Shown: positions 1-64,000 of the stretch, in pieces
Numbering within the stretch: position 1 is the first letter of the stretch
How the letters are laid out: every line of letters starts with the position of its first letter
Source of the DNA: an uncultured delta proteobacterium
Lineage (GTDB): Bacteria > Bdellovibrionota > FAC87 > UBA2466
Length of the DNA: 64,000 bases
Reading direction: 5' to 3'
Assembly (NCBI GenBank): GCA_963778115.1
Contig: CAVZSV010000004.1
Span: forward strand, 489,904 to 553,903
The notes under the pieces: generated by a model
Seen by the model: the letters and a program-made list of their open reading frames with translations, nothing else
Told to the model about the DNA's origin: nothing
Databases searched by the model: none
Translations under genes and position numbers: made by a program

Positions 1-234
1 GGCGTTGTTGGGATAGTACTCCGCCCGTAAATCGATCGTGCCAAAGAATTTACTCTTGGGAGGGCCAGCCGGGGTTACCGATTCCATGGTGGTTCCGCCC
101 GAGGCGGCCGGTGCAGAAAGCGTTGTTGACGCATCTTCTCCCCAGCCAACCCCGGAATAAGCGGCTCCCATAGCCATTACCGCCACTACGGCTAGGTAGC
201 TTCGGGTACTCAAACCTCTTTTTCTGACTCTCAT
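1..234 (-). CDS. N-terminal part of a secreted (signal-peptide) protein, truncated by the window edge
   Basis: Own minus-strand translation from ATG 234-232, with a GGAG-rich SD just upstream: MRVRKRGLSTRSYLAVVAVMAMGAAYSGVGW...KFFGTIDLRAEYYPNNA. It stays open to position 1. A basic n-region plus hydrophobic core indicates a Sec signal. Confidence 0.4.
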   Translation of the reverse strand, partial: MRVRKRGLSTRSYLAVVAVMAMGAAYSGVGWGEDASTTLSAPAASGGTTMESVTPAGPPKSKFFGTIDLRAEYYPNNA

Positions 235-492
235 TTCTCTCCCCCTTACTTGATTAACCAAAAGTTGGATTGTGAAGCGCTGCTTCTTACTCATCCTTAA
301 CACAAACCTAAAGCAAGTTTCCTGCCAAAGATGTTTTGGAGATGGAGCAGCCTAAGTAACTTAAATAGAGACGCTTTTTTACGGTGAGTTGGTGTCTTTT
401 TGGCCCTGGCATGGCCCCAGTGGCCCCCACACCGACAGGAGTTGGGCTAAATTCCGCCCTGTCTTTGAGAGGGGGATAGTGGAGATCGTGGC

Positions 493-521
493 AAAAAAAA
501 GCCCGGGCTAGCTACCCGGGC
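493..521 (-). terminator. Rho-independent terminator of the 549-980 gene
   Basis: GCCCGGG-ctagcta-CCCGGGC stem-loop (501-521) adjoins an A8 run (493-500) on the + strand. On the minus strand this is a hairpin followed by a U-run, directly downstream of the stop. Confidence 0.6.
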
Positions 522-548
522 TTTCGCTTCTACAGACTAAATTCAATC

Positions 549-980
549 TTAGGCGCTGACTTTGGCACACTCAGAAGCGCACTTCGCACAACTCTCAGCG
601 CAGTTCTTACAAATCGCATGATGGGATTCATGAACGCGACACGCCTTTTCGCACGCTTTGCAGGCGTCGCCGCAAAGAGCGGCCACTTTGGCAAGATAGG
701 GGGAGCGTTGGGCGGCAAGCTCGCCGAGTGCCCGACACAGGGTAAGCATCTCAGCCACACTCTTCGCACAGTCGGCCATGGACTTGTCACCAGCCGAAAG
801 CAGATCCAAGCAGTGCTGCTGACAGATCTCCCCGGTTTTTACGCAGTTTAGTGCTGCTTCAATTAAAGCCTCTCGATTATCCGAACTTGCCCCTTTGGTT
901 GCGGCCGCGGAGGCCGTGGATTTCAAAATACCCGTCGCCAAAATACCAGCCCCTGCCATTATCACTTCTCGTCGAGTCAT
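549..980 (-). CDS. Tat-exported Cys-rich four-helix-bundle copper-binding/storage-like protein (DUF326/Csp-like)
   Basis: 143 aa. Twin-arginine leader MTRREVIMAGAG...ASAAA. The mature part has 14 Cys in helical CxxxC/CxxC spacing (CQQHC, CGDACKACEKAC, CKNCAESCAKCASEC). Confidence 0.7.
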   Translation of the reverse strand: MTRREVIMAGAGILATGILKSTASAAATKGASSDNREALIEAALNCVKTGEICQQHCLDLLSAGDKSMADCAKSVAEMLTLCRALGELAAQRSPYLAKVAALCGDACKACEKACRVHESHHAICKNCAESCAKCASECAKVSA

Positions 981-1076
981 CGGTGTGTTCTCCTAAAAAT
1001 AGAGTTAAGGGCTCTATTCTCACCTCTCGGTTGTCGAGTGTCGATAAGAAATGAAAGTCCAAAAATAGCCAGCCGC

Positions 1077-1718
1077 CTACTTAACTTCGAATACGATACG
1101 AAGCCGTATCTTGGCGTCGATAGGGTTATGATTGTCTTCGGCGGGACGAAACTGCCAGAGTTTGGCCGTGTTTAATGCGATGGCATCGAGTTCTTCGTTG
1201 CCACTACTCGCCAGAAGTCGAGTCGTCGCGACTCCCCGGCTATTCACTAAGAACTCAATGACCACGGAAGCGTTTAGCTCTTCGTTTTGCAGATAGGAAG
1301 GAATCACTGGGGCTGGAGTATAAAAGGCGACCGGTCCGTGAGTCGCAGGCAAGGTTTGATCGTTTTGGCTGCGGGTTTGGTTGGTTTCTTCAAGCGGGGT
1401 CTCTCCCGCTTTGGCCTTGCGTCCTTTGCCCACTTCTTTGCTGATGGTCGCTTCTTTCGCGGCACGAATGGGCGAAGGCGTTTGCGAAACGAGATGGGTC
1501 TGTGTCGGCATCGTAACGACTTGGGCTTCGACGAAATGGCTCTCATCAATTCCGGTATTGTTAGAGGGATGGACCATCCAGTGTTCGGTGGTACCGGCTA
1601 AAATGAGAGCCACCATTTCAATGAGCAGAGCGGCCAGCGCGCAATAGGACAATACCTTCCATTCAGAGCTGGAGTCATCGGCACTCTTATTCATTACGGT
1701 AAGGGGAAGCGGCTTCAT
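1077..1718 (-). CDS. tonB: TonB-family energy transducer
   Basis: 213 aa. N-terminal TM helix, Pro/Lys/Glu-rich linker, and a TonB_C-like end (VIEFLVNSRGV...ALNTAKLWQFRP). 4-nt overlap with exbD. Confidence 0.7.
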   Translation of the reverse strand: MKPLPLTVMNKSADDSSSEWKVLSYCALAALLIEMVALILAGTTEHWMVHPSNNTGIDESHFVEAQVVTMPTQTHLVSQTPSPIRAAKEATISKEVGKGRKAKAGETPLEETNQTRSQNDQTLPATHGPVAFYTPAPVIPSYLQNEELNASVVIEFLVNSRGVATTRLLASSGNEELDAIALNTAKLWQFRPAEDNHNPIDAKIRLRIVFEVK

Positions 1719-2125
1719 TTGGCCTTTGTCGCCTCGGTGGCAAGCGCAAATTTCCTGACCCCGATCTGGCGGGCGGCATCCATCACTTTAACTACGAGCC
1801 CATAATTGGTCCCTTCGTCAGCATTCACCACCACGATGTCTTGAGTATCGTGGTGCATCTCATAGGCGAGCTGACTTCCTAGAGATTCCAAGGTGACCGG
1901 GGTCTTATTGAGAAAGACCGCTCCGTCTTTTTTAATGGTCAGAATAATGTCTTGTTTAAGCGCTTCGGGGCTAGAGGAGGTCTTGGGCAAAGCCACGGGC
2001 ATGCTATTGATCTTTGTCATCGCCAAAGAAGAGACCATGAAAAAAACCAGCAAGAAGAAAATAACATCGATCATCGGAATGATTTCGATACGGGCTCGCT
2101 TGACCGTTCTTCGTCGAATATTCAT
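1715..2125 (-). CDS. exbD: ExbD/TolR biopolymer transport protein
   Basis: 136 aa. Typical IEIIPMIDVIFFLLVFFMV TM segment plus a periplasmic domain. Tightly packed between exbB and tonB. Confidence 0.85.
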   Translation of the reverse strand: MNIRRRTVKRARIEIIPMIDVIFFLLVFFMVSSLAMTKINSMPVALPKTSSSPEALKQDIILTIKKDGAVFLNKTPVTLESLGSQLAYEMHHDTQDIVVVNADEGTNYGLVVKVMDAARQIGVRKFALATEATKAK

Positions 2126-2126
2126 G

Positions 2127-2825
2127 TTATTTCCCGTTCAGCCGATGTATGGCCATCCGAGCTTCCACCAGCCTGGAGCCGGCACCTTCCAAGTCGTAAA
2201 TGAAATTTTTCACCCGCGCGGTAATGTAATTGTAGGCGACCAAACAAAATAGAGCGATGACTAGACCCGTAGCTGTCGCGATAAGAGCTTCAGCGACTCC
2301 TCCTGTGATCGCATGGGGCTCGTTAACTCCCTTTTCGGAGAGGACCTGGAAGGAAGCCATCATTCCGGTAATGGTCCCCAATAAGCCCATCAAGGGGGCT
2401 GCCGTTATGATCGTATCGATCACATCTACCCGTCGTTCTAACTTTGGTAGCCAGGACTCGGCGGTATTTTTCATTGCAAGCTCCATCTCGGCCAAGGGGC
2501 TATTGAGATGGACCAGCCCTGCCGCCAAGACATCTTCCACCGGTGTCGAACGAGCCGCACAAGCTTGGGAGGCCTCTTGCACTTTGCCCGTGCGCACGTC
2601 GCCGAGGACCCTCTCTAAAAGCCCCGCGGGTGCTTTGAATTTTTTCTGGAGAACCAGAATTCTTTCTAAAATGACCGTAAGGCCGATGAGGGCCGCAATA
2701 AGGAGCGGGTACATCATGAACCCGCCCCGCAAAATAAACTCAAGACCGGCGACAAATGAGTGCATGCTTTTCTTTCCTAAGTCGATGAATAATGAATTAA
2801 GGCGATCAGAATTCGATCTCCTCAA
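2127..2825 (-). CDS. exbB: MotA/TolQ/ExbB proton-channel protein
   Basis: 232-aa ORF. C-terminal motif APLMGLLGTITGMM...GGVAEALIATATGL is typical of ExbB/TolQ. The true start may be M21 (2765). Confidence 0.85.
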   Translation of the reverse strand: MRRSNSDRLNSLFIDLGKKSMHSFVAGLEFILRGGFMMYPLLIAALIGLTVILERILVLQKKFKAPAGLLERVLGDVRTGKVQEASQACAARSTPVEDVLAAGLVHLNSPLAEMELAMKNTAESWLPKLERRVDVIDTIITAAPLMGLLGTITGMMASFQVLSEKGVNEPHAITGGVAEALIATATGLVIALFCLVAYNYITARVKNFIYDLEGAGSRLVEARMAIHRLNGK

Positions 2826-2877
2826 GCCGCAAATAATCTAAAAGGATTCTGAGGATTTGTCACGCGGACCTAAATCT

Positions 2878-3882
2878 TTAAGGAGAGACCTGAGCGTCAA
2901 ACCACGTTTGGCAATAACTAACGCTGCAACTGGAGTGGCTGATGTTGGGATAGGATTGAAAGGTACAGCTGTAACCCCCGTAGGAGCTGATAAGACCGCA
3001 GAAGGTGTTAATTCCTATAGCGGGAACGACATCTTCGGTGCAAGGATCTAGCCCACTCCCGCATTCGCCCAAATTCCAGTTGGTGATGGCAAGAGTGGTG
3101 GGAGAGACGTTAATGACACTATCGGTGTCCACGTCTGAGCTATGAGCAGGGCTGCACGGGCACGGTCCCACTCCACAATCGTGACCGCCCAAATAGAGAC
3201 TTCCGGTATAGCGCCCTACTACGACGCCGTGAGGCAAAGTGGCCGCCGGATCCGTAGCTTCGCAACCGTTGGCGCCTGCAAAGCTATCCATACCCGGAAT
3301 ATCGTAGATCCCTTCGAATAAGCAGGCCGCGGTTCCCGCAGTCCCCTGCCAAGAGGTTTGGGTGAAATCGGTCGTACGAGCCATGCTCACCACCGGAGAT
3401 GTCGCGCCGTGCCCCATTCCCGCGTAAAAAAGATACTCTCCGCTCCAGTTGGCCGCTAACGTCGTATCGGTGGTAATCGCCGTTATCAGAGCACTCACCC
3501 TGCTTTCGTCTTTATTATACGGATAGGTCGTCGCTCCCGCGTAAGTTTCGTAGAGGTTGGCGCAAACCGCGACATAACTATCTAATGCGTAAGTGGACAA
3601 TGCCGTCGTATCGCATGTCATGTTGTCATCGGAAAAAGAGATAAGCAATTTTCGACAGCCGTGGCTCGCACAGAGGGTGGAGTCATAAGCGTAGCGGTAA
3701 CTACAGTTTTCAGAACCCGTCCCTAAGCTGGAACAACTTACCGGAACGGTTCCCGTAATGACGCCAGCCGCCGTAGAGGAGGACTTACTCTTAGAACAGT
3801 TATTGATGGACAGAAAAGTGAGGAACATCGACAAAACGATGGCAAAGTACCCCACGGAGCGTGCGTGTTGTCGTTTCATCAA
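2878..3882 (-). CDS. Cys-rich secreted lipoprotein, function unknown
   Basis: 334 aa. Signal plus lipobox-like LSINNC. Many Cys in the C-terminal third. No motif recognised. Confidence 0.5.
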   Translation of the reverse strand: MMKRQHARSVGYFAIVLSMFLTFLSINNCSKSKSSSTAAGVITGTVPVSCSSLGTGSENCSYRYAYDSTLCASHGCRKLLISFSDDNMTCDTTALSTYALDSYVAVCANLYETYAGATTYPYNKDESRVSALITAITTDTTLAANWSGEYLFYAGMGHGATSPVVSMARTTDFTQTSWQGTAGTAACLFEGIYDIPGMDSFAGANGCEATDPAATLPHGVVVGRYTGSLYLGGHDCGVGPCPCSPAHSSDVDTDSVINVSPTTLAITNWNLGECGSGLDPCTEDVVPAIGINTFCGLISSYGGYSCTFQSYPNISHSSCSVSYCQTWFDAQVSP

Positions 3883-3923
3883 CTTAGATTGTAACGCAGG
3901 TTAACGAAAAACAGCAGCTAAGT

Positions 3924-4454
3924 TTAAGCTTGGTTCCAAGGCATTTTGCTAAGCAGTGTCGCCATAGCGCAAGTATCGGTAACGGCGGAAAAGATAAGCC
4001 CCGCGCCCACGAAAAGACTAAGCCAGAGGAAAGCCGGGTGCACCAACAGACTTGCCGTCAATCCGCCAACCACGAGAGATCCCGCGACAAACCTTACTTG
4101 GCGATCGAGGGCCCACGTGTTCTTCATTCCTTTCTCAATAGCTAGTCCTTGCGCTTTCCACGCTTCGATTCCCCCTTCAAGGACTGAAGCGTTTTTAAAT
4201 CCGCGCTTTTCCAATTCGGCCAACGCACGTTTCGCACGGTTTCCGCTGCGACAAACGATGACGAGGGGTTTGCTTCAATCCAAGGAATCCGAAAGCATTT
4301 CAAGTTGAGACAGGGGCAAAGAACGGGCACCCGGAATTCGCTCGGTGGCGAACTCCGCGGGCTCCCGGACATCAATGTAGTGAGCGTCTATCACGAAGGG
4401 ACCTTAGCAGGTTAGGAAATTGGCTTCAAGAAAGTCTTGTGAAAGGGGTGTCAC
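3924..4454 (-). pseudogene. ygaP: ygaP-like rhodanese + DUF2892 membrane protein gene interrupted by two in-frame stop codons
   Basis: One minus-strand frame reads (GTG)TPLSQDFLEANFLTC-TAA-GPFVIDAHYIDVREPAEFATERIPGARSLPLSQLEMLSDSLD-TGA-SKPLVIVCRSGNRAKRALAELEKRGF...LLSKMPWNQA. Rhodanese active-site loop CRSGNR and a YgaP-like C-terminal membrane hairpin are present. Stops lie at 4404-4406 and 4275-4277, with no frameshift. Confidence 0.6.
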
Positions 4455-4486
4455 TCAGCCTTTCGCAGAAACGACTGAGTGACACC
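4447..4486. repeat. Perfect 12-bp inverted repeat (GGTGTCACTCAG-N16-CTGAGTGACACC)
   Basis: Read directly from the sequence. On the minus strand the 3' arm contains the putative GTG start of the ygaP-like gene. Confidence 0.7.
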
Positions 4487-4799
4487 ATGAGTGGTGACTG
4501 AAGAATTTGGCAAGAACCGTTCTTCTTTTTCGGTTTCTTTAAACTAACGTCACAGCGGAAACCAACAGTGCGAGAAGAATCACATTCAGGATTTGAAAAA
4601 TCATGTCAGTGCGTTTCTTATCCATGGGTCTGAGATTAAAACGATAAGAAAAAAGCTACTTGAATTAACGGCATTAGTATTAACGGCCGTTAAGACGAGG
4701 TATTAGAAAAAAGTGCTTCGTCCTAAACTGCCACGTCGCCCTCTGAGCAACTCGTAATGATAGAAGTTTGGCTGCCATGGGGGGGGGAAACCGGTGTCG

Positions 4800-5702
4800 T
4801 TACTCTTCCTCCCCCAAATACAACAATGCCCGATAGAGTTTAAAGCTCGCAATAAGATCATCCATCGTAAACTGAACGGTCCTGGGCCCTACTCTTTTTA
4901 AGTAAGGCAATAACATCGCACTATCTGCTTGAGTGGTATGGAAGTACGTCAGCTCCACCTGATAGGGAGGCTTTAGTTGATAGGGCAGCACCTGCTTTCT
5001 TTTCTTAATCGCCTCTTCCACCGTTTCCCGAATAAGCACATGCGCTCTTTCGGGAGAAAGAAGTTTCGCCGAAGTTCTCCCAATAGCCTCTTTCACCGAA
5101 GCGGTCCTCACTTCACTGCCTAATAATTCACGAGTTTGAGCCGACGTTGCATCATCTCCCGAGACAAAAACCACGGGGACGCCGTAATGGCCCGCCACCC
5201 AAGCGTTTAATCCCAACTCCGGCATCTCTACTCCATTTACTTTCACCGCAAAAACCGTGGATGAAGCGTTAGTGTGATCTAGGACGGCGTTTTCAGTCCC
5301 CGAACGAGCGTGGTAACCAATAAAGAGAACGGCATCGAACGTACTATCTAATCCCTGCATCATGCCAAGGGGTTTTGGAGATCCTGAGATGAGAGTCGCT
5401 TTGGGATTAAGGTCACTCCAGAGCAAATTGCGCTGTCCTCCGTGCGCGTCGTTCACCACAATTTCCGTGGCTCCCGCTTTGACTGCCCCTTCGATAGCCG
5501 CATTGGTATCTTCCGCCATCCATTTCCGAGCGATGTCATAATCATGTCCGCTTTTTCCGGTTTGGTCCGTTTGAACCACGCCAGAAATTCCTTCCATATC
5601 CACCGATAAATAAATCTTAAGACCACGGGCCGACGCTGATTGCTCAATAGATAGCAGGCAAACCAAAGTTGCGATCGCAATCTTGGTGAATGAAACTTTC
5701 AT
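4800..5702 (-). CDS. Peptidase M55 (DppA-type D-aminopeptidase) with signal peptide
   Basis: KIYLSVDMEGISGVV near the N-terminus is the DppA/M55 hallmark. Start chosen at MKVSFTKIAIATL (5702), preceded by GGAGGGGAG. The ORF track extends to 5744. Confidence 0.8.
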   Translation of the reverse strand: MKVSFTKIAIATLVCLLSIEQSASARGLKIYLSVDMEGISGVVQTDQTGKSGHDYDIARKWMAEDTNAAIEGAVKAGATEIVVNDAHGGQRNLLWSDLNPKATLISGSPKPLGMMQGLDSTFDAVLFIGYHARSGTENAVLDHTNASSTVFAVKVNGVEMPELGLNAWVAGHYGVPVVFVSGDDATSAQTRELLGSEVRTASVKEAIGRTSAKLLSPERAHVLIRETVEEAIKKRKQVLPYQLKPPYQVELTYFHTTQADSAMLLPYLKRVGPRTVQFTMDDLIASFKLYRALLYLGEEE

Positions 5703-5836
5703 CTCCCCTCCCCTTATTGACTTTAGCGCTCCCAGTAGTAGCACCCCCTTGAAAACTAGGCGAGCGACAAATGTGCGTCTTGACCAGCTGCCCAGTCGGA
5801 CTTACTTTCGAAAGCGGCAGGAGAGGAAAAGGTCCC

Positions 5837-6820
5837 ATGCTAACTAAATTAGAATCCATGGCACGGATACCTTTGGCACAGCTTCCTACCCCCCTGGAAT
5901 TAATGCCTCGCTTGGGAAAGGCACTGGGACTCCAAGAACTTTACGTGAAACGGGATGACCTCACCGGAACGGAGCTCGGAGGAAATAAAGCCAGAAAGCT
6001 TGAATATGAATTCGCACAAATCGTCCGCCAAAAATGCGATGTCGTCATCACCACGGGTGGCCCTCAATCCAATCACGCTCGCATTACAGCGGCATTCGCT
6101 CGAAAACTTGGAATTGAAACTAAACTGGTCTTGACCGGAGATCGACCCGCTGACAACCAGGGGAATCTTCTTTTGAATTCGATCTTAGGAGCGCAAATTC
6201 GTTTCGTTCCTGAGTATCTGACGCCGGTTGAACTGAACGCTCAGATGGAAAAATGGAAAAATGAGCTATTGGAATCGGGACGTAACCCTTACCTTATTCC
6301 TTTGGGAGCAAGTACCGGGCTCGGTGCTTTGGGTTATGTTCGAGCGATGTCGGAGCTGTTGCCCTTTTTCGGCCGTAAAGAGGTTCAGATCTTACTCGCC
6401 GTAGGATCGTGCGGAACTTTGGCCGGTGCCGTTTTAGGAGCCGAATTTTTCTTACCCTTCGCCCGAGTCATTGGAATTAGTGTGTCTCGCAAGAGTCGCG
6501 ATATCGCCACGCGCACGATCGCCATCATGAAAGAGAGTTCAGAGTATCTGCACTGCTTAACGACTCTTAAAGAAGACGATCTTGAAATCTATGATGATTA
6601 CTATGGTGAATACGGAAAATTGACTCCTTCCGGAAAAGAAGCTCTCTTACTCGCGGGACGGACCGAGGGACTTTTGCTCGATCCTATTTATACCGCTAAG
6701 GCCATGGCGGGCCTTTGTGATTTAGCTCGCCGCGGAGTCTTGAAAAAGGAGGTCCCTACCGTCTTCGTACACACCGGAGGACTTCCGATTACTTTCGCGT
6801 TTTCAAAAGAGCTTTCCTAG
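5837..6820 (+). CDS. PLP-dependent D-cysteine desulfhydrase / ACC deaminase family enzyme
   Basis: LAQLPTPLE...LYVKRDDLTG..LGGNKARKLEYEF, followed by the GG.QSNH block. Start at MLTKLESM, preceded by GGAGAGGAAAAGG. The ORF track starts at 5771. Confidence 0.8.
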   Translation: MLTKLESMARIPLAQLPTPLELMPRLGKALGLQELYVKRDDLTGTELGGNKARKLEYEFAQIVRQKCDVVITTGGPQSNHARITAAFARKLGIETKLVLTGDRPADNQGNLLLNSILGAQIRFVPEYLTPVELNAQMEKWKNELLESGRNPYLIPLGASTGLGALGYVRAMSELLPFFGRKEVQILLAVGSCGTLAGAVLGAEFFLPFARVIGISVSRKSRDIATRTIAIMKESSEYLHCLTTLKEDDLEIYDDYYGEYGKLTPSGKEALLLAGRTEGLLLDPIYTAKAMAGLCDLARRGVLKKEVPTVFVHTGGLPITFAFSKELS

Positions 6821-6827
6821 ACCCCGG

Positions 6828-9800
6828 CTAATTTTGATGGGTCATTTGAAGGAACAGATCACTAAAAGTCTCTCCATCGTCTTTTCCCCGTTGCACCTGC
6901 ACTTCCCTGTTGTTTCGCTTATCTTTTATTTTCTTTCTGGGATCATCCGTCGGGAAAAAGCGACTGACCGTATCCTTGGGGCCGGGAGGGGTTCCTACCC
7001 CGATCACTTCCACCCGAACATTATTCGTATAGGTGATCTTATCGACGTAGGCCACCTGGCAAACGGAATTTTCGAATGCAAAGACGTCAGAGGGAAAGGG
7101 AGAGTCTTGCGTTTTTTGAAAAGCAATCGAAGTTTCGTAGACATCTCTGCCCACCTCTTTTTCGACCACGGGAGCAACCGTTAAGCCTAAACTTCGCGCC
7201 GCATTCGTATAGAAAGAGATTAGCTTTTTGGAGCCCATTTTGCCCCCTTTCAATTTAATCGTAACCTCTTTCTGTGGAGGGGGCAGACCTAATGCCGCTC
7301 GGTTAGGGGAGGAGAGCAACCCTATCAATTGCTGCGTTCGTACGTTGGCAACTTTCGACGTCACTTTGGAAGAAGAGTCTTTGCTCGAAGCTTCCGCATT
7401 GGCTTTCGCATCCCTTTCATTCTCCGCCCTATCCCGCATGGCCAGAATATCAAGGTGAAAAGAATCCACATCATCGGTCAATCGGCGTTCCACCAGATCG
7501 TGAAGGCGCTGTTTCCCCTGAGAGGGGTCTTTATCATTGAGGCCGTCCAATACCACGCCATCGAGAGCCTTACCAAGACGTCCCTCCAGTCCAACGGCCG
7601 AAGCTTGCGGATATCTCTCAGTATGATCGTGAAAAGCTCTAGCCAAATCCAAAATGGTATCGGGACTAGCACTATCGATAGTCATTTTTAATTTATCCGC
7701 GAGGTCTCTTTCGGAGCTAAGGACGGAAGTGGGAACGGGAAGCGCCTTTCTTCTCTCAAGAAAATCGTCTATCCGCGCGACGGTAACCTCCGAAGGGGGT
7801 ATTCCGAGCTGAGACGGAAAGTTTCCGGCATTTCCCTTTAGCACTGCTTTGATGAAAGTCTTGTCGTGCTTAAATCTATCGATAGCCGCCGCAATCTCGG
7901 TTTCTCCGTACGTCGCATTCTTTCCTAAAGAGGGCGGAGCGCGCCTCTTATCTAAGAAAGTCTGCAAAACCTCCGCGGTTCCCTCCGCAGTTTCAATCTT
8001 TTTCCTCCAAGCCGATCTTCGCTTCTGGAAATCGAAAATAGCTTGTTGAAATAATGGAGAGCCCACCTCCGTCGATTTACGGGTAAAGCCCATCGAAACC
8101 GGATCGTCGGGCTTATCGAGAATATCGGTAAGCAAATCGTGAATCCTTCTCCCTTCAGGATCGGTGCCGCCTATTTCGTCAACCGCGCCTTTATTCGAAA
8201 TGTATTGCGCTATTTTATTATAGGCATCCACTCCTCGTACGTGATCGCGATTCGAGGAAAAAAACTTTTGTCTCGCGGCTTCAATATCGGAAGCGGTCCA
8301 AACAATTTCCGGAGCTAAGACGATGGGCTCCTTTTCATCTGCTTCATCCAGGTCGTCTTCTTCGTTTCCTTTGCTCGTGGGATCTTTGGGTCTTCTTTTC
8401 TTCCTTGGTTCTCTTATCTTTCGCTCGTGCTGCTCGTAATCCCTTTTCGCAATGTTATACAGCGCATCCATGACCATTGCCGTATCGCTATCGTTAACAT
8501 CTTGGAATGTTACGATGTCGGAGCGCTTTACTTTGCCTTCTGTCATGCGAAGCACTCGTCCAACGCGTTGCAGTAACTCTTTGGGGGCGATGCTGTGGTT
8601 GGTGTCGATGTAGGCCGTAAGGGTGGGAACGTTGATTCCTTCGTCTAGCATTCCCACGGTGAAAAGCATTGTGATCTCACCTTTTCGAAACTTCTCTTTT
8701 ATCTCCGCTTGATCGGAGGGAGATAAGTTCGAATGCAATACTCCAATTACGTGCTCCTTGCCGCTAGGAGTTTTCAAATGAAGATTTCTTGCAAAAGCGG
8801 CGAGATTGTCTGCTTCAGTGGTCGTGGGGGAAGCAAAAAAGAGATGTTCGTTATTTTCGAGTATGGGACGAAGCCGGTTAAATACGTTGCCATACTGCTC
8901 TGGGTTCATAATGACCCGTTCCCCTTGCTTCATGGGATACAGAAATAGAGGGTGACCCGTCTCGTCCTGAAAATGCCACGGGTTAATAAAATGGGTATCG
9001 AAAGGGTGAGACTCTCCCAACTCAAGAGCAGTCTGTAGCTGGGTCAGGATTTCAGTAGCGCTTCGATCAAATTTCCCACGCGCTTTGAGATATCCTTCGG
9101 CATTATCTAAATAAGCCCAAAAAGCATTATCGTGAAAGACATGGGAGATAAGATCTTTGTCTCTTCGAATAGGTGTTGCGGTAAATCCGACAACAGGAGC
9201 CGAACCGTGCGGGGGCCTGTCATTAGGGACGTCGGCATTCCGAGAGATGCCTCTCACATCATCTAGAAAATGGTTGGTAAGCTCCGCTCCCGCGTTATGG
9301 GCTTCATCGATGAATAGAGAGGCCAAATGGTCTTTAAGAAGGGCGATATTCATTTTCCGATTCTCTTCGGGATCTTCAAAGGGCCCTTTATCCAGCTTAT
9401 TGATAATGGTTTGGATCGTAGTGACCAAGACAACGGGCTCTCCGCTCTCGGCCCTTCTGACCAGCTCGTCGATAGTTTCAGGAGCGTTAGCCGCTGCCAA
9501 CTTCTCGGCTTGCGTAAGCTCTCTATTGGTCCCGCCCCAACGGACCGTTTCGTAACCGAGATGGGTAGGCATGGCGAGAATATCGTCATGGAGCTGGTCC
9601 ACTAAGCCCACTTGATTGGCGAATAAGATATGAAGGCTTGGAATCCCCTTGCGCCCTTCTCCCGGGGCTCGGCTCGCCAATGCATCGTGATTTTTTTGAA
9701 GCAAGTGAGTCAAAGCTCCTTGCATTACGATGGTCTTTCCTACTCCGGTAGGACCTACGAAGAGGAAAGAGTCGTCGCCTGCTTCCATAGCTCCCTCAAA

Positions 9801-10379
9801 GGCCGCGATCCCTTCTCGCTGAGTGTCTTTCAAAATAAGAGCGGCCTCCTTTGGAGAAAGGTTTTGCCGTTCTTTGGGTGCTCGCGAGGAACTGACATAA
9901 GGATGAAGGGTATGTCCTCGAAGGGCTTTGAGAAGAAAGCGTTTTACTCGAACCGGTGAACTCTCAAGGTCGTAATCCTTGGGGATAAAAAGAGTCCGGT
10001 TGTTATTGGACTCGAAACGAAAATAGGGTTCGGATCCCTTTTCGACCCAAATAATATTGATGTCTTGTCCGGGACCAAACCCGGAAAGCGTGACTCCGTT
10101 GTCACGAATGCGCCAGGTCCGGTGTTCACCGGCCCCTATAAACATCGATCGGCGCCCTACGGTGGGAAGCAGATACTCTTTGAGAAACTGACGTTGGTGC
10201 GGCGGGAGTCGTTGAAACCTAAAACCCAACTGCTCTGTGAGGTAGGCGTCCCTCCAGGCTTGATCGCAAAGCGCTTTATCAAAGATCTCACGGGCAATAC
10301 TCGGTGAACCGGCACCCAAGACAAAGCAGCAGAGAAGTCGCAAAAGGAGGGTAGAGGATTTTGAAGGGGAACGGACCAT
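6828..10379 (-). CDS. Large SF2 (DEAD/DEAH-like) helicase with predicted N-terminal signal peptide and long C-terminal extension
   Basis: Walker A FVGPTGVGKT, motif II LFIDEAHNAG, helicase-C block LFTVGMLDEGINVPT...QRVGRVLR. The likely start is M34 of the tracked ORF, giving MVRSPSKSSTLLLRLLCCFVLGAGSPSIA. The tracked ORF reaches 10478. Confidence 0.7.
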   Translation of the reverse strand: MVRSPSKSSTLLLRLLCCFVLGAGSPSIAREIFDKALCDQAWRDAYLTEQLGFRFQRLPPHQRQFLKEYLLPTVGRRSMFIGAGEHRTWRIRDNGVTLSGFGPGQDINIIWVEKGSEPYFRFESNNNRTLFIPKDYDLESSPVRVKRFLLKALRGHTLHPYVSSSRAPKERQNLSPKEAALILKDTQREGIAAFEGAMEAGDDSFLFVGPTGVGKTIVMQGALTHLLQKNHDALASRAPGEGRKGIPSLHILFANQVGLVDQLHDDILAMPTHLGYETVRWGGTNRELTQAEKLAAANAPETIDELVRRAESGEPVVLVTTIQTIINKLDKGPFEDPEENRKMNIALLKDHLASLFIDEAHNAGAELTNHFLDDVRGISRNADVPNDRPPHGSAPVVGFTATPIRRDKDLISHVFHDNAFWAYLDNAEGYLKARGKFDRSATEILTQLQTALELGESHPFDTHFINPWHFQDETGHPLFLYPMKQGERVIMNPEQYGNVFNRLRPILENNEHLFFASPTTTEADNLAAFARNLHLKTPSGKEHVIGVLHSNLSPSDQAEIKEKFRKGEITMLFTVGMLDEGINVPTLTAYIDTNHSIAPKELLQRVGRVLRMTEGKVKRSDIVTFQDVNDSDTAMVMDALYNIAKRDYEQHERKIREPRKKRRPKDPTSKGNEEDDLDEADEKEPIVLAPEIVWTASDIEAARQKFFSSNRDHVRGVDAYNKIAQYISNKGAVDEIGGTDPEGRRIHDLLTDILDKPDDPVSMGFTRKSTEVGSPLFQQAIFDFQKRRSAWRKKIETAEGTAEVLQTFLDKRRAPPSLGKNATYGETEIAAAIDRFKHDKTFIKAVLKGNAGNFPSQLGIPPSEVTVARIDDFLERRKALPVPTSVLSSERDLADKLKMTIDSASPDTILDLARAFHDHTERYPQASAVGLEGRLGKALDGVVLDGLNDKDPSQGKQRLHDLVERRLTDDVDSFHLDILAMRDRAENERDAKANAEASSKDSSSKVTSKVANVRTQQLIGLLSSPNRAALGLPPPQKEVTIKLKGGKMGSKKLISFYTNAARSLGLTVAPVVEKEVGRDVYETSIAFQKTQDSPFPSDVFAFENSVCQVAYVDKITYTNNVRVEVIGVGTPPGPKDTVSRFFPTDDPRKKIKDKRNNREVQVQRGKDDGETFSDLFLQMTHQN

Positions 10380-10383
10380 CGGT

Positions 10384-10397
10384 AACTTATCGGAATA
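10384..10397 (-). promoter_or_regulatory. Sigma28-like -10 box (TATTCCGATAAGTT) 7 nt upstream of the helicase ATG
   Basis: This 14-mer is identical to 37123-37136, and its core recurs at 17103-17116 and 23051-23059. No clear TAAA -35 element here. Confidence 0.3.
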
Positions 10398-10438
10398 ACC
10401 ATATGAAATAATAAGGTAAAAATAGAAAATATGACCCA

Positions 10439-11020
10439 TTGCTCCAGGGGAAGCAATTTGGTATGAGGACCTTCCCAATGCGCGAAATGGCTTACATGAT
10501 CGGCCTCTTTCTTACCCTGTGCTCCTTCAGCCGAAGCATCGCGTTAAATGGGGATGGCCAGAAATTTTCAAAGCCTACTCCCTGTGGCGCCGATATCCAG
10601 AAATTAAGACGCCATCCGCTTTTCACTGAACAGGGAGAATTACTTCGATTGGCGTGGGTAGCCGAAGAAACCAAGGTAGGAAATCGGATCGACCCCTCTT
10701 ACAAAACTGACATTTCACGAAATCATTTCTATGAGGGGAACAGTTCAGAAAATTTCGCGGTCGCGTGTGCGTACGCGGCGGTACTATTTCAATTCCCCAG
10801 CCACACTATCTTGCTAAATCCAACTTCACTTGAGAGAGGAAGGTTTCAAGTGGCATCTTTGGGATTTCTTTCCAGCGTACAGTTCCAGATAATTCTTCAT
10901 CCCGACTTGCATTCGAGCCTTAATGAGGGGGAATGGAATGAACTTCAAGAATGGCTAACGCTGCTTCCTCGCACGTATCCCAAATCCGTCTTTATCGTGT
11001 ATGCGCCGGATTCCGATTAG
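10439..11020 (+). CDS. Secreted hypothetical protein
   Basis: 193-aa ORF with a signal-like MAYMIGLFLTLCSFSRSIA segment. Several possible starts (10439-10496). Convergent 4-nt overlap with the next gene. Confidence 0.45.
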   Translation: MLQGKQFGMRTFPMREMAYMIGLFLTLCSFSRSIALNGDGQKFSKPTPCGADIQKLRRHPLFTEQGELLRLAWVAEETKVGNRIDPSYKTDISRNHFYEGNSSENFAVACAYAAVLFQFPSHTILLNPTSLERGRFQVASLGFLSSVQFQIILHPDLHSSLNEGEWNELQEWLTLLPRTYPKSVFIVYAPDSD

Positions 11021-12207
11021 CGAACCCGTGGGACAACAAGAGTAATCCAAGTTCCTTTGCCTGCATAATTTCCCGCATCTACCGTTCCTCCGAAAGTAGC
11101 GACTGCCTTTTTTAATCCCTCCCATCCGGGACACTTGGAAAGATCAACACCCTGCCCGTCGGTAGAAATACCTAACCACAACCACTGGGATCGGTTCACG
11201 GTATCGGTGATGGCTTGGGCATCAAACTTAATAGACGCAGAAGATCGTTTACCTCGATACCTTCGAGTCTGTTCTGACTCTATGTCTTTGTCGATAAGTG
11301 CTGTCACCACTGATCCTAGACTCTTAAAGACAGGCTTTAGCATCGTTCCATCAACGGTCAGAGAGCCGCCGGAGAAAGACTCTGCCACTATGCGTTTATT
11401 GGCCAATTTCGATTGAAGCAACGTTAGGTAAAGTAACTGATTATAGAATACGTCGAGTTTGGGCTCCCACAACCGCTGTTGCGGTTGTGATTTCGTCGAT
11501 TGCGTTGTCTTGGCTAGAAAACTAGTAACCTGTTCGGGTATTCGAATCGCCGGAAAGAGTAGGAATAAGACAGAGCTGATGATGACGAGCACTAAAGGTG
11601 TCGCCCAAGCTGATATAAAGCTTCCGCGGGCTTTGCTTAATTCTTTATCTAGAGGGTAGTCGACTTGAAGGGTACCCACGACACGTCCGCCGTTACTGCG
11701 CAAGGGGGCGTAAGCGGTGACCCACTCATTACGCTGATCTTCATAAGGCCGAGTCGAAGTGGTGTCTCCGCTACGAATGCTTTTGATAGCCTCTTTAGTC
11801 CAGGGTAGCTCAATCCCTACAAAAGCATCTTTGCCAGAAAGGCCAAAGGCGATGGCTCGCTGATGCGCGGCCGGTGAGGAGAACCACGCTTGTACCAAAT
11901 TCGCGGATATCATTGGAGTAAGCGATTGAGATATTTTGCGAAGGCCGGCGCTAATACTGGCAGCAAAATCTGTTTTTCCCCCCCGTACCAACTCATTTTC
12001 AGTGATCGCAATTTCGCGCCCATCCCAAAGAGCGGCCGCCTTTTTGGCAAGCTGCTCCGCGTGGTATGACGAACTTTTTTCGAATTCCGAGACCGCACCA
12101 TGATAGCGCAAATCGGCCCAGCAGACGCTTAGAGCCACCAAGACCAATAAAATGGCGTAATCCATTTTGGTCACGATAGGAAAAGAGAATGGGGTAACTT
12201 CTTGCAT
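11017..12207 (-). CDS. Membrane sensor protein: Cache-like periplasmic domain + HATPase_c-like C-terminus
   Basis: Two TM segments flank a region ending WVTAYAPLRSNGGRVVGTLQVDYPLD (Cache-like). The C-terminus WLWLGISTDGQGVD...GGTVDAGNYAGKGTWITLVVP resembles a histidine-kinase ATPase. No clear phospho-acceptor His box. Confidence 0.5.
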   Translation of the reverse strand: MQEVTPFSFPIVTKMDYAILLVLVALSVCWADLRYHGAVSEFEKSSSYHAEQLAKKAAALWDGREIAITENELVRGGKTDFAASISAGLRKISQSLTPMISANLVQAWFSSPAAHQRAIAFGLSGKDAFVGIELPWTKEAIKSIRSGDTTSTRPYEDQRNEWVTAYAPLRSNGGRVVGTLQVDYPLDKELSKARGSFISAWATPLVLVIISSVLFLLFPAIRIPEQVTSFLAKTTQSTKSQPQQRLWEPKLDVFYNQLLYLTLLQSKLANKRIVAESFSGGSLTVDGTMLKPVFKSLGSVVTALIDKDIESEQTRRYRGKRSSASIKFDAQAITDTVNRSQWLWLGISTDGQGVDLSKCPGWEGLKKAVATFGGTVDAGNYAGKGTWITLVVPRVR

Positions 12208-12227
12208 AAGATTTTTGGGTGACTCAC

Positions 12228-12953
12228 TCAGAAAATTCTTAGTGTCACTCGTCGATTCTTTATCTGATTTTCGGGAATTGGCTGCCCCTTACTATCTCGG
12301 TTAGGAGCGATAGGTTCGCAATCCCCATGAGCCATCAGAACGGTTCGTTTGGAAAATTCTGGAGAAAGGTTCATGGCATAGAGAACATAAAGGGCCCGTT
12401 TCGCTGAAAGATCCCAGTTATCTTCGATGGTCTTGGTATGAATGGGAGTGTCATCGGTGTGCCCCTCAATGCCTAGTTTGTAAGGCGCCGGAATCTTCTC
12501 CAAAGTCTTAGCTAAAAGTCTCAAAATCTCAGTTCCGGCATCGGTCGGCCGGTACTCGCCGCTGGAAAAGAGAACTTTATCTTTGATCTCTACTCGCAGA
12601 CTGTCGTCTACCTGCTTTACACTAATCTGATCTTGCAGTTTTCTTTCGGTGACCCAAGCATTCAAATTTTGTTTTAGTTGATCGACCGGAGTTTTGGGCA
12701 TGTTTTCGTGGCGGATCTGAGCGACTAGTTTTCGAAACTCGTTCTGTTTTATCTGCTTATAGCTAAAACTGAACATCACCACGAAAAAGATGAATAGCAA
12801 CATCATCAGATCGCTTAAGCTTACGAGCCATAGATACTCGCCCGTATCTGGCATTCGTTTCGGCACGACTGATTTCACGTAGGGGATCCTTTGGTTAGGC
12901 GACTCTTCGTATCTCTTGCGTCTCTTCTGATGGAATTTGAGCGGAGTCCGCAA
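12228..12953 (-). CDS. motB: MotB/OmpA-family stator protein
   Basis: TM plug region LVSLSDLMMLLFIFFVVMF with the conserved Asp. OmpA-like end GHTDDTP...NWDLSAKRA...NRRVTLRIF. The start may be internal (M34, 12854). Confidence 0.75.
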   Translation of the reverse strand: MRTPLKFHQKRRKRYEESPNQRIPYVKSVVPKRMPDTGEYLWLVSLSDLMMLLFIFFVVMFSFSYKQIKQNEFRKLVAQIRHENMPKTPVDQLKQNLNAWVTERKLQDQISVKQVDDSLRVEIKDKVLFSSGEYRPTDAGTEILRLLAKTLEKIPAPYKLGIEGHTDDTPIHTKTIEDNWDLSAKRALYVLYAMNLSPEFSKRTVLMAHGDCEPIAPNRDSKGQPIPENQIKNRRVTLRIF

Positions 12954-13674
12954 AATATTCGGTGGGTTTGCGCTTTTCTAACAGCTCAAGCCATCGAATC
13001 ACTTGATTGTATCCATTCAATTCGACTTCGAGCACGCGCTCAACCTTTTGCTGCAGTGGGGTCCACACCACGAGCGAAAAGAAAAGGCCATAGAAAGTGG
13101 TGAGCAACGCCAAACTCATATGAGAACCTATCTGCGAAGGATCGGAAATGGATGACAGTAGTTCCACCATGCCTAAGATGGTTCCCAACATTCCCACTGA
13201 AGGGGCTAAACGGACGCCCATACCCAAGGCCCCCATGCACTGAAACAGGTGATTGTGAGTGCGATCCCTTTCAATCTCAAGCATCTCGCGGATATCTGTA
13301 GTAGGAATACGAATGGCCATTCGATCGATGACCTTCTGCACGTAATCGGAAACGCCTTTGGTCTCCAGATCGTCGAAAGCCTTTGCCCCTTCACTGTAAA
13401 ACAGACTCCCTACACGTTGTAAAAACACGGCCTCTTTTTCATGCTTTGTCTGCCTTCTAGACGCCGAAGTTCCAAATACCCAGCGAAACGTTCGAAATAA
13501 GATCGTCCAGTCGGAGCAAGTGATAACCAAAGCAATGGGACCAAGGCCGGTAAGCACCATCGCGGGCCAGTGAAAGATCCGAAAGGCTCCCGTGGCAAAG
13601 GCAGTCCCTTCAAAGTTGTACACGACTGCGAGGCAACCCAAGAGCCCCATGAGTCCAAAGATCCGCGTTATCAT
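12895..13674 (-). CDS. motA: MotA-family stator/proton-channel protein
   Basis: 259 aa. APSVGMLGTILGMVELL...MSLALLTTFYGLFFSLVVWTPL matches the MotA/PomA channel helices. Confidence 0.75.
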   Translation of the reverse strand: MITRIFGLMGLLGCLAVVYNFEGTAFATGAFRIFHWPAMVLTGLGPIALVITCSDWTILFRTFRWVFGTSASRRQTKHEKEAVFLQRVGSLFYSEGAKAFDDLETKGVSDYVQKVIDRMAIRIPTTDIREMLEIERDRTHNHLFQCMGALGMGVRLAPSVGMLGTILGMVELLSSISDPSQIGSHMSLALLTTFYGLFFSLVVWTPLQQKVERVLEVELNGYNQVIRWLELLEKRKPTEYFADSAQIPSEETQEIRRVA

Positions 13675-15422
13675 GCCATGGCCTCCCTAATGCGCCGAGT
13701 GAGAGAGACCCGGGCACTTTGTGTTGCTTCTTCCGACGCTCCCTTTGCGGATCGCAACTGACTTATCAGGAAACTCTTTCGTCTCGGCGAAAGGGCATCC
13801 AAAATGACATCGACGGTGTCTTGCGAACACGTCGCTAAAGCCATTGCAAGCTCTTCGTTGTCGACATCCGAGAGTATTTTTCGAAGTAAGTTATCCGGAA
13901 AGGAAGCTACGTCCTCTAGCTTAAATTTGTATTTTCTTAGCGTGGGAGAGATGTTGGGATTGGTGGTTTCAAGATCTCTGATGAGCTCCTCTTGATGGGT
14001 GCTCTCCGAAAGAACGGTTCCCCAGAAATCGACATCTTCGCTGGGAGAGCCGTAGAACCGCTGCGGCATCCGCTGTACCGAGGTTCTCACATCACGTTCT
14101 ATTTCCGCTATCTGGCTGAAGTTAATTTGCTGGACCGAGGGAACCTGAGCCAAGATCTCTTGTCGTTTGCCGGGCTCTAAAGTATCGAGCACCATCGCCG
14201 ATTGCCTTGCTTTCATAAAACGCAGCATTAAGCACACAGCGACGGGATTTTCCTGATTGGCCAGGGCCAATAGCTGCTCATTATTAAGACTCTGTAGAAA
14301 TCCAAAAAACTGCCGATCCTGCCAGTCTGCGGTCTCGGCAAATTCATCAAAGCTTTTTTCATGCTTTGCTAAAATTTCGTCGGGCTCCACAGCAGGGATA
14401 TCACTGCCCACGGGCCGAGCGATTTGCAAGCCATCCAAAAAGTTATCAAAAGCGGGTCCCGAGAGGACCGAATACAACTCATTCTGGACTTCGGCCGATA
14501 GCTTTGCCCAATACTGCGAAAAAGCACCGGACCGAGTCAGGAATCGTTCCAAAAGACGTTTCCGACGGAAAGCGACTTCTGCCTTTTCATCCAATGCCTC
14601 GTCGTTCTTAGACGCCGATGCCGTGCGGTAACCTAAGGTTCTAGCAGCTTCAAGGATCTTGGGGATGGCCTGCTCATGGCCGCTTGCCGATCTTCGGCGC
14701 TTTGCTCTTGGAGAGGAGGAAGGGGCTTGGTAATTTTTTTCCCGACGGGTACCCACAACTAAAAGAAGAGCCAACAAGAAAACGACCAGCATCAGTAAAA
14801 TGAGCCCGGCCCACCGGGCAAACCGCCAGAGCACCTCTTCTACCGTGGGAGGAGGCGGCGGCTCGGGCTTTTTCACTTCTTCTTTGGGAGGCGGCAACGG
14901 CTTTTCCACTTCCTTGACTGGCTTTAGCATCGGCATCTGGGAAAAGCTGACCACCGAACGCCTGGGAAAATTGGTACCCATATAGTTTTGAGTGAGCATT
15001 TTAGCGCGCGTTACTAGTCCGGGCGCCAGACTCTCATCAAGACCAATTTGCGCTATCACCATTCTAAGGACGGGAGTTTCGACGTTTCGAAACACTTGAC
15101 GCTCATGCCGGGGAAGTTGGGGGGATTCCTTTCTCTCCACTTCGGGCTCAAAGCCAGGCATGACCGGGATCGGATCTTGGTGTTTAGATTCGACGAGCTG
15201 TTCGTCGAGGGTTTCTCCTTCGATCAGTTCCCTATGGTTTTCCGTCTCAACTTGAGCGTTCACTTGGACCAGAAACTGTTCGCGCGGCATCATATGGCCC
15301 AGCAAATTATCCAAATCGGTTTGGACTTTGCTCTCCACAGCGAAAGGATCCAAAGTGGCGTAGGCGTAGGAAGGCAGCCACGCCGAAATAATGATGAGTA
15401 AAATGAAAAGAAGCCACTTCAT
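13671..15422 (-). CDS. Membrane-anchored FliG-like (FliG middle + C-terminal / MgtE_N-like) protein with periplasmic N-terminal domain
   Basis: 583 aa. Signal peptide, ~190-aa exported part, Pro/Glu/Lys linker, TM WAGLILLMLVVFLLALLLVVG. Then QENPVAVCLMLRFMKARQSAMVLDTLEPGKRQEILAQV and FKLEDVASFPDNLLRKILSDVDNEELAMALATCSQDTVDVILDALSPRRKSFL, which read like the FliG_M and FliG_C signatures. 4-nt overlaps with both neighbours. Confidence 0.55.
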   Translation of the reverse strand: MKWLLFILLIIISAWLPSYAYATLDPFAVESKVQTDLDNLLGHMMPREQFLVQVNAQVETENHRELIEGETLDEQLVESKHQDPIPVMPGFEPEVERKESPQLPRHERQVFRNVETPVLRMVIAQIGLDESLAPGLVTRAKMLTQNYMGTNFPRRSVVSFSQMPMLKPVKEVEKPLPPPKEEVKKPEPPPPPTVEEVLWRFARWAGLILLMLVVFLLALLLVVGTRREKNYQAPSSSPRAKRRRSASGHEQAIPKILEAARTLGYRTASASKNDEALDEKAEVAFRRKRLLERFLTRSGAFSQYWAKLSAEVQNELYSVLSGPAFDNFLDGLQIARPVGSDIPAVEPDEILAKHEKSFDEFAETADWQDRQFFGFLQSLNNEQLLALANQENPVAVCLMLRFMKARQSAMVLDTLEPGKRQEILAQVPSVQQINFSQIAEIERDVRTSVQRMPQRFYGSPSEDVDFWGTVLSESTHQEELIRDLETTNPNISPTLRKYKFKLEDVASFPDNLLRKILSDVDNEELAMALATCSQDTVDVILDALSPRRKSFLISQLRSAKGASEEATQSARVSLTRRIREAMA

Positions 15423-16084
15423 TTATATCGCTCCAAGAGCGTCTTAACTTGGGGATTCGTAGGCTCAAGGGACTGCGCTTTTTCCCAGGATTTCTTGGCC
15501 AAGTCCTTTTGATTTTGGACGTACATGAGGCTACCTTTCATGATCCATCCGCGCACATAGTCAGGCTTTTTCCTTAAGATCTCTTCGACATCTTCACTTG
15601 CTTCAAAAAATTTCCCTTGGTTATAAAAATGGTTGGCTTCGATAACGAGCTTGTCCGTGTCGTCATATTCCACCACGAGGGGTGCCAGAGGAGGCAGTGA
15701 TTGCGGCTTTCGATCTTTGTCGGCTACTTTCTGAGTGTCAAAATCATCCGCGTCATCGTCGTCATCCGCATCAGCGTCCTCTTTAGACGATTTGGACTTT
15801 TTCTTGGAAGCCTCTCTTTTATGATCGGCTTTATCATCATCAGAATCATTGTCGGAGGTCGTGTTCTTACTGGGATAGACAGGCTTTAGATCAGACAAAG
15901 GAATCTCTATTTTATAGTTCCCGTTGTTCTTAAATCCGATGTCTCCTACCAAAGTCTTAGTTCCCCATGGCGTAACCAACTCTAAATTGTCGCCGGTTTC
16001 TTTCACCGAAAATTGATCAAGTGCGGAGCTATCCGCTGAAACGAGAAGTACTAAGGGCAGTAACAAGTAGCTTCTTTTTCCCAT
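15419..16084 (-). CDS. Secreted TPR-like protein with poly-acidic linker
   Basis: Signal peptide. D/K/S-rich low-complexity stretch (DADADDDDDADD). C-terminal TPR-like helices (YNQGKFFEASEDVEEILRKKPDYVRGWIMKGSL...). Confidence 0.55.
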   Translation of the reverse strand: MGKRSYLLLPLVLLVSADSSALDQFSVKETGDNLELVTPWGTKTLVGDIGFKNNGNYKIEIPLSDLKPVYPSKNTTSDNDSDDDKADHKREASKKKSKSSKEDADADDDDDADDFDTQKVADKDRKPQSLPPLAPLVVEYDDTDKLVIEANHFYNQGKFFEASEDVEEILRKKPDYVRGWIMKGSLMYVQNQKDLAKKSWEKAQSLEPTNPQVKTLLERYK

Positions 16085-16100
16085 CGTCGTGATTTCGCCG

Positions 16101-17045
16101 TTATCTTCCTAAGGAGAATCCAACATGGAATCCCGCGTATCCTTTCACTTCGTTCATGGGGTCGGTTCCCAGAGGCAGTAAATAGACCACCTCCGCTCCA
16201 AGCACCGCAAAGGATCCTAGGAACAACTCGTATGCTCCCCTGACCGCGATTCCTTTTGCCGATCCCGAAAATCCATAGCCCGCTCCAAAATCAAAGGAAT
16301 AAGCAAGGCCACTCAGTCCAAACCTCCCGTTAAAGGCCAGTGTGGGATCAATATCGATTAGAGTCGAAGGGCCTCCGGAAACCATGCCGATATCGAGGCC
16401 GCCTTTTCCAAAGCCGATGTCTTCCAAAAGGAGCACATTGGCCCCTGTCAGTACGGCAGTGCCTCCTCCATCAGAGCTTTTTGAAAGGTCCGTTCCCAGA
16501 CCGAACAGTGCCAAAAACTGAACCGCGCTATCGGAAATATTCAAAGCGGGAATCGTAAAATGCTCCGCTTGAATGACTTGCCCTTGTGGATTCGAATAGA
16601 CCACGACTTGGGCTAGCAGATTTAGACTCGTTCGATAGAGATCTACGGTGATAAAGGCTTCGACAGGATATTTGCTGCCAATCTTTTTGAGCGTCTCCTG
16701 ATCAGGAGCCCCTTTAGTGATGATGACTCTGTCGTCTTCTACCGTCAGCCTGGGAGATCGGCATTCGGAACACGATCTAACATTGGCAATTCGGCGTGCC
16801 GCCATTCCTTTTAGGATCTCGGCCTCTACCACGTCGCTAAAATCTTGTTCCAAAGGCAAATTGGAATGGACCGAAAAAATAGCCACCGATGCCGGCCGCG
16901 GTACGATCCTTGAATACCATTCAGAAATTTCATCCCCGACGGTAGCCGCCGCTTTAAATTCAGCTTCTTCGGGAGGGCGAGCGTAAGAGGAGAAGCTACC
17001 GAAGACAGAAGTCAAAAGGAGTAGAGGTAAAATAAGTTTTTTCAT
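16101..17045 (-). CDS. Secreted protein, probable outer-membrane/periplasmic scaffold
   Basis: Signal peptide MKKLILPLLLLTSVFGSFSSYA. The C-terminal half is Gly/aromatic-rich alternating strands (beta-barrel-like). First gene of the mot-containing operon. Confidence 0.5.
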   Translation of the reverse strand: MKKLILPLLLLTSVFGSFSSYARPPEEAEFKAAATVGDEISEWYSRIVPRPASVAIFSVHSNLPLEQDFSDVVEAEILKGMAARRIANVRSCSECRSPRLTVEDDRVIITKGAPDQETLKKIGSKYPVEAFITVDLYRTSLNLLAQVVVYSNPQGQVIQAEHFTIPALNISDSAVQFLALFGLGTDLSKSSDGGGTAVLTGANVLLLEDIGFGKGGLDIGMVSGGPSTLIDIDPTLAFNGRFGLSGLAYSFDFGAGYGFSGSAKGIAVRGAYELFLGSFAVLGAEVVYLLPLGTDPMNEVKGYAGFHVGFSLGR

Positions 17046-17102
17046 AGGGTCGCTTTAACTCGACGCATCACAAAACGACATTATTGACACTCACTACCGA
17101 TT

Positions 17103-17116
17103 TACTTATCGGAATT
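17103..17116 (-). promoter_or_regulatory. Sigma28-like -10 box (AATTCCGATAAGTA) ~60 nt upstream of the 17045 operon start
   Basis: Shares the core TTCCGATAAGT with sites at 10384 and 37123. Only a weak -35 (TGAAAC) element. Confidence 0.35.
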
Positions 17117-17192
17117 TGTCGTTCGTTTCATAAAGCGTACAAATTAGAGAAAAAGTGGGGGGATCTTTGGTTTGAGGTTATGATCAAAAAGT

Positions 17193-17918
17193 ATGCGAAA
17201 GGTCCGATATCTCGCAGTCCTTCTAGCCACTTTCGCGGGAACTGCATGGGCATTGCCTGAACGCGTCGGGTCGATCGATATCATGATGGGGCCGCCCCAG
17301 ATAGTGGCGCTCGAAGCACAGGTCGTGCTCTGGAAACATTGGCAGGTTGGATTCGGTTACGGAATTATTCCTGGGGTTGGACCGGCGCTTAGCAACATCA
17401 TTAACATCCCTTCGGAGCAGTACACGATTCCAGGCGGATCGATCTACAAATTGGTTCCCTCAGCGACTTATGGACTGAGCTCGCTTTCGCCCTTTATCCG
17501 CTTTTTTCCGCGCGATGATAATTTTTATATCCAACTGACCTACGGATTCTTGCGTGCGACCGCCGACGTAACGGCAACGCTTTCGCCGGTGAGTACCACA
17601 CTCCCCATTTCCGGTTCGCTCAGTGGAAACATTACCGTCCTCCAATCGGTACCGACCATAGCGGTGGGAAACCTTTGGATGAGTAAAGCCTTCTTTTTTA
17701 ATTTAAGCCTTGGGGCCTCCTTCTTTTTTACCACTACCGCCAGCGTTACTTTGAGCGGCTTTGTTCCGGATGCAAGTAGTTCCACTAGTTCCAACCAAGC
17801 GGCCATCAATACCGTGACCACTCAGTTACAAAACTCCATCGTCCAGTCGGTAAACTCGGTCAAATCGCAGCTATTTCTCATCCCATCCATCAATTTCGCA
17901 ATGGGTATTGTCCTTTAA
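17193..17918 (+). CDS. Secreted beta-rich (outer-membrane-like) hypothetical protein
   Basis: 241 aa. Signal peptide MRKVRYLAVLLATFAGTAWA. Alternating hydrophobic strands. Confidence 0.5.
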   Translation: MRKVRYLAVLLATFAGTAWALPERVGSIDIMMGPPQIVALEAQVVLWKHWQVGFGYGIIPGVGPALSNIINIPSEQYTIPGGSIYKLVPSATYGLSSLSPFIRFFPRDDNFYIQLTYGFLRATADVTATLSPVSTTLPISGSLSGNITVLQSVPTIAVGNLWMSKAFFFNLSLGASFFFTTTASVTLSGFVPDASSSTSSNQAAINTVTTQLQNSIVQSVNSVKSQLFLIPSINFAMGIVL

Positions 17919-17992
17919 CCACTTTTTCGTCTTTCTCTAAAAAAGAGATCGCCAAACCCTCAAAAATAACTATCCTTCGGGGCGGAGAATTT

Positions 17993-18547
17993 ATGCCCCT
18001 TTCCCTTGACCTGCCAGACTCCAATGTCCGGCCGAAAGAATTATTCATCACTTTTTCCAAGATTGGCCTACAAGGCTTTGGGGGCTGTATGCCCTGGGTC
18101 TATGCCGAAATCGTGGAAAAAAGAAAATGGCTTAATCCCCAGGAGTTCGCTGAACTTTTGGCACTGGGACAGATTCTCCCGGGGGCTAACGTCACTAATT
18201 TTTCCGCCATGCTGGGGTATCGATTTTGCGGATTTCGCGGCGCAATCGCGGCTTCTTTGGGGCTCTTTCTTTTTCCTCTGATCGTAGCCATTGGATTTGC
18301 CACTTTGTACGGCCACTATGGCCACCTCGAAGCCGTACAAGGGGCACTCAGGGGGGTGACCGCCGTTGCCTGCGGTCTTATTATCAGCACCGGCATCAAA
18401 TTGGCGAAAGCCCAACCTCGTAGTCTTAAAGCGCTGGTCACGGGCCTTTTGGTATTGGTGGGAATAGGAATTTTTGCCTTTCCCTTACCCTGGGTGGTTT
18501 TCGTCTTAGCGCCTCTTAGCCTTCTTGCGGAGGCAAAGCTAAGATGA
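17993..18547 (+). CDS. chrA: Chromate ion transporter (CHR) family, N-terminal half-size subunit
   Basis: FITFSKIGLQGFGGCMPWVYAEIVEKRKWLNPQEFAELLALGQILPGANVTNF is the CHR signature. ATGA overlap with the second half. Confidence 0.8.
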   Translation: MPLSLDLPDSNVRPKELFITFSKIGLQGFGGCMPWVYAEIVEKRKWLNPQEFAELLALGQILPGANVTNFSAMLGYRFCGFRGAIAASLGLFLFPLIVAIGFATLYGHYGHLEAVQGALRGVTAVACGLIISTGIKLAKAQPRSLKALVTGLLVLVGIGIFAFPLPWVVFVLAPLSLLAEAKLR

Positions 18548-19062
18548 ATCTTCTATTGGTACTAGCATTGCACTTTCTTTTTCTGTCACTCATCGCGATC
18601 GGCGGTGCGACAGCCGCCCTGCCTGAAATGCACCGGGTATTGGTAACACAATTGCATTTAATGGCAGACGACCAGTTCGCTCATCTCTTTGCCATTTCGC
18701 AAGCGACTCCAGGCCCCAACGTTATCTTTGTGGGTCTTTTCGGCTGGCAGACAGCGGGCCTTGCCGGAGCTTTGGTGAGCCTGTTTGCGATGTGCGGACC
18801 GGCGAGCTTATTTGCTATTGGATTCGAGCGTTTTGGTTTCGGTCATAGAAACGATCATTGGTATGTCCTGATACGTCGGACGCTGACCCCCATAGCGATT
18901 GGTCTGTTGCTCTCCTCCGCAGTTTTGTTGATGAAGACCGCGACTAAGCCTCTGGCACTATTCCTTACCCTACTCTCGGCAACCGTACTTCTTAGAACGC
19001 GAATGAACCCGCTGTGGTTGATAGGCTTAGGAGCGGTGGTAGGCGTAATGGGATGGGTATAA
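18544..19062 (+). CDS. chrA: Chromate ion transporter (CHR) family, C-terminal half-size subunit
   Basis: FLSLIAIGGATAALPEMHR...ISQATPGPNVIFV is the second CHR repeat. Confidence 0.8.
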   Translation: MNLLLVLALHFLFLSLIAIGGATAALPEMHRVLVTQLHLMADDQFAHLFAISQATPGPNVIFVGLFGWQTAGLAGALVSLFAMCGPASLFAIGFERFGFGHRNDHWYVLIRRTLTPIAIGLLLSSAVLLMKTATKPLALFLTLLSATVLLRTRMNPLWLIGLGAVVGVMGWV

Positions 19063-19093
19063 GAACAACTAAAATAGCAAAGGAGAAAGTTCC

Positions 19094-19483
19094 ATGAAGA
19101 ATTATCTGCTGTCGATTTCCATTCTCTTATCGCTAGTCATCTCTACCCACTCTACTCAGGTTCTTAGCGAGCAAGCGACTCACTCCAAGAAAGAATTCTT
19201 GGGAAATATGGCCAAAGGGTTGAAAAATGATTTTTGTGCGCCCGATACTTTCTTTCGAAAGTGTTACTCGGTGTCCGAGAAAGAATGCATCAAAACGGCA
19301 TCAACCATAGTGAAAGCCTGTATCCGCCAGGAAGGGCCCAAAGCGAACGAGGCGCTAACCGAGGCGGAAGCCGTTCAATTGGCGCATGCGATCCTAAAAT
19401 GCGCCTCTCCTCGGTACGACACAACGATGAAAGAGAAGCGAAGTCATGCTCTGCATTGTGAAGATCCCTCCTATTGGAAATAG
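19094..19483 (+). CDS. Secreted hypothetical protein
   Basis: 129 aa with a signal peptide and GGAG SD. No motif recognised. Confidence 0.5.
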   Translation: MKNYLLSISILLSLVISTHSTQVLSEQATHSKKEFLGNMAKGLKNDFCAPDTFFRKCYSVSEKECIKTASTIVKACIRQEGPKANEALTEAEAVQLAHAILKCASPRYDTTMKEKRSHALHCEDPSYWK

Positions 19484-19591
19484 GGCTATTACCTTTACGA
19501 AAGCCTACAAGAAAGATTTGCTTATCTCCTAAGGCATCCCTATATTGGGCCCCGTTCAAAAAGGTTTGAACTGTGCTGAAAGAGGTGGAAA

Positions 19592-20146
19592 GTGGTTCTT
19601 CGCCAATTGACTGTTTTACTTGGATTAAGCGCATTAGCCGCATCTTCGTACGCCCTAGTCCCACCCTGGTACTATGACAGCTTGGTATTACAAAACACGA
19701 TAGGGAAAGGCCCTTGCGTTAGAGTCGGAGATCCTGATTTGGTGACCAATATCATCCCAGTTACCGCTTGCAGCGACGATGTAGGTAAAGCGCTTCTCTT
19801 TATTATGGGAAATACCAAACAGGTCAAAGTTATAAATCCCCAAGGACAAGAGATTGCTCCTTTTACCTATTCGCAAATTCCACAGACCATCGACTTCGTG
19901 GCGCAGCAGTTAGACATCGCGTTTAAGGACAATCCGCTATTCGTCCAGGTCCACTTGTTAGGAATTTTCAAGGGTACGAAAATCTCTTTGGAGGTCCAGC
20001 CCAAAATAATTCAGTTTCAAACCGACAATATCGAAGATCCCTTTCGTCATTCCACTTTCTTGGCCCAAGATCTGTTCGCAAAAGTTCTCAACGCCAAGTA
20101 CTTCGATAAGATCGAGTTTCTAATGACCTCTTCGCCGTTAAACTAA
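19592..20146 (+). CDS. Secreted hypothetical protein
   Basis: 184 aa. Signal-like LTVLLGLSALAASSYA. Confidence 0.5.
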   Translation: MVLRQLTVLLGLSALAASSYALVPPWYYDSLVLQNTIGKGPCVRVGDPDLVTNIIPVTACSDDVGKALLFIMGNTKQVKVINPQGQEIAPFTYSQIPQTIDFVAQQLDIAFKDNPLFVQVHLLGIFKGTKISLEVQPKIIQFQTDNIEDPFRHSTFLAQDLFAKVLNAKYFDKIEFLMTSSPLN

Positions 20147-20152
20147 AACGCT

Positions 20153-20614
20153 CTACTGGCTCTCCAACCACTTCTTATCGAGGGTCTGAGAGGGATGGTA
20201 ATAGACTTCAGAAAAAGCTCGGTCTTCAATCAAACGACCATTTAAAATATATAGCGTCCGGGGAGAAACCGAAGTGGTCTTAAAGTGAAGCACGATAGTC
20301 CCAGTCGCAATGGCTCCCGCGGAACCGGGCTCCGACGGCTGATGTAGCGCAAGCGCTCTTAAGATATCAGGGAGTTTCGCCCCTACGAACGTCTTTTGGA
20401 GCGGAGGTTCGTTCGAAGGCACAGCGGAATTGATTGAAATGGTCAGGGATTGCAGATCATTTACACTGAACTTTTGGTATCCATTATTAAACTTTAGAAC
20501 AATGTCGTTACCGCTGATTCCACTGAGGATCGTGGCCGATGTATTCCTACTTCCACAGGCAGAGACTAAAGTGAACAAGACAAAACTAAACCACAAAAAG
20601 TCGATCCGCCTCAT
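20153..20614 (-). CDS. Lipoprotein, function unknown
   Basis: 153 aa. Lipobox LVSAC. Confidence 0.5.
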   Translation of the reverse strand: MRRIDFLWFSFVLFTLVSACGSRNTSATILSGISGNDIVLKFNNGYQKFSVNDLQSLTISINSAVPSNEPPLQKTFVGAKLPDILRALALHQPSEPGSAGAIATGTIVLHFKTTSVSPRTLYILNGRLIEDRAFSEVYYHPSQTLDKKWLESQ

Positions 20615-20680
20615 GAATTATCCCCCATTGCTATGAAGGAATAAAAGTAACACTTCAACAAGGATTAGTCGAAAGGAACA

Positions 20681-21472
20681 CTAGTCTAATTTACGAACTC
20701 TTCGCAATGATTCTTCGGACGAAAGCGTTTCAAAACCGATAAGGGTCGTTAGGAAAAACATATTTTCTTCGTTGATTGCTCGCATCCAACCCCGAGTCCC
20801 CCCGTAACTACGGCTGGAGATATTAAACCTAAAGTCTTGTTTTATCTTTCGAGTCTCCGCCTCAGCTAGACGAATCTTGTCATAGAGATGCTCAATGTCA
20901 TCTCGGCCTTCGGTAGACGACCACATATTAAGCTTAATAAGGACCTCTCCCCCGCGTTCTGGAAATAATTCTATATGGTAACTCGTGTTGTGGGGAATAT
21001 AGCGCTCTCCATGCCATGGTTTTCCCGACTCGTATCTCGATAGGTTCCACTTCGAAAATCGGGCCAACGTCGACCAGTAATCCGCTGCTCGGGGAAGCTC
21101 TTTGAAACAGAGCAAAAGTCCTGGTTCTATAATTAGCCCTAGTGCAATCTCTCGCCCATCACGGGAAACGATGCGGTTTGAGGCATCCTTTCCGCGGTAA
21201 AAGGGGATCGCGCGATACCTAGTATCGCTATCGGTCACAAGCCGCTTCCATACCGTGTTCACCTCTTCGTCTGTCAATCCATTAGGAACGTTGGGTACAA
21301 TCCCGCTGGCTCTAAGAATTCCCCTGATGCACTCGGCATAAATTCGTTTCGCAGACCAATCCCCGCTGTTAAAGCCGAACGCGGCTGGTGGAGTTACCAC
21401 GACAGCCCCGCACAGAAGTATCAGAGAAACAGTCGGACCTAACCTTAAGTAATTTTTCACTTTAGACAGCAT
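20681..21472 (-). CDS. Secreted hypothetical protein
   Basis: 263 aa. N-terminal hydrophobic signal. No motif recognised. Confidence 0.5.
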   Translation of the reverse strand: MLSKVKNYLRLGPTVSLILLCGAVVVTPPAAFGFNSGDWSAKRIYAECIRGILRASGIVPNVPNGLTDEEVNTVWKRLVTDSDTRYRAIPFYRGKDASNRIVSRDGREIALGLIIEPGLLLCFKELPRAADYWSTLARFSKWNLSRYESGKPWHGERYIPHNTSYHIELFPERGGEVLIKLNMWSSTEGRDDIEHLYDKIRLAEAETRKIKQDFRFNISSRSYGGTRGWMRAINEENMFFLTTLIGFETLSSEESLRRVRKLD

Positions 21473-21587
21473 CGAGCCGAACCTTCTATCAGATCTCTTT
21501 CGATGATTGAACTAAAAACGATACCTTTCGATATTAGGGGCTGTTTATCGAGAGCAAATCGCTTACTCTCTGGCCCATGAGCCTTCT

Positions 21588-22121
21588 TTGTTAGCTACCT
21601 CTACCGTCATCAACCGCACTCGGGAATGGATCGCTTCGATGGTTATTGGACTTAACCTTTGTCCTTTTGCGAGGAAGGTTTTCGAAGAAGATAAGATTCG
21701 TTACGTCGTGACCGACGTCACGCAAAAGTCCTCATTGTTAGAGGTCCTTTCCTTAGAACTTACCTCTTTAGCAGCTATCCCCCGCTGGGAGACCGTCTTT
21801 GTAATTCATCCAGAAATTTTTCAAAACTTTATCGAATACAGTAGTTTTCTCCCCATCGTAGATCAAAAGATCAAAGACCTGGGGCTTCGAGGGACGATCC
21901 AGATCGCAAGCTTTCATCCTCAATACCAATTCGGCGGATCAGAAAACGACGCCGCTGAGAACTACACCAATCGATCGCCCTTCCCCATGCTTCATTTGCT
22001 TCGAGAAGAAAGTATTTCCAAAGTAGCTGCGGATCCCCATGAACTTCTGGCGATTCCCCAAAGGAATATCGAAAGATTACGGGACTTGGGAGTGGAAAGG
22101 ATTAAGCAAATGCTACGTTAA
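21588..22121 (+). CDS. DUF1415-family protein
   Basis: VIGLNLCPFARKV...IQIASFHPQYQF...NYTNRSPFPMLHLLRE matches my recollection of DUF1415. Confidence 0.65.
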   Translation: MLATSTVINRTREWIASMVIGLNLCPFARKVFEEDKIRYVVTDVTQKSSLLEVLSLELTSLAAIPRWETVFVIHPEIFQNFIEYSSFLPIVDQKIKDLGLRGTIQIASFHPQYQFGGSENDAAENYTNRSPFPMLHLLREESISKVAADPHELLAIPQRNIERLRDLGVERIKQMLR

Positions 22122-22972
22122 GTAGTAGCAACTAATAACTCCTCCGAGCCCGGGCGAAGACCATCTGTCCGTCCGGCGAAATAGCGCTGGGTAAGATGCG
22201 CTCCAGAAACGTGCTGAACTTTATTAAAGCCGGAGCTTTTGGCCAGCGCCAACATTTCATCAGGGGCGATGAGACTTAGAAAAGGAGTTCCGCTAGCCCG
22301 AGCGCCCTTTTCAGCCGCTTCAAAACCCGGGCGTTCCTCGGGCTCCATGAGCGCTATCGGTGGTATGAAGGTCATGACGAATGTCGAGCCAGGTGCAAAG
22401 GTTGATACCTCCCTTAACGTAGACGCGATGGCCTGCCTCGTGAGGTACATGCTGACACCCGTCGAGACGACGACGGCAGGTCTTGCGACCTTCAAACCAC
22501 AATCCACCAAACGCTTCCTCCACGATCCTCTTTCTTCGAAGTCGACCGGAACAAAACATAACCATTCAGCAATTCCTAAACCTAATTCGATAAGACGCTG
22601 TTGTTTCCAGGCCTGAGCCTCGGGTTTATCGACTTCAAAAACCTTCAACCGAGAAGCCAGTTCCTTTCGGCGCTGGGCAAAGGTATCTAGCCCGGCCCCC
22701 AGAATGACATACTGATCCACACCGTGAGCAGCCTGTGCTTCGACGAGGTCTTCGATAAAACGGGCGCGCGCCACAACGGAAGCCCGAAAGCGTTTGGTAA
22801 ATTGGGGGTTCATATCGGGCCGCAAACGCCATCCCTGTTCAGGTGCTACCAGCTTAAGACCAATCTCGTCTTCAAGCACATGAGGGGGCGGATTTGCCTC
22901 AATGTGGATAGCTCTCCACAGAGCAACCCGTACCGCCGTGGTATCAGCCCGAGCATTTTTTTTATCAGCCAT
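22118..22972 (-). CDS. Class I SAM-dependent methyltransferase (TIGR00027 / leucine carboxyl MT-like)
   Basis: TAVRVALWRAIH..., VDQYVILGAGLDTFAQR and related family blocks. Confidence 0.75.
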   Translation of the reverse strand: MADKKNARADTTAVRVALWRAIHIEANPPPHVLEDEIGLKLVAPEQGWRLRPDMNPQFTKRFRASVVARARFIEDLVEAQAAHGVDQYVILGAGLDTFAQRRKELASRLKVFEVDKPEAQAWKQQRLIELGLGIAEWLCFVPVDFEERGSWRKRLVDCGLKVARPAVVVSTGVSMYLTRQAIASTLREVSTFAPGSTFVMTFIPPIALMEPEERPGFEAAEKGARASGTPFLSLIAPDEMLALAKSSGFNKVQHVSGAHLTQRYFAGRTDGLRPGSEELLVATT

Positions 22973-23030
22973 GAGGTTCTCCCTAAGAATTATCCTTCGA
23001 ACGCCATGATATTCCTAGCTAATCATAACC

Positions 23031-23058
23031 TAAAGTTGGCTTAACGCCCCGCCGATAA
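23031..23058 (+). promoter_or_regulatory. Near-consensus sigma28 (FliA)-type promoter TAAAGTT-N13-GCCGATAA
   Basis: TAAAGTT at 23031-23037 and GCCGATAA at 23051-23058, giving a TAAA-N16-GCCGATAA spacing against the consensus N15. Lies upstream of the 23264 gene. An ATG sits 6 nt after the -10 box. Confidence 0.5.
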
Positions 23059-23263
23059 GAACGAATGAAAAAGATAGCGCATAAAAGTCATCCTCTAACC
23101 CTACTTACCGGACTCGTGCTGGTGCCCAAACCGAGTGCTCCAATATTAGCGGCGGAGTTTTCACTCCCAATTAGCAATTCATCTGGTCTGTTGTTGTTAG
23201 CAGACGTTACTGCCTTTTCGGCAGCAAGCGCACTAATCGCTGTCCCACGGATAGATTTAAGTA

Positions 23264-24445
23264 ATGAGAAAACTATTAGCTGCGATCGCATTTTTGCTTT
23301 CGACCTCGGGTTGGGCAAGCGCCATCCAGTCGCTCATTCCGGCTGACAAATTAGCTCAAATTAAAGCGGCCCTTCCGCAAGTGAGCTATCAAGCCCTTAA
23401 CGCTACGTTCCTGAGTCCCGATACCCTTTGGTATGACACGAGTGTCATGGCGCCGTCTTATCAAGAGACGGGGCATCCGGGAGGCGGAGCTCAAGACAAT
23501 GCTCATTGGTTGCGTCTGATTGCACCCTCTCTTTTGGATACCGCAAATAAAATTTATGACGGGACTCAACTGCGCTGGCGGTTCCCCTTCGCAACCACAG
23601 CTGGCATGGATGACTCCACCAATACCTATGTCGCCAATTTCCTAGCCCTTCCTTCTCAGAATGGACAGATTCAGCCACTTCCTGTCTCTTCCACTTCAGA
23701 CGATGAATTTACCTCCTGGGTGTGGACCTACCCTAACGGGACCATCGTCGGCGAAGTCATTTTCATCAAGGATGGAGCGGACGGATTACTTCCGTGCGAA
23801 GTTCGCACACGCACTCGAAGTGCCAATGGTTGGGCAGCCGATGTCTTCCGCCCTTTTCCCCAAGCTTCTCTTCTCGATACGGCCATCAAAGCCAACAGAC
23901 CCCAATGGCAAAACACTCCGCAACTGGTTTCCGTTATTGAATTTCTGGAAAACAACGCGACGTTGACACCACTTACGTTAACGGCGACAGGGCTTCCCGG
24001 AACTTTCGATCAGGCGGGATACTTGGACACGCTCCCAGATTTTGGAGATCCTGATTTAGTCCGCGAACTTTTGCAAACGACGAGATTTATTTCGGCCTAC
24101 GGAGCGGTTTGGAAACAAAATGGGAGTCAGCAAACTTATGCCGCTTCCACCCAATCCACTTTCTCCATCGTCCCGGAAAATTATACCGCTGGTATCATCG
24201 AGGTAAGCGATACCTCCTGCATGCGTTGCCATCAAAGTGCCGCCGAGAAGCTTGAGGATTTCTACGATGACATTCAACTCTATGGAGAGATTTGGGGGAA
24301 AGACGGTATTTTTACTTTCCATCCCTTTGATGAAAGCTATTATCCCGAGCTGGATTTAAATGAACAAGACAACCGCCATATGAACCAAAACCTAGTCAAT
24401 ATGGGCGTTACCGTTTGGGTAGGAGATAACCTAGTTAAACGGTAA
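23264..24445 (+). CDS. Secreted hypothetical protein with a single CxxCH motif
   Basis: 393 aa. Signal MRKLLAAIAFLLSTSGWASA. SCMRCHQS could be a c-type haem site. Confidence 0.5.
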   Translation: MRKLLAAIAFLLSTSGWASAIQSLIPADKLAQIKAALPQVSYQALNATFLSPDTLWYDTSVMAPSYQETGHPGGGAQDNAHWLRLIAPSLLDTANKIYDGTQLRWRFPFATTAGMDDSTNTYVANFLALPSQNGQIQPLPVSSTSDDEFTSWVWTYPNGTIVGEVIFIKDGADGLLPCEVRTRTRSANGWAADVFRPFPQASLLDTAIKANRPQWQNTPQLVSVIEFLENNATLTPLTLTATGLPGTFDQAGYLDTLPDFGDPDLVRELLQTTRFISAYGAVWKQNGSQQTYAASTQSTFSIVPENYTAGIIEVSDTSCMRCHQSAAEKLEDFYDDIQLYGEIWGKDGIFTFHPFDESYYPELDLNEQDNRHMNQNLVNMGVTVWVGDNLVKR

Positions 24446-24457
24446 CGCTACGATCGC

Positions 24458-27400
24458 TTACTCAAGAAGGGTGATCGACATCTCCGCGGCTTGTTGAATT
24501 ATGGCTCTGGGATCTTGCTCTCTAATTCGACGAAGTTGGGGAAGCGCGACCTTTGCTCCTTGTCCCCAATCGGGAAGTTCTTCAATGGCCTCTCTCTTTT
24601 TGTAGGCGATAGGTGAATCTAGCAACGGCAACAGTTTATCAACGGGCATTGCCGTATGACGTACCAGATAGTGATGGGCAAGTTCACGAATCTGTTGGTC
24701 AGGATCAGAGGTGAGTCGTTGCATGGTAGGCGCTATGTTTGGATTTAATACCAGTTTTTCGACAAGCTCTGAACGAATAGAGGGCTCGGTTTCTCTTTGG
24801 AGCAGTTCCGAAAGAATTGAAGGGTCGGAAATCCTATCGATAAGCTCGTGGCGTATGGCAGCGGTGGGCTCACGCCGTAGCCAATCGCCAAAGGCAGTTT
24901 GGTCCTCAACTTCGTCGTGTCCATAGGTAGCGGCACTTGTGAAAATGATGGCTCCGTAATGCCGTTTGCGCTCACTCTCGAAACGACTAAACTGGTAGAC
25001 ACTTTCCGAACCCCTTTTTGCTAGTGCCGACAAGGCCGTTGAACCAGTTTCAGGATCGTCACTTGCCTTATTTAGACAATCCACCACATCAGGATCCCAA
25101 ATGTCTTTATCTCCCAAGGCGTAGAGTGCCGCGATTCTCACCTCCTTATTCCCGGTCTTCGCAAGTGCAATCAGAGTCGAAGTAATAGAAGGCAAGTCCG
25201 ATTTGGCCCATCCCAGATAGAAAATGGCATTCGTCTGCTCCTCACCGGTGGCACTTTGCGAAAGTTCGAGCAATTTAGCAATGCCCAAATCTCCAAAACC
25301 GCTCAAGGCTTCTACCGCTTTGGCTCTCTGTGCCGGATGCCCCAGGGCTTCGATTGCTATAGCCAATCCCTCAGGGCCAGAGTTTCCCAAATTCGCTAAG
25401 AGCAAATCTTTAAGGTTATCGTCTCCCCGAGCGTAAAGCGCTTTATAGGCCGCAATAGTTTTTGAATCGGGGCCGAAGGCTCCGAGTCCGCGGATGGCGG
25501 AATTGCGTATCGCAGTATCTTTGTCATAAAGCGCCTTTAATAAGATGTCCCCAGAGTTAGGATCCAATTTTCCAAGAGCGGGCAGTGCGACCTCTCGCAA
25601 AAACGTATCGCCCGTCGCATCGACAATGCGCAAAGCTTTTGCGAGTTCCGGAGTTGATTTGCCTATCTGATTTAAGAGCATCGTTGCTTGGCGCTTATCA
25701 TTGATATCACCACTTTTTAATTCTTCGATGAGCTTTGGAACCGCGGCGTCGAGTCTCACATGGGTCCCGAGCATGACTTGAAAAGCCGTCCACTTATAGG
25801 GCTTGTTGCCTTCAACATCGGTCGTATCCAGCATTCCCAAGATCGCTTCTAACTTCTCAGGCGTCCATTCTCCGATATAGGGCTCATAGCCCAACCTAAA
25901 CACATCTTCATGCGTGTTCATAAAACCGCCCGAGTGGTGTTCCCCGTGCACAAGAATTTTTGGCAGCATCTTGGGGCCAAAACCCTGCAAAATGGAAAGC
26001 ATACGGTTTCGATATTCCGTGGGCCTTTCCCGAGAGTGTTTCATCAAATAATTGAGTCCCAAATCCCCGTCCCCTTTAGCCTGGACGAAAGCATTGAGAG
26101 CTGCCTCGCGCGTTAGCGGACCAGGATGTTCAATACTTTCCTCAATCGCCTCTTTGATCGACTTGCGCATTCCCTCCGACATTGTCTTATCATCGGCGAA
26201 GTACCTTCCCAGTTTGGCAATGAGCATGGATCTGCCGCTGTCTCGAAGTCCTGGCTTTTGAAGGGACGTAAGTATCATTGCGACATCGCCGTCGAGGTCT
26301 TCACGCAAAAAACGTCTAAGCTCGTCGCGATCGGGACGTTCGGATAGCCCCCCGAGCAGACGATGGCCAAGTTCTTTTGCCGTTTTTGCAAGAGGTCCGT
26401 TCTTGATTCCTTTTAAGTCTTCGTAAATTTGATGGTACCTTGCCCCGGGCAAGACGGTTACGGGAACGGATTCCAACGCATTTAATGCGGTTTTTTGCCG
26501 CTGCGGGTCCTTCAACGCATCTAACACCTCCCAATGATCTCTTAGAGAGTCCCACTGTTTTAGCTTCGCCAGCGAAGAAAAAGAGAGAAGGCGCAAGACC
26601 TCGTTCGTCGACGAAAGATTCCTGTTCAATGCGGCGACTACATTAGAAAGTTCGTCGTCTTCTAATTTTGCCTTTCCCAAAGCCGTTATCGCTCGAGCCT
26701 GCAATAGGGGGTCCGAATTCCCTGCCATATCGACAAGGGTAGGTATCACTTTTGAGCGGACTCCGAACGGGGCCGATGCAAGTCTGCCCAGCTCCGTCAG
26801 CGCGCGAACGCGGTACTGGGGATCTAGCGTTGAATCGTTTGCGATCTGCATTAGTACGCGAGCAATTTCATCACCATGAGCCTCAGTTCCCATCGCGGAT
26901 AATAGCGTTATCGCCTCTGCGGAAACGTCAGGATGTGTCGCAAGTTGGGAAAGCGTCCTTAAAACCGATTCGAAGTGATCGCCCAATAATCCATCTCGAT
27001 GCATTTGGCTTAGCGCGGGAGCGAGATCACTTAGCAGCTTTGCCGAGGTTGTCCCGGACAATAGCCCCACAATGGTATCTTGTGTTTTTTTGTCCTGTTG
27101 TCCGATTTGGGAAAGCGCGTGTAATGTTTTCCCCTGAAGTTCGGAATCCGAACTGGAATGTTTTGGGAGAAAATTGAGCAAAGCATCAGTAGTCGAATGA
27201 GCGGCGCGCCCCATGTTTCCTAACGCGACAATGGCATTCGGCTGTGTTTGCGGACTCGATAAAGCGGTTTTGACTTCGGGAAGAAAGTTTTCACCGCCAG
27301 TCCCTAAGGCCGAGATAGTACGCAGAGCCGCGTTCTGAGGGGTAGAATCGTTATGAGAGAGCATTTCTTTGAGTTGCACGTTGAGATCCCCGCGCGGGGT

Positions 27401-27592
27401 GTGCGCAATCAGAAGTGACCTCAAAGCCTCTTCCAGTCGGCCTGAAGTTTCTAGCGCGCCCAAAATCGGAAATAGAGGTGTACTTTGTTCTTGAGTGAGG
27501 CTGTCTCCTTCGAGTAGCAGCGAAAGTGCAACAGCGGCTTGTGTGCGAGCGGCCTCTAAAGACTGGTCTTTGAGACCGATAATGCGAAGCAT
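24458..27592 (-). CDS. Large HEAT/PBS-lyase-repeat protein
   Basis: 1044 aa. Many d..vR..A..aLG-type repeats (EVRIAALYALGDKD, TAIRNSAIRGLGAFG, LQARAITALGKAK). Confidence 0.7.
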   Translation of the reverse strand: MLRIIGLKDQSLEAARTQAAVALSLLLEGDSLTQEQSTPLFPILGALETSGRLEEALRSLLIAHTPRGDLNVQLKEMLSHNDSTPQNAALRTISALGTGGENFLPEVKTALSSPQTQPNAIVALGNMGRAAHSTTDALLNFLPKHSSSDSELQGKTLHALSQIGQQDKKTQDTIVGLLSGTTSAKLLSDLAPALSQMHRDGLLGDHFESVLRTLSQLATHPDVSAEAITLLSAMGTEAHGDEIARVLMQIANDSTLDPQYRVRALTELGRLASAPFGVRSKVIPTLVDMAGNSDPLLQARAITALGKAKLEDDELSNVVAALNRNLSSTNEVLRLLSFSSLAKLKQWDSLRDHWEVLDALKDPQRQKTALNALESVPVTVLPGARYHQIYEDLKGIKNGPLAKTAKELGHRLLGGLSERPDRDELRRFLREDLDGDVAMILTSLQKPGLRDSGRSMLIAKLGRYFADDKTMSEGMRKSIKEAIEESIEHPGPLTREAALNAFVQAKGDGDLGLNYLMKHSRERPTEYRNRMLSILQGFGPKMLPKILVHGEHHSGGFMNTHEDVFRLGYEPYIGEWTPEKLEAILGMLDTTDVEGNKPYKWTAFQVMLGTHVRLDAAVPKLIEELKSGDINDKRQATMLLNQIGKSTPELAKALRIVDATGDTFLREVALPALGKLDPNSGDILLKALYDKDTAIRNSAIRGLGAFGPDSKTIAAYKALYARGDDNLKDLLLANLGNSGPEGLAIAIEALGHPAQRAKAVEALSGFGDLGIAKLLELSQSATGEEQTNAIFYLGWAKSDLPSITSTLIALAKTGNKEVRIAALYALGDKDIWDPDVVDCLNKASDDPETGSTALSALAKRGSESVYQFSRFESERKRHYGAIIFTSAATYGHDEVEDQTAFGDWLRREPTAAIRHELIDRISDPSILSELLQRETEPSIRSELVEKLVLNPNIAPTMQRLTSDPDQQIRELAHHYLVRHTAMPVDKLLPLLDSPIAYKKREAIEELPDWGQGAKVALPQLRRIREQDPRAIIQQAAEMSITLLE

Positions 27593-27630
27593 GTCCTTTT
27601 CCGCTCGCTGCCTCTCTTCTTCCCGCTTCC

Positions 27631-27876
27631 TTAGATCCTGGGCGTGAGCGCGAAATGTTCTACCGTTAGTCGAATCGCTCGGGTCATACCAGCCGGCTCA
27701 TTAGAAGTTTCTAACTGCCTTAGAAAATTAAGTTCCTCTTCATCTTCAGGCTCTTTAGCATCGGGATCTTGTTGCTGGGTTAACGAATTTATTACCTTTG
27801 TCGCCTCGTGAGCCAGAGGGTTGGCGAAACAGGGGACTAAAGACCAAGCCAGAAAAAGCGGCAAAAGAACCTGCAT
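27631..27876 (-). CDS. Small secreted acidic protein
   Basis: 81 aa with a signal peptide. Lies 38 nt upstream of the HEAT gene. Confidence 0.4.
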   Translation of the reverse strand: MQVLLPLFLAWSLVPCFANPLAHEATKVINSLTQQQDPDAKEPEDEEELNFLRQLETSNEPAGMTRAIRLTVEHFALTPRI

Positions 27877-27939
27877 AGTGCGTGGGGTATACCACCAAAG
27901 TTGCTTTCAAAGCTACTTGGCAAAAAAAACTGCCCAGAA

Positions 27940-28000
27940 GGTGCCCGTCGACTTTCAGGACCGTATGCGAAAGTCAGGGTCCTGAAAGTCGACGGGCACC
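27940..28000 (-). terminator. Perfect 23-bp-stem hairpin (15-nt loop), probable terminator of the adhesin-like gene
   Basis: GGTGCCCGTCGACTTTCAGGACC (27940-27962) pairs perfectly with 27978-28000. T-rich tracts lie on both sides (T8 at 27923-27930 in minus-strand sense, TTTTCT on the + strand). Confidence 0.6.
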
Positions 28001-28048
28001 TTTTCTGTTTCTGGCACCTTTTCTCTTTCTGGCACCTTTTCTTTCTTT
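27995..28048. repeat. 18-bp tandem repeat x3 (GGCACCTTTTCTNTTTCT)
   Basis: Read directly. Contiguous units between the hairpin and the stop codon of the 28052 gene. The first unit overlaps the hairpin arm. Confidence 0.7.
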
Positions 28049-28051
28049 TCT

Positions 28052-30355
28052 CTATTGCTGTACGCAGTAGAGAGAATACGTATACCCAGCACATCTAATG
28101 AAACCAATGGGGATCTGATCACCGGGCGCTGCGGAGTTAATAACATTGGCGTCGGTATAAGTGCTAAGACCGACAGTCATCCACACGTTGCTTGTCGCCC
28201 CGCTTGTCCATTTCGCACAGTTGTAAGTGGGGGAAGATGTCCAATCATACTGCAGACCAGTCGCTACCCAGTTAGGATTAGATGCGTTGAAGATTAGGGG
28301 ATTAATTAGAGGAAAATTAAATATTCCAGCGGCATTCGTGACACCGATTTCAAGTCCTCCGGGAGTCGTGTAAACCGTGTAAGGGGACATCACCCACCCT
28401 GTATTTTCTGATGCCCCCCCAGAGCAATTTGAGGTTGTGCAGGCGATGCGTGAACTGCCATCCGAGAGAAGTGCTTTATATGTGGCACTGCCTGAAGGCT
28501 TATTAGGATCGCTAGCACATAATGCGTCTGCGCCGCTTATGCCCCCGAAGTTTCCACTAGTGATTGTGGTTGAGGTTGTAACAAAGATCTTCTTTTGCTG
28601 CGTCACTGCCACGGTCACCGCAATGGTTTGGCTCCCGCTCCCCTGGTTTCCGGCTAAATCTTCAATGGATGACATCGCAATGGTAAGAGTCATGGATTGT
28701 CCCGCCGCACAAACTGCGGTGGAGAAAGACACGGTTATCGATGCAGTTCCGCTACCGGTGACCGAGGAGACCGTCGGGGGAGTGCTGCAGGTGCTAGCCG
28801 TAACATTAAAGTCCGAAGCGACAACATGGACCGCCTCGGAAAAGGTCAGAGCGATACTGCCAGGCATAGCGAGGACTCCAGACCCGTTCGATGTACTGGA
28901 GCTGGATAGCGTTGGTGGCGTGTTATCGACGGTAATGACCAAACTCTCCGGAGAAACGGTCGAAGGATTTCCTAGGCTATCGTGCACGGTTCCCGCATTC
29001 ACATGAACGGTAAGAGTGCCATTGCCGCTGCAGCTACTGAGCGTGATGGTGGCTCCAGCGGTCGAGATGGAACTGACCGCAACGGTGCATGACGGGTTGC
29101 CCGTCACCGGGGTAACGGTAACTCCGCCTCCCGCGGCCGTAAGGGTTCCCGTAAGCACTGTGCCACCGGAGACTGAAGCGACGTAGGTTAAGGCTATAGT
29201 CGATGTTGCTGCAGAATTGATGTCCGTACTACTGGGGTTCGCCAGATTGGCGGATGGACCACTGGTGTCAACCGAGTAGGTGTTAGTTACCGAAGATCCC
29301 GTCCCGCTATTTCCGACCAAGTCCGTAATGGAAGCCGGGTTTACCGTAACGGTTAAGTGTTGCCCATTGGCGCACGTCCCCCCGCTGAGAGCTGCGGTGG
29401 CAACCATACTGCTACTCATGGCAACTGAAGAAACGGTCGGTGCGGTAGTGCAACTCCCCCCTAAAACAAATTTCGAGGTGCTAACCGTAGTCACGGCCTT
29501 ACTAAATGTGGCAACTAGGGTAGTGGGAACTGGATTCACCGTTCCCGTCGCCGGGGCAAGTGTTACTAGTGTGGGACCCGTGTTATCGACGGTAATAATC
29601 GAACTCTCCGGGGAAACGGTCGATGGATTCCCCTCGCTGTCTTGAACGGTCCCCGCATTTACGTGAACGGTAAGGGTGCCATTACCGCTGCAGTTACTCA
29701 GCGTAATGGTAGCTCCCTCAGTGGAGAGGGAACTGACCGCGACGGTGCTGCACAACGGGTTCCCAGTCACCGTCGTCAGGCTAACTCCGCCCCCCGTGGC
29801 AGTAAGGGTCCCCGTTAGCGTTGTGCCTCCGGAAACTGAAGCCGTGAAGGCCACGGGAATGGTTGAGGAACCCGAGGAATTTAAGGTCGTATTACTGGGC
29901 AACCCCAAACTGGCGGACGGCCCCCCCGTATTTACGGTAAATGTTTTGGCAACCGCAGACCCGGTGCCAGCAATTCCAAGTGCATTCGTAACTTTGGTGG
30001 GGTCGAGAGTTACACCAAGACTTTGGCCGTTCGTGCAACTTCCTCCGGTTAAAGTAGCCGTCGCCACGGTGTTACCACTGCTCATAGCGACGGAGGAAAC
30101 CGTCGGCGCCGTCGAACAGGTGCCTCCAATCGTAAATGCCGATGTCGAAATCGTGCTCATGACCTGACTAAAAGTTGCAATAACTGAAGTGGGAGTCGGA
30201 TTTACATATCCGCCCGCGGGCAGCAAAGTAATAAGCGTTGGAGCTGTTTGATTGACAAGCAACGGAGTAGTGGAACGCGTGCAACCGAACAAAAATAAAG
30301 TTGAAGTCCCAAGCAATAATAGGAATACCTGATACGGGGCCCGGAGAATACGCAT
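28052..30355 (-). CDS. Surface lipoprotein with tandem Ig-like repeat modules and a DUF1554-like C-terminal domain (putative adhesin)
   Basis: 767 aa. Signal plus LFGC lipobox. Two ~220-aa near-identical modules and a third degenerate one (Thr/Ser/Gly/Val-rich, each ending VDNTxPT). The C-terminus KKIFVTTSTT..GNFGGISGADALC...YKALLSDG resembles DUF1554. Confidence 0.7.
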   Translation of the reverse strand: MRILRAPYQVFLLLLGTSTLFLFGCTRSTTPLLVNQTAPTLITLLPAGGYVNPTPTSVIATFSQVMSTISTSAFTIGGTCSTAPTVSSVAMSSGNTVATATLTGGSCTNGQSLGVTLDPTKVTNALGIAGTGSAVAKTFTVNTGGPSASLGLPSNTTLNSSGSSTIPVAFTASVSGGTTLTGTLTATGGGVSLTTVTGNPLCSTVAVSSLSTEGATITLSNCSGNGTLTVHVNAGTVQDSEGNPSTVSPESSIITVDNTGPTLVTLAPATGTVNPVPTTLVATFSKAVTTVSTSKFVLGGSCTTAPTVSSVAMSSSMVATAALSGGTCANGQHLTVTVNPASITDLVGNSGTGSSVTNTYSVDTSGPSANLANPSSTDINSAATSTIALTYVASVSGGTVLTGTLTAAGGGVTVTPVTGNPSCTVAVSSISTAGATITLSSCSGNGTLTVHVNAGTVHDSLGNPSTVSPESLVITVDNTPPTLSSSSTSNGSGVLAMPGSIALTFSEAVHVVASDFNVTASTCSTPPTVSSVTGSGTASITVSFSTAVCAAGQSMTLTIAMSSIEDLAGNQGSGSQTIAVTVAVTQQKKIFVTTSTTITSGNFGGISGADALCASDPNKPSGSATYKALLSDGSSRIACTTSNCSGGASENTGWVMSPYTVYTTPGGLEIGVTNAAGIFNFPLINPLIFNASNPNWVATGLQYDWTSSPTYNCAKWTSGATSNVWMTVGLSTYTDANVINSAAPGDQIPIGFIRCAGYTYSLYCVQQ
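28915..30235. repeat. Intragenic ~660-bp tandem duplication (2 copies)
   Basis: Example: TGTTATCGACGGTAAT..CTCTCCGG.GAAACGGTCGA at 28921 and 29581. The protein modules are collinear. Confidence 0.7.
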
Positions 30356-30494
30356 AAAAAATCCTCACTACACTGACAACATTGCGCTCTGTTTCTAGTT
30401 ATCGACATGTCAGGAAAATTACTTGCAGAGCTCGAGGCATCACTGAGAATATGAGAAAAATTCCACAATTATTACTGAGGAAAATGGCCCAAGT

Positions 30495-30516
30495 GGTGCC
30501 CGTCGACTTTCAGGAC
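30495..30516. repeat. Third copy of the 22-nt motif GGTGCCCGTCGACTTTCAGGAC
   Basis: Identical to 27940-27961 and reverse-complementary to 27979-28000. Lies 140 nt upstream of the adhesin-like gene start. Confidence 0.8.
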
Positions 30517-30698
30517 TCTCGCAGTGGGGCAAACCAAGGTCCCGAAATTCTCCAGGAGAGTGACACCTTGTCGGAGTTCTCCGCTTCAAATTATCGGAGA
30601 GATACCAAAGCGGATATGCCGGTTGAGATTAATAGTAATTTTAAGATTAATCGTTAATCATTTTCCGTGAGGCTTGTAGGTATCCGAAATCTCAAATA

Positions 30699-30740
30699 TC
30701 GGGGTGGCCGGATTTGAACCGGCGACCTCTTCGTCCCGAA
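30699..30740. repeat. Island attachment-site repeat (distal copy, partial tRNA-Pro 3' portion)
   Basis: The 42 nt TCGGGGTGGCCGGATTTGAACCGGCGACCTCTTCGTCCCGAA are identical to 45216-45257. Confidence 0.85.
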
Positions 30741-30869
30741 AGGTATTTGGCCCAAAACCTCAATAATCCCCAATAAACTTCGGCGAACAATAAAGCACAA
30801 GATATTAAAAGCTTATAGGCAGTTCCAAAGTTCTGTGTTAGTCACCATAAGATACTGAAGTACACCGAT

Positions 30870-30892
30870 TTTGGACTTAAGGTGGACTTACG
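30870..30892 (+). promoter_or_regulatory. 23-bp repeat TTTGGACTTAAGGTGGACTTACG (candidate integrase arm-type site), copy 1
   Basis: Identical copy at 45145-45167 in the same orientation. Contains an internal GGACTTA x2. Ends 13 nt before the int ATG. Confidence 0.4.
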
Positions 30893-30905
30893 GAGTGGGG
30901 ACACC

Positions 30906-32177
30906 ATGAAAGCAAAGATTGGGAACCGCCTTTTAGACTCCCTGAAAACCGAAGCGAAGGCGTACGAAGTGTGTGATACCGAACTTGCGGGCTTCATGGT
31001 CCGCGTCCAACCCTCCGGTGCAATGACATATATATGCAGCTACCGGCTTAAGGACGGACGCCGCCAGAGGATGACGCTCGGGAGAACATCGCTCTTCACT
31101 CCTACCCAAGCACGTGACTGGGCCTTCTCTATTATGGCCGACGTGAGAAAAGGATTGGATCCGGCGTCCTCCAGAAAAACTGCGAAGGCAGAATCGCTCC
31201 TAATTTTCCTGGACGAGATATACGGACCGTGGGTATCGGCCCATCGAAAAAGAGGCAAGGAAACGCTTAAGCGCCTTAAATCCTATTTTTCAGATTTTCT
31301 GCGAAAGCCCATATGTGAGATCACGCCGTGGGCAATTGAAAAGTGGCGCACCCAAAAACGAAAAGACGGATTGAAGCCGATCAGCGTAAACCGCGAGTTG
31401 TCCGCTCTGAGATCCGCTCTGTCTAAGGCTGTAGAGTGGGGGCTGATCGAGACCCATCCTTTGGCGAAGGTAAAACCCTTCAAAACGGACAAGAAAGGAA
31501 TCGTCCGCTACCTAAGTGAAGAGGAAGAGGGCCGTCTGCGCATTGCACTGGATGATCGTGAAGAGAAGCTGCGCGTTGCTAGAGATAGTGCGAATGAATG
31601 GAGGAGGATCCGCGACTATCCTGAATATCCGAACTTACGCAGCCAATACTTTGCTGATTATCTGAAACCACTGGTCATCCTATCAATTAACACCGGACTG
31701 AGACGAGGCGAGCTTCTCAGTTTGTCGTGGCGGAACGTCGACTTTACCCGATCCGTACTAACGGTAGCTGGGACCGCAGCTAAGAGCGGAAGTACACGCC
31801 ACATTCCTCTGAATAAAGAGGCTCGACTTCTTCTCGGAGAATGGAAACATCAGCACCCCACCTTGCCCGACGCGTTTCTATTCACGAACGGAAGCGGCGA
31901 GCGGCTTGGTGAACTAAGGAAATCATGGCATAGCCTTCTGGCGCGCGCAAAGATCGAGAATTTTCGATGGCACGACTTGAGACACCACTTCGCAAGCAAG
32001 CTCGTCATGGCAGGGGTTGATCTAAATACCGTAAGAGAGCTTCTTGGGCACGCCGATATTACGATGACCCTGCGCTACGCCCACTTAGCCCCCCACATTA
32101 CAGCAGCAGCCGTAGAAAAAATTCAGTGGCAGCCGAAACCCCTTCAAGCTTTGGAACCCACTTGTGCCGAAGCCTAA
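30906..32177 (+). CDS. int: Tyrosine recombinase/integrase, P4-like with DUF4102 arm-binding N-terminus
   Basis: The N-terminus AYEVCDTELAGFMVRVQPSGAMTYICSYRLKDGRRQRMTLG is DUF4102-like. Catalytic blocks RRGELLSL, WHDLRHHFAS, LLGHADITMTLRYAH. ATG 30906 follows a GGAG; the ORF track starts at GTG 30882. Confidence 0.9.
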   Translation: MKAKIGNRLLDSLKTEAKAYEVCDTELAGFMVRVQPSGAMTYICSYRLKDGRRQRMTLGRTSLFTPTQARDWAFSIMADVRKGLDPASSRKTAKAESLLIFLDEIYGPWVSAHRKRGKETLKRLKSYFSDFLRKPICEITPWAIEKWRTQKRKDGLKPISVNRELSALRSALSKAVEWGLIETHPLAKVKPFKTDKKGIVRYLSEEEEGRLRIALDDREEKLRVARDSANEWRRIRDYPEYPNLRSQYFADYLKPLVILSINTGLRRGELLSLSWRNVDFTRSVLTVAGTAAKSGSTRHIPLNKEARLLLGEWKHQHPTLPDAFLFTNGSGERLGELRKSWHSLLARAKIENFRWHDLRHHFASKLVMAGVDLNTVRELLGHADITMTLRYAHLAPHITAAAVEKIQWQPKPLQALEPTCAEA

Positions 32178-32985
32178 AAAGCCATTAGGGTCAAATTCCG
32201 GCAATGCACAGTTGAAAAAGGAAATACTCGCGCTTGTCGGCTACAAATCGGGCTTCGATTCGGGTGCCTTGGAACTTCTTGGCGAGATCGGCCTGTTGGG
32301 AAAATGGCACCCAGAACAGAAATCCCGAATGGATCCCGGCCCCAGGGCCGCTGAAAGAGCGCAAGTTAATTCAATGATCGAGAGCATAAGCGAGACCCTT
32401 TCTAAGTTCGATACCTTAGGGGAAAACATAGTTCGAGGAATTGGTTTTCAAAACTACGAGGGGAAGTTCCTAAACCGAATCGATCGAAGAGCTTTCGAAA
32501 GACGAAACCTCCGGTATCCACCAATACCTCGCCGTTCAAAAGGATCCCTTTTAAAACGTGTGATACGGCCATTTTTTAGCGGATCTATCCGCGATCCATT
32601 TTTCTTAACAAAATTAATCCTAACCCTATCGAAGAGAGACTTTTTGAAGCTAAGAAAGAAATATGCTTCCCTACCAACCAGGAGCGGACCGACAAAAAAC
32701 GCCGAGCACTACTTAGAACAGCAGCTTTTCAAGCTTTTTGATACGTATTGCACGGATGAAGATTTCTCGCGCGAGGGAATGATTGAAAACGAATACGTGA
32801 ATCGAAAAGCTAAATTCGTTTATTTATCCATGAAGACTGTAGGTGTATCCCCTCGCGACTTAGGTTCTGCAAATCGAGGAACAAAATATTCGGGGAGATT
32901 GGGAAGAGCCGCTTTCGAGCATTCAAAAGACCCAATGTCATGGTTAACAGCCCATTCTGTACGCGTCGGAGTTATAAATAAGTAG
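32164..32985 (+). CDS. Hypothetical basic protein (island)
   Basis: 273-aa ORF with a GTG start that overlaps the int stop by 14 nt. No motif recognised. Confidence 0.45.
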   Translation: MPKPKKPLGSNSGNAQLKKEILALVGYKSGFDSGALELLGEIGLLGKWHPEQKSRMDPGPRAAERAQVNSMIESISETLSKFDTLGENIVRGIGFQNYEGKFLNRIDRRAFERRNLRYPPIPRRSKGSLLKRVIRPFFSGSIRDPFFLTKLILTLSKRDFLKLRKKYASLPTRSGPTKNAEHYLEQQLFKLFDTYCTDEDFSREGMIENEYVNRKAKFVYLSMKTVGVSPRDLGSANRGTKYSGRLGRAAFEHSKDPMSWLTAHSVRVGVINK

Positions 32986-33110
32986 CCATTACAATACTTT
33001 GACAGTTGAACCCACCAATTTCGTTTTTTAACCGTCCGAATCGATTTTCCAAAGGCGGTAGATATCCCTACACGATCCGGAATGAACCGAATCGCTAGCG
33101 GAGATATCAC

Positions 33111-33329
33111 ATGGTACCAAAATCAATCTTCAACGAAAAAGAGGCCGCCGAATACCTGGGGCTCTCACCCTCCACATTGAGACAAAGTCGATTTCACGGA
33201 AAAAGAGAAAAACACTTACCTCCTCCACCGTTTATCAAAGTAGGAAGGTGCATTAGATACCTAAGAAATGACCTAGACTTATGGCTAAATAAACATCGAA
33301 TTGAGCAACAAGAAGGTCAGAGCCGATGA
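33111..33329 (+). CDS. AlpA/excisionase-like helix-turn-helix regulator
   Basis: 72 aa. EAAEYLGLSPSTLRQSR...FIKVGRCIRYLRNDLDLWL is an HTH_17/AlpA pattern. ATGA overlap with the primase gene. Confidence 0.7.
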   Translation: MVPKSIFNEKEAAEYLGLSPSTLRQSRFHGKREKHLPPPPFIKVGRCIRYLRNDLDLWLNKHRIEQQEGQSR

Positions 33330-35797
33330 AGCACATCGATGAAGCTCTATCCGAAATTAAGCAAAGAGGCTATCAACTCCAGAGCATTGAGCCAGATGGA
33401 ATTATTCACCGTTTCGGTCCGAAACTAGCGCAATGGTATGTAGCTTATGAAAATCAAAATCAGAACGGCGTCCCATACATCGTAGTGACCTATGGCGACT
33501 GGCGCACCGAAGAAAAACTTACTTTCACTACAGGGAAGCTCGAACTAGCACCGCAAGATAGATCTCGTATCCGGGAGCAGATCGACGTAAGTAAAGTTGA
33601 AGCAGAGAAAGCACGAGAGGATTTGCAGACTGAGATTGCTATCGAATGCGAACAAAAATGGGAATCTCTGGCCGCAGAAGGAGATTCTCCCTATTTCGGC
33701 CGAAAACAAATCACGGGACCGCTCGGTGCCAGATTTGACGGACAAACAATATGCGTCCCGTGTCGAGACATTGATGGGAAAATTTGGTCTCTTCAGCACA
33801 TCAATCCGGATGGTAGCAAATATTTTTCCCGCTCGGGAAAAGTAAGAGGGCACTTTCACGTCATCGGAGACTTGGAGCACTCTTCAACGTTCTATATAGG
33901 AGAGGGATTCGCCACTATGGCTTCGGTGCATATCGCCATGCGGCGCACATGCATCGTCGCTTTTAACTCCGGTAATCTCATCCATGTCGCGCAAACGATA
34001 AAGGAGCGCTATCCCGATAGCCAACTCGTAATTTGTGGCGATGACGATAGATGGACAAAAAAAACCGACGGCACCTTCCACAATATAGGAAGGATTAAGG
34101 CAAAAAAAGCAGCAAAAGAGACGAAGTCGCTCGTGGTATTTCCAAAATTTTCCGATTCCACATCCAAGCCTACCGACTTTAACGACCTTTACTGCCTTGA
34201 AGGAATAGAGGCCGTCATCGAACAACTAACGCTAGATGTAGAAAATCCCACTCAAAAGGAAAAGCCACCCTCGCAAGCCACGATCCTAATCGCACTCTGC
34301 CGAACTATTGATCTGTTTCATTCGCCGGATGGAGACGCGTATGCGACATTTGAAGTCGGTAACCACAAGGAGACTTGGGCATTGAAAAGTAAGGGATTCA
34401 GGGAATGGCTCTCGCGACAATATTACTTAAATGAACGAGCCGCCCCAAGTTCCCAGGCAATGCAGGACGCTTTAGGGGTATTGTCAGCCAAGGCAAATTT
34501 CGATGGGGACGAGATACCGGTCTTCCTTCGAATAGCCAAGCACGAAGGAAACATTTACCTCGACCTTTGCAACGCCGATTGGGAAGTAGTTGAAATAACC
34601 TCAACCGGATGGAATGTAATTTCTAACTCGCCGGTCAGGTTTCAAAGGTCAAAAGGAATGCTGCCCATCTCTTCCCCCGAGCACGTCGAATGCGCCACAG
34701 GCGTCACAGAGTTACAAAGTTTCCTGAATGTGGAAACGAAAGATGACTTCATGTTGTTACTTGCCTGGTTAGTGAGTGCATACAATCCTGATGGGCCATA
34801 TCTGGTGCTCGTTTTGTATGGCGAGCAAGGTTCTGCCAAGAGCACAACCGTAAAGCTTCTGCGTTCACTGATAGACCCGCACGCTTGTCCCTTACGTCGG
34901 GAGCCACGTAACTCCGATGACCTAATGGTCTCCGCTAGGAGCAATTGGACGGTTGTGATCGATAATATGTCTCACTTACCGGATGGTTTATCGGACGATT
35001 TCTGCCGCCTTGCCACGGGTGGGGGGCTTTCCAAGCGTCAGCACTACTCCAATGACGAAGAAATCATTTTGAATGCTAAGCGTCCGATAATCTTGAATGG
35101 CATCGACGAATTTGTAACTCGCGGTGACCTTACCAGCCGTTCAATTACAATCAGTCTACCTTCCATCCCAGAGGCGGAACGTAAGCGTGAGGAGATAATT
35201 AGGAAGGAATTTTCGGAAGCCCAGCAACGATTCTTAGGACTGGTCCTCAATGCAATTTCAACATCCCTGGCGAACAAGGACAAATTCGAGTTAGAGAAGG
35301 TGCCGCGTATGGCGGACGCTTGGCATTTCATCACCGCTGCTGAAACGGCCTTTGGTTGGGAGCGCGGTCTATCGCTGAAAGCATTTCTCGCGAATCAAGA
35401 GAAGGCCAACGAAGTCATTCTTAATAATTCAATCGTTTACCCCTACATTTTCGCTTTAGCAGGAGATGGCTGGGAGGGGACTGCCACAGAACTTCTCGAC
35501 AGGATGAACATTATGCGGAGCGCAACTCAATGCAAAGATTATAAGACTTGGCCGACGATCCCCAAATCTTTGTCAGATCGAATTCGTAGGATCAATCCGG
35601 CTCTACGAAGCTCCGGAATCGAAGTAATCTTTGATAAGACGTCTGGCAACGATTCAAAACGAATGATTCACATCAAAAAATTATCGAACCACTGCGACGC
35701 CAGCGACGCTTCGACGCAACCTAATCGAAATGGCGACGCATGCGTCGAACACGTCGAAAAAAAACGTGAAACTTCTGAAGAGCGATTTGACATATGA
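33326..35797 (+). CDS. Bifunctional primase-helicase (Toprim domain + P-loop NTPase; P4 alpha / DUF927-like)
   Basis: Toprim block YIGEGFATMASV...VICGDDDRW. Walker A LYGEQGSAKST. Walker B-like VVIDNMSH. Confidence 0.8.
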   Translation: MKHIDEALSEIKQRGYQLQSIEPDGIIHRFGPKLAQWYVAYENQNQNGVPYIVVTYGDWRTEEKLTFTTGKLELAPQDRSRIREQIDVSKVEAEKAREDLQTEIAIECEQKWESLAAEGDSPYFGRKQITGPLGARFDGQTICVPCRDIDGKIWSLQHINPDGSKYFSRSGKVRGHFHVIGDLEHSSTFYIGEGFATMASVHIAMRRTCIVAFNSGNLIHVAQTIKERYPDSQLVICGDDDRWTKKTDGTFHNIGRIKAKKAAKETKSLVVFPKFSDSTSKPTDFNDLYCLEGIEAVIEQLTLDVENPTQKEKPPSQATILIALCRTIDLFHSPDGDAYATFEVGNHKETWALKSKGFREWLSRQYYLNERAAPSSQAMQDALGVLSAKANFDGDEIPVFLRIAKHEGNIYLDLCNADWEVVEITSTGWNVISNSPVRFQRSKGMLPISSPEHVECATGVTELQSFLNVETKDDFMLLLAWLVSAYNPDGPYLVLVLYGEQGSAKSTTVKLLRSLIDPHACPLRREPRNSDDLMVSARSNWTVVIDNMSHLPDGLSDDFCRLATGGGLSKRQHYSNDEEIILNAKRPIILNGIDEFVTRGDLTSRSITISLPSIPEAERKREEIIRKEFSEAQQRFLGLVLNAISTSLANKDKFELEKVPRMADAWHFITAAETAFGWERGLSLKAFLANQEKANEVILNNSIVYPYIFALAGDGWEGTATELLDRMNIMRSATQCKDYKTWPTIPKSLSDRIRRINPALRSSGIEVIFDKTSGNDSKRMIHIKKLSNHCDASDASTQPNRNGDACVEHVEKKRETSEERFDI

Positions 35798-36099
35798 GCG
35801 CCCACCAATTTCTTCAGGAGCTGAACAGTCTCGGCATACGGGTTAAGTCGGTGGGAGAGAATTTGAGTGTGGCAGCTCCCAAAGGCGCGGTCACAGAATA
35901 TATATTGAAAAGACTAGCCACCATGAAAAGGGAGCTTCTAGTAATTTGCCCACCGGAAATTCCGGCTCTTCCAATCGATACCGTATATTCCTTTTTGTCG
36001 GACTGCATAGAAACAACTCCGTCGGAAGGATGGAACTTTCCCGACCGGCCTAAGTACACGGTGCGCGAGCTGGCGCTTTATGCTGTGTTCTGTGAATGA
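35794..36099 (+). CDS. Small island protein with TubC_N-like N-terminal motif
   Basis: 101 aa. ATGA overlap with the primase. FLQELNSLGIRVKSVGENLSVAAPKGAVTEYILKRLATMKRELL resembles the TubC_N-type docking/winged motif. Confidence 0.45.
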   Translation: MSAHQFLQELNSLGIRVKSVGENLSVAAPKGAVTEYILKRLATMKRELLVICPPEIPALPIDTVYSFLSDCIETTPSEGWNFPDRPKYTVRELALYAVFCE

Positions 36100-36295
36100 T
36101 CACGGCGGATAGGTCAGATATCTCAGTGCATTGAGGTATTCAACTATTGCGTTAGATGCTTACTGCCACACGCCAGATTTCTTCCCGGCTGGACCTGGGA
36201 TGGAAGAAAAAATTACGTATGGATAGGTTTCCGATGCACGAAGCTAGGATAAAAACAGAAAGATACCGTTGTCTTCTTTTCCAATGAAAGGTTTC

Positions 36296-36907
36296 CTATT
36301 TCGATTCTCGCTTCGAAATTTCAACTGGCTGCGTTGGTCCCGCCATCTGCCATATCTCTTCGAACCTATCTCGATACCGCTTAACAATCTCCGGATTGGC
36401 AATATAAATCTGGTTCTCGTTGTTCGCTTTGCTAGCGTGATTAGTGAAATTGAATGACCCGGTTTCGATCATCCGCCCGTCTACGATGGCAAATTTATTG
36501 TGCATGATGCCTCGCTGCCGACCAGAACGAACATTTGCCCCTGCTTTAATCAGTAACGGCACTAAGGAATGTAGACCCTTTGCTTGGCGGGTATCCACGA
36601 TTATGCGTACCTGTAGCTTCTTAGAAGCCAGTAGGAGCTGATGCACAAGTTGGTCCAAATTTATGTCGTAGATAGCGATGTCGACGGATTTCTGTGCCAT
36701 TTCGATAAACTTAATAAGCTTCAAGTCACATGGCTCTTCGGGAGAAAAACAAACTTCCCCATCTTTTGGAGGCGTAATCACTTTACTGAGGGTCCCCTCT
36801 TCCACTTTATCAACGACGCCCGCCCCATTCCCGGCAAAAGTGAGATTTGGTGACAATAGTAAGGACAGAAAGTTCAGGACGAAAAAAACAAATGATCCCA
36901 TTTTCAT
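36296..36907 (-). CDS. nuc: Secreted phospholipase-D-family endonuclease (Nuc-like, single HKD)
   Basis: HKD motif MHNKFAIVDG plus GSFNFT. Signal peptide MKMGSFVFFVLNFLSLLLSPNLTFA. Start M13 of the tracked ORF forms an ATGA overlap with the upstream RHH gene. Confidence 0.8.
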   Translation of the reverse strand: MKMGSFVFFVLNFLSLLLSPNLTFAGNGAGVVDKVEEGTLSKVITPPKDGEVCFSPEEPCDLKLIKFIEMAQKSVDIAIYDINLDQLVHQLLLASKKLQVRIIVDTRQAKGLHSLVPLLIKAGANVRSGRQRGIMHNKFAIVDGRMIETGSFNFTNHASKANNENQIYIANPEIVKRYRDRFEEIWQMAGPTQPVEISKRESK

Positions 36908-37107
36908 TTTCCGCGCTCCTTCTCTATCTGTTTCCGGCTCCATATAACAAATTGATCCAGCGCTGTCTGAATAACGTCAGTCGTTGTCCATCCGTATTCA
37001 TCGGCAAGCGCGTCCAATGCCTTCATTAGGCGGACCGGTAGCCGCATTGACATCATTTTCTTTTCTCCCTGAGTAAACTCTCTTTTTGGTAGATTAAACT
37101 TTGCCAC
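36904..37107 (-). CDS. Ribbon-helix-helix (CopG/Arc-like) regulator
   Basis: 67 aa. MSMRLPVRLMKALDALADEYGWTTTDVIQTALDQFV is an RHH pattern. GTG start preceded by AAGGAGA. Confidence 0.6.
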   Translation of the reverse strand: MAKFNLPKREFTQGEKKMMSMRLPVRLMKALDALADEYGWTTTDVIQTALDQFVIWSRKQIEKERGK

Positions 37108-37122
37108 GTCTTCTCCTTATAT

Positions 37123-37136
37123 AACTTATCGGAATA
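37123..37136 (-). promoter_or_regulatory. Sigma28-like promoter -10 box (TATTCCGATAAGTT) with TAAA 16 nt upstream
   Basis: The minus strand reads TAAA-N16-TCCGATAA-N18-GTG(RHH). The 14-mer is identical to 10384-10397. Confidence 0.4.
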
Positions 37137-37140
37137 TATA

Positions 37141-37169
37141 TACATTGTATTTACCGTATTTACAATGTA
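37141..37169. promoter_or_regulatory. Inverted repeat TACATTGTA-N11-TACAATGTA (candidate RHH operator)
   Basis: Read directly. Lies in the AT-rich region just upstream of the RHH-nuc operon. Confidence 0.4.
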
Positions 37170-37278
37170 TTACATATTGCGTTATAATACTATTAAGGGA
37201 AGACCTTGCCTATTCGCAAGTTTTCACTTCCTAACGTGAACATTGCTCAAACGCAGATAAGGGAACTGCGTATTTGCG

Positions 37279-37566
37279 GTGCATAGATTATCAGGGAAAG
37301 AAAAAGAGTTGGGCTTAAGAACTGCACATAGGCAGAATCAATATAGCGAGTTGCAAGAGCCAATATGGAGTCGAATTCGACTTCTCAGCATCAAATTGCG
37401 TGCTATCGCCTATTTGGTCGGTAACCAGTCAACCGAGGATCCGCCATTGGACTTGGAACAGATCTACATGGGGATCGGATTACTCTTGGAAGAAGTGTCG
37501 GAGGCTATGCGAGGGGCTTCCACGGAAATGGAGGTAAAGGATATTCGCTCACGGAAGAAAATCTGA
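37279..37566 (+). CDS. Hypothetical small protein (weak call)
   Basis: 95-aa ORF with a GTG start and no motif. Its 3' end overlaps the convergent XRE gene. Confidence 0.3.
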   Translation: MHRLSGKEKELGLRTAHRQNQYSELQEPIWSRIRLLSIKLRAIAYLVGNQSTEDPPLDLEQIYMGIGLLLEEVSEAMRGASTEMEVKDIRSRKKI

Positions 37567-37770
37567 GACGTTCACTTTGAATACTTTAGAAAGTCGATAA
37601 AGGGTGTACAAATTCAGCGAGTGCTTGCCACTCTCTAACTTCTGGTAATGCCTATAATTGAAGCCGTGTTCCACCATGTCCCATTGCGTCAGTCCCCGAC
37701 GTTCACGTATTTCTCGAAGGTTAGAGGCAATTGTCTGAAGAAGTTTATTGTAGTCGCGATCTGCGCTCAC
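37549..37770 (-). CDS. XRE-family helix-turn-helix regulator
   Basis: 73 aa. NLREIRERRGLTQWDMVEHGFNYRHYQKLESGKHSLNLYTLYRLSKVF is an HTH_3 pattern. Confidence 0.75.
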   Translation of the reverse strand: MSADRDYNKLLQTIASNLREIRERRGLTQWDMVEHGFNYRHYQKLESGKHSLNLYTLYRLSKVFKVNVSDFLP

Positions 37771-37858
37771 TTATTAATCGTGAGGCACACGACTTATTTG
37801 TAACACGTACTATAAAGTTCGTCTTAAATCAGTCCGATGGAGGAACAGGGCTCTTGGA

Positions 37859-38659
37859 ATGGAGTTGGATCCGATGGAGACAAAAGTGCATTCTGGTTCG
37901 AATACTAAATCACTCCTACAGTTGAAGTCTGGCTGGATTGTTACGATTTTTCTACTAGTCATAATGCTAATTTGGATTATCGCTAGTTCTCAGATGGATG
38001 CAACCACGCTCAAGGACGCATTCTTTCAGAATGGCGTCTCTTTCGGATTTTCTAAAGAAGATAGTGCTAGTCTCGCTCTTGAAATGCAACAGAGCCTCAA
38101 CTCACAAGGCTACCCCGTGGGGTGGGGAACAAGTGCACTTGTGAGTTTACCTAAAGACGTTGGGATTCGTTCAAAGGAAGCGCTAGTAAAATACGCGATT
38201 ATCGCAGGACAACTGGCTTCGATATCGAAGACCCAAGGCCAAGAAGGGGAAATATCCGCAGGCCTAGCGAGAGTAATTCATGCAATGGGCGAAGACCCGA
38301 ATGGAATCGATTTTATAGACCAGCTTGCGGAACAGACACGCAGAGTTTTCAACGTAACGGGAACCCCACCAGCCGACTTTCTCCAATCGACTGATAGGAC
38401 CCTTTCCTATATTCCTATAGAGTTTGTACGAACGATGAAATTACGCGGAATCGTCAACCTAATGGTTGCTGAAATTGTTTCGGGTGGAGAAAGAGAAAAC
38501 GCATTCATTAAGGAATATTTCCAAAACCCACAGCTCCGGGAACGACTTGATAGAATGGGTTTCAAAGGGATCTTCGGAGGCGAAAAAGGCTTCGACGCTG
38601 ATAAATTCAGATCGCTCGCTAATCGGGTTCTTGTCAAAACGGACCATCGTGAGAAATAG
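37859..38659 (+). CDS. Single-pass membrane protein, function unknown
   Basis: 266 aa. TM WIVTIFLLVIMLIWIIASS near the N-terminus. Divergent from the XRE gene. Confidence 0.5.
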   Translation: MELDPMETKVHSGSNTKSLLQLKSGWIVTIFLLVIMLIWIIASSQMDATTLKDAFFQNGVSFGFSKEDSASLALEMQQSLNSQGYPVGWGTSALVSLPKDVGIRSKEALVKYAIIAGQLASISKTQGQEGEISAGLARVIHAMGEDPNGIDFIDQLAEQTRRVFNVTGTPPADFLQSTDRTLSYIPIEFVRTMKLRGIVNLMVAEIVSGGERENAFIKEYFQNPQLRERLDRMGFKGIFGGEKGFDADKFRSLANRVLVKTDHREK

Positions 38660-38683
38660 AGACCAATCATCTTATTCAATGCG

Positions 38684-38905
38684 TTATTCAGTTTCGGATG
38701 CAAATTGGTCGATTTCTCGACGTAGTTCTCGTAAGAACTGGCTCATCGCCATACGTTCCGAATTAGCCTTATAGGCGATGGTTGAGTTTCCACGTTTGTG
38801 CAAGCCTCGTGCGATTCCTACAAGGATTTCGAATACTGTATCCAATTGCCCCTCAACTCTTGCGAACTGCGCTTTCATTTCCCTTTGAATTTGTCCTTTA
38901 TTCAC
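38684..38905 (-). CDS. Small hypothetical protein
   Basis: GTG start preceded by AAGGAGA directly after the upstream stop. The tracked ORF extends to 38995. Confidence 0.4.
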   Translation of the reverse strand: MNKGQIQREMKAQFARVEGQLDTVFEILVGIARGLHKRGNSTIAYKANSERMAMSQFLRELRREIDQFASETE

Positions 38906-38924
38906 GATGGTGTCTCTCCTTGAA

Positions 38925-39278
38925 TTAGCTAGGCCCAGGAATAGTCGGTCCAGGCGGATAGTCGTATTCAACGAATGTATCTGGGGAGGAATCACTCACG
39001 TTCCAAATTATCTTAACCGTCGCTGGGGGAGCTTCCTGCTTAACCGCTTCCTGCTCGACGAAGGGTCTTCTTTTCGGAAAGAGGTAAGCCATAAGCTCAA
39101 TCAATATGTCGGCTTGCTTTTCCTTTGAAAGGTCGGGAAGAAGCTGAATTAGTCGACTTGGTACGTTAAAACTAAGCTCCTCCAGTGCCTGACTTAGAAG
39201 TTCAGATTTATGGTTTGGAGAACCTTTACGCCTTCCACTTCCTAGTGGCTTCCTCTGGCCAAGCTGAAACTTACCCAT
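38925..39278 (-). CDS. Hypothetical protein with basic GRRKGSPN N-terminus
   Basis: Start taken at MGKFQLGQRKPLGSGRRKGSPNHK (a phage-type basic motif). The tracked ORF to 39446 would collide with the divergent 39398 gene. Confidence 0.45.
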   Translation of the reverse strand: MGKFQLGQRKPLGSGRRKGSPNHKSELLSQALEELSFNVPSRLIQLLPDLSKEKQADILIELMAYLFPKRRPFVEQEAVKQEAPPATVKIIWNVSDSSPDTFVEYDYPPGPTIPGPS

Positions 39279-39397
39279 ACCGCTATCTTGCACTACTTTA
39301 GTGGACGCTTCTATGGAAACCTGGCCTGCCAAGGTCCAATTGCAGAAAATAAGATTTCTTGAGTGAAGACTTCTTGGGTGAAGTCCGATTAGAGTGA

Positions 39398-39796
39398 ATG
39401 GCAAAACAAAAGAAGAATCAGAATCGTTTACGGCGCAGCGTTTCACGCAGCTTGAAGGACTGTGGTTTTACGGTGACGGAGCGAAAAAAACTGCCCGGTG
39501 CGACAAAAACGGCAGGCGTTGACGTAATTGCGAAACGTAACAAGAGCTTTTATTTAGTTGCACGTTTTCAAGAACGAGCCGGTACTGCCGAACAAAAAAT
39601 CCCATATTTGTTTCTGCGTCTTGAGGAATTACTGGCGCGAGATAGGAAAATCAGACGAGCCTTCGTCGTTTTGGGAGGAGGTGGATGGACACTCCTTTCC
39701 TACTTTAGAGGAGTGTTGCGACGGCTTCACTCAAATCGTAAGATTGTTCTCGTAAAGCAAGCGGACTTATCGAAGTATCTCAAGAAAGCGGCATAG
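39398..39796 (+). CDS. Small basic protein, possible minimal PD-(D/E)xK-like nuclease
   Basis: 132 aa. GVDVIAKRNKSFYLVARFQERAGTAEQKIPY has a D...QE...EQK spacing reminiscent of restriction-endonuclease-fold cores. Low certainty. Confidence 0.45.
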   Translation: MAKQKKNQNRLRRSVSRSLKDCGFTVTERKKLPGATKTAGVDVIAKRNKSFYLVARFQERAGTAEQKIPYLFLRLEELLARDRKIRRAFVVLGGGGWTLLSYFRGVLRRLHSNRKIVLVKQADLSKYLKKAA

Positions 39797-39859
39797 GCAG
39801 ACCCGCTTCGATTTTTGGAGTAATCGCGCCACCAAGCTGATCCATCGCCGAGAAATGAC

Positions 39860-41521
39860 ATGATCTTGAATGTCCCCCCTCCTCTATCCTTTCTTGAGGC
39901 ACTCCTGGCACAGACCCAATCAATGGGTCATAAGAGTTGTGACGTACGATTCGCCGTGATCCATTCAGTCCTTCAAGGAAGTCAACACTCGTACCGGTTG
40001 ATTGCCTTTTTCGGGTGTTTAACAAAGGATGAGCCTTTAACCCCGTCTATTTCGCCGCTTGGTTCGTGTAAACTTAAAGACAATCGCTCTGCAAAACTAT
40101 TTCGAGCATCATTTAGTCTTTCAGACCTAAGAACGCTTGCGCATTCCATTTCGACCAGCACGCTTCAACTTCCGCAAGCCCCAGCCGCACATTGTCTCAT
40201 TGAGCACAATTTCGATCTAAAAGACATAAAGCCACTAAGCTTTATCGCGGCCGATAACCGCAATAGCGGGAGGCTTACGTTCCTTCCGTACCCGGGTTCA
40301 AGCCTCCATATGTTTGAGATATTTGACCTTAACAAGGAGGTATTAAAAGGACTAGATTCCGACGATCTAACTAGAATCGACAAACTATTTCGTGCGCACA
40401 CAGATTTCTCTCCCTTATGGAATACATCGACAATCGGCAATCTATTAATTGTGGCTAACCTGGAACCCATTAAGATTGAATTCACCGGAGATAAGAATGG
40501 CGAAGGCATCCGGATAATGTTAGTTCCTGAAAACCCGAAGTATGACCCTAAGGATTACGTGCTTACCATCACTTCTGAAGCATCCGACGAGGTGAATGGC
40601 AGCTCTGTTATTTTCCCAATTCCTCATAGTATTCACTTGCCCAACATTTCCAAAAGAGCAACGATCGATGCACGGCTTTGGCAAATCAGTACCGCAAAGT
40701 TAGTTTCTAGAAATCACGGAGCAGTATTTAACAATGTGTCGATATCAATTTCAACTTTTGAAAAACTCCGAACGGGTTACATCCGAGACAAACACGGAAA
40801 GGTACTTCGTGATGGTCCGGTTAGATCGCCTGTTCCTCTCCACCACTCCGGAATCAACAAAATAAGTTGGTCAGAACACATTCAAAGAGAACTTCTCGAC
40901 GCACAGAAAAGAAATTTAATCGCTACAAAGAAACTTATTCCCTATCGGGAGGGAATGCACTTAAAAGCCCTAAATGATGTTGTGGATCTGATTAACTCAG
41001 CGCCCAGCATAGGTCCCGTCAAGATCTGGGATCCCTATTTAGACGATTACTATCTAGACTTTTTAACTTTCATGACGAGTACCAGAGAAGTACGTATTCT
41101 AAGTGCCCTCCGCTCCCCTTCTAAAGACGACCGACAAAAGCTTAAACGTTTCAGCAAAGCATTTGAGAGTTGTCTAAATGACTACAGTAAACGTTTACCG
41201 AAACCGCTTCGCGTGAGATGGGAGGAATACCAAAAACGGAAGTCCGACGAACGTTTCCAAAATAAACAGAAAAGATGGACACAATATCTAAATGAATTAA
41301 GAGCCAATAAACTCAATATATTCTTTCGCTATAACGCTAGAGGTAAGGGTTTTAAATTCCATGATAGATTTCTTATCGCAGGAGGACGATGCTGGTCACT
41401 TGGCACCTCATTGAACCATATCGGCAATAGTCACAGTTTAATAATCGAACTTCAATACCCAGAACTGGTCGAAAACGAATTTGATGCCCTCTGGAAAGAA
41501 GTAGAAGGAAACGACTTGTGA
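39860..41521 (+). CDS. 553-aa protein with unknown N-terminal region and C-terminal PLD-fold/MIT_C-like domain (H-x-R variant)
   Basis: The C-terminal block is VKIWDPYLDDYYLDFL...NIFFRYNARGKGFKFHDRFLIAGGRCWSLGTSLNHIGNSHSLIIEL. Reminiscent of VPA1262/MIT_C-type proteins. Confidence 0.6.
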   Translation: MILNVPPPLSFLEALLAQTQSMGHKSCDVRFAVIHSVLQGSQHSYRLIAFFGCLTKDEPLTPSISPLGSCKLKDNRSAKLFRASFSLSDLRTLAHSISTSTLQLPQAPAAHCLIEHNFDLKDIKPLSFIAADNRNSGRLTFLPYPGSSLHMFEIFDLNKEVLKGLDSDDLTRIDKLFRAHTDFSPLWNTSTIGNLLIVANLEPIKIEFTGDKNGEGIRIMLVPENPKYDPKDYVLTITSEASDEVNGSSVIFPIPHSIHLPNISKRATIDARLWQISTAKLVSRNHGAVFNNVSISISTFEKLRTGYIRDKHGKVLRDGPVRSPVPLHHSGINKISWSEHIQRELLDAQKRNLIATKKLIPYREGMHLKALNDVVDLINSAPSIGPVKIWDPYLDDYYLDFLTFMTSTREVRILSALRSPSKDDRQKLKRFSKAFESCLNDYSKRLPKPLRVRWEEYQKRKSDERFQNKQKRWTQYLNELRANKLNIFFRYNARGKGFKFHDRFLIAGGRCWSLGTSLNHIGNSHSLIIELQYPELVENEFDALWKEVEGNDL

Positions 41522-43314
41522 AAAAGATAGGGATGAAAAAGCACGAAGAACGCATCCTTTCTAAAGTAGGAATGTTATTCAAGAACGTCCCGTCGATTTT
41601 ACGTAACCAAATCGGGGGACTTCTGATTCAAGAACCGCTACTTAAATCTACTAATTTGCCTAAGGAGCTGAGACAGGGCCTAGAAAAATACGATCTTATA
41701 GAGGCATACCAGAGCAAAACTAACGAAATCCCCAACACCTCGATCCCTGCCAACGTAGCAGCGGCACAAAAATTCATAGATCTTTGCAAGGTAGAGATGT
41801 CCTTGGATTCATCGCCATTGCATGAAGTTGCTCAATTTTACATGGTGAGCGGGAAAGCGTCGTTAGAATCCTGGCTAACTTCGATCGAAGAAAAATTGAA
41901 ACTCGAACCGTTAGAATCGATCGTATCCAGTACCCACGATTTTATTGGGCCACATAACGTTAAGTTCGAATCTGAGGCCATTCAAAAAGGGCGTGATCTC
42001 ATCTCGCAAGGACGAGATCTCGAATCCTATTCTAAAAGTTTCGGCTACATTTCGGCGCAGCCCTCCGGTCCGGGATGGGAAATGTTAACAATCCTTGCAA
42101 GGTATAGACCTTCTGCATTGTCGTCTTTCCTCTCTAGGATCCACGATCCCATCGCCCGTATATATCTAAAGCTGAACATAGAAAACAATAAGTGGCCTTA
42201 TCATCTTGGAATCGAATTGATTCGTTCAATGAAGAGGCCAGCCATTTGCATGGGACTGGAGATCTGCCTCAATAGGCTGGAACGGATTTCATTTCTATAC
42301 GCTAAATCTACACCAAATTCCCTAAACAAGAGGCACCAAATAAACGCTCGAAGAGCGGCGACTTTAACAGGTCTATATTCAAATTTGTGGTCGGAAATCG
42401 AACGAAGTAAATTAGTTACAGAAGGGATAGACCTATTAAGGGTAGCCCGCAATTTCAAAGTTCAGCTTCATCACTCTAATCCGACTTTCAATAACGACAT
42501 CATAGGCATTTCCTTGTCCGAATTCTTTAATCTAGGCGGCCGGTTGATCTCCAAAGACAATTCGTTGCTGCGATCCCTATTCACATTGCCAGAACATCAT
42601 GGAGTAACCTTTGAACTTTCCATTCGTTGGCTAGGTACTTTCGCACTCAGCAAAAGTTCTAGTAAGCACTCGGACAAAGAGATCGGCGACCTACTCAAAG
42701 AATTGATGGATCTCTTTTTCTCAGAACTTCAAAAACCGGAAAATCAATTTCGTTTCCTATTAAACAACCAACAATCTCTGAACACTATAAATGCTTGGGT
42801 AGATCTCTTTAGAGGCGGAGTGTCGTTCTTCGACCAAGACACAATCACACAAAAATTCGAGTTTATATTTAAGCGGCTTAAACAGCAGCTTGTTAACCGT
42901 TGGCACGCCTCAAGCATTCCTTATGGGACGGAGGATGCTTTGACCTATGCGTGCGTTGTTTACCTTTATTCAAGCACCTTAACCTCTCAGTACCAAGCTT
43001 CAACGATTCATCACGTACTTCATGTATTAGAAGGAATACGTCCCAAGCAATCTTCGGCGAGAGGAAGTTGGCAGGCTATTCTCAATACCCTTGAGGGACA
43101 TCTCGAAGATCCCAAGGTTGTATCATTTACCGAAAACTCATTCCTCCGCGATGGAATCTCGCCCGATTTTCTTGCGGTAATACCACTAGTATTCTTTGTT
43201 CAAAACCCATCCTGGAAAAAGCGGGCGACGGAACTTGTTTCGAACTACGCAAACTATTTTTCAGAATTAATCGACCAATTCAAAGAGCAACTTAAGGAGA
43301 GAGGCCTCACTTAA
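41518..43314 (+). CDS. 598-aa predicted all-helical protein, no recognisable motif
   Basis: Long ORF with a GTG start in a GTGA overlap with the upstream stop, indicating translational coupling. Confidence 0.6.
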   Translation: MKKIGMKKHEERILSKVGMLFKNVPSILRNQIGGLLIQEPLLKSTNLPKELRQGLEKYDLIEAYQSKTNEIPNTSIPANVAAAQKFIDLCKVEMSLDSSPLHEVAQFYMVSGKASLESWLTSIEEKLKLEPLESIVSSTHDFIGPHNVKFESEAIQKGRDLISQGRDLESYSKSFGYISAQPSGPGWEMLTILARYRPSALSSFLSRIHDPIARIYLKLNIENNKWPYHLGIELIRSMKRPAICMGLEICLNRLERISFLYAKSTPNSLNKRHQINARRAATLTGLYSNLWSEIERSKLVTEGIDLLRVARNFKVQLHHSNPTFNNDIIGISLSEFFNLGGRLISKDNSLLRSLFTLPEHHGVTFELSIRWLGTFALSKSSSKHSDKEIGDLLKELMDLFFSELQKPENQFRFLLNNQQSLNTINAWVDLFRGGVSFFDQDTITQKFEFIFKRLKQQLVNRWHASSIPYGTEDALTYACVVYLYSSTLTSQYQASTIHHVLHVLEGIRPKQSSARGSWQAILNTLEGHLEDPKVVSFTENSFLRDGISPDFLAVIPLVFFVQNPSWKKRATELVSNYANYFSELIDQFKEQLKERGLT

Positions 43315-43333
43315 GAAGCGTCTTTTTTACACA

Positions 43334-45145
43334 CTACCCATCGCTATCCAAATTAAATTCAGCCACCGCATCTTTCCCCATCATGTAACTAACACTGTAT
43401 TCTAGCGCTCGATTAAACGCGTCGCGCAGTTCTGGAACGAAACCTTTCTTATCCCTTGCGGATAGGCGCTTGAACCATTGTTTAAATGACGGCATCAGAC
43501 CGTCGACCCTTGCAAGCTCTCCGAAATTTGGTTGATTGAAATACTTAGTCAGAGATTCAAATAGGCCCTCGTTTTCACGGATAGCGACGAAAGATGAAAG
43601 TTCCTCGGCATCTATGATGTGCCAACCTTGAAACCGATGCCGATTTTCACAGTACCATTGCCATTCCTCCGGCTCTAGCTCCTCCTCACAATTCTTCTCA
43701 ATACTTTCTCTAAAAGGGTTACCTCGAAAGACGGCTGGCATCAGCGAAGACACACCAAGTAAAATAAACTTATTGCACCCGAGGATCCTCTCACTAGTCT
43801 TGCGGTTCTCGGGGTTTAAACGACTTTCCCCGTGCGCTTTTTCTAATCGATATATAAATCGGATACTCTTCCAAATGGATTCCCCGAGCCCCTTTGCTAC
43901 ATCTCTTTCAAAGCTATCCAGGTCGAAGCCAAAAAAGGAACCGGGAGAGAGCCTTTTCAATTTTACGCCAATCAAAACAGCAGCGTCGTTTTCAAAAACC
44001 ACTAAGTCCGACCCCAAATCCTTTTTGGCGTCTCCAACAAAAGGCTCATATTCGTACGAGATATTCTCCGGCAGGGCGATTTTGCCGATTAGAAAACGAA
44101 TCAGGCGTTCAAGACGTTTTCCCATCCAATCATTGAACTGATTCGTATGCGGAGAAGAAGACCCGCGAGCAGAGGCATCCTTTCGCGCTAGTTCCAATGC
44201 CTCGAAGAGGGGACCGCTTCCAACGTGCATTCTCAAGAAGGGGTGAAGGGGGTATAAGTACCAATCTTTGGCAATTCGAACAAATGGCTTCCTAGAATAA
44301 AATCCCAGGATCAAACCCTCCGCCTCATAAGAGGCAAAATGTTTCTCTAAGATCTGTCCCGTCTCTTCTATCGCGGAACTTTTATTTTCCAGGATACGCT
44401 CAAAGACTTTTATCAATTTATCTTTATCTGGTGAATTCCGGAAAACTCTCTCCGGAACGCATGTAGGTTCTTTTAGCGACATGGTCCATGCACCAAATAG
44501 GAGGCTGAAGTAGTCTCTAGTCGTTACACCATATTCTTCCGCAAAAAGAGGATCAAAGATCGAGGAACGAGAAGGAAGAATCGGCTGAAAATCGTCTAGA
44601 TCAAGTAAATAGGCAACAATGGCAATTTGATGAACCAGACTTGCCGTCATTACGGATTCTGCGGCCAACATACGCAATGCCATAAGGCGCGCTTCCCGCT
44701 GCTTTTCATCAGCCGTACGCGCCGCCAACATTTTAGAAGATTCCAAACCATAACTAAGCTTTACGATCGGTTCCAATTCCGCGAGAGGGATTGGTAAGAA
44801 ATTGCTCTCGATTGGTATAGGTGCGCGGACGTTGGCCAGTGCACCGAGGATTATGCCTCCCAAATGCAAAGTGGTGTAGGTCTCTTTCTTGCTAATCCCG
44901 CTCATAGGATCAATGTCTTCTTCCCCTATGCGAGTAAGATCGATGGCCAGTCGGGCCTGATCGTATCCCGTAGCGGCTATCTTCTCCGCCAGTGTCTGAA
45001 AGGACATTTGATCAACATTTGAGGTTAACTTCACTCTCGTTCGAGTATTTCTCGCAGATGTTTTGGGTGGAGTTTTATCCAAACAACACTTCTTATATTT
45101 TCTTCCGCTGCCACAGAAGCAAGGGGCATTCCGGCGATACTTCAT
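43334..45145 (-). CDS. 603-aa protein with N-terminal SEC-C metal-binding motif and possible degenerate PD-(D/E)xK core
   Basis: N-terminus MKYRRNAPCFCGSGRKYKKCC. Internal GSDLVVFENDAAVLIGVKLKR resembles nuclease beta-strands with E replaced by G. Confidence 0.6.
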   Translation of the reverse strand: MKYRRNAPCFCGSGRKYKKCCLDKTPPKTSARNTRTRVKLTSNVDQMSFQTLAEKIAATGYDQARLAIDLTRIGEEDIDPMSGISKKETYTTLHLGGIILGALANVRAPIPIESNFLPIPLAELEPIVKLSYGLESSKMLAARTADEKQREARLMALRMLAAESVMTASLVHQIAIVAYLLDLDDFQPILPSRSSIFDPLFAEEYGVTTRDYFSLLFGAWTMSLKEPTCVPERVFRNSPDKDKLIKVFERILENKSSAIEETGQILEKHFASYEAEGLILGFYSRKPFVRIAKDWYLYPLHPFLRMHVGSGPLFEALELARKDASARGSSSPHTNQFNDWMGKRLERLIRFLIGKIALPENISYEYEPFVGDAKKDLGSDLVVFENDAAVLIGVKLKRLSPGSFFGFDLDSFERDVAKGLGESIWKSIRFIYRLEKAHGESRLNPENRKTSERILGCNKFILLGVSSLMPAVFRGNPFRESIEKNCEEELEPEEWQWYCENRHRFQGWHIIDAEELSSFVAIRENEGLFESLTKYFNQPNFGELARVDGLMPSFKQWFKRLSARDKKGFVPELRDAFNRALEYSVSYMMGKDAVAEFNLDSDG

Positions 45146-45167
45146 TTGGACTTAAGGTGGACTTACG
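45145..45167 (+). promoter_or_regulatory. 23-bp repeat TTTGGACTTAAGGTGGACTTACG, copy 2
   Basis: Identical to 30870-30892. Abuts the SEC-C gene start and lies 49 nt inside the tRNA-proximal att repeat. Confidence 0.4.
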
Positions 45168-45212
45168 AAGTTTTTCTCGTTTTACTTTCCCTCAGCAACC
45201 CATTGAAATTAC

Positions 45213-45279
<67 letters not shown>

Positions 45280-45289
<10 letters not shown>

Positions 45290-45993
45290 GAAGTTGCTAC
45301 GGGCTTTGTTAGTGTCAGCCCAGGAACACTCGATCGTCCGAATGCGTTTTCCGCTTCCGCTTTAAGAGATTTCAACTGCCCTTCCATTTTCAATCGAAGC
45401 GTCTCAAGATCGCTATCGGTGGCACTTGCCGGAACTTGGAAAGGCGTTCCGTAAACGATTACACATCGGGTGAACGGTAAAGGAAGGTAACATTGATTCC
45501 ATGCCTTTTTAAAGATGAATCTTCGACGAGCGGAAGCCGCGCCCGGAACGAGGATTCGGCCAGTCTGTTGAGCCAATTTTAAAATTCCGGGCTTTACCTG
45601 GTAGATGGGGCCTCTGGGGCCGTCGACCGCAAGGGAAGCATTAAAGCCGCCCGCATTGACAGCATCGATAAGGCCTTTAAGCCCGCCCGCTCCCCCCCGA
45701 GAGCTCGAACCCCTCACGACATGAAACCCCAGCCACTGTAAGAGTCGCTTCATCCGCTCGCCATCGCGGCTTCGGCTCACCATGACAGCCATGCCGGCAA
45801 AGGCAAAAGAGCCCAGCAAAAGAAGTTCATCGCCATGCCAGTGCGCATAGACGTGAGGCTCTGCGTCAAGGGATTTAGGTCTGTTGCGGTGCTCAACGTG
45901 CCATAAGCGGCTGTAAATCCAGTAAAACCCGGCGAGGCAGGCGATGAGTATGGAATCGGTTAGACGCCTGAACATCGATTCAACCGGTAGCAA
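45280..45993 (-). CDS. DUF374 / lysophospholipid acyltransferase-like protein
   Basis: WHGDELLL...[30 protein letters not shown]...LAVDGPRGP is the DUF374 pattern. The 3' end abuts or overlaps the tRNA 5' end. Confidence 0.7.
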
Positions 45994-46017
45994 AGTTCAT
46001 CCGATGAGTAAAGCAAC

Positions 46018-47124
46018 ATGAAAGCTAATGCCAAAAAGCAGTCCGGGAACAAAAGCAAACGAACTTCGATGAAATCCTTCGATACCGAGAAGGGCTTGAG
46101 GTCTTTTAGTGACGCCACCAGTCAGGAGTTGGCCACGGTACTCGCCGCCATCGTCGGAGAGCTCGATTTTGCCCTGACCACCGAAAGCGTTCCCGCCAAA
46201 GAAAGAGCTACTTTCGTAGCCGTAACTGCCGCCGAACGCGCTTTAGCCCTTGCCCGAAATTTGCGTTACTTCTCGGTACACTCTCGCATGAATGTTCAAG
46301 TCGTCGACCTATCCCAGGTCCTGTTGGATACGGTGGAACTCGTCGAACGCGAGCTCGAACACGCCAAGATCAAAATTACAGTCCTTGCCGAAGCGTCGTC
46401 TTACGTCCAAGCGGATTCCGGCGCGCTTCAACAAACCCTTTTGAATTTGTTATCGCACGCGAAAGATGGACTCCCTAAAGGAGGACAGATAACCTTATCT
46501 TTGCGTCAGTCCGGAAAGCAGATCGAAATCCGGTGTGCTGACAACGGCCCTGGAATTCCAGAATCAGAGATGGACTATCTTTTTGAATCACCCTCTGGAG
46601 TGCGCACTCCCAATGCCGAGGGAGTTGCGCTTTCGGCCACCATCTCCCGATTAGGATTACGCGTCGCTAGAGCGCTTATCGAAACCCAAGGCGGAGAGCT
46701 CACCGTACAATCGCGCGAAGGCTTTGGAACCTCAGTGACGTTGCATCTACCGTTTGACGCCAAACTTCCCAAACCAACTCCGTTCCACGAAGAGCGTCGC
46801 TACCGCCGGATTCCCATTCAACTTCCGGCCAATCTGTTTTTGAGTAAAGGGCAGTCGACTATCAAATGCGAATTGGGAACCCTAAGCTTTGGCGGCTGCT
46901 ATCTCTTATTGAGCGGCCCCCAAAATGAAGTGTTGCCCGAACTCAATGATATCGTCTCCCTTAAAATCCACTACTTCGGTGAGGAAGCGCTTGAGATCTT
47001 TAAAGCCCGAATCGCTAGCGTCTCCTGGGCCGGGAATCGGTCGGGAATCGGAATCGAATTTCTCGAGCTCGATGGACGCGCTAAGAAACTCTTGGAAGCC
47101 ATTCTTAAAAGTCACAGTAGCTAA
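46018..47124 (+). CDS. Histidine-kinase-like ATPase fused to a C-terminal PilZ domain
   Basis: HATPase_c blocks LLNLLSHAKD, CADNGPGIP, GLRVARALIETQGGEL..GFGTSVTLHLP. Then a PilZ-like ERRYRRIPI...LSFGGC. Confidence 0.65.
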   Translation: MKANAKKQSGNKSKRTSMKSFDTEKGLRSFSDATSQELATVLAAIVGELDFALTTESVPAKERATFVAVTAAERALALARNLRYFSVHSRMNVQVVDLSQVLLDTVELVERELEHAKIKITVLAEASSYVQADSGALQQTLLNLLSHAKDGLPKGGQITLSLRQSGKQIEIRCADNGPGIPESEMDYLFESPSGVRTPNAEGVALSATISRLGLRVARALIETQGGELTVQSREGFGTSVTLHLPFDAKLPKPTPFHEERRYRRIPIQLPANLFLSKGQSTIKCELGTLSFGGCYLLLSGPQNEVLPELNDIVSLKIHYFGEEALEIFKARIASVSWAGNRSGIGIEFLELDGRAKKLLEAILKSHSS

Positions 47125-47233
47125 GTATTTATATTTACTTCGTATTTTAAGTAGTAGCCGCGTCAGTCTCTCGTCCCACGCAAATTCACTTTACGGCGGG
47201 AAGCGACTAAGCAATGCTGATTTTTCACACTAG

Positions 47234-48289
47234 GTGGATAGTCAAAAAATGAAGATTTGCTTCGTAGTTAGGTCTGTTTATAGCCAAATCGCAACGTACA
47301 CGACGACTCATTTGGCCTTCGAGGCCCACCGTCGCGGCCACCGCGTTTCCTATACTACCGTCAGTAGCCTTTCCTTTACCCACGATGAAAAAGTCCTAGC
47401 CACCGTCATTTCGCCGAGCGGTCCTTGCCATACCCGCACCGCTTTTCTGGAACAGCTCCGGGGAGATCAATCGGAACGAGAAGAGATTTGTCTAAGCGAC
47501 TACGACGTTGTGGTCTTGCGTTACAACCCTAATGAATCAGACGGCGATCAAGATCGTAGAATTAATCCCTCTTTAGAATTTGGGAGGCTGTTAAAACAGC
47601 AAGGGGTCTACGTCATCAATGATCCGTCAGGGCTCGCCAAAGCTTCTAGCAAAATGTATCTCTCCTCACTACCGGCTGAAATTCGGGCAAGAACGTTGGT
47701 GACGCGAAGTACGGTAAAGATTAAAGAGTTTTTGCGTGAATTGCGCAAGCCTGCCATCATCAAACCGCTTTCGGGATTCGGTGGCCAAGACGTGTTTTTT
47801 ATCCGCAACCAAAAAGAGATCAACATCAATCAAATTATTTCTACCGTCAGCAAGAACGGCTACGTCATGGCCCAAGAATATCTCCCCGCCGTAAAAAAGG
47901 GCGACAAGCGGTTGCTACTCGTTAACGGCGCGCCTGTATTCATTGGCCGGCAAGCTGCTATGTACCGCCGCATGTCCCCTAAAGGGGATATTCGTAGTAA
48001 TATGCATGTAGGAGGGACTCGTAAAAAGGTCGAGTTCACCGAGGTCGAGGCCCGGATTGCGGAAGCGATTCGGCCAAAGCTTATCGCCGATGGTCTTTAC
48101 TTCGTGGGTGCCGATATCGTGGGAAACAAGCTTCTCGAAGTGAACGTCTTTTGCCCGGGCGGAATTAACAATATTAACGAACTCTATGACATCAACGTGG
48201 GCGAATACGTTATCGAAGATCTTGAACGAAGAGCACGCCTCTGGAAAACACACTATAGAGGAACGGACAACGTCATTCGCGCTGTCTAA
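47234..48289 (+). CDS. gshB: Glutathione synthetase-like ATP-grasp enzyme
   Basis: AIIKPLSGFGGQDVFFI, AQEYLPAVKKGDKRLLLVNGAP, GDIRSNMHVGG, FVGADIVGNKLLEVNVFCPGG. An alternative ATG lies at 47249. Confidence 0.7.
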   Translation: MDSQKMKICFVVRSVYSQIATYTTTHLAFEAHRRGHRVSYTTVSSLSFTHDEKVLATVISPSGPCHTRTAFLEQLRGDQSEREEICLSDYDVVVLRYNPNESDGDQDRRINPSLEFGRLLKQQGVYVINDPSGLAKASSKMYLSSLPAEIRARTLVTRSTVKIKEFLRELRKPAIIKPLSGFGGQDVFFIRNQKEININQIISTVSKNGYVMAQEYLPAVKKGDKRLLLVNGAPVFIGRQAAMYRRMSPKGDIRSNMHVGGTRKKVEFTEVEARIAEAIRPKLIADGLYFVGADIVGNKLLEVNVFCPGGINNINELYDINVGEYVIEDLERRARLWKTHYRGTDNVIRAV

Positions 48290-48295
48290 ATATCC

Positions 48296-49381
48296 ATGAA
48301 AAAAACAATCCTGATTTTCTGCGGAGGGAGATCCGAGGAACACGAGATCTCTCTTATTTCGGCAAAGTGCGTTTTAGACGCTTTGGATCGCACGCGGTTT
48401 ACGCCAGTCATCGTCGGAATCTCTCGCGACGGAGTCTGGCATCTCAGCGATGAAAATAATTTTTATACGGGGGCAGTTAAGGCCGACGAGATTCGGTTAA
48501 ATACCCAGTCGCCCACCCCCTCTCTTTGGCCCAGCCCATCGCGACAAGGAAGAGGCCGCCTGGATGTGAGTGGTAGAACTATCGAGTTTGATGTCGTCTT
48601 TCCCATTCTCCATGGACCGCATGGCGAAGATGGAACGATTCAAGGCATGTGTGAAGTGCTTGGAGTTCCGTACGTGGGATCTAATCCCGGCGGATCTTGG
48701 ATCTGCATGGATAAAGCTCTCGCCAAAGAGATATGCACGGCTCAAGGTATTCGTGTCGCTGATTTCGAAGTCTTGGTCACTCGAAAAGAGTTAGATGCCA
48801 AAGCGAAAAAGATAGAGCGTCTGGGATTCCCTCTGTTTGTAAAGCCAGCGCGACTTGGTTCTTCAGTGGGAATCACTAAAGTGAAACAGGCTAAAGATCT
48901 GCCAGCCGCCGTCGACAACGCTTTTCGTTTCGATACGAAGGTAGTTATCGAAAAGGGAATCGATGCGCGTGAAATTGAATGCGCGGTGTTAGGCCTAAAC
49001 CAAGCTCCCCGAGTTGCCCTGCCCGGTGAAATCATCCCCTCCCCGCAAATCGAATGGTACACGTATGAAGCCAAATACCTTCTCGATAATGGAGCCCAAG
49101 TAGTCGTGCCGGCAAAGTTGGACGCTGCCACGACCGCCCGTCTTCAAGAATTTGCTAAACGCGCGTTTACCGCTCTCGAATGCGACGGAATGGCACGAGT
49201 TGATCTGTTTTTAGAAAAAAAGACGGGGGAGATTTACTTAAATGAAGCCAATACCATTCCCGGCTTTACTCCTATCAGCATGTACCCCAAGATGTGGCAG
49301 GCCTCAGGCGTGAGTTACTCGGATTTGATTTCGGAACTTATCGATCTAGCGTTTCGTCGGTTCCACAATATCGCGCATTAA
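48296..49381 (+). CDS. ddl: D-alanine--D-alanine ligase
   Basis: ILIFCGGRSEEHEISLISA, FPILHGPHGEDGTIQG, LFVKPARLGSSVGI, YLNEANTIPGFT. Confidence 0.9.
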   Translation: MKKTILIFCGGRSEEHEISLISAKCVLDALDRTRFTPVIVGISRDGVWHLSDENNFYTGAVKADEIRLNTQSPTPSLWPSPSRQGRGRLDVSGRTIEFDVVFPILHGPHGEDGTIQGMCEVLGVPYVGSNPGGSWICMDKALAKEICTAQGIRVADFEVLVTRKELDAKAKKIERLGFPLFVKPARLGSSVGITKVKQAKDLPAAVDNAFRFDTKVVIEKGIDAREIECAVLGLNQAPRVALPGEIIPSPQIEWYTYEAKYLLDNGAQVVVPAKLDAATTARLQEFAKRAFTALECDGMARVDLFLEKKTGEIYLNEANTIPGFTPISMYPKMWQASGVSYSDLISELIDLAFRRFHNIAH

Positions 49382-49469
49382 TGCCCTAGACTCTGCTCTT
49401 TGCCTTCGACCAGATCCCTTGATGGATTGCGGGTGACACGGTCCTATTGGCCCTCTAGAATAATCAGCC

Positions 49470-50801
49470 ATGTCGCCGGAACTATCTTCCATAGATTTTT
49501 CAACACGTCGCAAGGTGTTTCTTAACCGCTGTAAGGGAGGAGTTGCGATCTTTGCTTCAGCACGTTCTACCGTTCGTAACAGTGATGTCCATTACCCGTT
49601 CCGCCAAGACAGCAATTTCTATTATTTGACCGGGTTTGACGAGCCCGAGAGCATTGTCCTTTTAGCACCCGAGGCCGAGCATCCCTTTCAGATTTTTGTG
49701 CGGCCCCGCGATAAACATACGGAACTGTGGGAGGGAAAGATCACAGGGCCCGAAGCGGCAAAATTTATCGTCGGCGCCAATCGCGCCCACCCCTCAACTC
49801 CCGACGAAGTCTTCGATGAAGTTTTTTTTGAAGCCCTCAGACACGCCGAGTTTGTCTATTACCGTTTGGGAGTCGATCCCAAATTCGACAACCGAGTTTT
49901 AGCCCTCCTGTTTGAAGCCAAAAGACGCTTTGGGCGACGAAAGAACGCCCTTTGGACGATTCGAGATCCGGAAGAAATTCTTGGCGGAATGCGGCTTATG
50001 AAAAGTAAAGCCGAGATTGAACGCTTGCAGCTGGCGGCTTCCATAACCGCTGAAGCGCATATCACCGCGATGAAAGTTTCTAAACCCAACATGCACGAGT
50101 ATGAAGTGGAAGCTTTGCTCTATCACTCATTTCGGGTTCAAGGAGCAAAACGAGTTGGCTATCCCTCCATCGTGGCGTCTGGTTCTAATTCTTGTGTTCT
50201 TCATTACAACGCCAATAGCAGAAGGATGGCATCGGGAGACCTAGTTCTCGTCGATGCCGGAGCTGAATTTGATTACTATACGGCTGACATCACCCGATGC
50301 TATCCGGTGAGTGGCAGATTTTCGCAAGAACAGCGAGAGGTCTATGTTGCGGTGTTGAACGCTCAAAAAGCGTGTCTCAAATTGGCGCGGCCCGGAAAGA
50401 CACTTCCCGAAATCCACGCGGTGGCCTGTGAAGTGATAGTGGAAGAATTAAGACGGCTCAAAGTGATTAAAGGAACAAGTCACAGCCTTCTTAAGAAAAG
50501 AGCCTACGCCCCTTTCTTCCCTCACGGCACTTCGCATTGGCTCGGAATGGACGTTCACGATGTCGGTCCCTATTTTGTAAGCGGCTCCGAAAAATCGGTG
50601 AAGCTAGAACCGGGGATGGTGTTTACCATTGAACCCGGACTCTATTTTTCGCCCGACGGCAGTAATGCGCCGTTGCGCTATCGCGGTATTGGAGTTCGCA
50701 TTGAAGACGATATCTTGGTAACTCCCGGAGGATGCAAGGTGCTTACCGCCGGGGCTCCCAAAGAACTAGAAGAGGTGGAAAGCTTATGCAGCCAAAACTA
50801 A
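49470..50801 (+). CDS. pepP: Xaa-Pro aminopeptidase (M24B)
   Basis: AMP_N block YPFRQDSNFYYLTGFDEPE. Metal ligands in VDAGAEFDYYTADITR, HGTSHWLGMDVHD, FTIEPG. Confidence 0.85.
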   Translation: MSPELSSIDFSTRRKVFLNRCKGGVAIFASARSTVRNSDVHYPFRQDSNFYYLTGFDEPESIVLLAPEAEHPFQIFVRPRDKHTELWEGKITGPEAAKFIVGANRAHPSTPDEVFDEVFFEALRHAEFVYYRLGVDPKFDNRVLALLFEAKRRFGRRKNALWTIRDPEEILGGMRLMKSKAEIERLQLAASITAEAHITAMKVSKPNMHEYEVEALLYHSFRVQGAKRVGYPSIVASGSNSCVLHYNANSRRMASGDLVLVDAGAEFDYYTADITRCYPVSGRFSQEQREVYVAVLNAQKACLKLARPGKTLPEIHAVACEVIVEELRRLKVIKGTSHSLLKKRAYAPFFPHGTSHWLGMDVHDVGPYFVSGSEKSVKLEPGMVFTIEPGLYFSPDGSNAPLRYRGIGVRIEDDILVTPGGCKVLTAGAPKELEEVESLCSQN

Positions 50802-51139
50802 CAACTATTCTATTCTTTTTAGGCGCTATTCTCCTTGAAATCGGATGTTCTCACAAAGCCGTTACTACAAGCTCCGATGCTCAAAGAGATCTCCAAGCGA
50901 AATACGCTAATAAAGTCGGTGTTGCCCGCAAAGAAGACTTTGTCCAAGAATTCGGACCGGCCAATTGGTGCCGCGATGAGAGTGGAGAACAGACTTGCCG
51001 TTTTTACAAAAAGATTGCCACCGAGTGGATGGGATCGCCGCCCACCGATCGGGTACATCGGGAAACGTTTGACGAAGTCATTGCCACTTTCGATGTGAAC
51101 GGGACTTTGAAGACTTTCAAAGCGGCGGCCCAACGCTAG
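50786..51139 (+). CDS. Small lipoprotein
   Basis: MQPKLTTILFFLGAILLEIGC lipobox. The tracked ORF starts at 50732. Confidence 0.5.
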   Translation: MQPKLTTILFFLGAILLEIGCSHKAVTTSSDAQRDLQAKYANKVGVARKEDFVQEFGPANWCRDESGEQTCRFYKKIATEWMGSPPTDRVHRETFDEVIATFDVNGTLKTFKAAAQR

Positions 51140-52314
51140 AATACTAGCGACAAGCCAAAGTTAAGAACACTTCCCAGTAAGATGACGCCCCAACCGGGGA
51201 TTTTGAATCTGATAGCGATGAGCCCCAAAGCGATAAACAGCCCAAGCAACACAGGCTGAACGATCGTGTATTTGCCCAGGGTTATGGTCGCCCCTAAGAT
51301 ACAGCCGATGACCGTCGGAATGGCTCCTTGTTGAAAAAATGCCAGAAAGGGATGCCCTTTGAGTCGGTAAAAAACAAAGGGCATCACAAAGAGGATCAAA
51401 ATCGCCCCAGGGCTATACATGCCGACACAGCCGACAATCGCTCCTAACAGGCCCGCCGTTTTATAACCTACAAAAACGGAAGAGATAGTGACAGGCCCTG
51501 GAGTAATCTGTCCGAAGGCGATCCCATCCAAAAATTCTGGGGTAGACATCCAGTGGTAAATATCGACGACTTCGTGCTGAAGAACGGGAATGACGGCAAG
51601 TCCCGTCCCAAAAACCGTAAAGCCCGCTTTGAAGTGGATCCAAAAGATACTAAAGAGAAGACCCAAAGGAGCTATTGCAAGAGAGCGTAACCCGCCATCC
51701 ACCCGAAGCCTGAGTCGGGAAAACACCATCACCGCTCCCCCCGTTAAAATAATCACCGGCTCCCATCGCGGGATCCGAAGCATGAGAACGGCTGCGATGA
51801 GAACAAAGATCCAGGGCTGGACGTTTTTGACGTACGGCTTAAACATGCGCCAGATGCTATCAAGAATAATGACCAGCGCTCCAGTCTCCATGCCTTGGAT
51901 GATAGGAGTGAATCTGGGAAGTCCGGCCACACTCGAATAAGAGATGCTAAGAATTAAAATGAGGACAAAGGGAGGTAAAAGAAAAGCAAACCCCGCAACT
52001 AGGGCACCGATCCGACCTCGCACGTGATAACCCATCCACATCGCCATCTGGGAAGCAATGGGTCCCGGCAATAGTTTCGCAAAGACATAGCGCTCGTTAA
52101 ACTCTTCAAGGGAGAGCCACTTGCGCTTGTGGCTACACTCCTGCTCCATTAACGACACTAAAGCGATGGGGCCGCCAAAACCAATAGCGCCCAATCTAAG
52201 AAATAGAAGGAAAATTTCCGAAAATGATACTTCGCTCACTCCCCACCCCGAATTTACTACCTTACGACTTTTTGGGAGCCGCTTTCGGTTTTGCGTCCTC
52301 ATCATTGTCGGCAT
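51136..52314 (-). CDS. chrA: Chromate ion transporter (CHR), full-length fused form
   Basis: FLRLGAIGFGGPIALVSLMEQE...LLPGPIASQ plus a second repeat AFGQITPGPVTIS. The N-terminal extension overlaps the upstream gene, so the start is uncertain. Confidence 0.8.
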   Translation of the reverse strand: MPTMMRTQNRKRLPKSRKVVNSGWGVSEVSFSEIFLLFLRLGAIGFGGPIALVSLMEQECSHKRKWLSLEEFNERYVFAKLLPGPIASQMAMWMGYHVRGRIGALVAGFAFLLPPFVLILILSISYSSVAGLPRFTPIIQGMETGALVIILDSIWRMFKPYVKNVQPWIFVLIAAVLMLRIPRWEPVIILTGGAVMVFSRLRLRVDGGLRSLAIAPLGLLFSIFWIHFKAGFTVFGTGLAVIPVLQHEVVDIYHWMSTPEFLDGIAFGQITPGPVTISSVFVGYKTAGLLGAIVGCVGMYSPGAILILFVMPFVFYRLKGHPFLAFFQQGAIPTVIGCILGATITLGKYTIVQPVLLGLFIALGLIAIRFKIPGWGVILLGSVLNFGLSLVF

Positions 52315-52984
52315 TATTGAGCTCTTCCAGACGCTTTTGGAGTTTATCCAGAAGACCCGCGAACTTTCCGTCTTTTAAGAAGGCTGCTATTTGCTCGTTG
52401 ATATTTTCGCTATAGCGAAGATCGTCGTAAGCGATGTCATAGATAACCCATTTATCGCCTTTCTTTTGTAAAAAATATTCGAGGGGGACGGAGTCATCTT
52501 TGACAACAAATTTACACTTCACATCGGCAGTCTTGCCTTTAACGTCGATTTTAGTGAACTTGTAGCTAGTTCCTTCGGTCCAAAAAGAATCCATTCGCGA
52601 GTAAGCTGTTTTGGAGACAACCTTTCTAAGAAGCGTTTTAAATTTATCGCGATTAGCGACCGATTGCCTGTTCCAGTTGGAATTTCCTAAGCAGTCCTTA
52701 GCTATTCGATCCCAATCCACCCCGGCCTCGATAATATTTCTAGCCTTTTCATTCTCCCCATTTTTGCCCACCTTCTGGGACGCCTCGAATAGGGCTACCA
52801 GTTGATTTTTCACTTTAAGAGCCTCTCCGGTAAAGGCCTTCTCGCCCTTCTTTGGGGAGGTCGATTCTGCCGCCTTACTTTCTGGAGCGGGAGTTACTAC
52901 CGCGTTGGGCTTAGCCGCATCATCTGCGAAGCTACCCGAAGTGATTAAAAGAAGGCCAATTACCCAAAGAGTTAGTGTTTTCAT
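52262..52984 (-). CDS. MlaC/Ttg2D-like phospholipid-binding periplasmic protein
   Basis: Signal peptide. DWDRIAKDCLGNSNWNRQSVANRDKFKTLLRKVVSKTAYSRM is the MlaC-family pattern. Confidence 0.65.
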   Translation of the reverse strand: MKTLTLWVIGLLLITSGSFADDAAKPNAVVTPAPESKAAESTSPKKGEKAFTGEALKVKNQLVALFEASQKVGKNGENEKARNIIEAGVDWDRIAKDCLGNSNWNRQSVANRDKFKTLLRKVVSKTAYSRMDSFWTEGTSYKFTKIDVKGKTADVKCKFVVKDDSVPLEYFLQKKGDKWVIYDIAYDDLRYSENINEQIAAFLKDGKFAGLLDKLQKRLEELNNADNDEDAKPKAAPKKS

Positions 52985-53035
52985 AGGGTCGTATTATATA
53001 GGGACGAAAAGCTGCCCGTCTACTCTTAGGGAAGT

Positions 53036-54013
53036 TTAACCCAGAATCGATACCACTTTGGCAAGCACATCGCCTGCTGAGAGATTCAAAAGGCAGGCTT
53101 GGTAGCCATAAGGCGCCCGGCAGTAGGGCTTTTCGCAGGGGCTGCACTTTAACGATTCCGCACGTACCGCGTAGATTCTGGGGCCAAGCGGAGTGATATA
53201 AGAAGGGTCCCCGGGACCAAAGATAACCAGTGTGGGGGCTTCGGCCAACGTGCCTGCGATATGAGCAACTCCCGAATCGTTCGCGATAACTAAGGCGGCC
53301 TGTCCCACTAAAGATCTTAGCTCGGTGAGTGAAGTCTTACCGACGGCATTTTCGATTTGACGCTGCCCCAAATCGCTTACGAGCTCGCCCCAAGCACTTT
53401 CGTTGGCACTTCCCACAACGACAATCCGGTAATCGGGGTATCTTGCACTTAGCCGCGGTAAGAACTCTTGATGATACGGCCATTGTCTTAAAGAGATGGA
53501 AGCGCCCGGAGCCACTACGATCAGTTTCTCTTTAGAAGTCCCCACAGATAAGGGCGGGAGGCGCATTTCAACCGGTTTACCGGTCGCTAGCTCCAATAGA
53601 TCTAAATACAGCCGGGACTTATGTTTACCGCTCCGATTGGACGCCCACCTTAAACTATCGGTTAGCAGCAGCGAACTCCCCGACTGATCGAACCCCAGTC
53701 GGTAGCGAACTCTCGCTAGGAAAAAAGGCAGCGCCGCTGAATAGGAGGCCGGCAAGGAGAAAGAGAGGTCAAAGCACTCAGCCTTAAGTCGACGAGCCAA
53801 AGCCCTAGAACCTTTCCATCCTCTTCCTTCGATCGTTGAAAAGGTTAAGACTTGATTGAAGCAGTCCGGGTAGCCCAACTCTTGAAGGGCTTCGGATATC
53901 ACCAAACACACGTGATCATCGGGGTAGGCCGCGCGAAGACCTCGGTAAAAGGGCAGCGCCATTACATGATCACCCAACCAGCGCGGGCCACGCACCACGA
54001 TTCGTTTCGACAT
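53036..54013 (-). CDS. Glycosyltransferase family 9 (LPS heptosyltransferase-like)
   Basis: IVVRGPRWLGDHVMALP N-terminus. IANDSGVAHIAG C-terminal block. Confidence 0.8.
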   Translation of the reverse strand: MSKRIVVRGPRWLGDHVMALPFYRGLRAAYPDDHVCLVISEALQELGYPDCFNQVLTFSTIEGRGWKGSRALARRLKAECFDLSFSLPASYSAALPFFLARVRYRLGFDQSGSSLLLTDSLRWASNRSGKHKSRLYLDLLELATGKPVEMRLPPLSVGTSKEKLIVVAPGASISLRQWPYHQEFLPRLSARYPDYRIVVVGSANESAWGELVSDLGQRQIENAVGKTSLTELRSLVGQAALVIANDSGVAHIAGTLAEAPTLVIFGPGDPSYITPLGPRIYAVRAESLKCSPCEKPYCRAPYGYQACLLNLSAGDVLAKVVSILG

Positions 54014-54031
54014 GAAAGCGATTATTTCTGG

Positions 54032-54787
54032 TTAACGGCCTTGCGGCAAGGGCGAGCACAGAATGGCGCCCTTAATTTCTGCGGGATCGGTATGAAACGC
54101 TCCGTCCTCCAAAGACTGCATGGCGTAACCGAATTTCGCTGAGAACTCGCGCATGGCGGTTAGCCCTTCGGCCGAATCGGTTTCGACGACGAGCAAGGGT
54201 CGCTGTTCTCGCACTAGCCTTTCGGCAAAGCAAAGCGCGGATACCGAGTTACCGGTAAGATCCAGACGAATGAGATGCGGAATCGGAATCTCACCGTCTT
54301 GATAGGCTTCATCAAGGCTAAGTTGCCTGGCGCATACGGGCGGCTTAAAAGCTGTCTTTTGGGTCGGTACCCCGACTGAAGCGAACAGAAAGAGAATATT
54401 GTTACATCCGTTTAGCGTCGCATTGTCGTAGGTACGTAGAAAGTGCGATCGGTTCGGTTCGAAAGAGACGACAAAGCCGTCGACTCCCACAAAACGAGAA
54501 AATAAGACGGTCGAGACTCCCTCCGAAGAGGCGCAGTCCCAAACGGTCCAACCCGGTTGGCAAATTTCGGCAAGTGCTTTTGACGAGCGCGAGGTGTGAA
54601 CATGCTTCATTGACATACGATCCCCCAAATCATCCGAACGACGGAGCCACATTCCCCGACCCGGGCCCGAAAGCACTGGCAACGCTATTGGAGACTGGCT
54701 ATCTCCAAAGAGCTGGTTGAGTATTCGGTAAAACCCGACGCGCAGAAACGACACCGAGCGACCCTGAGTCGATCGTTCGTTGAACAT
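54032..54787 (-). CDS. FkbM-like methyltransferase (tentative)
   Basis: VWDCASSEGVSTVLFS...VVSFEPN loosely fits the FkbM family. Confidence 0.45.
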   Translation of the reverse strand: MFNERSTQGRSVSFLRVGFYRILNQLFGDSQSPIALPVLSGPGRGMWLRRSDDLGDRMSMKHVHTSRSSKALAEICQPGWTVWDCASSEGVSTVLFSRFVGVDGFVVSFEPNRSHFLRTYDNATLNGCNNILFLFASVGVPTQKTAFKPPVCARQLSLDEAYQDGEIPIPHLIRLDLTGNSVSALCFAERLVREQRPLLVVETDSAEGLTAMREFSAKFGYAMQSLEDGAFHTDPAEIKGAILCSPLPQGR

Positions 54788-54877
54788 AAAAAACCCCCTC
54801 GAATCTCTTTAAGGGTAGTTTGAAATTGTGCGTCAAATCGTACGAGGTTTATGGTATTTTCTTAACACAATGCATTA

Positions 54878-55588
54878 TTGAAATGGGGTAAGGGCTACCA
54901 AGTGACTGAAAATACAATGGAATATAAATTCCCGATCGCCACCTCGAAAGAACGTCTTACGGCCATGGTCTTGACCCTCTGCCTCTCGCTCATTCTTACC
55001 CCGGGCTTTCTCCCCTCGATCACCGAACTCTGGGAACATCTAGCGAAGTTGAGGAGCGGGGGGGCTAATGAAATCTATGAATGGGGACGTGAGTGGACAT
55101 TTCCTCTGTTTTCCTACGTGCTATTTCGATCGCTAGGAAGGCACGGAACGAAATGGAGTGTAGAGGCTCCCGCTTGGGATCTATGGAGGATCAGTATTTT
55201 GCCTTTGGTGATTGCTCTTATTTATGGACTGGTCCGCCGGTACTTCATGGCGCCGCTGGCAGGTCCCAACTGGATGTGGACTCTCGTCTGTATTCCGTTG
55301 GGAGAAGAGTATCTTTTTAGAGGGTGGTTTTATGGAATCGTATCGCGCACCCATGCGGGCAAACGGTGGAGTGCCACCAACCCCCTACCGGTGGAATTGT
55401 GGATGAGCGCTCTGGCTTTTTCGCTCTGGCATCTGCAAAACTGGGATTTTGCGGGGGCGCCAGTAACCTTGTTTCAGGTGGCGTATACCTTCTTCGTAGG
55501 CCTTTGGCTCGGCGTGCTTCGCTGGAAAACCAAAACAATGACAGCTCCGATACTGGCTCACTTCGCCATTAACGCGTTGGCCAGATAA
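54878..55588 (+). CDS. CPBP-family intramembrane glutamic endopeptidase (CAAX protease-like)
   Basis: Motifs GEEYLFRGW, FSLWH and HFAINA. Confidence 0.75.
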   Translation: MKWGKGYQVTENTMEYKFPIATSKERLTAMVLTLCLSLILTPGFLPSITELWEHLAKLRSGGANEIYEWGREWTFPLFSYVLFRSLGRHGTKWSVEAPAWDLWRISILPLVIALIYGLVRRYFMAPLAGPNWMWTLVCIPLGEEYLFRGWFYGIVSRTHAGKRWSATNPLPVELWMSALAFSLWHLQNWDFAGAPVTLFQVAYTFFVGLWLGVLRWKTKTMTAPILAHFAINALAR

Positions 55589-55618
55589 CTTCCGAGCGGT
55601 TCTGATAAAATAAGGAAG

Positions 55619-55819
55619 ATGAAACCCATTAGCCTTAGGCGTTCTGCTTCCGGTCAGGCCATCATTGAATACATCCTTATGGTGGTCATGCTAGCCGTTA
55701 CGATGGCGGTAGTGATCAGAAACTCCAATCGTACCGTCTACCAATATTGGACGGGATTAGTAAGACAAGTCGCGCGAGGATGTGCTGATTGTACGACGAA
55801 GACGGGGCCTAATTTCTAG
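55619..55819 (+). CDS. flp: Flp-family type IVb pilin-like protein
   Basis: 66 aa. SG/QAIIEYILMVVMLAV fits the G-xxxxEY Flp prepilin processing motif. Confidence 0.55.
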   Translation: MKPISLRRSASGQAIIEYILMVVMLAVTMAVVIRNSNRTVYQYWTGLVRQVARGCADCTTKTGPNF

Positions 55820-55866
55820 AGACTAGCGTTAGCCAGTGGCACTAGCTCTGTGATCTAGTTCTATAA

Positions 55867-57432
55867 CTATGGTGATGGCCGAAACGAGTTTGTCTCTCGG
55901 CGGCCATCCATCCAAGCAACCGCACTTTTGGCATCGGTGATCTGATTCTTCCAAATCGAAAGCCATAGATCTTTAGTGAGTAAGGCATCGAAAGGATGCG
56001 GATAGACCACCCCCTCGTGCTGGCCAGCAAATTTAATCATGTAGGGGATGCGGAAATCTTTCTTACCATCATACTCCTTAACCGAGTTCCATCCGTGATC
56101 GCTCGTAATGAGAAGGGTCGTATCGTCCCACTCGTGGCTCGCTTCAAGCTCCCTGCGAAGCTCACCAATCGTGACATCGGTAAGGGCTAAATTATCAAAA
56201 TAACCTTCAAGACCTTTAGCATTCTTGGCTGTGATCTGATGGGAAGCTCTATCGTAAATCCAAGGCGCATGCGGTGTCGGCCAATGCACAAAAGTAAAAT
56301 CGATATCCTTTCGGTGAAGCGATTGCAGTGCGGCTTCTCGAATCCCTTCATAGGTCTGGATGTGGAACATCGCTCGGTTCGGCCGAATGAACGACAGCTC
56401 GTCAAAAAAGTTAACCACGCTCGTTCTAAAATCTTCAGCATAAGGACGTTTAAAATAATTGTAATGAGGAAAGCGCTCACATTCCGTCGCGAATACCATT
56501 CGACAGTACGGCAAGTACCATCCGATCACCAAAGAACGAGCCCCCATCGACGTTAGCTGGCCAAAAAGATTTTGGCTCGATCGCCAAGGAAGCGCTTCTC
56601 TTTCGCCTTCGAAAGTCGCTTTCACAACGTTATTCTTATCCACAAAAATGGGATCGACGACATGTTTTCCGGTGAAGTAGGAGGGAATTGAGACGGATGT
56701 GTATCTTCCAGGAGGATACGCATTTTGGGCGCTCAGTGATTCTTTGCTAAAGCGATCCAGCTCCGGTAGCTCTAATCCCTTGGGCCGCTCCAAAAAAGCC
56801 ATCCTGTAATCGGTCTCGTCAAAAAGCCACCACATTAGTTTCGTTTTATGAGTAGGAGATACATTAACGGCCGAGATACGCGGATTTACCGCGAAAGCCT
56901 TTTTCTTGGCTCCCGAAAGGGCGTAGGAAAACGTTACCAGTACAAATGGAGAAAAAATGAGGAAGGAAACTCTGAGAAACTCCACCGTTTTAGTAGGAGA
57001 CTTTTTCGCGAAGTACACCCCCAAGACCAAAACCAAAACGAAAAGCGACGCGCAGGTAAGCTCGCCCACTTGAGAAGTAAGATATCCCAAGTGCATCGCG
57101 ATGCGAACGCCGTTCAGTGAAAAAAATAGCGTTACCAGAAAACTCAGATGAAAAAAATTCACCGCTTTCTGTCCTATGCGGCGGCAAAAGCGAAGAGCGA
57201 AGAATAAAACGAAAGCAACTAAGGCCACATCAAAACAGATGGCAAGATACGTAGAAAGAGATGAAGAGACTTTCTCGTACATCCATTCGCGTTGGGTCAC
57301 CGTTTTAGAAAGTAAGGTGAGATCGCTCCACTGCTTAAAAAACATGAGATTTGAGGCGGAAATGCAGATCAAAAAATCGCGCAGGGAGGTACTGTTAATG
57401 AATGCGGTTAGAGGGCTGAATTTTTTCAGCAT
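55867..57432 (-). CDS. Membrane-anchored sulfatase/alkaline-phosphatase-superfamily transferase
   Basis: About 5 N-terminal TM helices. C-terminal domain with LLITSDHGWN. Confidence 0.6.
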   Translation of the reverse strand: MLKKFSPLTAFINSTSLRDFLICISASNLMFFKQWSDLTLLSKTVTQREWMYEKVSSSLSTYLAICFDVALVAFVLFFALRFCRRIGQKAVNFFHLSFLVTLFFSLNGVRIAMHLGYLTSQVGELTCASLFVLVLVLGVYFAKKSPTKTVEFLRVSFLIFSPFVLVTFSYALSGAKKKAFAVNPRISAVNVSPTHKTKLMWWLFDETDYRMAFLERPKGLELPELDRFSKESLSAQNAYPPGRYTSVSIPSYFTGKHVVDPIFVDKNNVVKATFEGEREALPWRSSQNLFGQLTSMGARSLVIGWYLPYCRMVFATECERFPHYNYFKRPYAEDFRTSVVNFFDELSFIRPNRAMFHIQTYEGIREAALQSLHRKDIDFTFVHWPTPHAPWIYDRASHQITAKNAKGLEGYFDNLALTDVTIGELRRELEASHEWDDTTLLITSDHGWNSVKEYDGKKDFRIPYMIKFAGQHEGVVYPHPFDALLTKDLWLSIWKNQITDAKSAVAWMDGRRETNSFRPSP

Positions 57433-58888
57433 TTAATTTCCGGAGCGTATAAAGAGTTCGTTCAGTTCCAGGGATGGTCTGTTTATCAAGGATCTCAAAG
57501 AGTCGCGTTGCTTTCAACTCGAAAATCTCACAATCAACGCATTGCACGTCAGAATGTCGTGTCTGTATCAAGTTAGTTACGTTGGGATCTTTTGGCCCCA
57601 CCAACTCAATAACCACATCGCTTCGCGTTATTGCCGCAAATAGCTCCAAGACTTCATCCAAAGGGATGCGATCGTCGTAAAGCATGTGGTGCAAAACGGC
57701 GAGGGCCAACACCGTGTCAAATTTGCCGCGCGCACGATCGAGAAAGGAGCTAGATTCTCTGTTTCTCCAGCCCACGGCAGGCGTCGGACGAACCAAATTT
57801 ACGACCAGCGGTAAAAGCGATAGTTTCTTTTCTTTAGCTCGCTTCCACAGCTGTCCAATGGCATCACCGTCAGAATCAATTGCAACCACATCAGCGCCTG
57901 ATTGTGCCGCCAATTCGCTAAAATGCCCCGTGTTACAACCCACATCGAGAACCGTTTTCGGCAGATGAGTCTTTAGATAGCGAACCACGAAGTCTTCTTT
58001 GATGGCAAATTCAGCCTTGGTATACGGCAAAGAGGAGGACATGTAATCCGTCCAAACGGAAAGCGCCACCTTCTTCGCCAGGATTTTATTCAAAAGCGAG
58101 CGCAGATGGCCCAGGAGTGCGCCTAAAATAAATCTCGCTTTCTCAGGTTTTTGAACCAGACGCTTTTCGTAAGACACGCTTCGCATCTGCTTGCCGGGTT
58201 TTTCTAACCATGTGGGAATTGTCACCAAACTGAAGAACGGCTGGCGCAGCCTCCAAAAAAAGCTCACCAACGGATAGACCTCTCGAGGCCGAAGACCGTC
58301 TCCCCGGGAAAGAAAAACATCGGAAAGGGAAATACGGAAGTACCGATTTACCAAAAGGGGGGTCAAAAAGGAGCGCACGAACTGCGCGTACGGAAGCCAC
58401 ATGGCATCGCTAAGATTTCGCTTCTCGATGGATAGGATATCGACAAATACGGGTTCAGCTCCCCGGAAAAGAATATTAAACGGTGTTGCGTCTTTAAGGC
58501 CTAGCCCCTCAGGCAGCAATCGCTCGGCGATGTCTAAAGTAAGGGAAGCTGCCGAACCCAGCATCTCCGATGACCACTCATGAGGGAAAGAAGGAAAAGG
58601 AAGCGCTTCATGCTCTAAGTATGCCGCTTGCTCGCCTGCCCAGTCCTCGGCACCTATCAAAGCTTTTGCTTCAGAAAGCTTGGCTCCCTGTAGCAGTTCG
58701 GTTTTGGGTAGTAGCTTGTGGGAAGCAAAGTAAGTGCAGGCCGGAGACTCCAAAATAGTCTTGATATCATCCGAAAACGAAGGACGAACGACGCGGATGA
58801 GACGGTTATCGGCACGATAGAGAACTCCCGCGGGATCGCGCAACGATAATCGTATCGAAGTCGAAGCGGAAGTCCTTACCAGTTCCAT
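57395..58888 (-). CDS. SAM-dependent methyltransferase with large N-terminal extension
   Basis: Motif I VLDVGCNTGHFSELAAQSGADVVAIDSD. The ~300-aa N-terminal domain is unassigned. Confidence 0.65.
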   Translation of the reverse strand: MELVRTSASTSIRLSLRDPAGVLYRADNRLIRVVRPSFSDDIKTILESPACTYFASHKLLPKTELLQGAKLSEAKALIGAEDWAGEQAAYLEHEALPFPSFPHEWSSEMLGSAASLTLDIAERLLPEGLGLKDATPFNILFRGAEPVFVDILSIEKRNLSDAMWLPYAQFVRSFLTPLLVNRYFRISLSDVFLSRGDGLRPREVYPLVSFFWRLRQPFFSLVTIPTWLEKPGKQMRSVSYEKRLVQKPEKARFILGALLGHLRSLLNKILAKKVALSVWTDYMSSSLPYTKAEFAIKEDFVVRYLKTHLPKTVLDVGCNTGHFSELAAQSGADVVAIDSDGDAIGQLWKRAKEKKLSLLPLVVNLVRPTPAVGWRNRESSSFLDRARGKFDTVLALAVLHHMLYDDRIPLDEVLELFAAITRSDVVIELVGPKDPNVTNLIQTRHSDVQCVDCEIFELKATRLFEILDKQTIPGTERTLYTLRKLNAEKIQPSNRIH

Positions 58889-58908
58889 AGAGCCACGTAA
58901 AATTTCTG

Positions 58909-59124
58909 TTAAGAGTTTTGGCTTCCCGAGATTTCTTTAGGCGCAGAAACAGTGTTTTGTTTTTCGCCACGTCCGAAGAGGCCGCGTAATTTCTTAATGA
59001 AAAACGTTGCACCGAAAAACGCCGACAACATCGCCTGCCAGAGTAAATGACCCGTTCCGGGATCGATGTACCCGAAAGAGGCAGTGGGAAGCAGCACCAT
59101 AACGGAGATGAATAGGTATAGCAC
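58909..59124 (-). CDS. Small membrane protein with YIDPGTG motif
   Basis: 71 aa, GTG start. First gene of the methyltransferase-transferase operon. Confidence 0.4.
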   Translation of the reverse strand: MLYLFISVMVLLPTASFGYIDPGTGHLLWQAMLSAFFGATFFIKKLRGLFGRGEKQNTVSAPKEISGSQNS

Positions 59125-59361
59125 GTGCGCCTTTCTGAGTTGTTAATTCCTACTTACTTATTCGGTTGAATTGTTTGAAAACCTGAACAATTTTTTGGAG
59201 ATTTTTAGATGCGAGTGGTCAAAGCGCCGTTGGCGAGGAGTGAACAGCCAACTGAGGAAGTACGCTTCGAATAAAAGATAAGCTGTCACTGCGAATAGAG
59301 ATTACTTCGAGCTCCTCGCAAGGACGGCTTTTAACGACGGTTCGTTCAAGAAAAGCGGTAA

Positions 59362-60231
59362 TCAAAGGCGGGCTAACAAACGCACCGCATCGTAGAGACG
59401 CCGGGGCAGCTCTTCGAAGCGTTCCACTTCTAAACAGATACCGTGCCCCTTTTGCGCGATGTCTTGCGAAGCTTCCAAGTGGCTACCAGGGCCATGCAGA
59501 TGCAAAACCACTAGAAAATCGTACTTGGCGGCAACTTCAAGCGGATCTCCCCCCTCGGTGGATCTCCCATCGGTGGCGATGAGTCCCACTTTGCGTCCCC
59601 TCACCCCTCCTAGGCGAAACTGCTTTAACCCTTCGTCGAGTCCCCCGTAAATGTTGGTGAAGCCTTTGGGTTGAACTCTTAAGAATCGAAGGATGGTCTG
59701 TTCTCGTGATTCTTCGAAAGAGAGCCGTTTGATCGTCTTCGCATGGGATGCAAAAACCACGAGCGAAGTGTCTTTGGGAGGCACCTCTAACAGCAAAACG
59801 GCTACGGCGATACTCGCTAAGAGATGTTTGTCTCCCGACATGGAAGCGCTCACGTCCAACAAGGTGACACAGCAGAAAGGCTTCTCTCGGCTCTCCTCCA
59901 TCAATAGCTCCGCCGAAGTCGATAGTCCGGGGTTTTCTTCGAGAGTTTCTTCCAGAGACAACTCGCCGAACGGAGCTCGAGAGAAGTTCTCCAAATGCGT
60001 TACGGTCGGCCGGGAGGGATGCGCTACTATTGATTTCGCTTTTTCCATCACCAAATGAACCAGTTGCCGATCCATGGCGGGGTCATTTTTCTGCGATCGT
60101 AATCGTTGGAAATAGACCGTTCGCATCCAATCGGCGCGACCGTCAAAGGCTTGCGCACCTACCCCTTGCCACTGCATTTCGCCGCTAAGTTCTGGGGGAA
60201 AGAAAAGTAACGGAAGTTGAGATGTGGGCAC
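59362..60231 (-). CDS. von Willebrand factor A (VWA) domain protein
   Basis: MIDAS motif LLDVSASMSG. Lies 5 nt after the MoxR-like gene. Confidence 0.75.
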   Translation of the reverse strand: MPTSQLPLLFFPPELSGEMQWQGVGAQAFDGRADWMRTVYFQRLRSQKNDPAMDRQLVHLVMEKAKSIVAHPSRPTVTHLENFSRAPFGELSLEETLEENPGLSTSAELLMEESREKPFCCVTLLDVSASMSGDKHLLASIAVAVLLLEVPPKDTSLVVFASHAKTIKRLSFEESREQTILRFLRVQPKGFTNIYGGLDEGLKQFRLGGVRGRKVGLIATDGRSTEGGDPLEVAAKYDFLVVLHLHGPGSHLEASQDIAQKGHGICLEVERFEELPRRLYDAVRLLARL

Positions 60232-60236
60232 CGGAC

Positions 60237-61103
60237 CTAGCGGCTTAGTTCCTTTTTTTTTTCCGAAATGAGTGGAAGCTCTTGATTCCCGATAAGCTTC
60301 AATAAGACGTCTCTTGGAGATTCATCGGAAGAAACCATTTCGATGCGGCTACTAAGAGCCATTAGACAAGCTTCTTCGAAGCTGATTCCTCCCGAAATTA
60401 ACTGGCAAACGGCAATCGCCGCTCGAAGACTTGCTCCGCGCTTTATCGAGGGGTGCTGGCGTGTGGCTCGCGCCAAATCGACGGAAAGCTCAACGAACGA
60501 GCTATTAACCGAATCTTGTACCTGCCCACGAACGATAGCTATCTCCTCCTCGCGGGATTGATAATCCAGAGGAACCATTTCGAACCGATCGAGTACCGCT
60601 TCCGAAAGGGCGTGGGTAGCCGTAAACTCTCTGGGATTTTGGGTGGCGATGACAAGAAAGCCAGGTTTCGCCGCCACAACCCCTAACTTCGGAAGCACAA
60701 TCCGCCGCTCGTCCATGGCGGGCAGTAGAATATTCTGAACCGCTTCCGGCATTCGATTGAGCTCATTAATAAAAAGCGGGATTCCCTTTTTCATAGCCGT
60801 GACCAGAGGGCCATCCACGAAGCAGGCCGCAACATATCCCTTTTTAAGCACCATGGGCGGATCAAACCAGCCGGTCAGCTTCTGTTCCGTATAGCGCGTG
60901 TCACCATCGATACGTTCAAAGCTTCTTTTGAGATCCTTTAGGATCTGCTGAACCAAGAAGGTCTTCCCCACTCCAACGGGACCTTCGATAAGAACATTTC
61001 GGCCTAAATCAATGGCGCGCGTCAGATGATCCTTCTCGCGTTCACGGCCGACTATTTTAGGGGCATGGGATGATTTATCAGAAGATTTATTTTTGGCTTT
61101 CAC
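60237..61103 (-). CDS. MoxR-like AAA+ ATPase
   Basis: Walker A IEGPVGVGKT. Walker B/sensor FINELNRMPEAVQNILLPAMDER. ATQNP...LDRF. Confidence 0.85.
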   Translation of the reverse strand: MKAKNKSSDKSSHAPKIVGREREKDHLTRAIDLGRNVLIEGPVGVGKTFLVQQILKDLKRSFERIDGDTRYTEQKLTGWFDPPMVLKKGYVAACFVDGPLVTAMKKGIPLFINELNRMPEAVQNILLPAMDERRIVLPKLGVVAAKPGFLVIATQNPREFTATHALSEAVLDRFEMVPLDYQSREEEIAIVRGQVQDSVNSSFVELSVDLARATRQHPSIKRGASLRAAIAVCQLISGGISFEEACLMALSSRIEMVSSDESPRDVLLKLIGNQELPLISEKKKELSR

Positions 61104-61891
61104 TTCTTCCTCTTGGACTTGGAAGCCTCATTGTCGCTCTCGGAGTCCAGTTTCGCCAACATTTTCTCTAAAATGAAATTGGCGACATCGCTGGGCCTTG
61201 CCCCTATCGTAAAACCAGCGTCAAAGCCGAGCTCGACCGCAAGTTTATGAGTGACCCTGGGGCCGCCCGCCACCAGAATGAATCTGTTCTCAAGCCCGCG
61301 CTTCTTAAGCTTGCCCATTAGCTCTCTCATGTCGGAGATATGAATATCTTTTTGAGAGACAATTTTTGAGAGCAAAATCGCATCAGCCTTTTCTTTAAGC
61401 GCGCGCTCAATGAGATCATCGGTAGGAACTTGGCTTCCCATGTTCACCACTCGAAATCCTCGATACCGCTCTAGCCCGATATCACCGTCAAACCCCTTCA
61501 TGTTGAGAATGGCATCCAGCCCTACGGTGTGCGCGTCATAACCCGTACAGGCGCCTACCAGTCGGATGGGACGTTTTATCTTGGTGGCTATCACTTGATC
61601 GATCTCTTTATAAGTTCGCTTTTCCGTGGAGAGTTCCGGAACATGCACTTTCGTATAGTCGATACTCTTATCGCAGCGACCGAAGACGACAAAGAACGCG
61701 TAGTTTTCTCCTATCTTCGACATATGGGCTATTTTAATGTCGGTAAATCCCCATTCTCTAACTATCAGGGTGGCCGCTTCTCGTGCTTTGGGAGAAGGTT
61801 CGATAGGCAGCGTGAAGCTCATTTGCACGGCACCATCGCCAGTGGTATCGCCATAGGGCCTAAGAGCCTTTAAATCCAGTTCCGTCTTCAA
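61100..61891 (-). CDS. kamE: Lysine 5,6-aminomutase beta subunit (B12-binding)
   Basis: 263 aa. LRPYGDTTGDGAVQMSFTLP N-terminus. DxHxxG cobalamin motif (YDAHTVGLD). Confidence 0.8.
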   Translation of the reverse strand: MKTELDLKALRPYGDTTGDGAVQMSFTLPIEPSPKAREAATLIVREWGFTDIKIAHMSKIGENYAFFVVFGRCDKSIDYTKVHVPELSTEKRTYKEIDQVIATKIKRPIRLVGACTGYDAHTVGLDAILNMKGFDGDIGLERYRGFRVVNMGSQVPTDDLIERALKEKADAILLSKIVSQKDIHISDMRELMGKLKKRGLENRFILVAGGPRVTHKLAVELGFDAGFTIGARPSDVANFILEKMLAKLDSESDNEASKSKRKK

Positions 61892-63468
61892 ATCTTACTC
61901 CCCATCAGGTCGAAAAATGGATTGAGATAGGTTTTTCTCTCTACAGAGAATACGCCCGTTGCTCCTTTACCTCCCTCGATGGTCCGCTTTACATCGGCAA
62001 AATATCCTTTTTCGATCGCTTTCAAAATGCTCATGCGATCGATCTTTTCTAAAAGTGTCAGAGCATCATCTAACACCTTGGCGGCGAAGCCAGCGATTTC
62101 ACCATCCGATCTATAGCCAAACTCATTCGAAAGGCCCAAAGAACCATTCAAAATATAGTTGGCATTTCGAACGCTAAGACTTCGATCCTGCAACCACGGA
62201 GTGTGCACCGCTTCCGTAGGCATTCCTAGGAGCAGCACTCCCTGACGCGTCAAAGAGCCAATGAGATTAAAAATGGTATCGATCGCATGGCTCGTAAAGA
62301 TATCGCCCGTCTTATACTTGGTATTGCACATGTACTTTAAAGGACACTTAGGAAAGATCTGGCGAGTCATTTGGGCTCGAGCGATCTCCCAAAGAATGAC
62401 TTTTTCATACGACGGATCCATCTCCATGGCATGCCCGATACACATCTGTTCGTGAGTCATTCCTGCATTGAGGGCCGCCACTTCATTGATGAACTGGGAA
62501 GCCAAGACCTGATCGCCGCTTTTTTTGGCGTCGGTAGTCTTCATATAATTGTCTTCGCCGGTCATGATCCAAATGTCGCTCACACCGCAGATGAGCCTGG
62601 AAAAATGCTGGTCTATTAAAGTGCGGGCCGGATTGATGTCTCGAAACAGTATTCCGTACATTGCATCATTAAGTAAGAAATCGAGGCCCTCGATAGCGGC
62701 AAGTACTGCAATTTCCGACATGCATAATCCCGAGCAGTAGTTGGTCAGACGAATATAACGGTTCTGTTCCTTACCCAGCTCATCCAGCGCCTGACGCATC
62801 AAACGAAAATTGGCTTGAGTCGCGTAGGTTCCTCCGAACCCTTCCGTGGTGGTTCCTTGCGGAACGTAATCCAGTAAACTCTGAGCGGTACTTCGAATAA
62901 CGGCTATAGAATCGGCACCGTCCATGACGGCGGCTCTTGCCTGGATGACATCTTCGAAAATATTACCCGTGGCAACGATGACGTACTTAAGCGGCCGCTT
63001 TTCGCAAAGCGGATCGTGAAGTTTACGGCGTAAGCGCTGACGTGATCTCCGATAGGCGATAAGCCTGTTGAAAGACTCCCGGGCTAATTGACCCGCAAAC
63101 TTCTTTGTCTTTAGCGGATCCCTGGAGGGAAGGGTTCCGATATCAAAGGCTTCGGTAACTACTTTTTCCTGCAATTTGTCTACGGGAAGTCCCGTCGATA
63201 ACATCGCATTGGCAACCCAATAAAGCGCCCCCTCGCCTAGTCTTCCTTGGGCTTTGAGCTGATCGACCACGAAATTCGCCGTGGGAAAAAGTAACCCCTC
63301 CCATTGCAGCGCATCATTAAATCCCAGAAGGCGAAGAACCGCCCTTTCGGTGCCCACGGTGGAATTGCGATGGATGAGATTTTCGACCTCTTTACCGATA
63401 GAACCCGCTATCTCGCGGCAGCGGGCAATCTTGCGTGCCGAAAGCGGTAATGTCGCCGAGTAAGACAT
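61888..63468 (-). CDS. kamD: Lysine 5,6-aminomutase alpha subunit
   Basis: 526 aa, TIM-barrel-type subunit. Size and pairing with a 263-aa B12 subunit fit KamD/KamE. ATGA overlap with kamE. Confidence 0.8.
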   Translation of the reverse strand: MSYSATLPLSARKIARCREIAGSIGKEVENLIHRNSTVGTERAVLRLLGFNDALQWEGLLFPTANFVVDQLKAQGRLGEGALYWVANAMLSTGLPVDKLQEKVVTEAFDIGTLPSRDPLKTKKFAGQLARESFNRLIAYRRSRQRLRRKLHDPLCEKRPLKYVIVATGNIFEDVIQARAAVMDGADSIAVIRSTAQSLLDYVPQGTTTEGFGGTYATQANFRLMRQALDELGKEQNRYIRLTNYCSGLCMSEIAVLAAIEGLDFLLNDAMYGILFRDINPARTLIDQHFSRLICGVSDIWIMTGEDNYMKTTDAKKSGDQVLASQFINEVAALNAGMTHEQMCIGHAMEMDPSYEKVILWEIARAQMTRQIFPKCPLKYMCNTKYKTGDIFTSHAIDTIFNLIGSLTRQGVLLLGMPTEAVHTPWLQDRSLSVRNANYILNGSLGLSNEFGYRSDGEIAGFAAKVLDDALTLLEKIDRMSILKAIEKGYFADVKRTIEGGKGATGVFSVERKTYLNPFFDLMGSKI

Positions 63469-63538
63469 AGGGAATGATTCTGCAACAGTAGAGGTGCGCT
63501 TTTCAAGTAAATGCTGCGGCGTGGTTGAGAGGGCGGTT

Positions 63539-64000
63539 TTACGTCAGATGCCGTCTAACAAAATCATTGAGGGCTTTTTGATGTTCGGGAGCAGGGGTCA
63601 AAAACTGCACCCCCATGCCGTGGCGAAGGGGGTTCTTTGAGATCCAACGGACCTCCCCTTGGGCGCGGATGACGGGAACTCCGGCCGGAACCGGAAGGGG
63701 TATTGCAATTTCCATCGTGGAGTTCATTTCAAGCAGGTGAGGAGTTTCAATAAAGCATCCGCCTTCGGAAATATTTCTAAGGACCGGATAGTGCCAATCT
63801 TGTTGGTGACACATAATAAAAGGAAGATGGGTTTCATAACGACGCTTAGTCCGCCACCACCGCATCTTGGGATCAAAATACAGATGCCGAATTCTTGGAT
63901 TGATGAAATAGAAAAGAGAAATAGAGTAAATGAAAACGTGAACGGCTAGGGGCCACAGACTCGCCCCGCGTCCTTCGTAGTAGGACTGTAAATCGCGAAA
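63539..64000 (-). CDS. PilZ-domain protein with N-terminal TM segment; 5' end may lie beyond the window
   Basis: PilZ blocks RRYETHLP and NISEGGCFIET...GMGVQF. My translation shows the frame stays open upstream of M63865 to position 64000 (..LWPLAVHVFIYSISLFYFINPRIRHLYFDPK-M..). Confidence 0.65.
   Translation of the reverse strand, partial: FRDLQSYYEGRGASLWPLAVHVFIYSISLFYFINPRIRHLYFDPKMRWWRTKRRYETHLPFIMCHQQDWHYPVLRNISEGGCFIETPHLLEMNSTMEIAIPLPVPAGVPVIRAQGEVRWISKNPLRHGMGVQFLTPAPEHQKALNDFVRRHLT

Follow-up and report, generated by a model that had tools for sequence, protein, structure and literature searches.

Gene content and conservation of the locus

The stretch of DNA analysed here (the window) is 64,000 nucleotides long. 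Positions 12228-17918 hold a conserved module of six genes, encoding a divergently transcribed secreted protein of 241 aa, an outer-membrane protein (g1), a TPR protein (g2), a 583-aa protein (g3), MotA (g4) and MotB (g5). The features are listed below.

17193-17918, plus strand: 241-aa secreted protein, divergently transcribed, module member (tblastn)
17046-17192, no strand: divergent intergenic region of 147 bp, holding CGCTTTATGAAA and CCGATAAG
16101-17045, minus strand: g1, 314-aa outer-membrane protein (AF2 and Foldseek)
15419-16084, minus strand: g2, 221-aa periplasmic protein
13671-15422, minus strand: g3, 583-aa FliF(RBM3)-TM-FliG-like protein, predicted rotor subunit
14937-15338, minus strand: g3 residues 29-162, predicted periplasmic ring-building-motif-like domain
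14742-14843, minus strand: g3 residues 194-227, its sole transmembrane helix
14331-14600, minus strand: g3 residues 275-364, helical region of ~90 residues at the position of the FliG N-domain
13698-14330, minus strand: g3 residues 365-575, middle and C-terminal domains of FliG with the torque helix, in which R548 is invariant
12895-13674, minus strand: g4, 259-aa flagellar-type MotA
12228-12878, minus strand: g5, MotB, probably 216 aa
11017-12207, minus strand: g6, 396-aa membrane protein with two TM segments; it lies 20 nt downstream of MotB as a neighbour outside the conserved module

All six minus-strand genes described in a sequence-only reading of this DNA are present at the coordinates given there, and the 4-nt overlaps are ATGA junctions in which the stops of g2 and g3 overlap the starts of g3 and g4 respectively. 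The gene set is inherited as one unit. Gene order is kept in 12 of 12 related loci, whose flanks are unrelated; MotAB is found at all 12, the TPR gene lies upstream of g3 in 10/10, g1 is present in 9/9 and the 241-aa gene in all seven loci that reach that far (L002, L003, L005, L006, L008, L013 and L014), where it adjoins g1 on the opposite strand (28-73% identity, tblastn). The 241-aa protein is beta-rich, has a signal peptide ending in AWA and has no Pfam, PADLOC or PDB sequence match that would place it in a known family. An exhaustive search yields at least 97 clusters of the g3 protein at 50% identity, and the more distant cassettes are preceded by an ECF sigma factor. No flagellar family was found among the remaining window ORFs of at least 150 aa, in agreement with the sequence-only reading, nor were flagellar genes found within 10 kb of the related loci.

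The proposal of a six-gene block holds for gene order but not for membership: the divergent 241-aa gene had been overlooked, and g6 falls outside because it recurs solely in the nearest relative, L008 (50% identity), and is missing at all other loci. The description of g6 as a Cache-like sensor with an HATPase-like end was not borne out either. Its Cache match is sub-threshold (16.4 bits against 27.7, Pfam), an HATPase-like end is undetected by Pfam, NCBIfam or PDB sequence searches and the protein has no PDB sequence matches.

In the intergenic region, CGCTTTATGAAA (17126-17137, minus strand) is a 12-mer subgroup motif that also occurs upstream of g1 in L001 and L013. The element CCGATAAG, previously taken for a sigma-28-like box, does exist (17105-17112, minus strand), but a sigma-28 role is unsupported; CCGATAA occurs 13 times in the window, a good -35 partner is missing and relatives have not kept the box upstream of g1.

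Architecture of the 583-aa protein

g3 consists of a signal peptide, approximately 170-190 exported residues and a single TM helix, followed by the cytoplasmic part. The topology read earlier from the translation is reproduced by hydropathy peaks at residues 4-22 and 205-223 (score 3.34 for the latter) and by the AF2 model, which has a helix at 194-227. A Lys/Glu/Pro-rich linker precedes the TM helix and a disordered cytoplasmic linker (228-274) follows it.

Behind the membrane helix, g3 carries true FliG middle and C-terminal domains, as had been proposed. Pfam identifies FliG_M at residues 382-453 (27.2 bits, cut-off 25) and FliG_C at residues 483-581 (54.3 bits, cut-off 23.3), and profile-profile comparison with hhalign matches g3 to residues 109-320 of canonical FliG (probability 99.8%, E 1.6e-30). 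PDB sequence matches of this part are to FliG only; the structure of an engineered fusion (8z4d) is among the sequence matches of g3. The score against the NCBIfam fliG equivalog is far below its cut-off (62.7 against 226.7). The EHPQ motif for FliM binding is degenerate (E/Q-x-P-x). The sequence-only reading had the FliG N-domain replaced by a membrane anchor, which is probably not so: Foldseek aligns g3 with full-length FliG (3hjl, 8umx_B, 8wiw) over 305-339 columns, with the helical residues 275-364 in the N-domain position. This region is left unaligned by hhalign and its likeness to FliG-N is undetectable by sequence.

The exported domain (residues 29-162) is modelled by AF2 as an alpha-beta-beta-alpha-beta unit with a long hairpin (alpha 29-42, beta 50-71, a loop, beta 107-128, alpha 134-151, beta 156-162; pLDDT 82-93 in structured parts). 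The loop between the two hairpin strands contains an invariant M-P-G-F-x-P-E motif. No sequence-level match was found for this domain, and the assignment comes from Foldseek, where ranks 15-31 are FliF RBM3, S-ring or beta-collar structures (E 2e-3 to 2e-2, probability 1.00, TMt 0.41-0.46). A FliF RBM3/beta-collar fold is thereby predicted and, together with the FliG homology, agrees with the earlier suggestion of a FliF-FliG-like fusion. From the fold of the monomer we infer that g3 may form a ring; the fold match is a moderate one (E about 2e-3, TM about 0.45).

The stator pair and its predicted interface with g3

Judged by their sequences, g4 and g5 are a flagellar-type MotA/MotB pair with plug, channel Asp and peptidoglycan anchor and are not of the Exb/Tol type, which upholds the first assignment. 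g4 has four TM helices and a cytoplasmic loop of ~100 residues; it matches MotA_ExbB with 74 bits (Pfam), and its PDB sequence matches are exclusively MotA/PomA. Its best NCBIfam match is PomA, at a score far below the equivalog cut-off (67.7 against 341), with TolQ and ExbB models scoring far lower than PomA. The equivalents of PomA P151, P199, T158 and T185/186 are all invariant in the g4 family. g5 combines a plug (MotB_plug, 39.8 bits), a TM helix that contains the channel Asp and an OmpA-like domain for binding peptidoglycan (OmpA, 39.5 bits; both Pfam), and its PDB matches are MotB, PomB and MotS only. The start of MotB is most likely GTG 12878 (216 aa) and not TTG 12953 of the longest ORF; AAGGA lies 9 nt upstream of the GTG, and the MotB ortholog in L008 is 216 aa long. 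An ordinary ExbB/TolQ-type system is also encoded within the same window.

The residues that would face each other at the stator-rotor interface depart from the canonical pattern on both sides. In MotA, the equivalent of E. coli E98 is E or D in 39 of 41 sequences and that of R90 is Tyr in 40 of 41. In g3, the torque helix has an invariant Arg at or adjoining the R281 position (R548, 20/20), R or K at position 549 (18 of 20) and, in place of the D288/D289 pair, N/S and Q/L. The YY and RR hallmarks are also present in remote cassettes, where the MotA acidic residue is less regular. Replacement of the canonical R90/D288-289 charge pair in MotA as well as in g3 suggests a private stator-rotor interface.

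The flagellar type of MotA and MotB also fits an accessory of an ordinary flagellum, that is, an additional set of stators that brings its own docking or scaffold ring as well as periplasmic and outer-membrane scaffolds and assembles around or beside the canonical motor, perhaps in the manner of MotX/MotY, PflA/PflB or FlgO/FlgP. Motor scaffolds typically include TPR and outer-membrane proteins, and sigma-28-like -10 variants are seen in several upstream regions. BALO genomes hold 1-4 motAB pairs apart from flagellar clusters, and Bdellovibrionota-like MAG lineages are usually flagellated, with 1-4 motAB pairs, which counts against a stand-alone machine (PMC11323537). In B. bacteriovorus all three motAB pairs serve one flagellum according to the passage of that article that cites Morehouse 2011. 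We nevertheless consider a flagellar accessory unlikely. With a putative ring-building domain of its own and a full FliG M and C unit, g3 would compete with FliG, not scaffold it, and the changed charge pair suggests that stator and g3 are matched to each other. At no locus is there an adjacent flagellar gene, the remote versions sit behind the ECF sigma factor, and the sigma-28 box is neither conserved nor consistently paired with a -35 element.

Retention of the MotA-facing helix in g3, with FliM-binding motifs absent, would also suit a regulator or parking site: a membrane decoy holding dedicated or shared MotAB inactive, or a sensor of ion-motive force or load, with no mechanical output. 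Motor controllers that bind MotA or FliG are known (YcgR, EpsE; PMC3000366). Such a role seems very improbable, as a decoy needs neither a periplasmic ring domain that is conserved and has an invariant loop at its tip, nor a coupled TPR protein and two outer-membrane proteins, nor its own co-inherited motAB with a co-diverged interface.

Envelope partners and a candidate rotary machine

g1 has a signal peptide, a periplasmic alpha/beta domain (about 27-166) in which C92 and C95 are invariant and, at the C-terminus, an 8-stranded beta-barrel (about 175-312), as modelled by AF2 with 26 homologs (mean pLDDT 83). Foldseek matches the N-terminal domain to the LpoB C-domain (4q6l, TMt 0.67) and TolB-N, and the barrel to the OmpA TM domain, OmpW, PagL, OprF-N, NspA and OmpX; no Pfam domain was found in the g1 family (26 proteins). 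g2 comprises a signal peptide, a small N-terminal domain, an Asp/Lys linker of high charge, visible in the translation and noted before as poly-acidic, and C-terminal TPR repeats (Pfam TPR_2, 29.7 bits).

These parts recall those of tol-pal, with a motor, a partner anchored in the inner membrane, a TPR protein of the periplasm (cf. CpoB), a TolB-N/LpoB-like protein anchored in the outer membrane and an OmpA-like domain. The cassette could accordingly be a non-rotary force transducer of the Tol-Pal/TonB kind, with g3 an inner-membrane-anchored arm that forms no closed ring; single MotAB units would crank its cytoplasmic FliG-like domain, and the pull on the TPR and outer-membrane proteins would serve outer-membrane maintenance or constriction. 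A function in envelope stress is suggested by the association with an ECF sigma factor, and the ExbB/TolQ-type system of the window shows that such systems coexist. However, known Tol/Ton partners couple by a TM helix inside the A5 ring, not by a cytoplasmic FliG domain, the exported domain of g3 is predicted to fold like a ring-builder that bears a collar hairpin, and the MotA is unlike TolQ/ExbB; we think a transducer of this kind quite improbable.

The best explanation, to which we assign a probability of roughly 0.55, is a self-contained ion-driven stator-rotor machine that uses flagellar motor parts but lies outside any flagellum. In such a machine, the FliF-RBM3/beta-collar-like domain would oligomerize g3 into a ring in the inner membrane, and so place a ring of FliG-like domains beneath it. 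MotA5B2 units fixed to the cell wall would conduct H+ or Na+ and, across the diverged interface, push the FliG-like torque helix, so that the ring turns or is loaded. Because RBM1/RBM2, the FliM-binding EHPQ, fliM, fliN, flhA and rod genes are absent, the machine would have neither an export apparatus nor a chemotactic switch. Output would leave through the periplasmic collar, with the invariant MPGFxPE loop at its tip, and force would pass from the collar to the translationally coupled TPR protein and the two outer-membrane proteins. The end use would most likely be an outer-envelope task, for example outer-membrane tethering or remodelling or surface movement, and not filament rotation.

The main proposal of the sequence-only reading was likewise a compact envelope machine of stator and rotor-like parts, separate from the flagellum, and the evidence favours it: g3 models as FliG_M/FliG_C, gene order is conserved in relatives and no flagellar regulon surrounds the block. 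As flagellar genes are absent nearby beside MotA/MotB and the FliF-FliG-like protein, the cassette looks like a stand-alone rotary envelope machine, previously undescribed; we found no published description of such a cassette.

The closest known system is the flagellar core (FliF MS-ring, FliG, MotA5B2/PomAB), with which the cassette shares homologous FliG_M and FliG_C, the predicted RBM3 fold with its beta-collar hairpin, the order FliF then FliG (signal/TM1, periplasmic RBM, TM, cytoplasmic FliG), a MotA that has the long cytoplasmic loop, the two conserved prolines and an acidic residue equivalent to E98, and a MotB with plug, channel Asp and OmpA-like anchor. In contrast to the flagellum, g3 is one polypeptide and not two and lacks RBM1 and RBM2, which in FliF house the export gate; EHPQ is degenerate, R90 of MotA is changed to Tyr and D288/D289 of FliG to neutral residues. 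The cassette has dedicated TPR and outer-membrane partners and no nearby fliM, fliN, flhA, rod, hook or filament genes, and it scores far under the NCBIfam equivalog cut-offs (fliG, PomA).

Natural and engineered fusions are known. The Chlamydiaceae FliF-FliG fusion (about 330 aa) resembles g3 in being a natural single chain in which a TM helix links a shortened, FliF-like periplasmic region to a FliG-like cytoplasmic domain, in a non-flagellar setting. It has an SctJ-like RBM2, one further RBM-like region and a FliG_M-like domain only, with no torque-generating C-domain and no MotAB partner, and its proposed partner is the injectisome (Bergeron 2016, PeerJ, PMC4768692); g3 instead combines an RBM3/collar-like domain with FliG M and C, and a stator is encoded next to it. 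Engineered Salmonella and Vibrio FliF-FliG fusions still assemble rings (bioRxiv 10.1101/2023.02.06.527414; PMC11481574), which counts in favour of a g3 ring, covalent fusion being compatible with membrane ring assembly; unlike g3, they were built in the laboratory from full-length FliF (RBM1 to RBM3) and FliG, measure about 945 aa and belong to a complete flagellar system.

TolQR-TolA-Pal/CpoB, ExbBD-TonB, AglRQS-Glt, GldLM and ZorAB likewise join an ion-driven inner-membrane A5B2 motor to a dedicated partner through which energy reaches the periplasm or outer membrane, and the tol-pal operon includes a TPR protein and OmpA-like and TolB folds (PMC9389320). In those systems the A subunit belongs to the generic (ExbB/TolQ) class and coupling to the partner takes place in the membrane or periplasm, whereas the cassette has a flagellar-type A subunit and a partner with a FliG domain on the cytoplasmic side; a ZorA-like protein is absent. 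The SpoIIIAG sporulation ring has no FliG domain and no stator and belongs to another cellular context, but shares with the predicted g3 domain a ring-building motif with an inserted beta-hairpin, which in SpoIIIAG forms a vertical beta-barrel ring; its Foldseek match to the g3 periplasmic domain is weak (5wc3, E 0.23).

Conservation and genomic setting of the cassette

The six minus-strand ORFs recognized in the sequence-only reading are real, and five of them form a cassette with a divergent gene that had been missed:

17193-17918, plus: divergent gene, 241 aa
16101-17045, minus: g1, outer-membrane protein, 314 aa
15419-16084, minus: g2, periplasmic TPR protein
13671-15422, minus: g3, membrane-anchored FliG-like protein, 583 aa
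12895-13674, minus: g4, MotA
12228-12878, minus: g5, MotB
11017-12207, minus: g6, two-TM neighbour, 396 aa, outside the conserved module

The g2/g3 and g3/g4 junctions are ATGA overlaps, and MotB most probably starts at GTG 12878, giving a product of 216 aa. Of the twelve related loci compared, genomes, contig look-ups and metagenomes supplied four each; the metagenome scan confirmed at least four new loci. As far as each contig extends, MotA and MotB lie downstream of g3 in 12/12 loci, the TPR gene upstream of it in 10/10, g1 is present in 9/9 and the divergent gene (~240 aa) in 7/7. The proposed six-gene block thus holds for the order of g1, TPR, g3, MotA and MotB, but not for g6. The latter had been described as a Cache-like sensor with an HATPase-like end; it has a sub-threshold Cache match and no significant domain match, is kept only in the closest relative (L008), and was rejected as a sensor kinase belonging to the system.

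The flanks are wholly different among the loci (e.g. ribosomal S2/EF-Ts/ScpAB; MFS/PALP) and hold no flagellar genes. Immediately beside the window cassette are a helicase, a PLP enzyme, a peptidase and chromate transporters. A Pfam scan of all other window ORFs of at least 150 aa found no flagellar family, in line with the initial statement that fliF, fliM, fliN, flhA, rod and hook genes are missing from the window. Their source labels (Pseudobdellovibrionaceae, Bacteriovoracia and 'Deltaproteobacteria') suggest that the related loci belong to Bdellovibrionota-like MAGs. MotAB, a membrane-anchored protein with FliG middle (M) and C-terminal (C) domains, a TPR protein and outer-membrane proteins are therefore a co-inherited module that lies outside any flagellar gene cluster.

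The sigma28-like box noted upstream of the operon does exist. However, the window contains CCGATAA 13 times, and the box has no fitting -35 and is absent upstream of g1 in three related loci (L001-L003); we discarded it as a sign of flagellar regulation. No 8-mer common to all upstream regions was found. Two subgroup-specific 12-mers, CGCTTTRTGAAA and TTCTACCSGAAA, lie 80-150 nt upstream of g1 (chance expectation ~0.07 occurrences across all sequence searched) and are possible regulator sites:

window 17126-17137, minus: upstream 12-mer
L001:51, L013:6260, L002:8247, L003:8139 and L014:1296: upstream 12-mers in related loci

Pfam assigns TPR_2 to g2 and nothing significant to g1. The AF2 model of g1 (pLDDT 83) has an N-terminal periplasmic α/β domain, for which Foldseek matches the LpoB C-domain and TolB-N, followed by an eight-stranded barrel matching those of OmpA, OmpW, PagL, OprF, NspA and OmpX. 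The g1 family comprises 26 proteins without a Pfam domain, encoded on the same contigs as the g3 relatives.

Domain structure of the FliG-like protein

The proposed likeness of g3 to the FliG middle and C-terminal domains is confirmed by Pfam matches above the gathering scores [FliG_M, residues 382-453, 27.2 bits (cut-off 25); FliG_C, residues 483-581, 54.3 bits (gathering score 23.3)]. In a profile-profile comparison with hhalign, in which the FliG side was built from nine canonical FliGs, g3 365-575 aligns with FliG 109-320 across both domains (probability 99.8%, E 1.6e-30). FliG gives the only matches of the g3 family profile to PDB sequences and occupies Foldseek ranks 1-13 for the AF2 model, full-length structures included (305-339 aligned columns). 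The FliG equivalog TIGR00207 covers only residues 367-580 and, at 62.7 bits, stays below its cut-off of 226.7.

Homology to the FliG N-domain was not found by hhalign. Residues 275-364, predicted to be helical, occupy the N-domain site and align with FliG by predicted structure only, not by sequence; their homology to the N-domain is not demonstrable. The idea that a membrane anchor replaces the N-domain is right about the anchor (TM helix 194-227) and probably wrong about the replacement. Being anchored in the membrane, g3 is not a soluble FliG that docks on the FliF C-terminus through its N-domain. At the positions of the FliM-binding EHPQ motif (g3 391-394) the 20 aligned sequences have E (10) or Q (8), a variable residue, P (13) and another variable residue, and g3 of the window reads ENPV. 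This degenerate motif (E/Q-x-P-x) fits the absence of fliM and fliN.

A word-index search for g3 homologs returned 21 relatives only, of 527-594 aa, and the exhaustive profile search at least 97 representatives (50%-identity clusters) at E <= 1e-30. Beneath these comes a long series of proteins of 530-640 aa whose matches extend over the exported as well as the cytoplasmic part; canonical FliGs (~335 aa) enter only at ~1e-22. The relatives share a layout that begins with a signal peptide and the conserved exported domain. A Lys/Glu/Pro linker then leads to a single TM helix, and in the cytoplasm a variable linker precedes ~300 conserved residues.

The AF2 model of g3, computed from the family alignment, has a mean pLDDT of 76 (82-93 in the structured parts). 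In the exported domain the predicted order is α 29-42, β 50-71, a loop, β 107-128, α 134-151 and β 156-162, with strands of 22 residues; TM helix 194-227 follows, and the cytoplasmic part is all-helical from 275. Foldseek ranks 15-31 are the RBM3/S-ring/β-collar of FliF (E 2e-3 to 2e-2, probability 1.00, TMt 0.41-0.46), the matched chains including 8ftf_A (E 1.9e-3), 6sd1_A, 7d84_A and 8z4g_1; SpoIIIAG is a weak match. The predicted structure thus has an RBM3 fold with a β-collar hairpin between two membrane segments. Neither Pfam nor NCBIfam places g3 in the FliF/YscJ_FliF family, and searching Pfam and PDB sequences with a profile built from 17 sequences of the periplasmic domain gave no match, so there is no sequence link to FliF, SctJ or SpoIIIAG and the FliF likeness is one of predicted fold. 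Only one RBM-sized domain is present; RBM1 and RBM2 are missing. Taken together, the model gives g3 the topology and domains of a FliF cut down to RBM3/collar and joined via the second TM helix to FliG. Although g3 falls short of the FliG and FliF equivalogs, and g4 of that for MotA, by every feature tested g3 would behave like a one-chain MS-ring plus FliG. The structure predictions are of the g3 monomer; the FliF ring has roughly 33-35 subunits.

Among published proteins, g3 comes closest to the FliF-FliG fusion of Chlamydiaceae, which has RBM2 and a FliG_M-like domain only and no stator (PMC4768692). It differs from g3 in length (~330 versus 583 aa), in its SctJ-like RBM2, where g3 shows no SctJ/YscJ match, and in having FliG_M only, whereas g3 has the M and C domains and adjacent MotAB. 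Engineered FliF-FliG fusions assemble into rings (PMC11481574).

Stator proteins and the stator-rotor interface

Pfam identifies g4 as MotA_ExbB, and its matches among PDB sequences are exclusively MotA/PomA. The nearest NCBIfam models are PomA, MotP and MotA, all short of the curated equivalogs [PomA NF006527, 67.7 vs 341 bits; MotA TIGR03818, 43.4 vs 303.8 bits]. Four TM helices, a cytoplasmic torque loop of ~100 residues between TM2 (about 33-51) and TM3 (about 150-172), and kinship to flagellar rather than ExbB/TolQ proteins make g4 a flagellar-type stator subunit; flagellar MotA/PomA stators are the 'FIT' class (PMC12505986). g5 has the features of MotB/PomB: a plug [MotB_plug, 39.8 bits (cut-off 24)], one TM helix that carries the channel Asp, and an OmpA-like domain for binding peptidoglycan [OmpA, 39.5 bits (cut-off 27.2)]. 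Its alignment to MotB, PomB and MotS takes in the TM Asp, the g5 motif LSD corresponding to YAD of Bacillus subtilis MotB, and the nearest NCBIfam models are MotD, MotB and MotS, with all scores far under the equivalog cut-offs. The threonines T165, T192 and T193 of g4, counterparts of PomA T158 and T185/T186, are invariant across the family. As the PomA residues line the Na+ site of PomAB, the cassette motor might, by analogy, be sodium-coupled.

One rival explanation takes the cassette for a non-rotary Tol-like transducer. The predicted fold of the g1 N-domain resembles TolB-N; g4 scores far below cut-off with tolQ (26.5 bits) and exbB (18.4 bits), the ExbD Pfam match has an E of 0.68, and the cassette contains no TonB_C or TolA domain. 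By these results the cassette does not have the TolQ/ExbB-type A subunit, TolR/ExbD B subunit and TolA/TonB partner that make up Tol-Pal or ExbBD-TonB. The zorB model, like tolQ and exbB, scores much lower than MotA/MotB-type models. Zorya combines a long-tailed ZorA with ZorB and with effectors (ZorC/D/E and others). Neither g4 nor any other gene has a PADLOC match and g5 shows generic ZorB/MotB similarity only, so Zorya or another defence system was also rejected.

In Escherichia coli, the torque-helix residues of FliG facing MotA are R281, D288, D289 and R297, and the charged pair of the MotA loop is R90/E98 (R88/E96 in PomA), with prolines P173 and P222. In canonical motors MotA R90 is paired with FliG D288/D289 and MotA E98 with FliG R281 (PMC12505986). 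Among 41 cassette MotAs the E98 position is E/D in 39, the R90 position is Tyr in 40, and P158 and P206 (PomA P151 and P199) are invariant. On the g3 side (n = 20) R548 is invariant, position 549 is R/K in 18 and position 560 K/R in 19; the acidic pair is absent, since 554/555 (equivalent to D288/D289) are N/S/E and Q/L/M. Equivalence of R548 to R281 is approximate, as hhalign and hmmsearch put R281 one residue before R548. One charge pair thus appears to be retained on both partners and the other lost on both, a pattern to be set against a further rival explanation, that the cassette is a stator decoy.

Two distant members (E 1e-25 to 1e-44) keep the order TPR, FliG-like, MotA, MotB, and another locus has an alternative order:

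L009:4479-7376 and L010:2985-6186, same strand: distant cassettes, with an ECF sigma factor (Sigma70_r2/r4_2) and two unknown proteins (255-285 and 335-354 aa) ahead of the TPR gene
L012:6389-10037: MotA (289 aa), MotB (232 aa) and a 678-aa FliG_C protein, on a 2.1-Mb contig

The L012 locus adjoins a CarboxypepD_reg/Plug receptor gene and a Flg_new repeat protein. Like the window cassette, these distant and alternative loci have the MotA 'YY', the helix-start 'RR' and the N-terminal periplasmic motif and lack the acidic pair; the acidic position of MotA varies more in the distant cassettes. The ECF sigma factor hints at envelope-stress-type regulation. A 996-aa single chain with FliM, DUF4116, FliG_M and FliG_C (L011:2716-5706) is a different kind of rotor-protein fusion and has no relation to the cassette.

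A putative free-standing rotary motor

To our knowledge, the flagellar stator-rotor pair has so far been seen solely within the flagellum, whereas the A subunits of every other 5:2 motor (Tol, Exb, Agl, Gld, Zor) are generic and the coupling to a partner takes place in the membrane or periplasm. We give a probability of about 0.4 to the reading that the cassette encodes a free-standing rotary motor, in which flagellar-type MotAB turn a ring of one-chain FliF/FliG subunits that, without type III export apparatus, rod or filament, drives an outer-envelope process via the TPR and outer-membrane partners. The favoured interpretation of the cassette, held as somewhat more likely than not, is that g3 would form an inner-membrane ring via its RBM3/collar-like domain, MotAB units would act on its torque helix, and force would leave through the collar, which has the invariant MPGFxPE loop at its tip, and reach the TPR protein and the proteins of the outer membrane. 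Neither export apparatus nor switch would take part, given the absence of RBM1/2, the EHPQ motif and every partner gene. As the end use, an envelope task is suggested by the ECF sigma linkage and by a set of parts resembling that of Tol-Pal; surface motility is another possibility.

A flagellar accessory, the third rival explanation, draws support from the one to four motAB pairs carried by BALOs (PMC11323537). The supplement of that paper lists motAB1 and motAB2 of Bdellovibrio bacteriovorus only as two-gene clusters. The cassette may account for some 'extra' motAB pairs of predatory Bdellovibrio-like bacteria.

A free-standing rotor, if real, would add a seventh functional class to the 5:2-motor machines. 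It could have arisen from the flagellar motor by reduction, or it could be a survivor related to the rotor-stator module out of which that motor was put together. FliG-MotA torque generation would then be usable outside flagella, the old question in flagellar evolution of whether a rotor-stator module exists and functions independently of the type III export core would become testable, and structural and single-molecule work would gain a minimal, genetically compact one-protein rotor. No account of MotAB genes in a cassette with a FliG anchored in the membrane turned up in the open-access and bioRxiv literature searched.

An ordinary Ton/Tol-type 5:2 motor system lies ~10 kb from the cassette:

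1077-1718, minus: TonB_C protein
2127-2825, minus: ExbB/TolQ-type MotA_ExbB protein (108 bits)

This pair (1077-2825) means that the genome has a generic 5:2 system besides the flagellar-type one. Further along, 30882-45289 is a probable integrated mobile element, where GC falls to 0.43-0.47:

30882-32177: phage-type integrase
33326-35797: Toprim primase-like gene
36296-36943: PLD-family nuclease, among several unknown ORFs
45216-45289, minus: tRNA gene adjoining the element end

The window also encodes a 368-aa HATPase_c protein with a C-terminal PilZ fusion (46018-47124, plus), which suggests c-di-GMP-linked signalling. Its two chromate-transporter loci are a split pair (184 and 172 aa; 17993-19062, plus) directly beside the cassette and, 32 kb from that pair, a fused two-domain gene (392 aa; 51136-52314, minus). 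The D-lysine 5,6-aminomutase α subunit and the B12-binding/OAM-dimer subunit (61100-63468, minus), of amino-acid fermentation, adjoin a MoxR-type AAA ATPase and a VWA protein (59362-61103). A 1044-aa HEAT-repeat protein is encoded at 24458-27592 (minus); near the cassette of one related locus (L006) is a HEAT-repeat protein of similar size (1204 aa) with DUF7133, GSDH and cytochrome c matches, perhaps by coincidence.

Follow-up and report, generated by a model that had tools for sequence, protein, structure and literature searches.

Phospholipase D (PLD) superfamily proteins serve as effectors in several defence systems, among them DrmC of DISARM, MkoC of Mokosh and NsnC of Menshen, and their biochemical prototypes are Nuc and BfiI. 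Avs/AVAST proteins, in turn, are single chains carrying a STAND ATPase. The described system closest to the locus considered here is Juno, the name given to full-length VPA1262 proteins of about 1026 amino acids in an August 2026 preprint (bioRxiv 10.64898/2026.08.01.741415). According to its passages on Juno, these proteins are single polypeptides of about 1000 amino acids that work alone, they are located in GMT islands and Pantoea variable regions, and a protein counts as a member when it covers 70% or more of the Juno profile. With two of them, protection exceeded 100-fold against T4, λ-vir and two BASEL phages. Section 12 of that preprint and all its passages on Juno or VPA1262 describe no split forms, and it offers no mechanism. 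Additionally, one member of the PADLOC candidate PDC-S05, described with a RhuM domain, is reported to be protective against T7, T5 and T4 (bioRxiv 10.1101/2024.09.26.614923).

The window (the whole 64,000-nt stretch of DNA that was analysed) contains three same-strand open reading frames, here called A, B and C, whose sizes and positions are as the earlier note had given them (Table 1). The spacing of 63 nt between A and B (39797-39859) and the GTGA overlap between B and C, both taken from that note, can be read directly in the sequence: the stop codon of B (TGA, 41519-41521) shares bases with the start codon of C (GTG, 41518-41520), and a Shine-Dalgarno-like AGGA element lies 7-8 nt before the latter. 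In one public gene call C starts at an ATG 15 nt downstream, giving 593 aa; B and C are tightly coupled with either start. No terminator-like sites were found on the + strand between A, B and C. Full-length homologues of B and of C occur in conserved synteny and the score of A exceeds a Pfam gathering threshold, therefore all three are real genes and not chance ORFs.

Table 1. Genes, motifs and island features in the window.
Feature	Positions	Strand	Remarks
Att repeat, island end distal to the tRNA	30699-30740		perfect 42-nt repeat of 45216-45257
Tyrosine integrase of the island	30882-32177	+	Phage_integrase 1.3e-29, plus Arm-DNA-bind_3
Toprim primase of the island	33326-35797		
A, 132 aa	39398-39796	+	very basic, putative PD-(D/E)XK-type protein; same-strand neighbour of B-C
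B, 553 aa	39860-41521	+	VPA1262 N-terminal-domain family protein by NF040700 profile match
W-D-P-Y motif of B, residues 390-393	41027-41038	+	start of the PLD-like domain; conserved in 17 family members
HKD-like signature of B, Arg for Lys	41360-41424	+	H501-D-R503-F-x7-W512-x2-G515-x-S517-L-N519-x-I-G522
GTGA overlap, B stop / C start	41518-41521	+	read directly; translational coupling
C, 598 aa	41518-43314	+	predicted all-alpha solenoid-like partner, specific to the B clade
tRNA-Pro(CGG)	45213-45289	-	3' half (45216-45257) is the other att repeat

A, B and C form an A+T-rich part of the cargo that a tRNA-integrated island carries, and both parts of this description had been anticipated from the raw sequence. 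The island is a 14.5-kb element bounded by a perfect 42-nt direct repeat, and it carries an integrase and a primase (Table 1). The GC content of the three-gene stretch is 43.6%, about 6 SD lower than that of same-sized windows of the flanking chromosome (49.6 +/- 1.0%, minimum 47.4%). A Nuc-like PLD protein with an HxK motif (MHNKF) is also encoded on the island.

Judged by its profile match, B is a member of the VPA1262 N-terminal-domain family: NF040700 matches it with 85.7 bits (curated cutoff 80, E = 2.8e-24), and residues 123-547 align with profile positions 58-478 of 478. The locus had previously been regarded as unassigned and as a candidate new system; this view does not hold, as B falls in a curated NCBI family whose fused members, Juno, are reported as anti-phage in the Juno passages of the preprint. 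Its N-terminal part (residues ~1-340) is family-specific, its C-terminal part (~360-553) is a PLD-like domain with H-x-R, and the VPA1262 N-terminal domain including the PLD-like H-D-R unit is common to B and Juno. Both peptides on which the original PLD assignment drew, IWDPYLDDYYLDFL and KFHDRFLIAGGRCWSLGTSLNHIGNSHSLIIEL, are present in B.

In alignment A6, which comprises 17 homologues collected by similarity, D391 and P392 of the W-D-P-Y motif are invariant and Y393 nearly so, and H501, D502, R503, W512, G515, S517 and G522 of the HKD-like signature are invariant as well. The DNA pattern of this signature has one match in the window and zero in 100 shuffles. Compared with the canonical H-x-K-x4-D-x6-G-S-x-N, the signature of B (H-D-R-x11-G-x-S-x-N) has arginine for lysine and one extra residue; the position of the +7 Asp is occupied by Gly in the B clade, whereas Asp is kept in other clades. 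The C-terminus of B lies 52 residues past His501. Since B itself is not matched by Pfam PLDc_2 and its single-sequence AF2 model is not usable (pLDDT 32), its PLD fold is deduced from its relatives and from the motif. Three H-D-R relatives pass PLDc_2 (38.7, 33.1 and 30.5 bits vs 27) over the WDPY...HDR region, and FHDRF of B is in register with MHNKF of the HxK PLD protein of the island, with a low hhalign probability (3.6%). These similarities support the reading of the C-terminal motif as a PLD/HKD signature with H-x-R, as the earlier note had proposed. That note had also associated the domain with MIT_C and VPA1262; the VPA1262 half of this association is borne out by NF040700, but an MIT_C identity is rejected, as MIT_C (PF16565) matches 0 of 17 family members (B and 16 homologues) at E <= 1. 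PDB sequence searches returned no MITD1 chains, and no transmembrane or lipid-related domains were found in profile scans.

B and the PLD nuclease effectors have in common an HKD-type signature, H-x-[KR]-x4-(D)-x6-G-x-S-x-N, present once per chain, which implies dimerisation. B differs from DrmC, MkoC and NsnC in its Arg for Lys and in the loss of the +7 Asp in its clade, and both its N-terminal ~340 aa and its partner C are unrelated to DISARM, Mokosh and Menshen. The DrmC, MkoC and NsnC models do not match B; the NsnC model is weakly matched by one B relative. Among the PADLOC-DB v2.0 component HMMs there is no match for A or C, and B matches only PDC-S05, partially (E = 6e-5, profile positions 251-297 of 306), with relatives of B reaching 1e-11 over positions ~160-300. 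PDC-S05 and B share the C-terminal PLD(HxR) segment, but PDC-S05 models are single ~300-aa proteins without a partner gene, unlike B-C. The earlier note saw in the architecture no correspondence with Zorya, Gabija, Septu, Hachiman, Shedu, Kiwa, Lamassu, Thoeris, BREX or DISARM, and the PADLOC HMM scans agree.

C is confidently modelled as an all-helical solenoid (AF2, pLDDT 78.7, pTM 0.70). The PDB structures closest to this model are importin-beta/HEAT-type solenoids, with weak scores (E of at least 0.011, TM 0.2-0.28), and neither an enzyme-like structural match nor a catalytic motif was found in C. Only three independent relatives of C exist among 1.84 billion representative proteins; all of them are full-length and are encoded directly downstream of a B homologue (loci L009, L011 and L012), and the C family, with four loci known, is restricted to the B clade.

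The order of B and C invites a comparison with full-length VPA1262 (NF040699, 1026 positions, cutoff 325 bits), in which the H-D-R region lies at positions ~452-526. In contrast to Juno, B ends ~50 aa past the PLD motif and is followed by the separate, coupled gene C. A full-length Juno identity for B is rejected, as the 553-aa protein has no match to NF040699 at E <= 1 and its partner region is a separate next gene; for a close B relative the score is no more than 21 bits and comes from the PLD segment. It is conceivable, and in our view rather doubtful, that C is nevertheless a homologue of the C-terminal region of VPA1262 that has diverged beyond sequence recognition. The ~500 aa that follow the PLD domain in NF040699 are exactly at the place of the partner gene, B plus C amount to 1151 aa, and fused and split versions of one system are common. 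However, NF040699 is matched neither by C (E <= 1) nor, at E <= 10, by two C relatives or eight other partner proteins. The partner families show no mutual relationship by profile-profile comparison except for the pair big and p595, there are no fused forms among 173 motif-selected loci, and B would fall short of the 70% coverage by which the Juno section of the preprint defines membership. Since C has no detectable similarity to the C-terminal half of NF040699 or to other partner families, the relationship of B-C to a split Juno would be one of gene order alone.

The earlier note had suggested looking for adjacent homologues of B and C in other genomes, and they are adjacent at all three related loci, with an Avs2 homologue or a TIR-like gene near two of them. 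The B homologues pass NF040700, and across the three loci their identity to B is 43-44%, 39% and 35%; for C the values, with the loci in the same order, are 33%, 23% and 22%, and the divergence ranks agree. Between the two genes there is a 4-nt overlap in L009 and in L012, and a gap of 26 nt in L011. All three loci are hosted by mobile elements. L009 carries genes for an integrase, an FtsK-like protein and a TIR-like protein, L011 carries those for a resolvase and a primase of the D5 type, and an Avs2 homologue (E = 4e-166) is located 3 kb from the pair in L012. Because homologues of B and C are adjacent in every relative, on mobile elements, with Avs2 beside one pair and a TIR-like gene near another, we conclude that a conflict or defence role of B-C is likely, as had been supposed from the sequence. 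Location on mobile elements or in defence hotspots is also reported for Juno in the passages of the preprint that deal with it.

B-C belongs to a wider set of split VPA1262_N genes paired, or grouped in triplets, with genes for hypothetical proteins on plasmids and chromosomes, which have the same gene order and the same N-domain motifs. Plasmid genes that match B by tblastn are annotated as 'VPA1262 family N-terminal domain-containing protein', and 13 of 13 such genes have a coupled same-strand downstream partner. Coupling in these pairs and triplets is as tight as in B-C, with frequent overlaps of 4 or 8 nt (4 nt in gene calls of Rhizobium and Gluconobacter plasmid pairs), and their partners are large and helix-rich, like C, but come from other sequence families. 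A motif scan retrieved 173 loci vs ~0.03 expected by chance, and of the informative loci, 83 of 88 (29/32 from genomes and 54/56 from metagenomes) encode a partner of 400 aa or more in one of the two genes that follow. At least four partner families, unrelated by sequence, can be distinguished; besides that of C they measure ~450-557, ~594-696 and ~436 aa. Similarity of C to the others is undetectable, and PADLOC HMMs do not match the partner proteins of the other sub-architectures. The type of partner follows the N-domain clade: in 96 of 100 cases, a locus and its nearest N-domain relative have the same type. Three-gene forms also occur, in which a second H-D-R PLD unit of ~210 aa is added. 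That one or more partner genes follow on the same strand, tightly coupled, is thus an empirical rule of the split VPA1262_N family, set up here. In the literature searched, the PGAP-annotated split pairs are not described as a named system.

Tight coupling, mobile elements and lineage-specific co-diversification would also fit a toxin-antidote pair, and B-C might then be an addiction or stabilisation module with B as a toxic PLD enzyme and C as its antidote. Alternatively, the H-x-R unit could be directed at phospholipids or membranes, or could be purely a binding domain as in eukaryotic MITD1; the change from Lys to Arg in the motif would allow for this, and the PLD superfamily includes lipid enzymes and non-catalytic binders. 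Taken together, we consider these two non-immune readings unlikely. Fused relatives expressed alone protect against phages, as reported in the Juno passages, and bona fide defence genes are enriched among the neighbours, which around the plasmid copies include CBASS, restriction endonucleases, a type I R subunit, SIR2 and a reverse transcriptase. Moreover, the 598 aa of C are far above the typical size of an antitoxin, and the lack of MIT_C matches in the family and of any transmembrane or lipid-related domain speaks against a non-nuclease PLD.

The earlier note had treated A as the first gene of a three-gene cassette. Its nuclease-like character is supported by Pfam PDDEXK_11 (29.9 bits, gathering score 23.7, residues 34-98), a similarity that makes it a probable PD-(D/E)XK-type protein, and it is indeed very basic (pI 11.3; 33 K+R against 9 D+E). 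A also matches phrog_6124, a family of unknown function, and its other relatives are weak matches to hypothetical cyanophage proteins. That A is co-transcribed with B and C and acts with them, be it as a DNA-binding regulator or as another nuclease, seems improbable: A does pass PDDEXK_11 and lies on the same strand at 63 nt with no terminator-like site before B, and a 'restriction endonuclease' directly precedes the VPA1262_N gene at one plasmid locus, but A relatives are absent at E <= 1 from the three B-C loci, the 13 plasmid loci and the 173 scan loci, the upstream genes all differ in related loci (a 66-aa ORF, an opposite-strand Zn-ribbon gene, a peptidase fragment, DUF2971 and others), and the only relatives of A are cyanophage proteins. 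Because A is missing from all related loci, the conserved unit consists of two genes, B and C; A may be co-transcribed with them but does not belong to the conserved module.

On balance, we lean towards B-C being a two-gene, translationally coupled conflict module, most probably anti-phage, which is carried as cargo by the 14.5-kb tRNA-Pro element and is a split relative of Juno. Within such a module B, a VPA1262_N protein whose C-terminal PLD unit carries a single H-x-R...G-x-S-x-N signature, would be the effector. By analogy with the one-motif PLD nucleases Nuc and BfiI, it is predicted to dimerise to form one active site, and the dimer would then cut nucleic acid. C probably binds B in a predicted complex as a sensor or regulator subunit, and it would either sense a phage cue or restrain B; in the single-gene VPA1262/Juno proteins of ~1026 aa, a ~500-aa region continues after the PLD domain in one polypeptide. 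Should this proposal be correct, a scaffold of helical repeats would recognise a phage cue and be coupled to a nuclease, which resembles Avs/AVAST by analogy only; B-C contains no NTPase. B-C is likely a two-gene variant of the just-described VPA1262/Juno defence family, with a predicted anti-phage function.

Every feature that the earlier note had reported for the cassette is present: three same-strand ORFs (A, B and C), a gap of 63 nt between A and B, the basic character of A, and a GTGA in which the TGA of B overlaps the GTG of C, with AGGA 7-8 nt upstream. No terminator-like site was found on the + strand between the three genes. Comparison with related loci, by contrast with the three-gene unit proposed in that note, retains only B and C. 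When 1.84 billion representative proteins were scanned exhaustively with HMMER, only three relatives of C came up, all full-length (591-613 aa, 22-33% identity), each encoded directly 3' of a same-strand gene of 514-557 aa. These upstream genes are homologs of B (35-44% identity over the full length), all pass the NF040700 profile, and the divergence of B and of C follows the same rank order across the three loci. The junction between the two genes is a 4-nt overlap in loci L009 and L012-L014 and a 26-nt gap in L011. Neither A, nor the convergent gene D, nor the other island genes have a relative at E <= 1 in loci L001-L019. In the 173 loci selected by motif, searched at E <= 1e-3, A has no relative and D gives only a 20-residue match to its SEC-C motif, in L044. 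The conserved unit is therefore B plus C alone.

Positions of features in the window and, where a locus is named, in related loci
Feature	Locus	Position	Strand	Size
A, ORF	window	39398-39796	+	132 aa
B, ORF	window	39860-41521	+	553 aa
C, ORF	window	41518-43314	+	598 aa
GTGA overlap of B and C	window	41518-41521	+	4 nt
D, ORF	window	43334-45145	-	603 aa
Nuc-like classical HxK PLDc_2 protein	window	36296-36943	-	215 aa
ORF overlapping upstream end of Nuc-like gene	window	36904-37107	-	67 aa
Antisense ORF overlapping start of A	window	38925-39446	-	173 aa
Island att repeat	window	30699-30740 and 45216-45257		42 nt
Direct repeat within island ends	window	30870-30896 and 45145-45171		27 nt
Big_5/DUF1554 surface-type protein	window	28052-30355	-	767 aa
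Internal repeat of Big_5/DUF1554 gene	window	28907-29088 and 29567-29748		182 nt
IS630-family transposase	L004	5388-6452
TIR-effector-like gene	L009	11213-12100	-
Avs2 homolog	L012	12770-16720	-

The surroundings of the B-C relatives make the conflict role proposed earlier likely. The L009 locus encodes an integrase, an excisionase-like HTH protein, an FtsK-like protein and a nearby TIR-effector-like protein (1.8e-08), the L011 locus a resolvase, a CI-like repressor and a D5-type primase, and in L012 an Avs2 (AVAST type 2) homolog (E = 3.7e-166) lies 3 kb from the B-C relative. All three relatives of C follow B homologs within mobile-element loci, and two of them have Avs2 or TIR-like genes nearby.

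The cassette had been called unassigned; B belongs to a curated family, scoring 85.7 bits (curated cutoff 80) against NF040700, the NCBIfam "VPA1262 family N-terminal domain", over residues 123-547. The call of a VPA1262-type phospholipase D (PLD) unit with H-x-R is borne out. In an alignment of 17 sequences gathered by similarity, D391, P392, H501, D502, R503, W512, G515, S517 and G522 are invariant, and the family motif H-D-R-[FL]-x7-W-x2-G-x-S-[LF]-N-x-[IV]-G is the PLD/HKD signature except at three points: Arg stands for Lys, one residue is added, and the +7 Asp, kept in other clades, is Gly in B's clade. B itself falls below the threshold of Pfam PLDc_2, and three homologs with the same H-D-R pass it over the WDPY...HDR region. 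A profile alignment of low probability places FHDRF of B over MHNKF of the Nuc-like PLD protein of the island. The suggested association with MIT_C did not hold, as no family member tested matches that profile. Membership in PDC-S05 was likewise rejected, the match being confined to a partial domain; PADLOC v2 recognizes VPA1262_N proteins only as such partial matches, via the PLD segment. The N-terminal ~340 residues of B are conserved across the family and have no match in profile searches or PDB sequence searches; in the PDB, B and the family profile as queries both produced only noise. In word-indexed homology searches, B, C and a 12-sequence N-domain profile each retrieved nothing but the query. 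A search of species-representative genomes and JGI metagenomes with the B-subfamily alignment found nothing, and therefore this clade is rare.

C belongs to no family in Pfam, NCBIfam, PADLOC or PHROGs. An AlphaFold2 model built from the four-sequence alignment is confident and all-helical (pLDDT 78.7, pTM 0.70); its best Foldseek matches in the PDB are weak and of the importin-beta/karyopherin/cohesin-SA solenoid type (E >= 0.011, TM 0.2-0.28), and a viral structure library gave no match. C is thus an alpha-solenoid that fits no recognizable family and has no catalytic motif. A family HMM and jackhmmer run over 2,365 ORFs added nothing new, tblastn found nothing on plasmids, and hhalign gave a probability of at most 0.6% against all other partner families. 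The C family is confined to B's clade, at four loci.

The VPA1262 kind of protein is already known. An August 2026 preprint renamed the full-length family Juno and described it as a single-gene anti-phage protein; the preprint offers no mechanism (10.64898/2026.08.01.741415). The corresponding model NF040699 ("VPA1262 family protein") has 1026 positions with the H-D-R region near 452-526, so that about 500 further residues follow the PLD unit in full-length members. B gives no match to NF040699, and it would fail the coverage of at least 70% that the preprint asks for (10.64898/2026.08.01.741415). Whereas Juno is one polypeptide, B and C are split, and what is new is this split form with a clade-specific solenoid partner.

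The N-terminal module of Juno, which sequence comparison identifies as a putative PLD-type unit with an invariant H-x-R, occurs far more often in split, translationally coupled operons of two or three genes. Plasmid genes annotated with the VPA1262 N-terminal domain were found by tblastn in Alpha-, Beta-, Gamma- and Epsilonproteobacteria and in Bacillus. On plasmids, 13 of 13 VPA1262_N genes have tightly coupled genes behind them on the same strand; tblastn of plasmids with gammaproteobacterial N-domain queries returned split forms only and no full-length ones. In L004, on a plasmid of Bradyrhizobium barranii, the VPA1262_N gene and its partner are separated by an IS630-family transposase that has inserted exactly at their junction and probably uncouples them. 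The invariant motif was also turned into a fixed-spacing degenerate DNA pattern. It matches the window once and shuffled sequence not at all, and chance would give about 0.03 matches across the whole collection. Scanning species-representative genomes yielded 63 loci spread over many phyla, and scanning metagenomes another 110. The motif ORF ends no more than 150 residues past the His in all of them (40-114 in the 63 genome loci), and fused forms number 0 of 173. Loci were counted as informative when 2.7 kb or more lay downstream; of these, 29 of 32 in genomes and 54 of 56 in metagenomes have a same-strand partner of 400 aa or longer as one of the next two genes.

Several families of large helical proteins, unrelated to one another by sequence, serve as partners of the module and diversify together with it. 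In the first set these comprise "big" (~634-696 aa, 20 members) and its homolog "p595" (~594-659 aa, 12 members; hhalign 97.5%), Cluster II (~449-557 aa, six members, in plasmid loci L001-L004, L007 and L008), the C family (four members) and "p436" (~436 aa, four members). A smaller protein, "mid" (~200-230 aa, 24 members), carries an H-D-R PLD motif of its own (...YIHDRFAIIDxELWHFGxTVGG...) and is encoded immediately downstream of the VPA1262_N gene, for example in L064, L033 and L026; B's clade is without it. PADLOC v2 matches none of the partners. In 96 of 100 comparisons the partner type is the same as in the nearest N-domain relative, a pattern that would be expected of physically interacting, co-evolving subunits. 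The N proteins nearest to B outside its clade (L189, L159 and L061) have partners of ~750, ~725 and ~456 aa, which fall outside all defined families; more partner families therefore exist.

In the window, the cassette is part of the cargo of a 14.5-kb integrative element, in agreement with the island proposed previously. A perfect direct repeat of the tRNA-Pro(CGG) 3' half marks both ends of the element, whose other genes code for a tyrosine integrase, a Toprim/primase protein, an HTH_3 protein and the Nuc-like PLDc_2 protein; cassette GC is 43.6%, against 49.6 +/- 1.0% in flanking-chromosome windows of equal size. Just within both ends stand the two copies of a direct repeat of 27 nt, which are 96% identical (TTTGGACTTAAGGTGGACTTACG[G/A]AGT); the repeat has GGACTTA in it twice, and the copies may represent arm-type integrase binding sites. 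The Nuc-like protein matches PADLOC DrmC models (1.3e-08) and, since no further DISARM components accompany it, counts as an independent, stand-alone PLD nuclease of this cargo; a short ORF overlaps the upstream end of its gene. D is convergent with C (19 nt from stop codon to stop codon), adjoins the tRNA-Pro att site, and shows nothing recognizable beyond a SEC-C metal-binding motif at its N terminus (Pfam 1.8e-08). D may be one more gene of the cargo. Protein A passes PDDEXK_11, as its PD-(D/E)XK assignment had anticipated, and is strongly basic (pI 11.3; 33 K+R against 9 D+E), with a match to a PHROG family of unknown function; it also weakly matches hypothetical T4-like cyanophage proteins. 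A may share a transcript with B and C at this locus, and was rejected as a system component because it is not conserved in related loci. The antisense ORF that shares 49 nt with the start of A is probably spurious, being absent from the public gene calls of the contig. In the chromosomal flank, the Big_5/DUF1554 gene contains two copies of an internal repeat, 82% identical and 660 nt apart; DUF1554 is typical of Leptospira-like spirochaetes.

These observations suggest a model in which B is the effector. One-motif PLD enzymes such as Nuc and BfiI form their active site by dimerization, and B, with one H-x-R unit per chain, would likewise dimerize to build a PLD active site. For the three-gene relatives, the other half-site could come from "mid", the second H-D-R protein (~210 aa), whose motif suggests a heterodimeric two-His active site shared with the N-domain protein. 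As PLD nucleases are numerous in defense systems, B most likely acts on nucleic acid; action on lipid, or a non-catalytic role, is conceivable because Lys is replaced by Arg. The solenoid C, whose translation keeps step with that of B, probably binds B as a sensor or regulator. The Juno phenotype and the genomic context point to a putative anti-phage role of B-C.

A broader reading, which we offer tentatively and consider rather unlikely as a whole, makes the VPA1262_N PLD(HxR) protein the effector that stays constant throughout a large and so far unrecognized modular immune superfamily. Interchangeable, fast-diversifying helical partners would be its sensor subunits and confer phage specificity. 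The partner families, at least four of them and without detectable sequence similarity, would each co-diversify with their own N-domain clade, Juno would be the fused tip, and C a previously unseen sensor family of four loci. The B-C clade is itself rare, and the value of the finding lies in the architecture and not in the single locus. It flags about 200 loci that current defense-annotation HMMs see only as a partial PDC-S05 match, and it provides testable handles on the mechanism of Juno: H501, R503, the need for C, and the second H-D-R unit of the three-gene forms.
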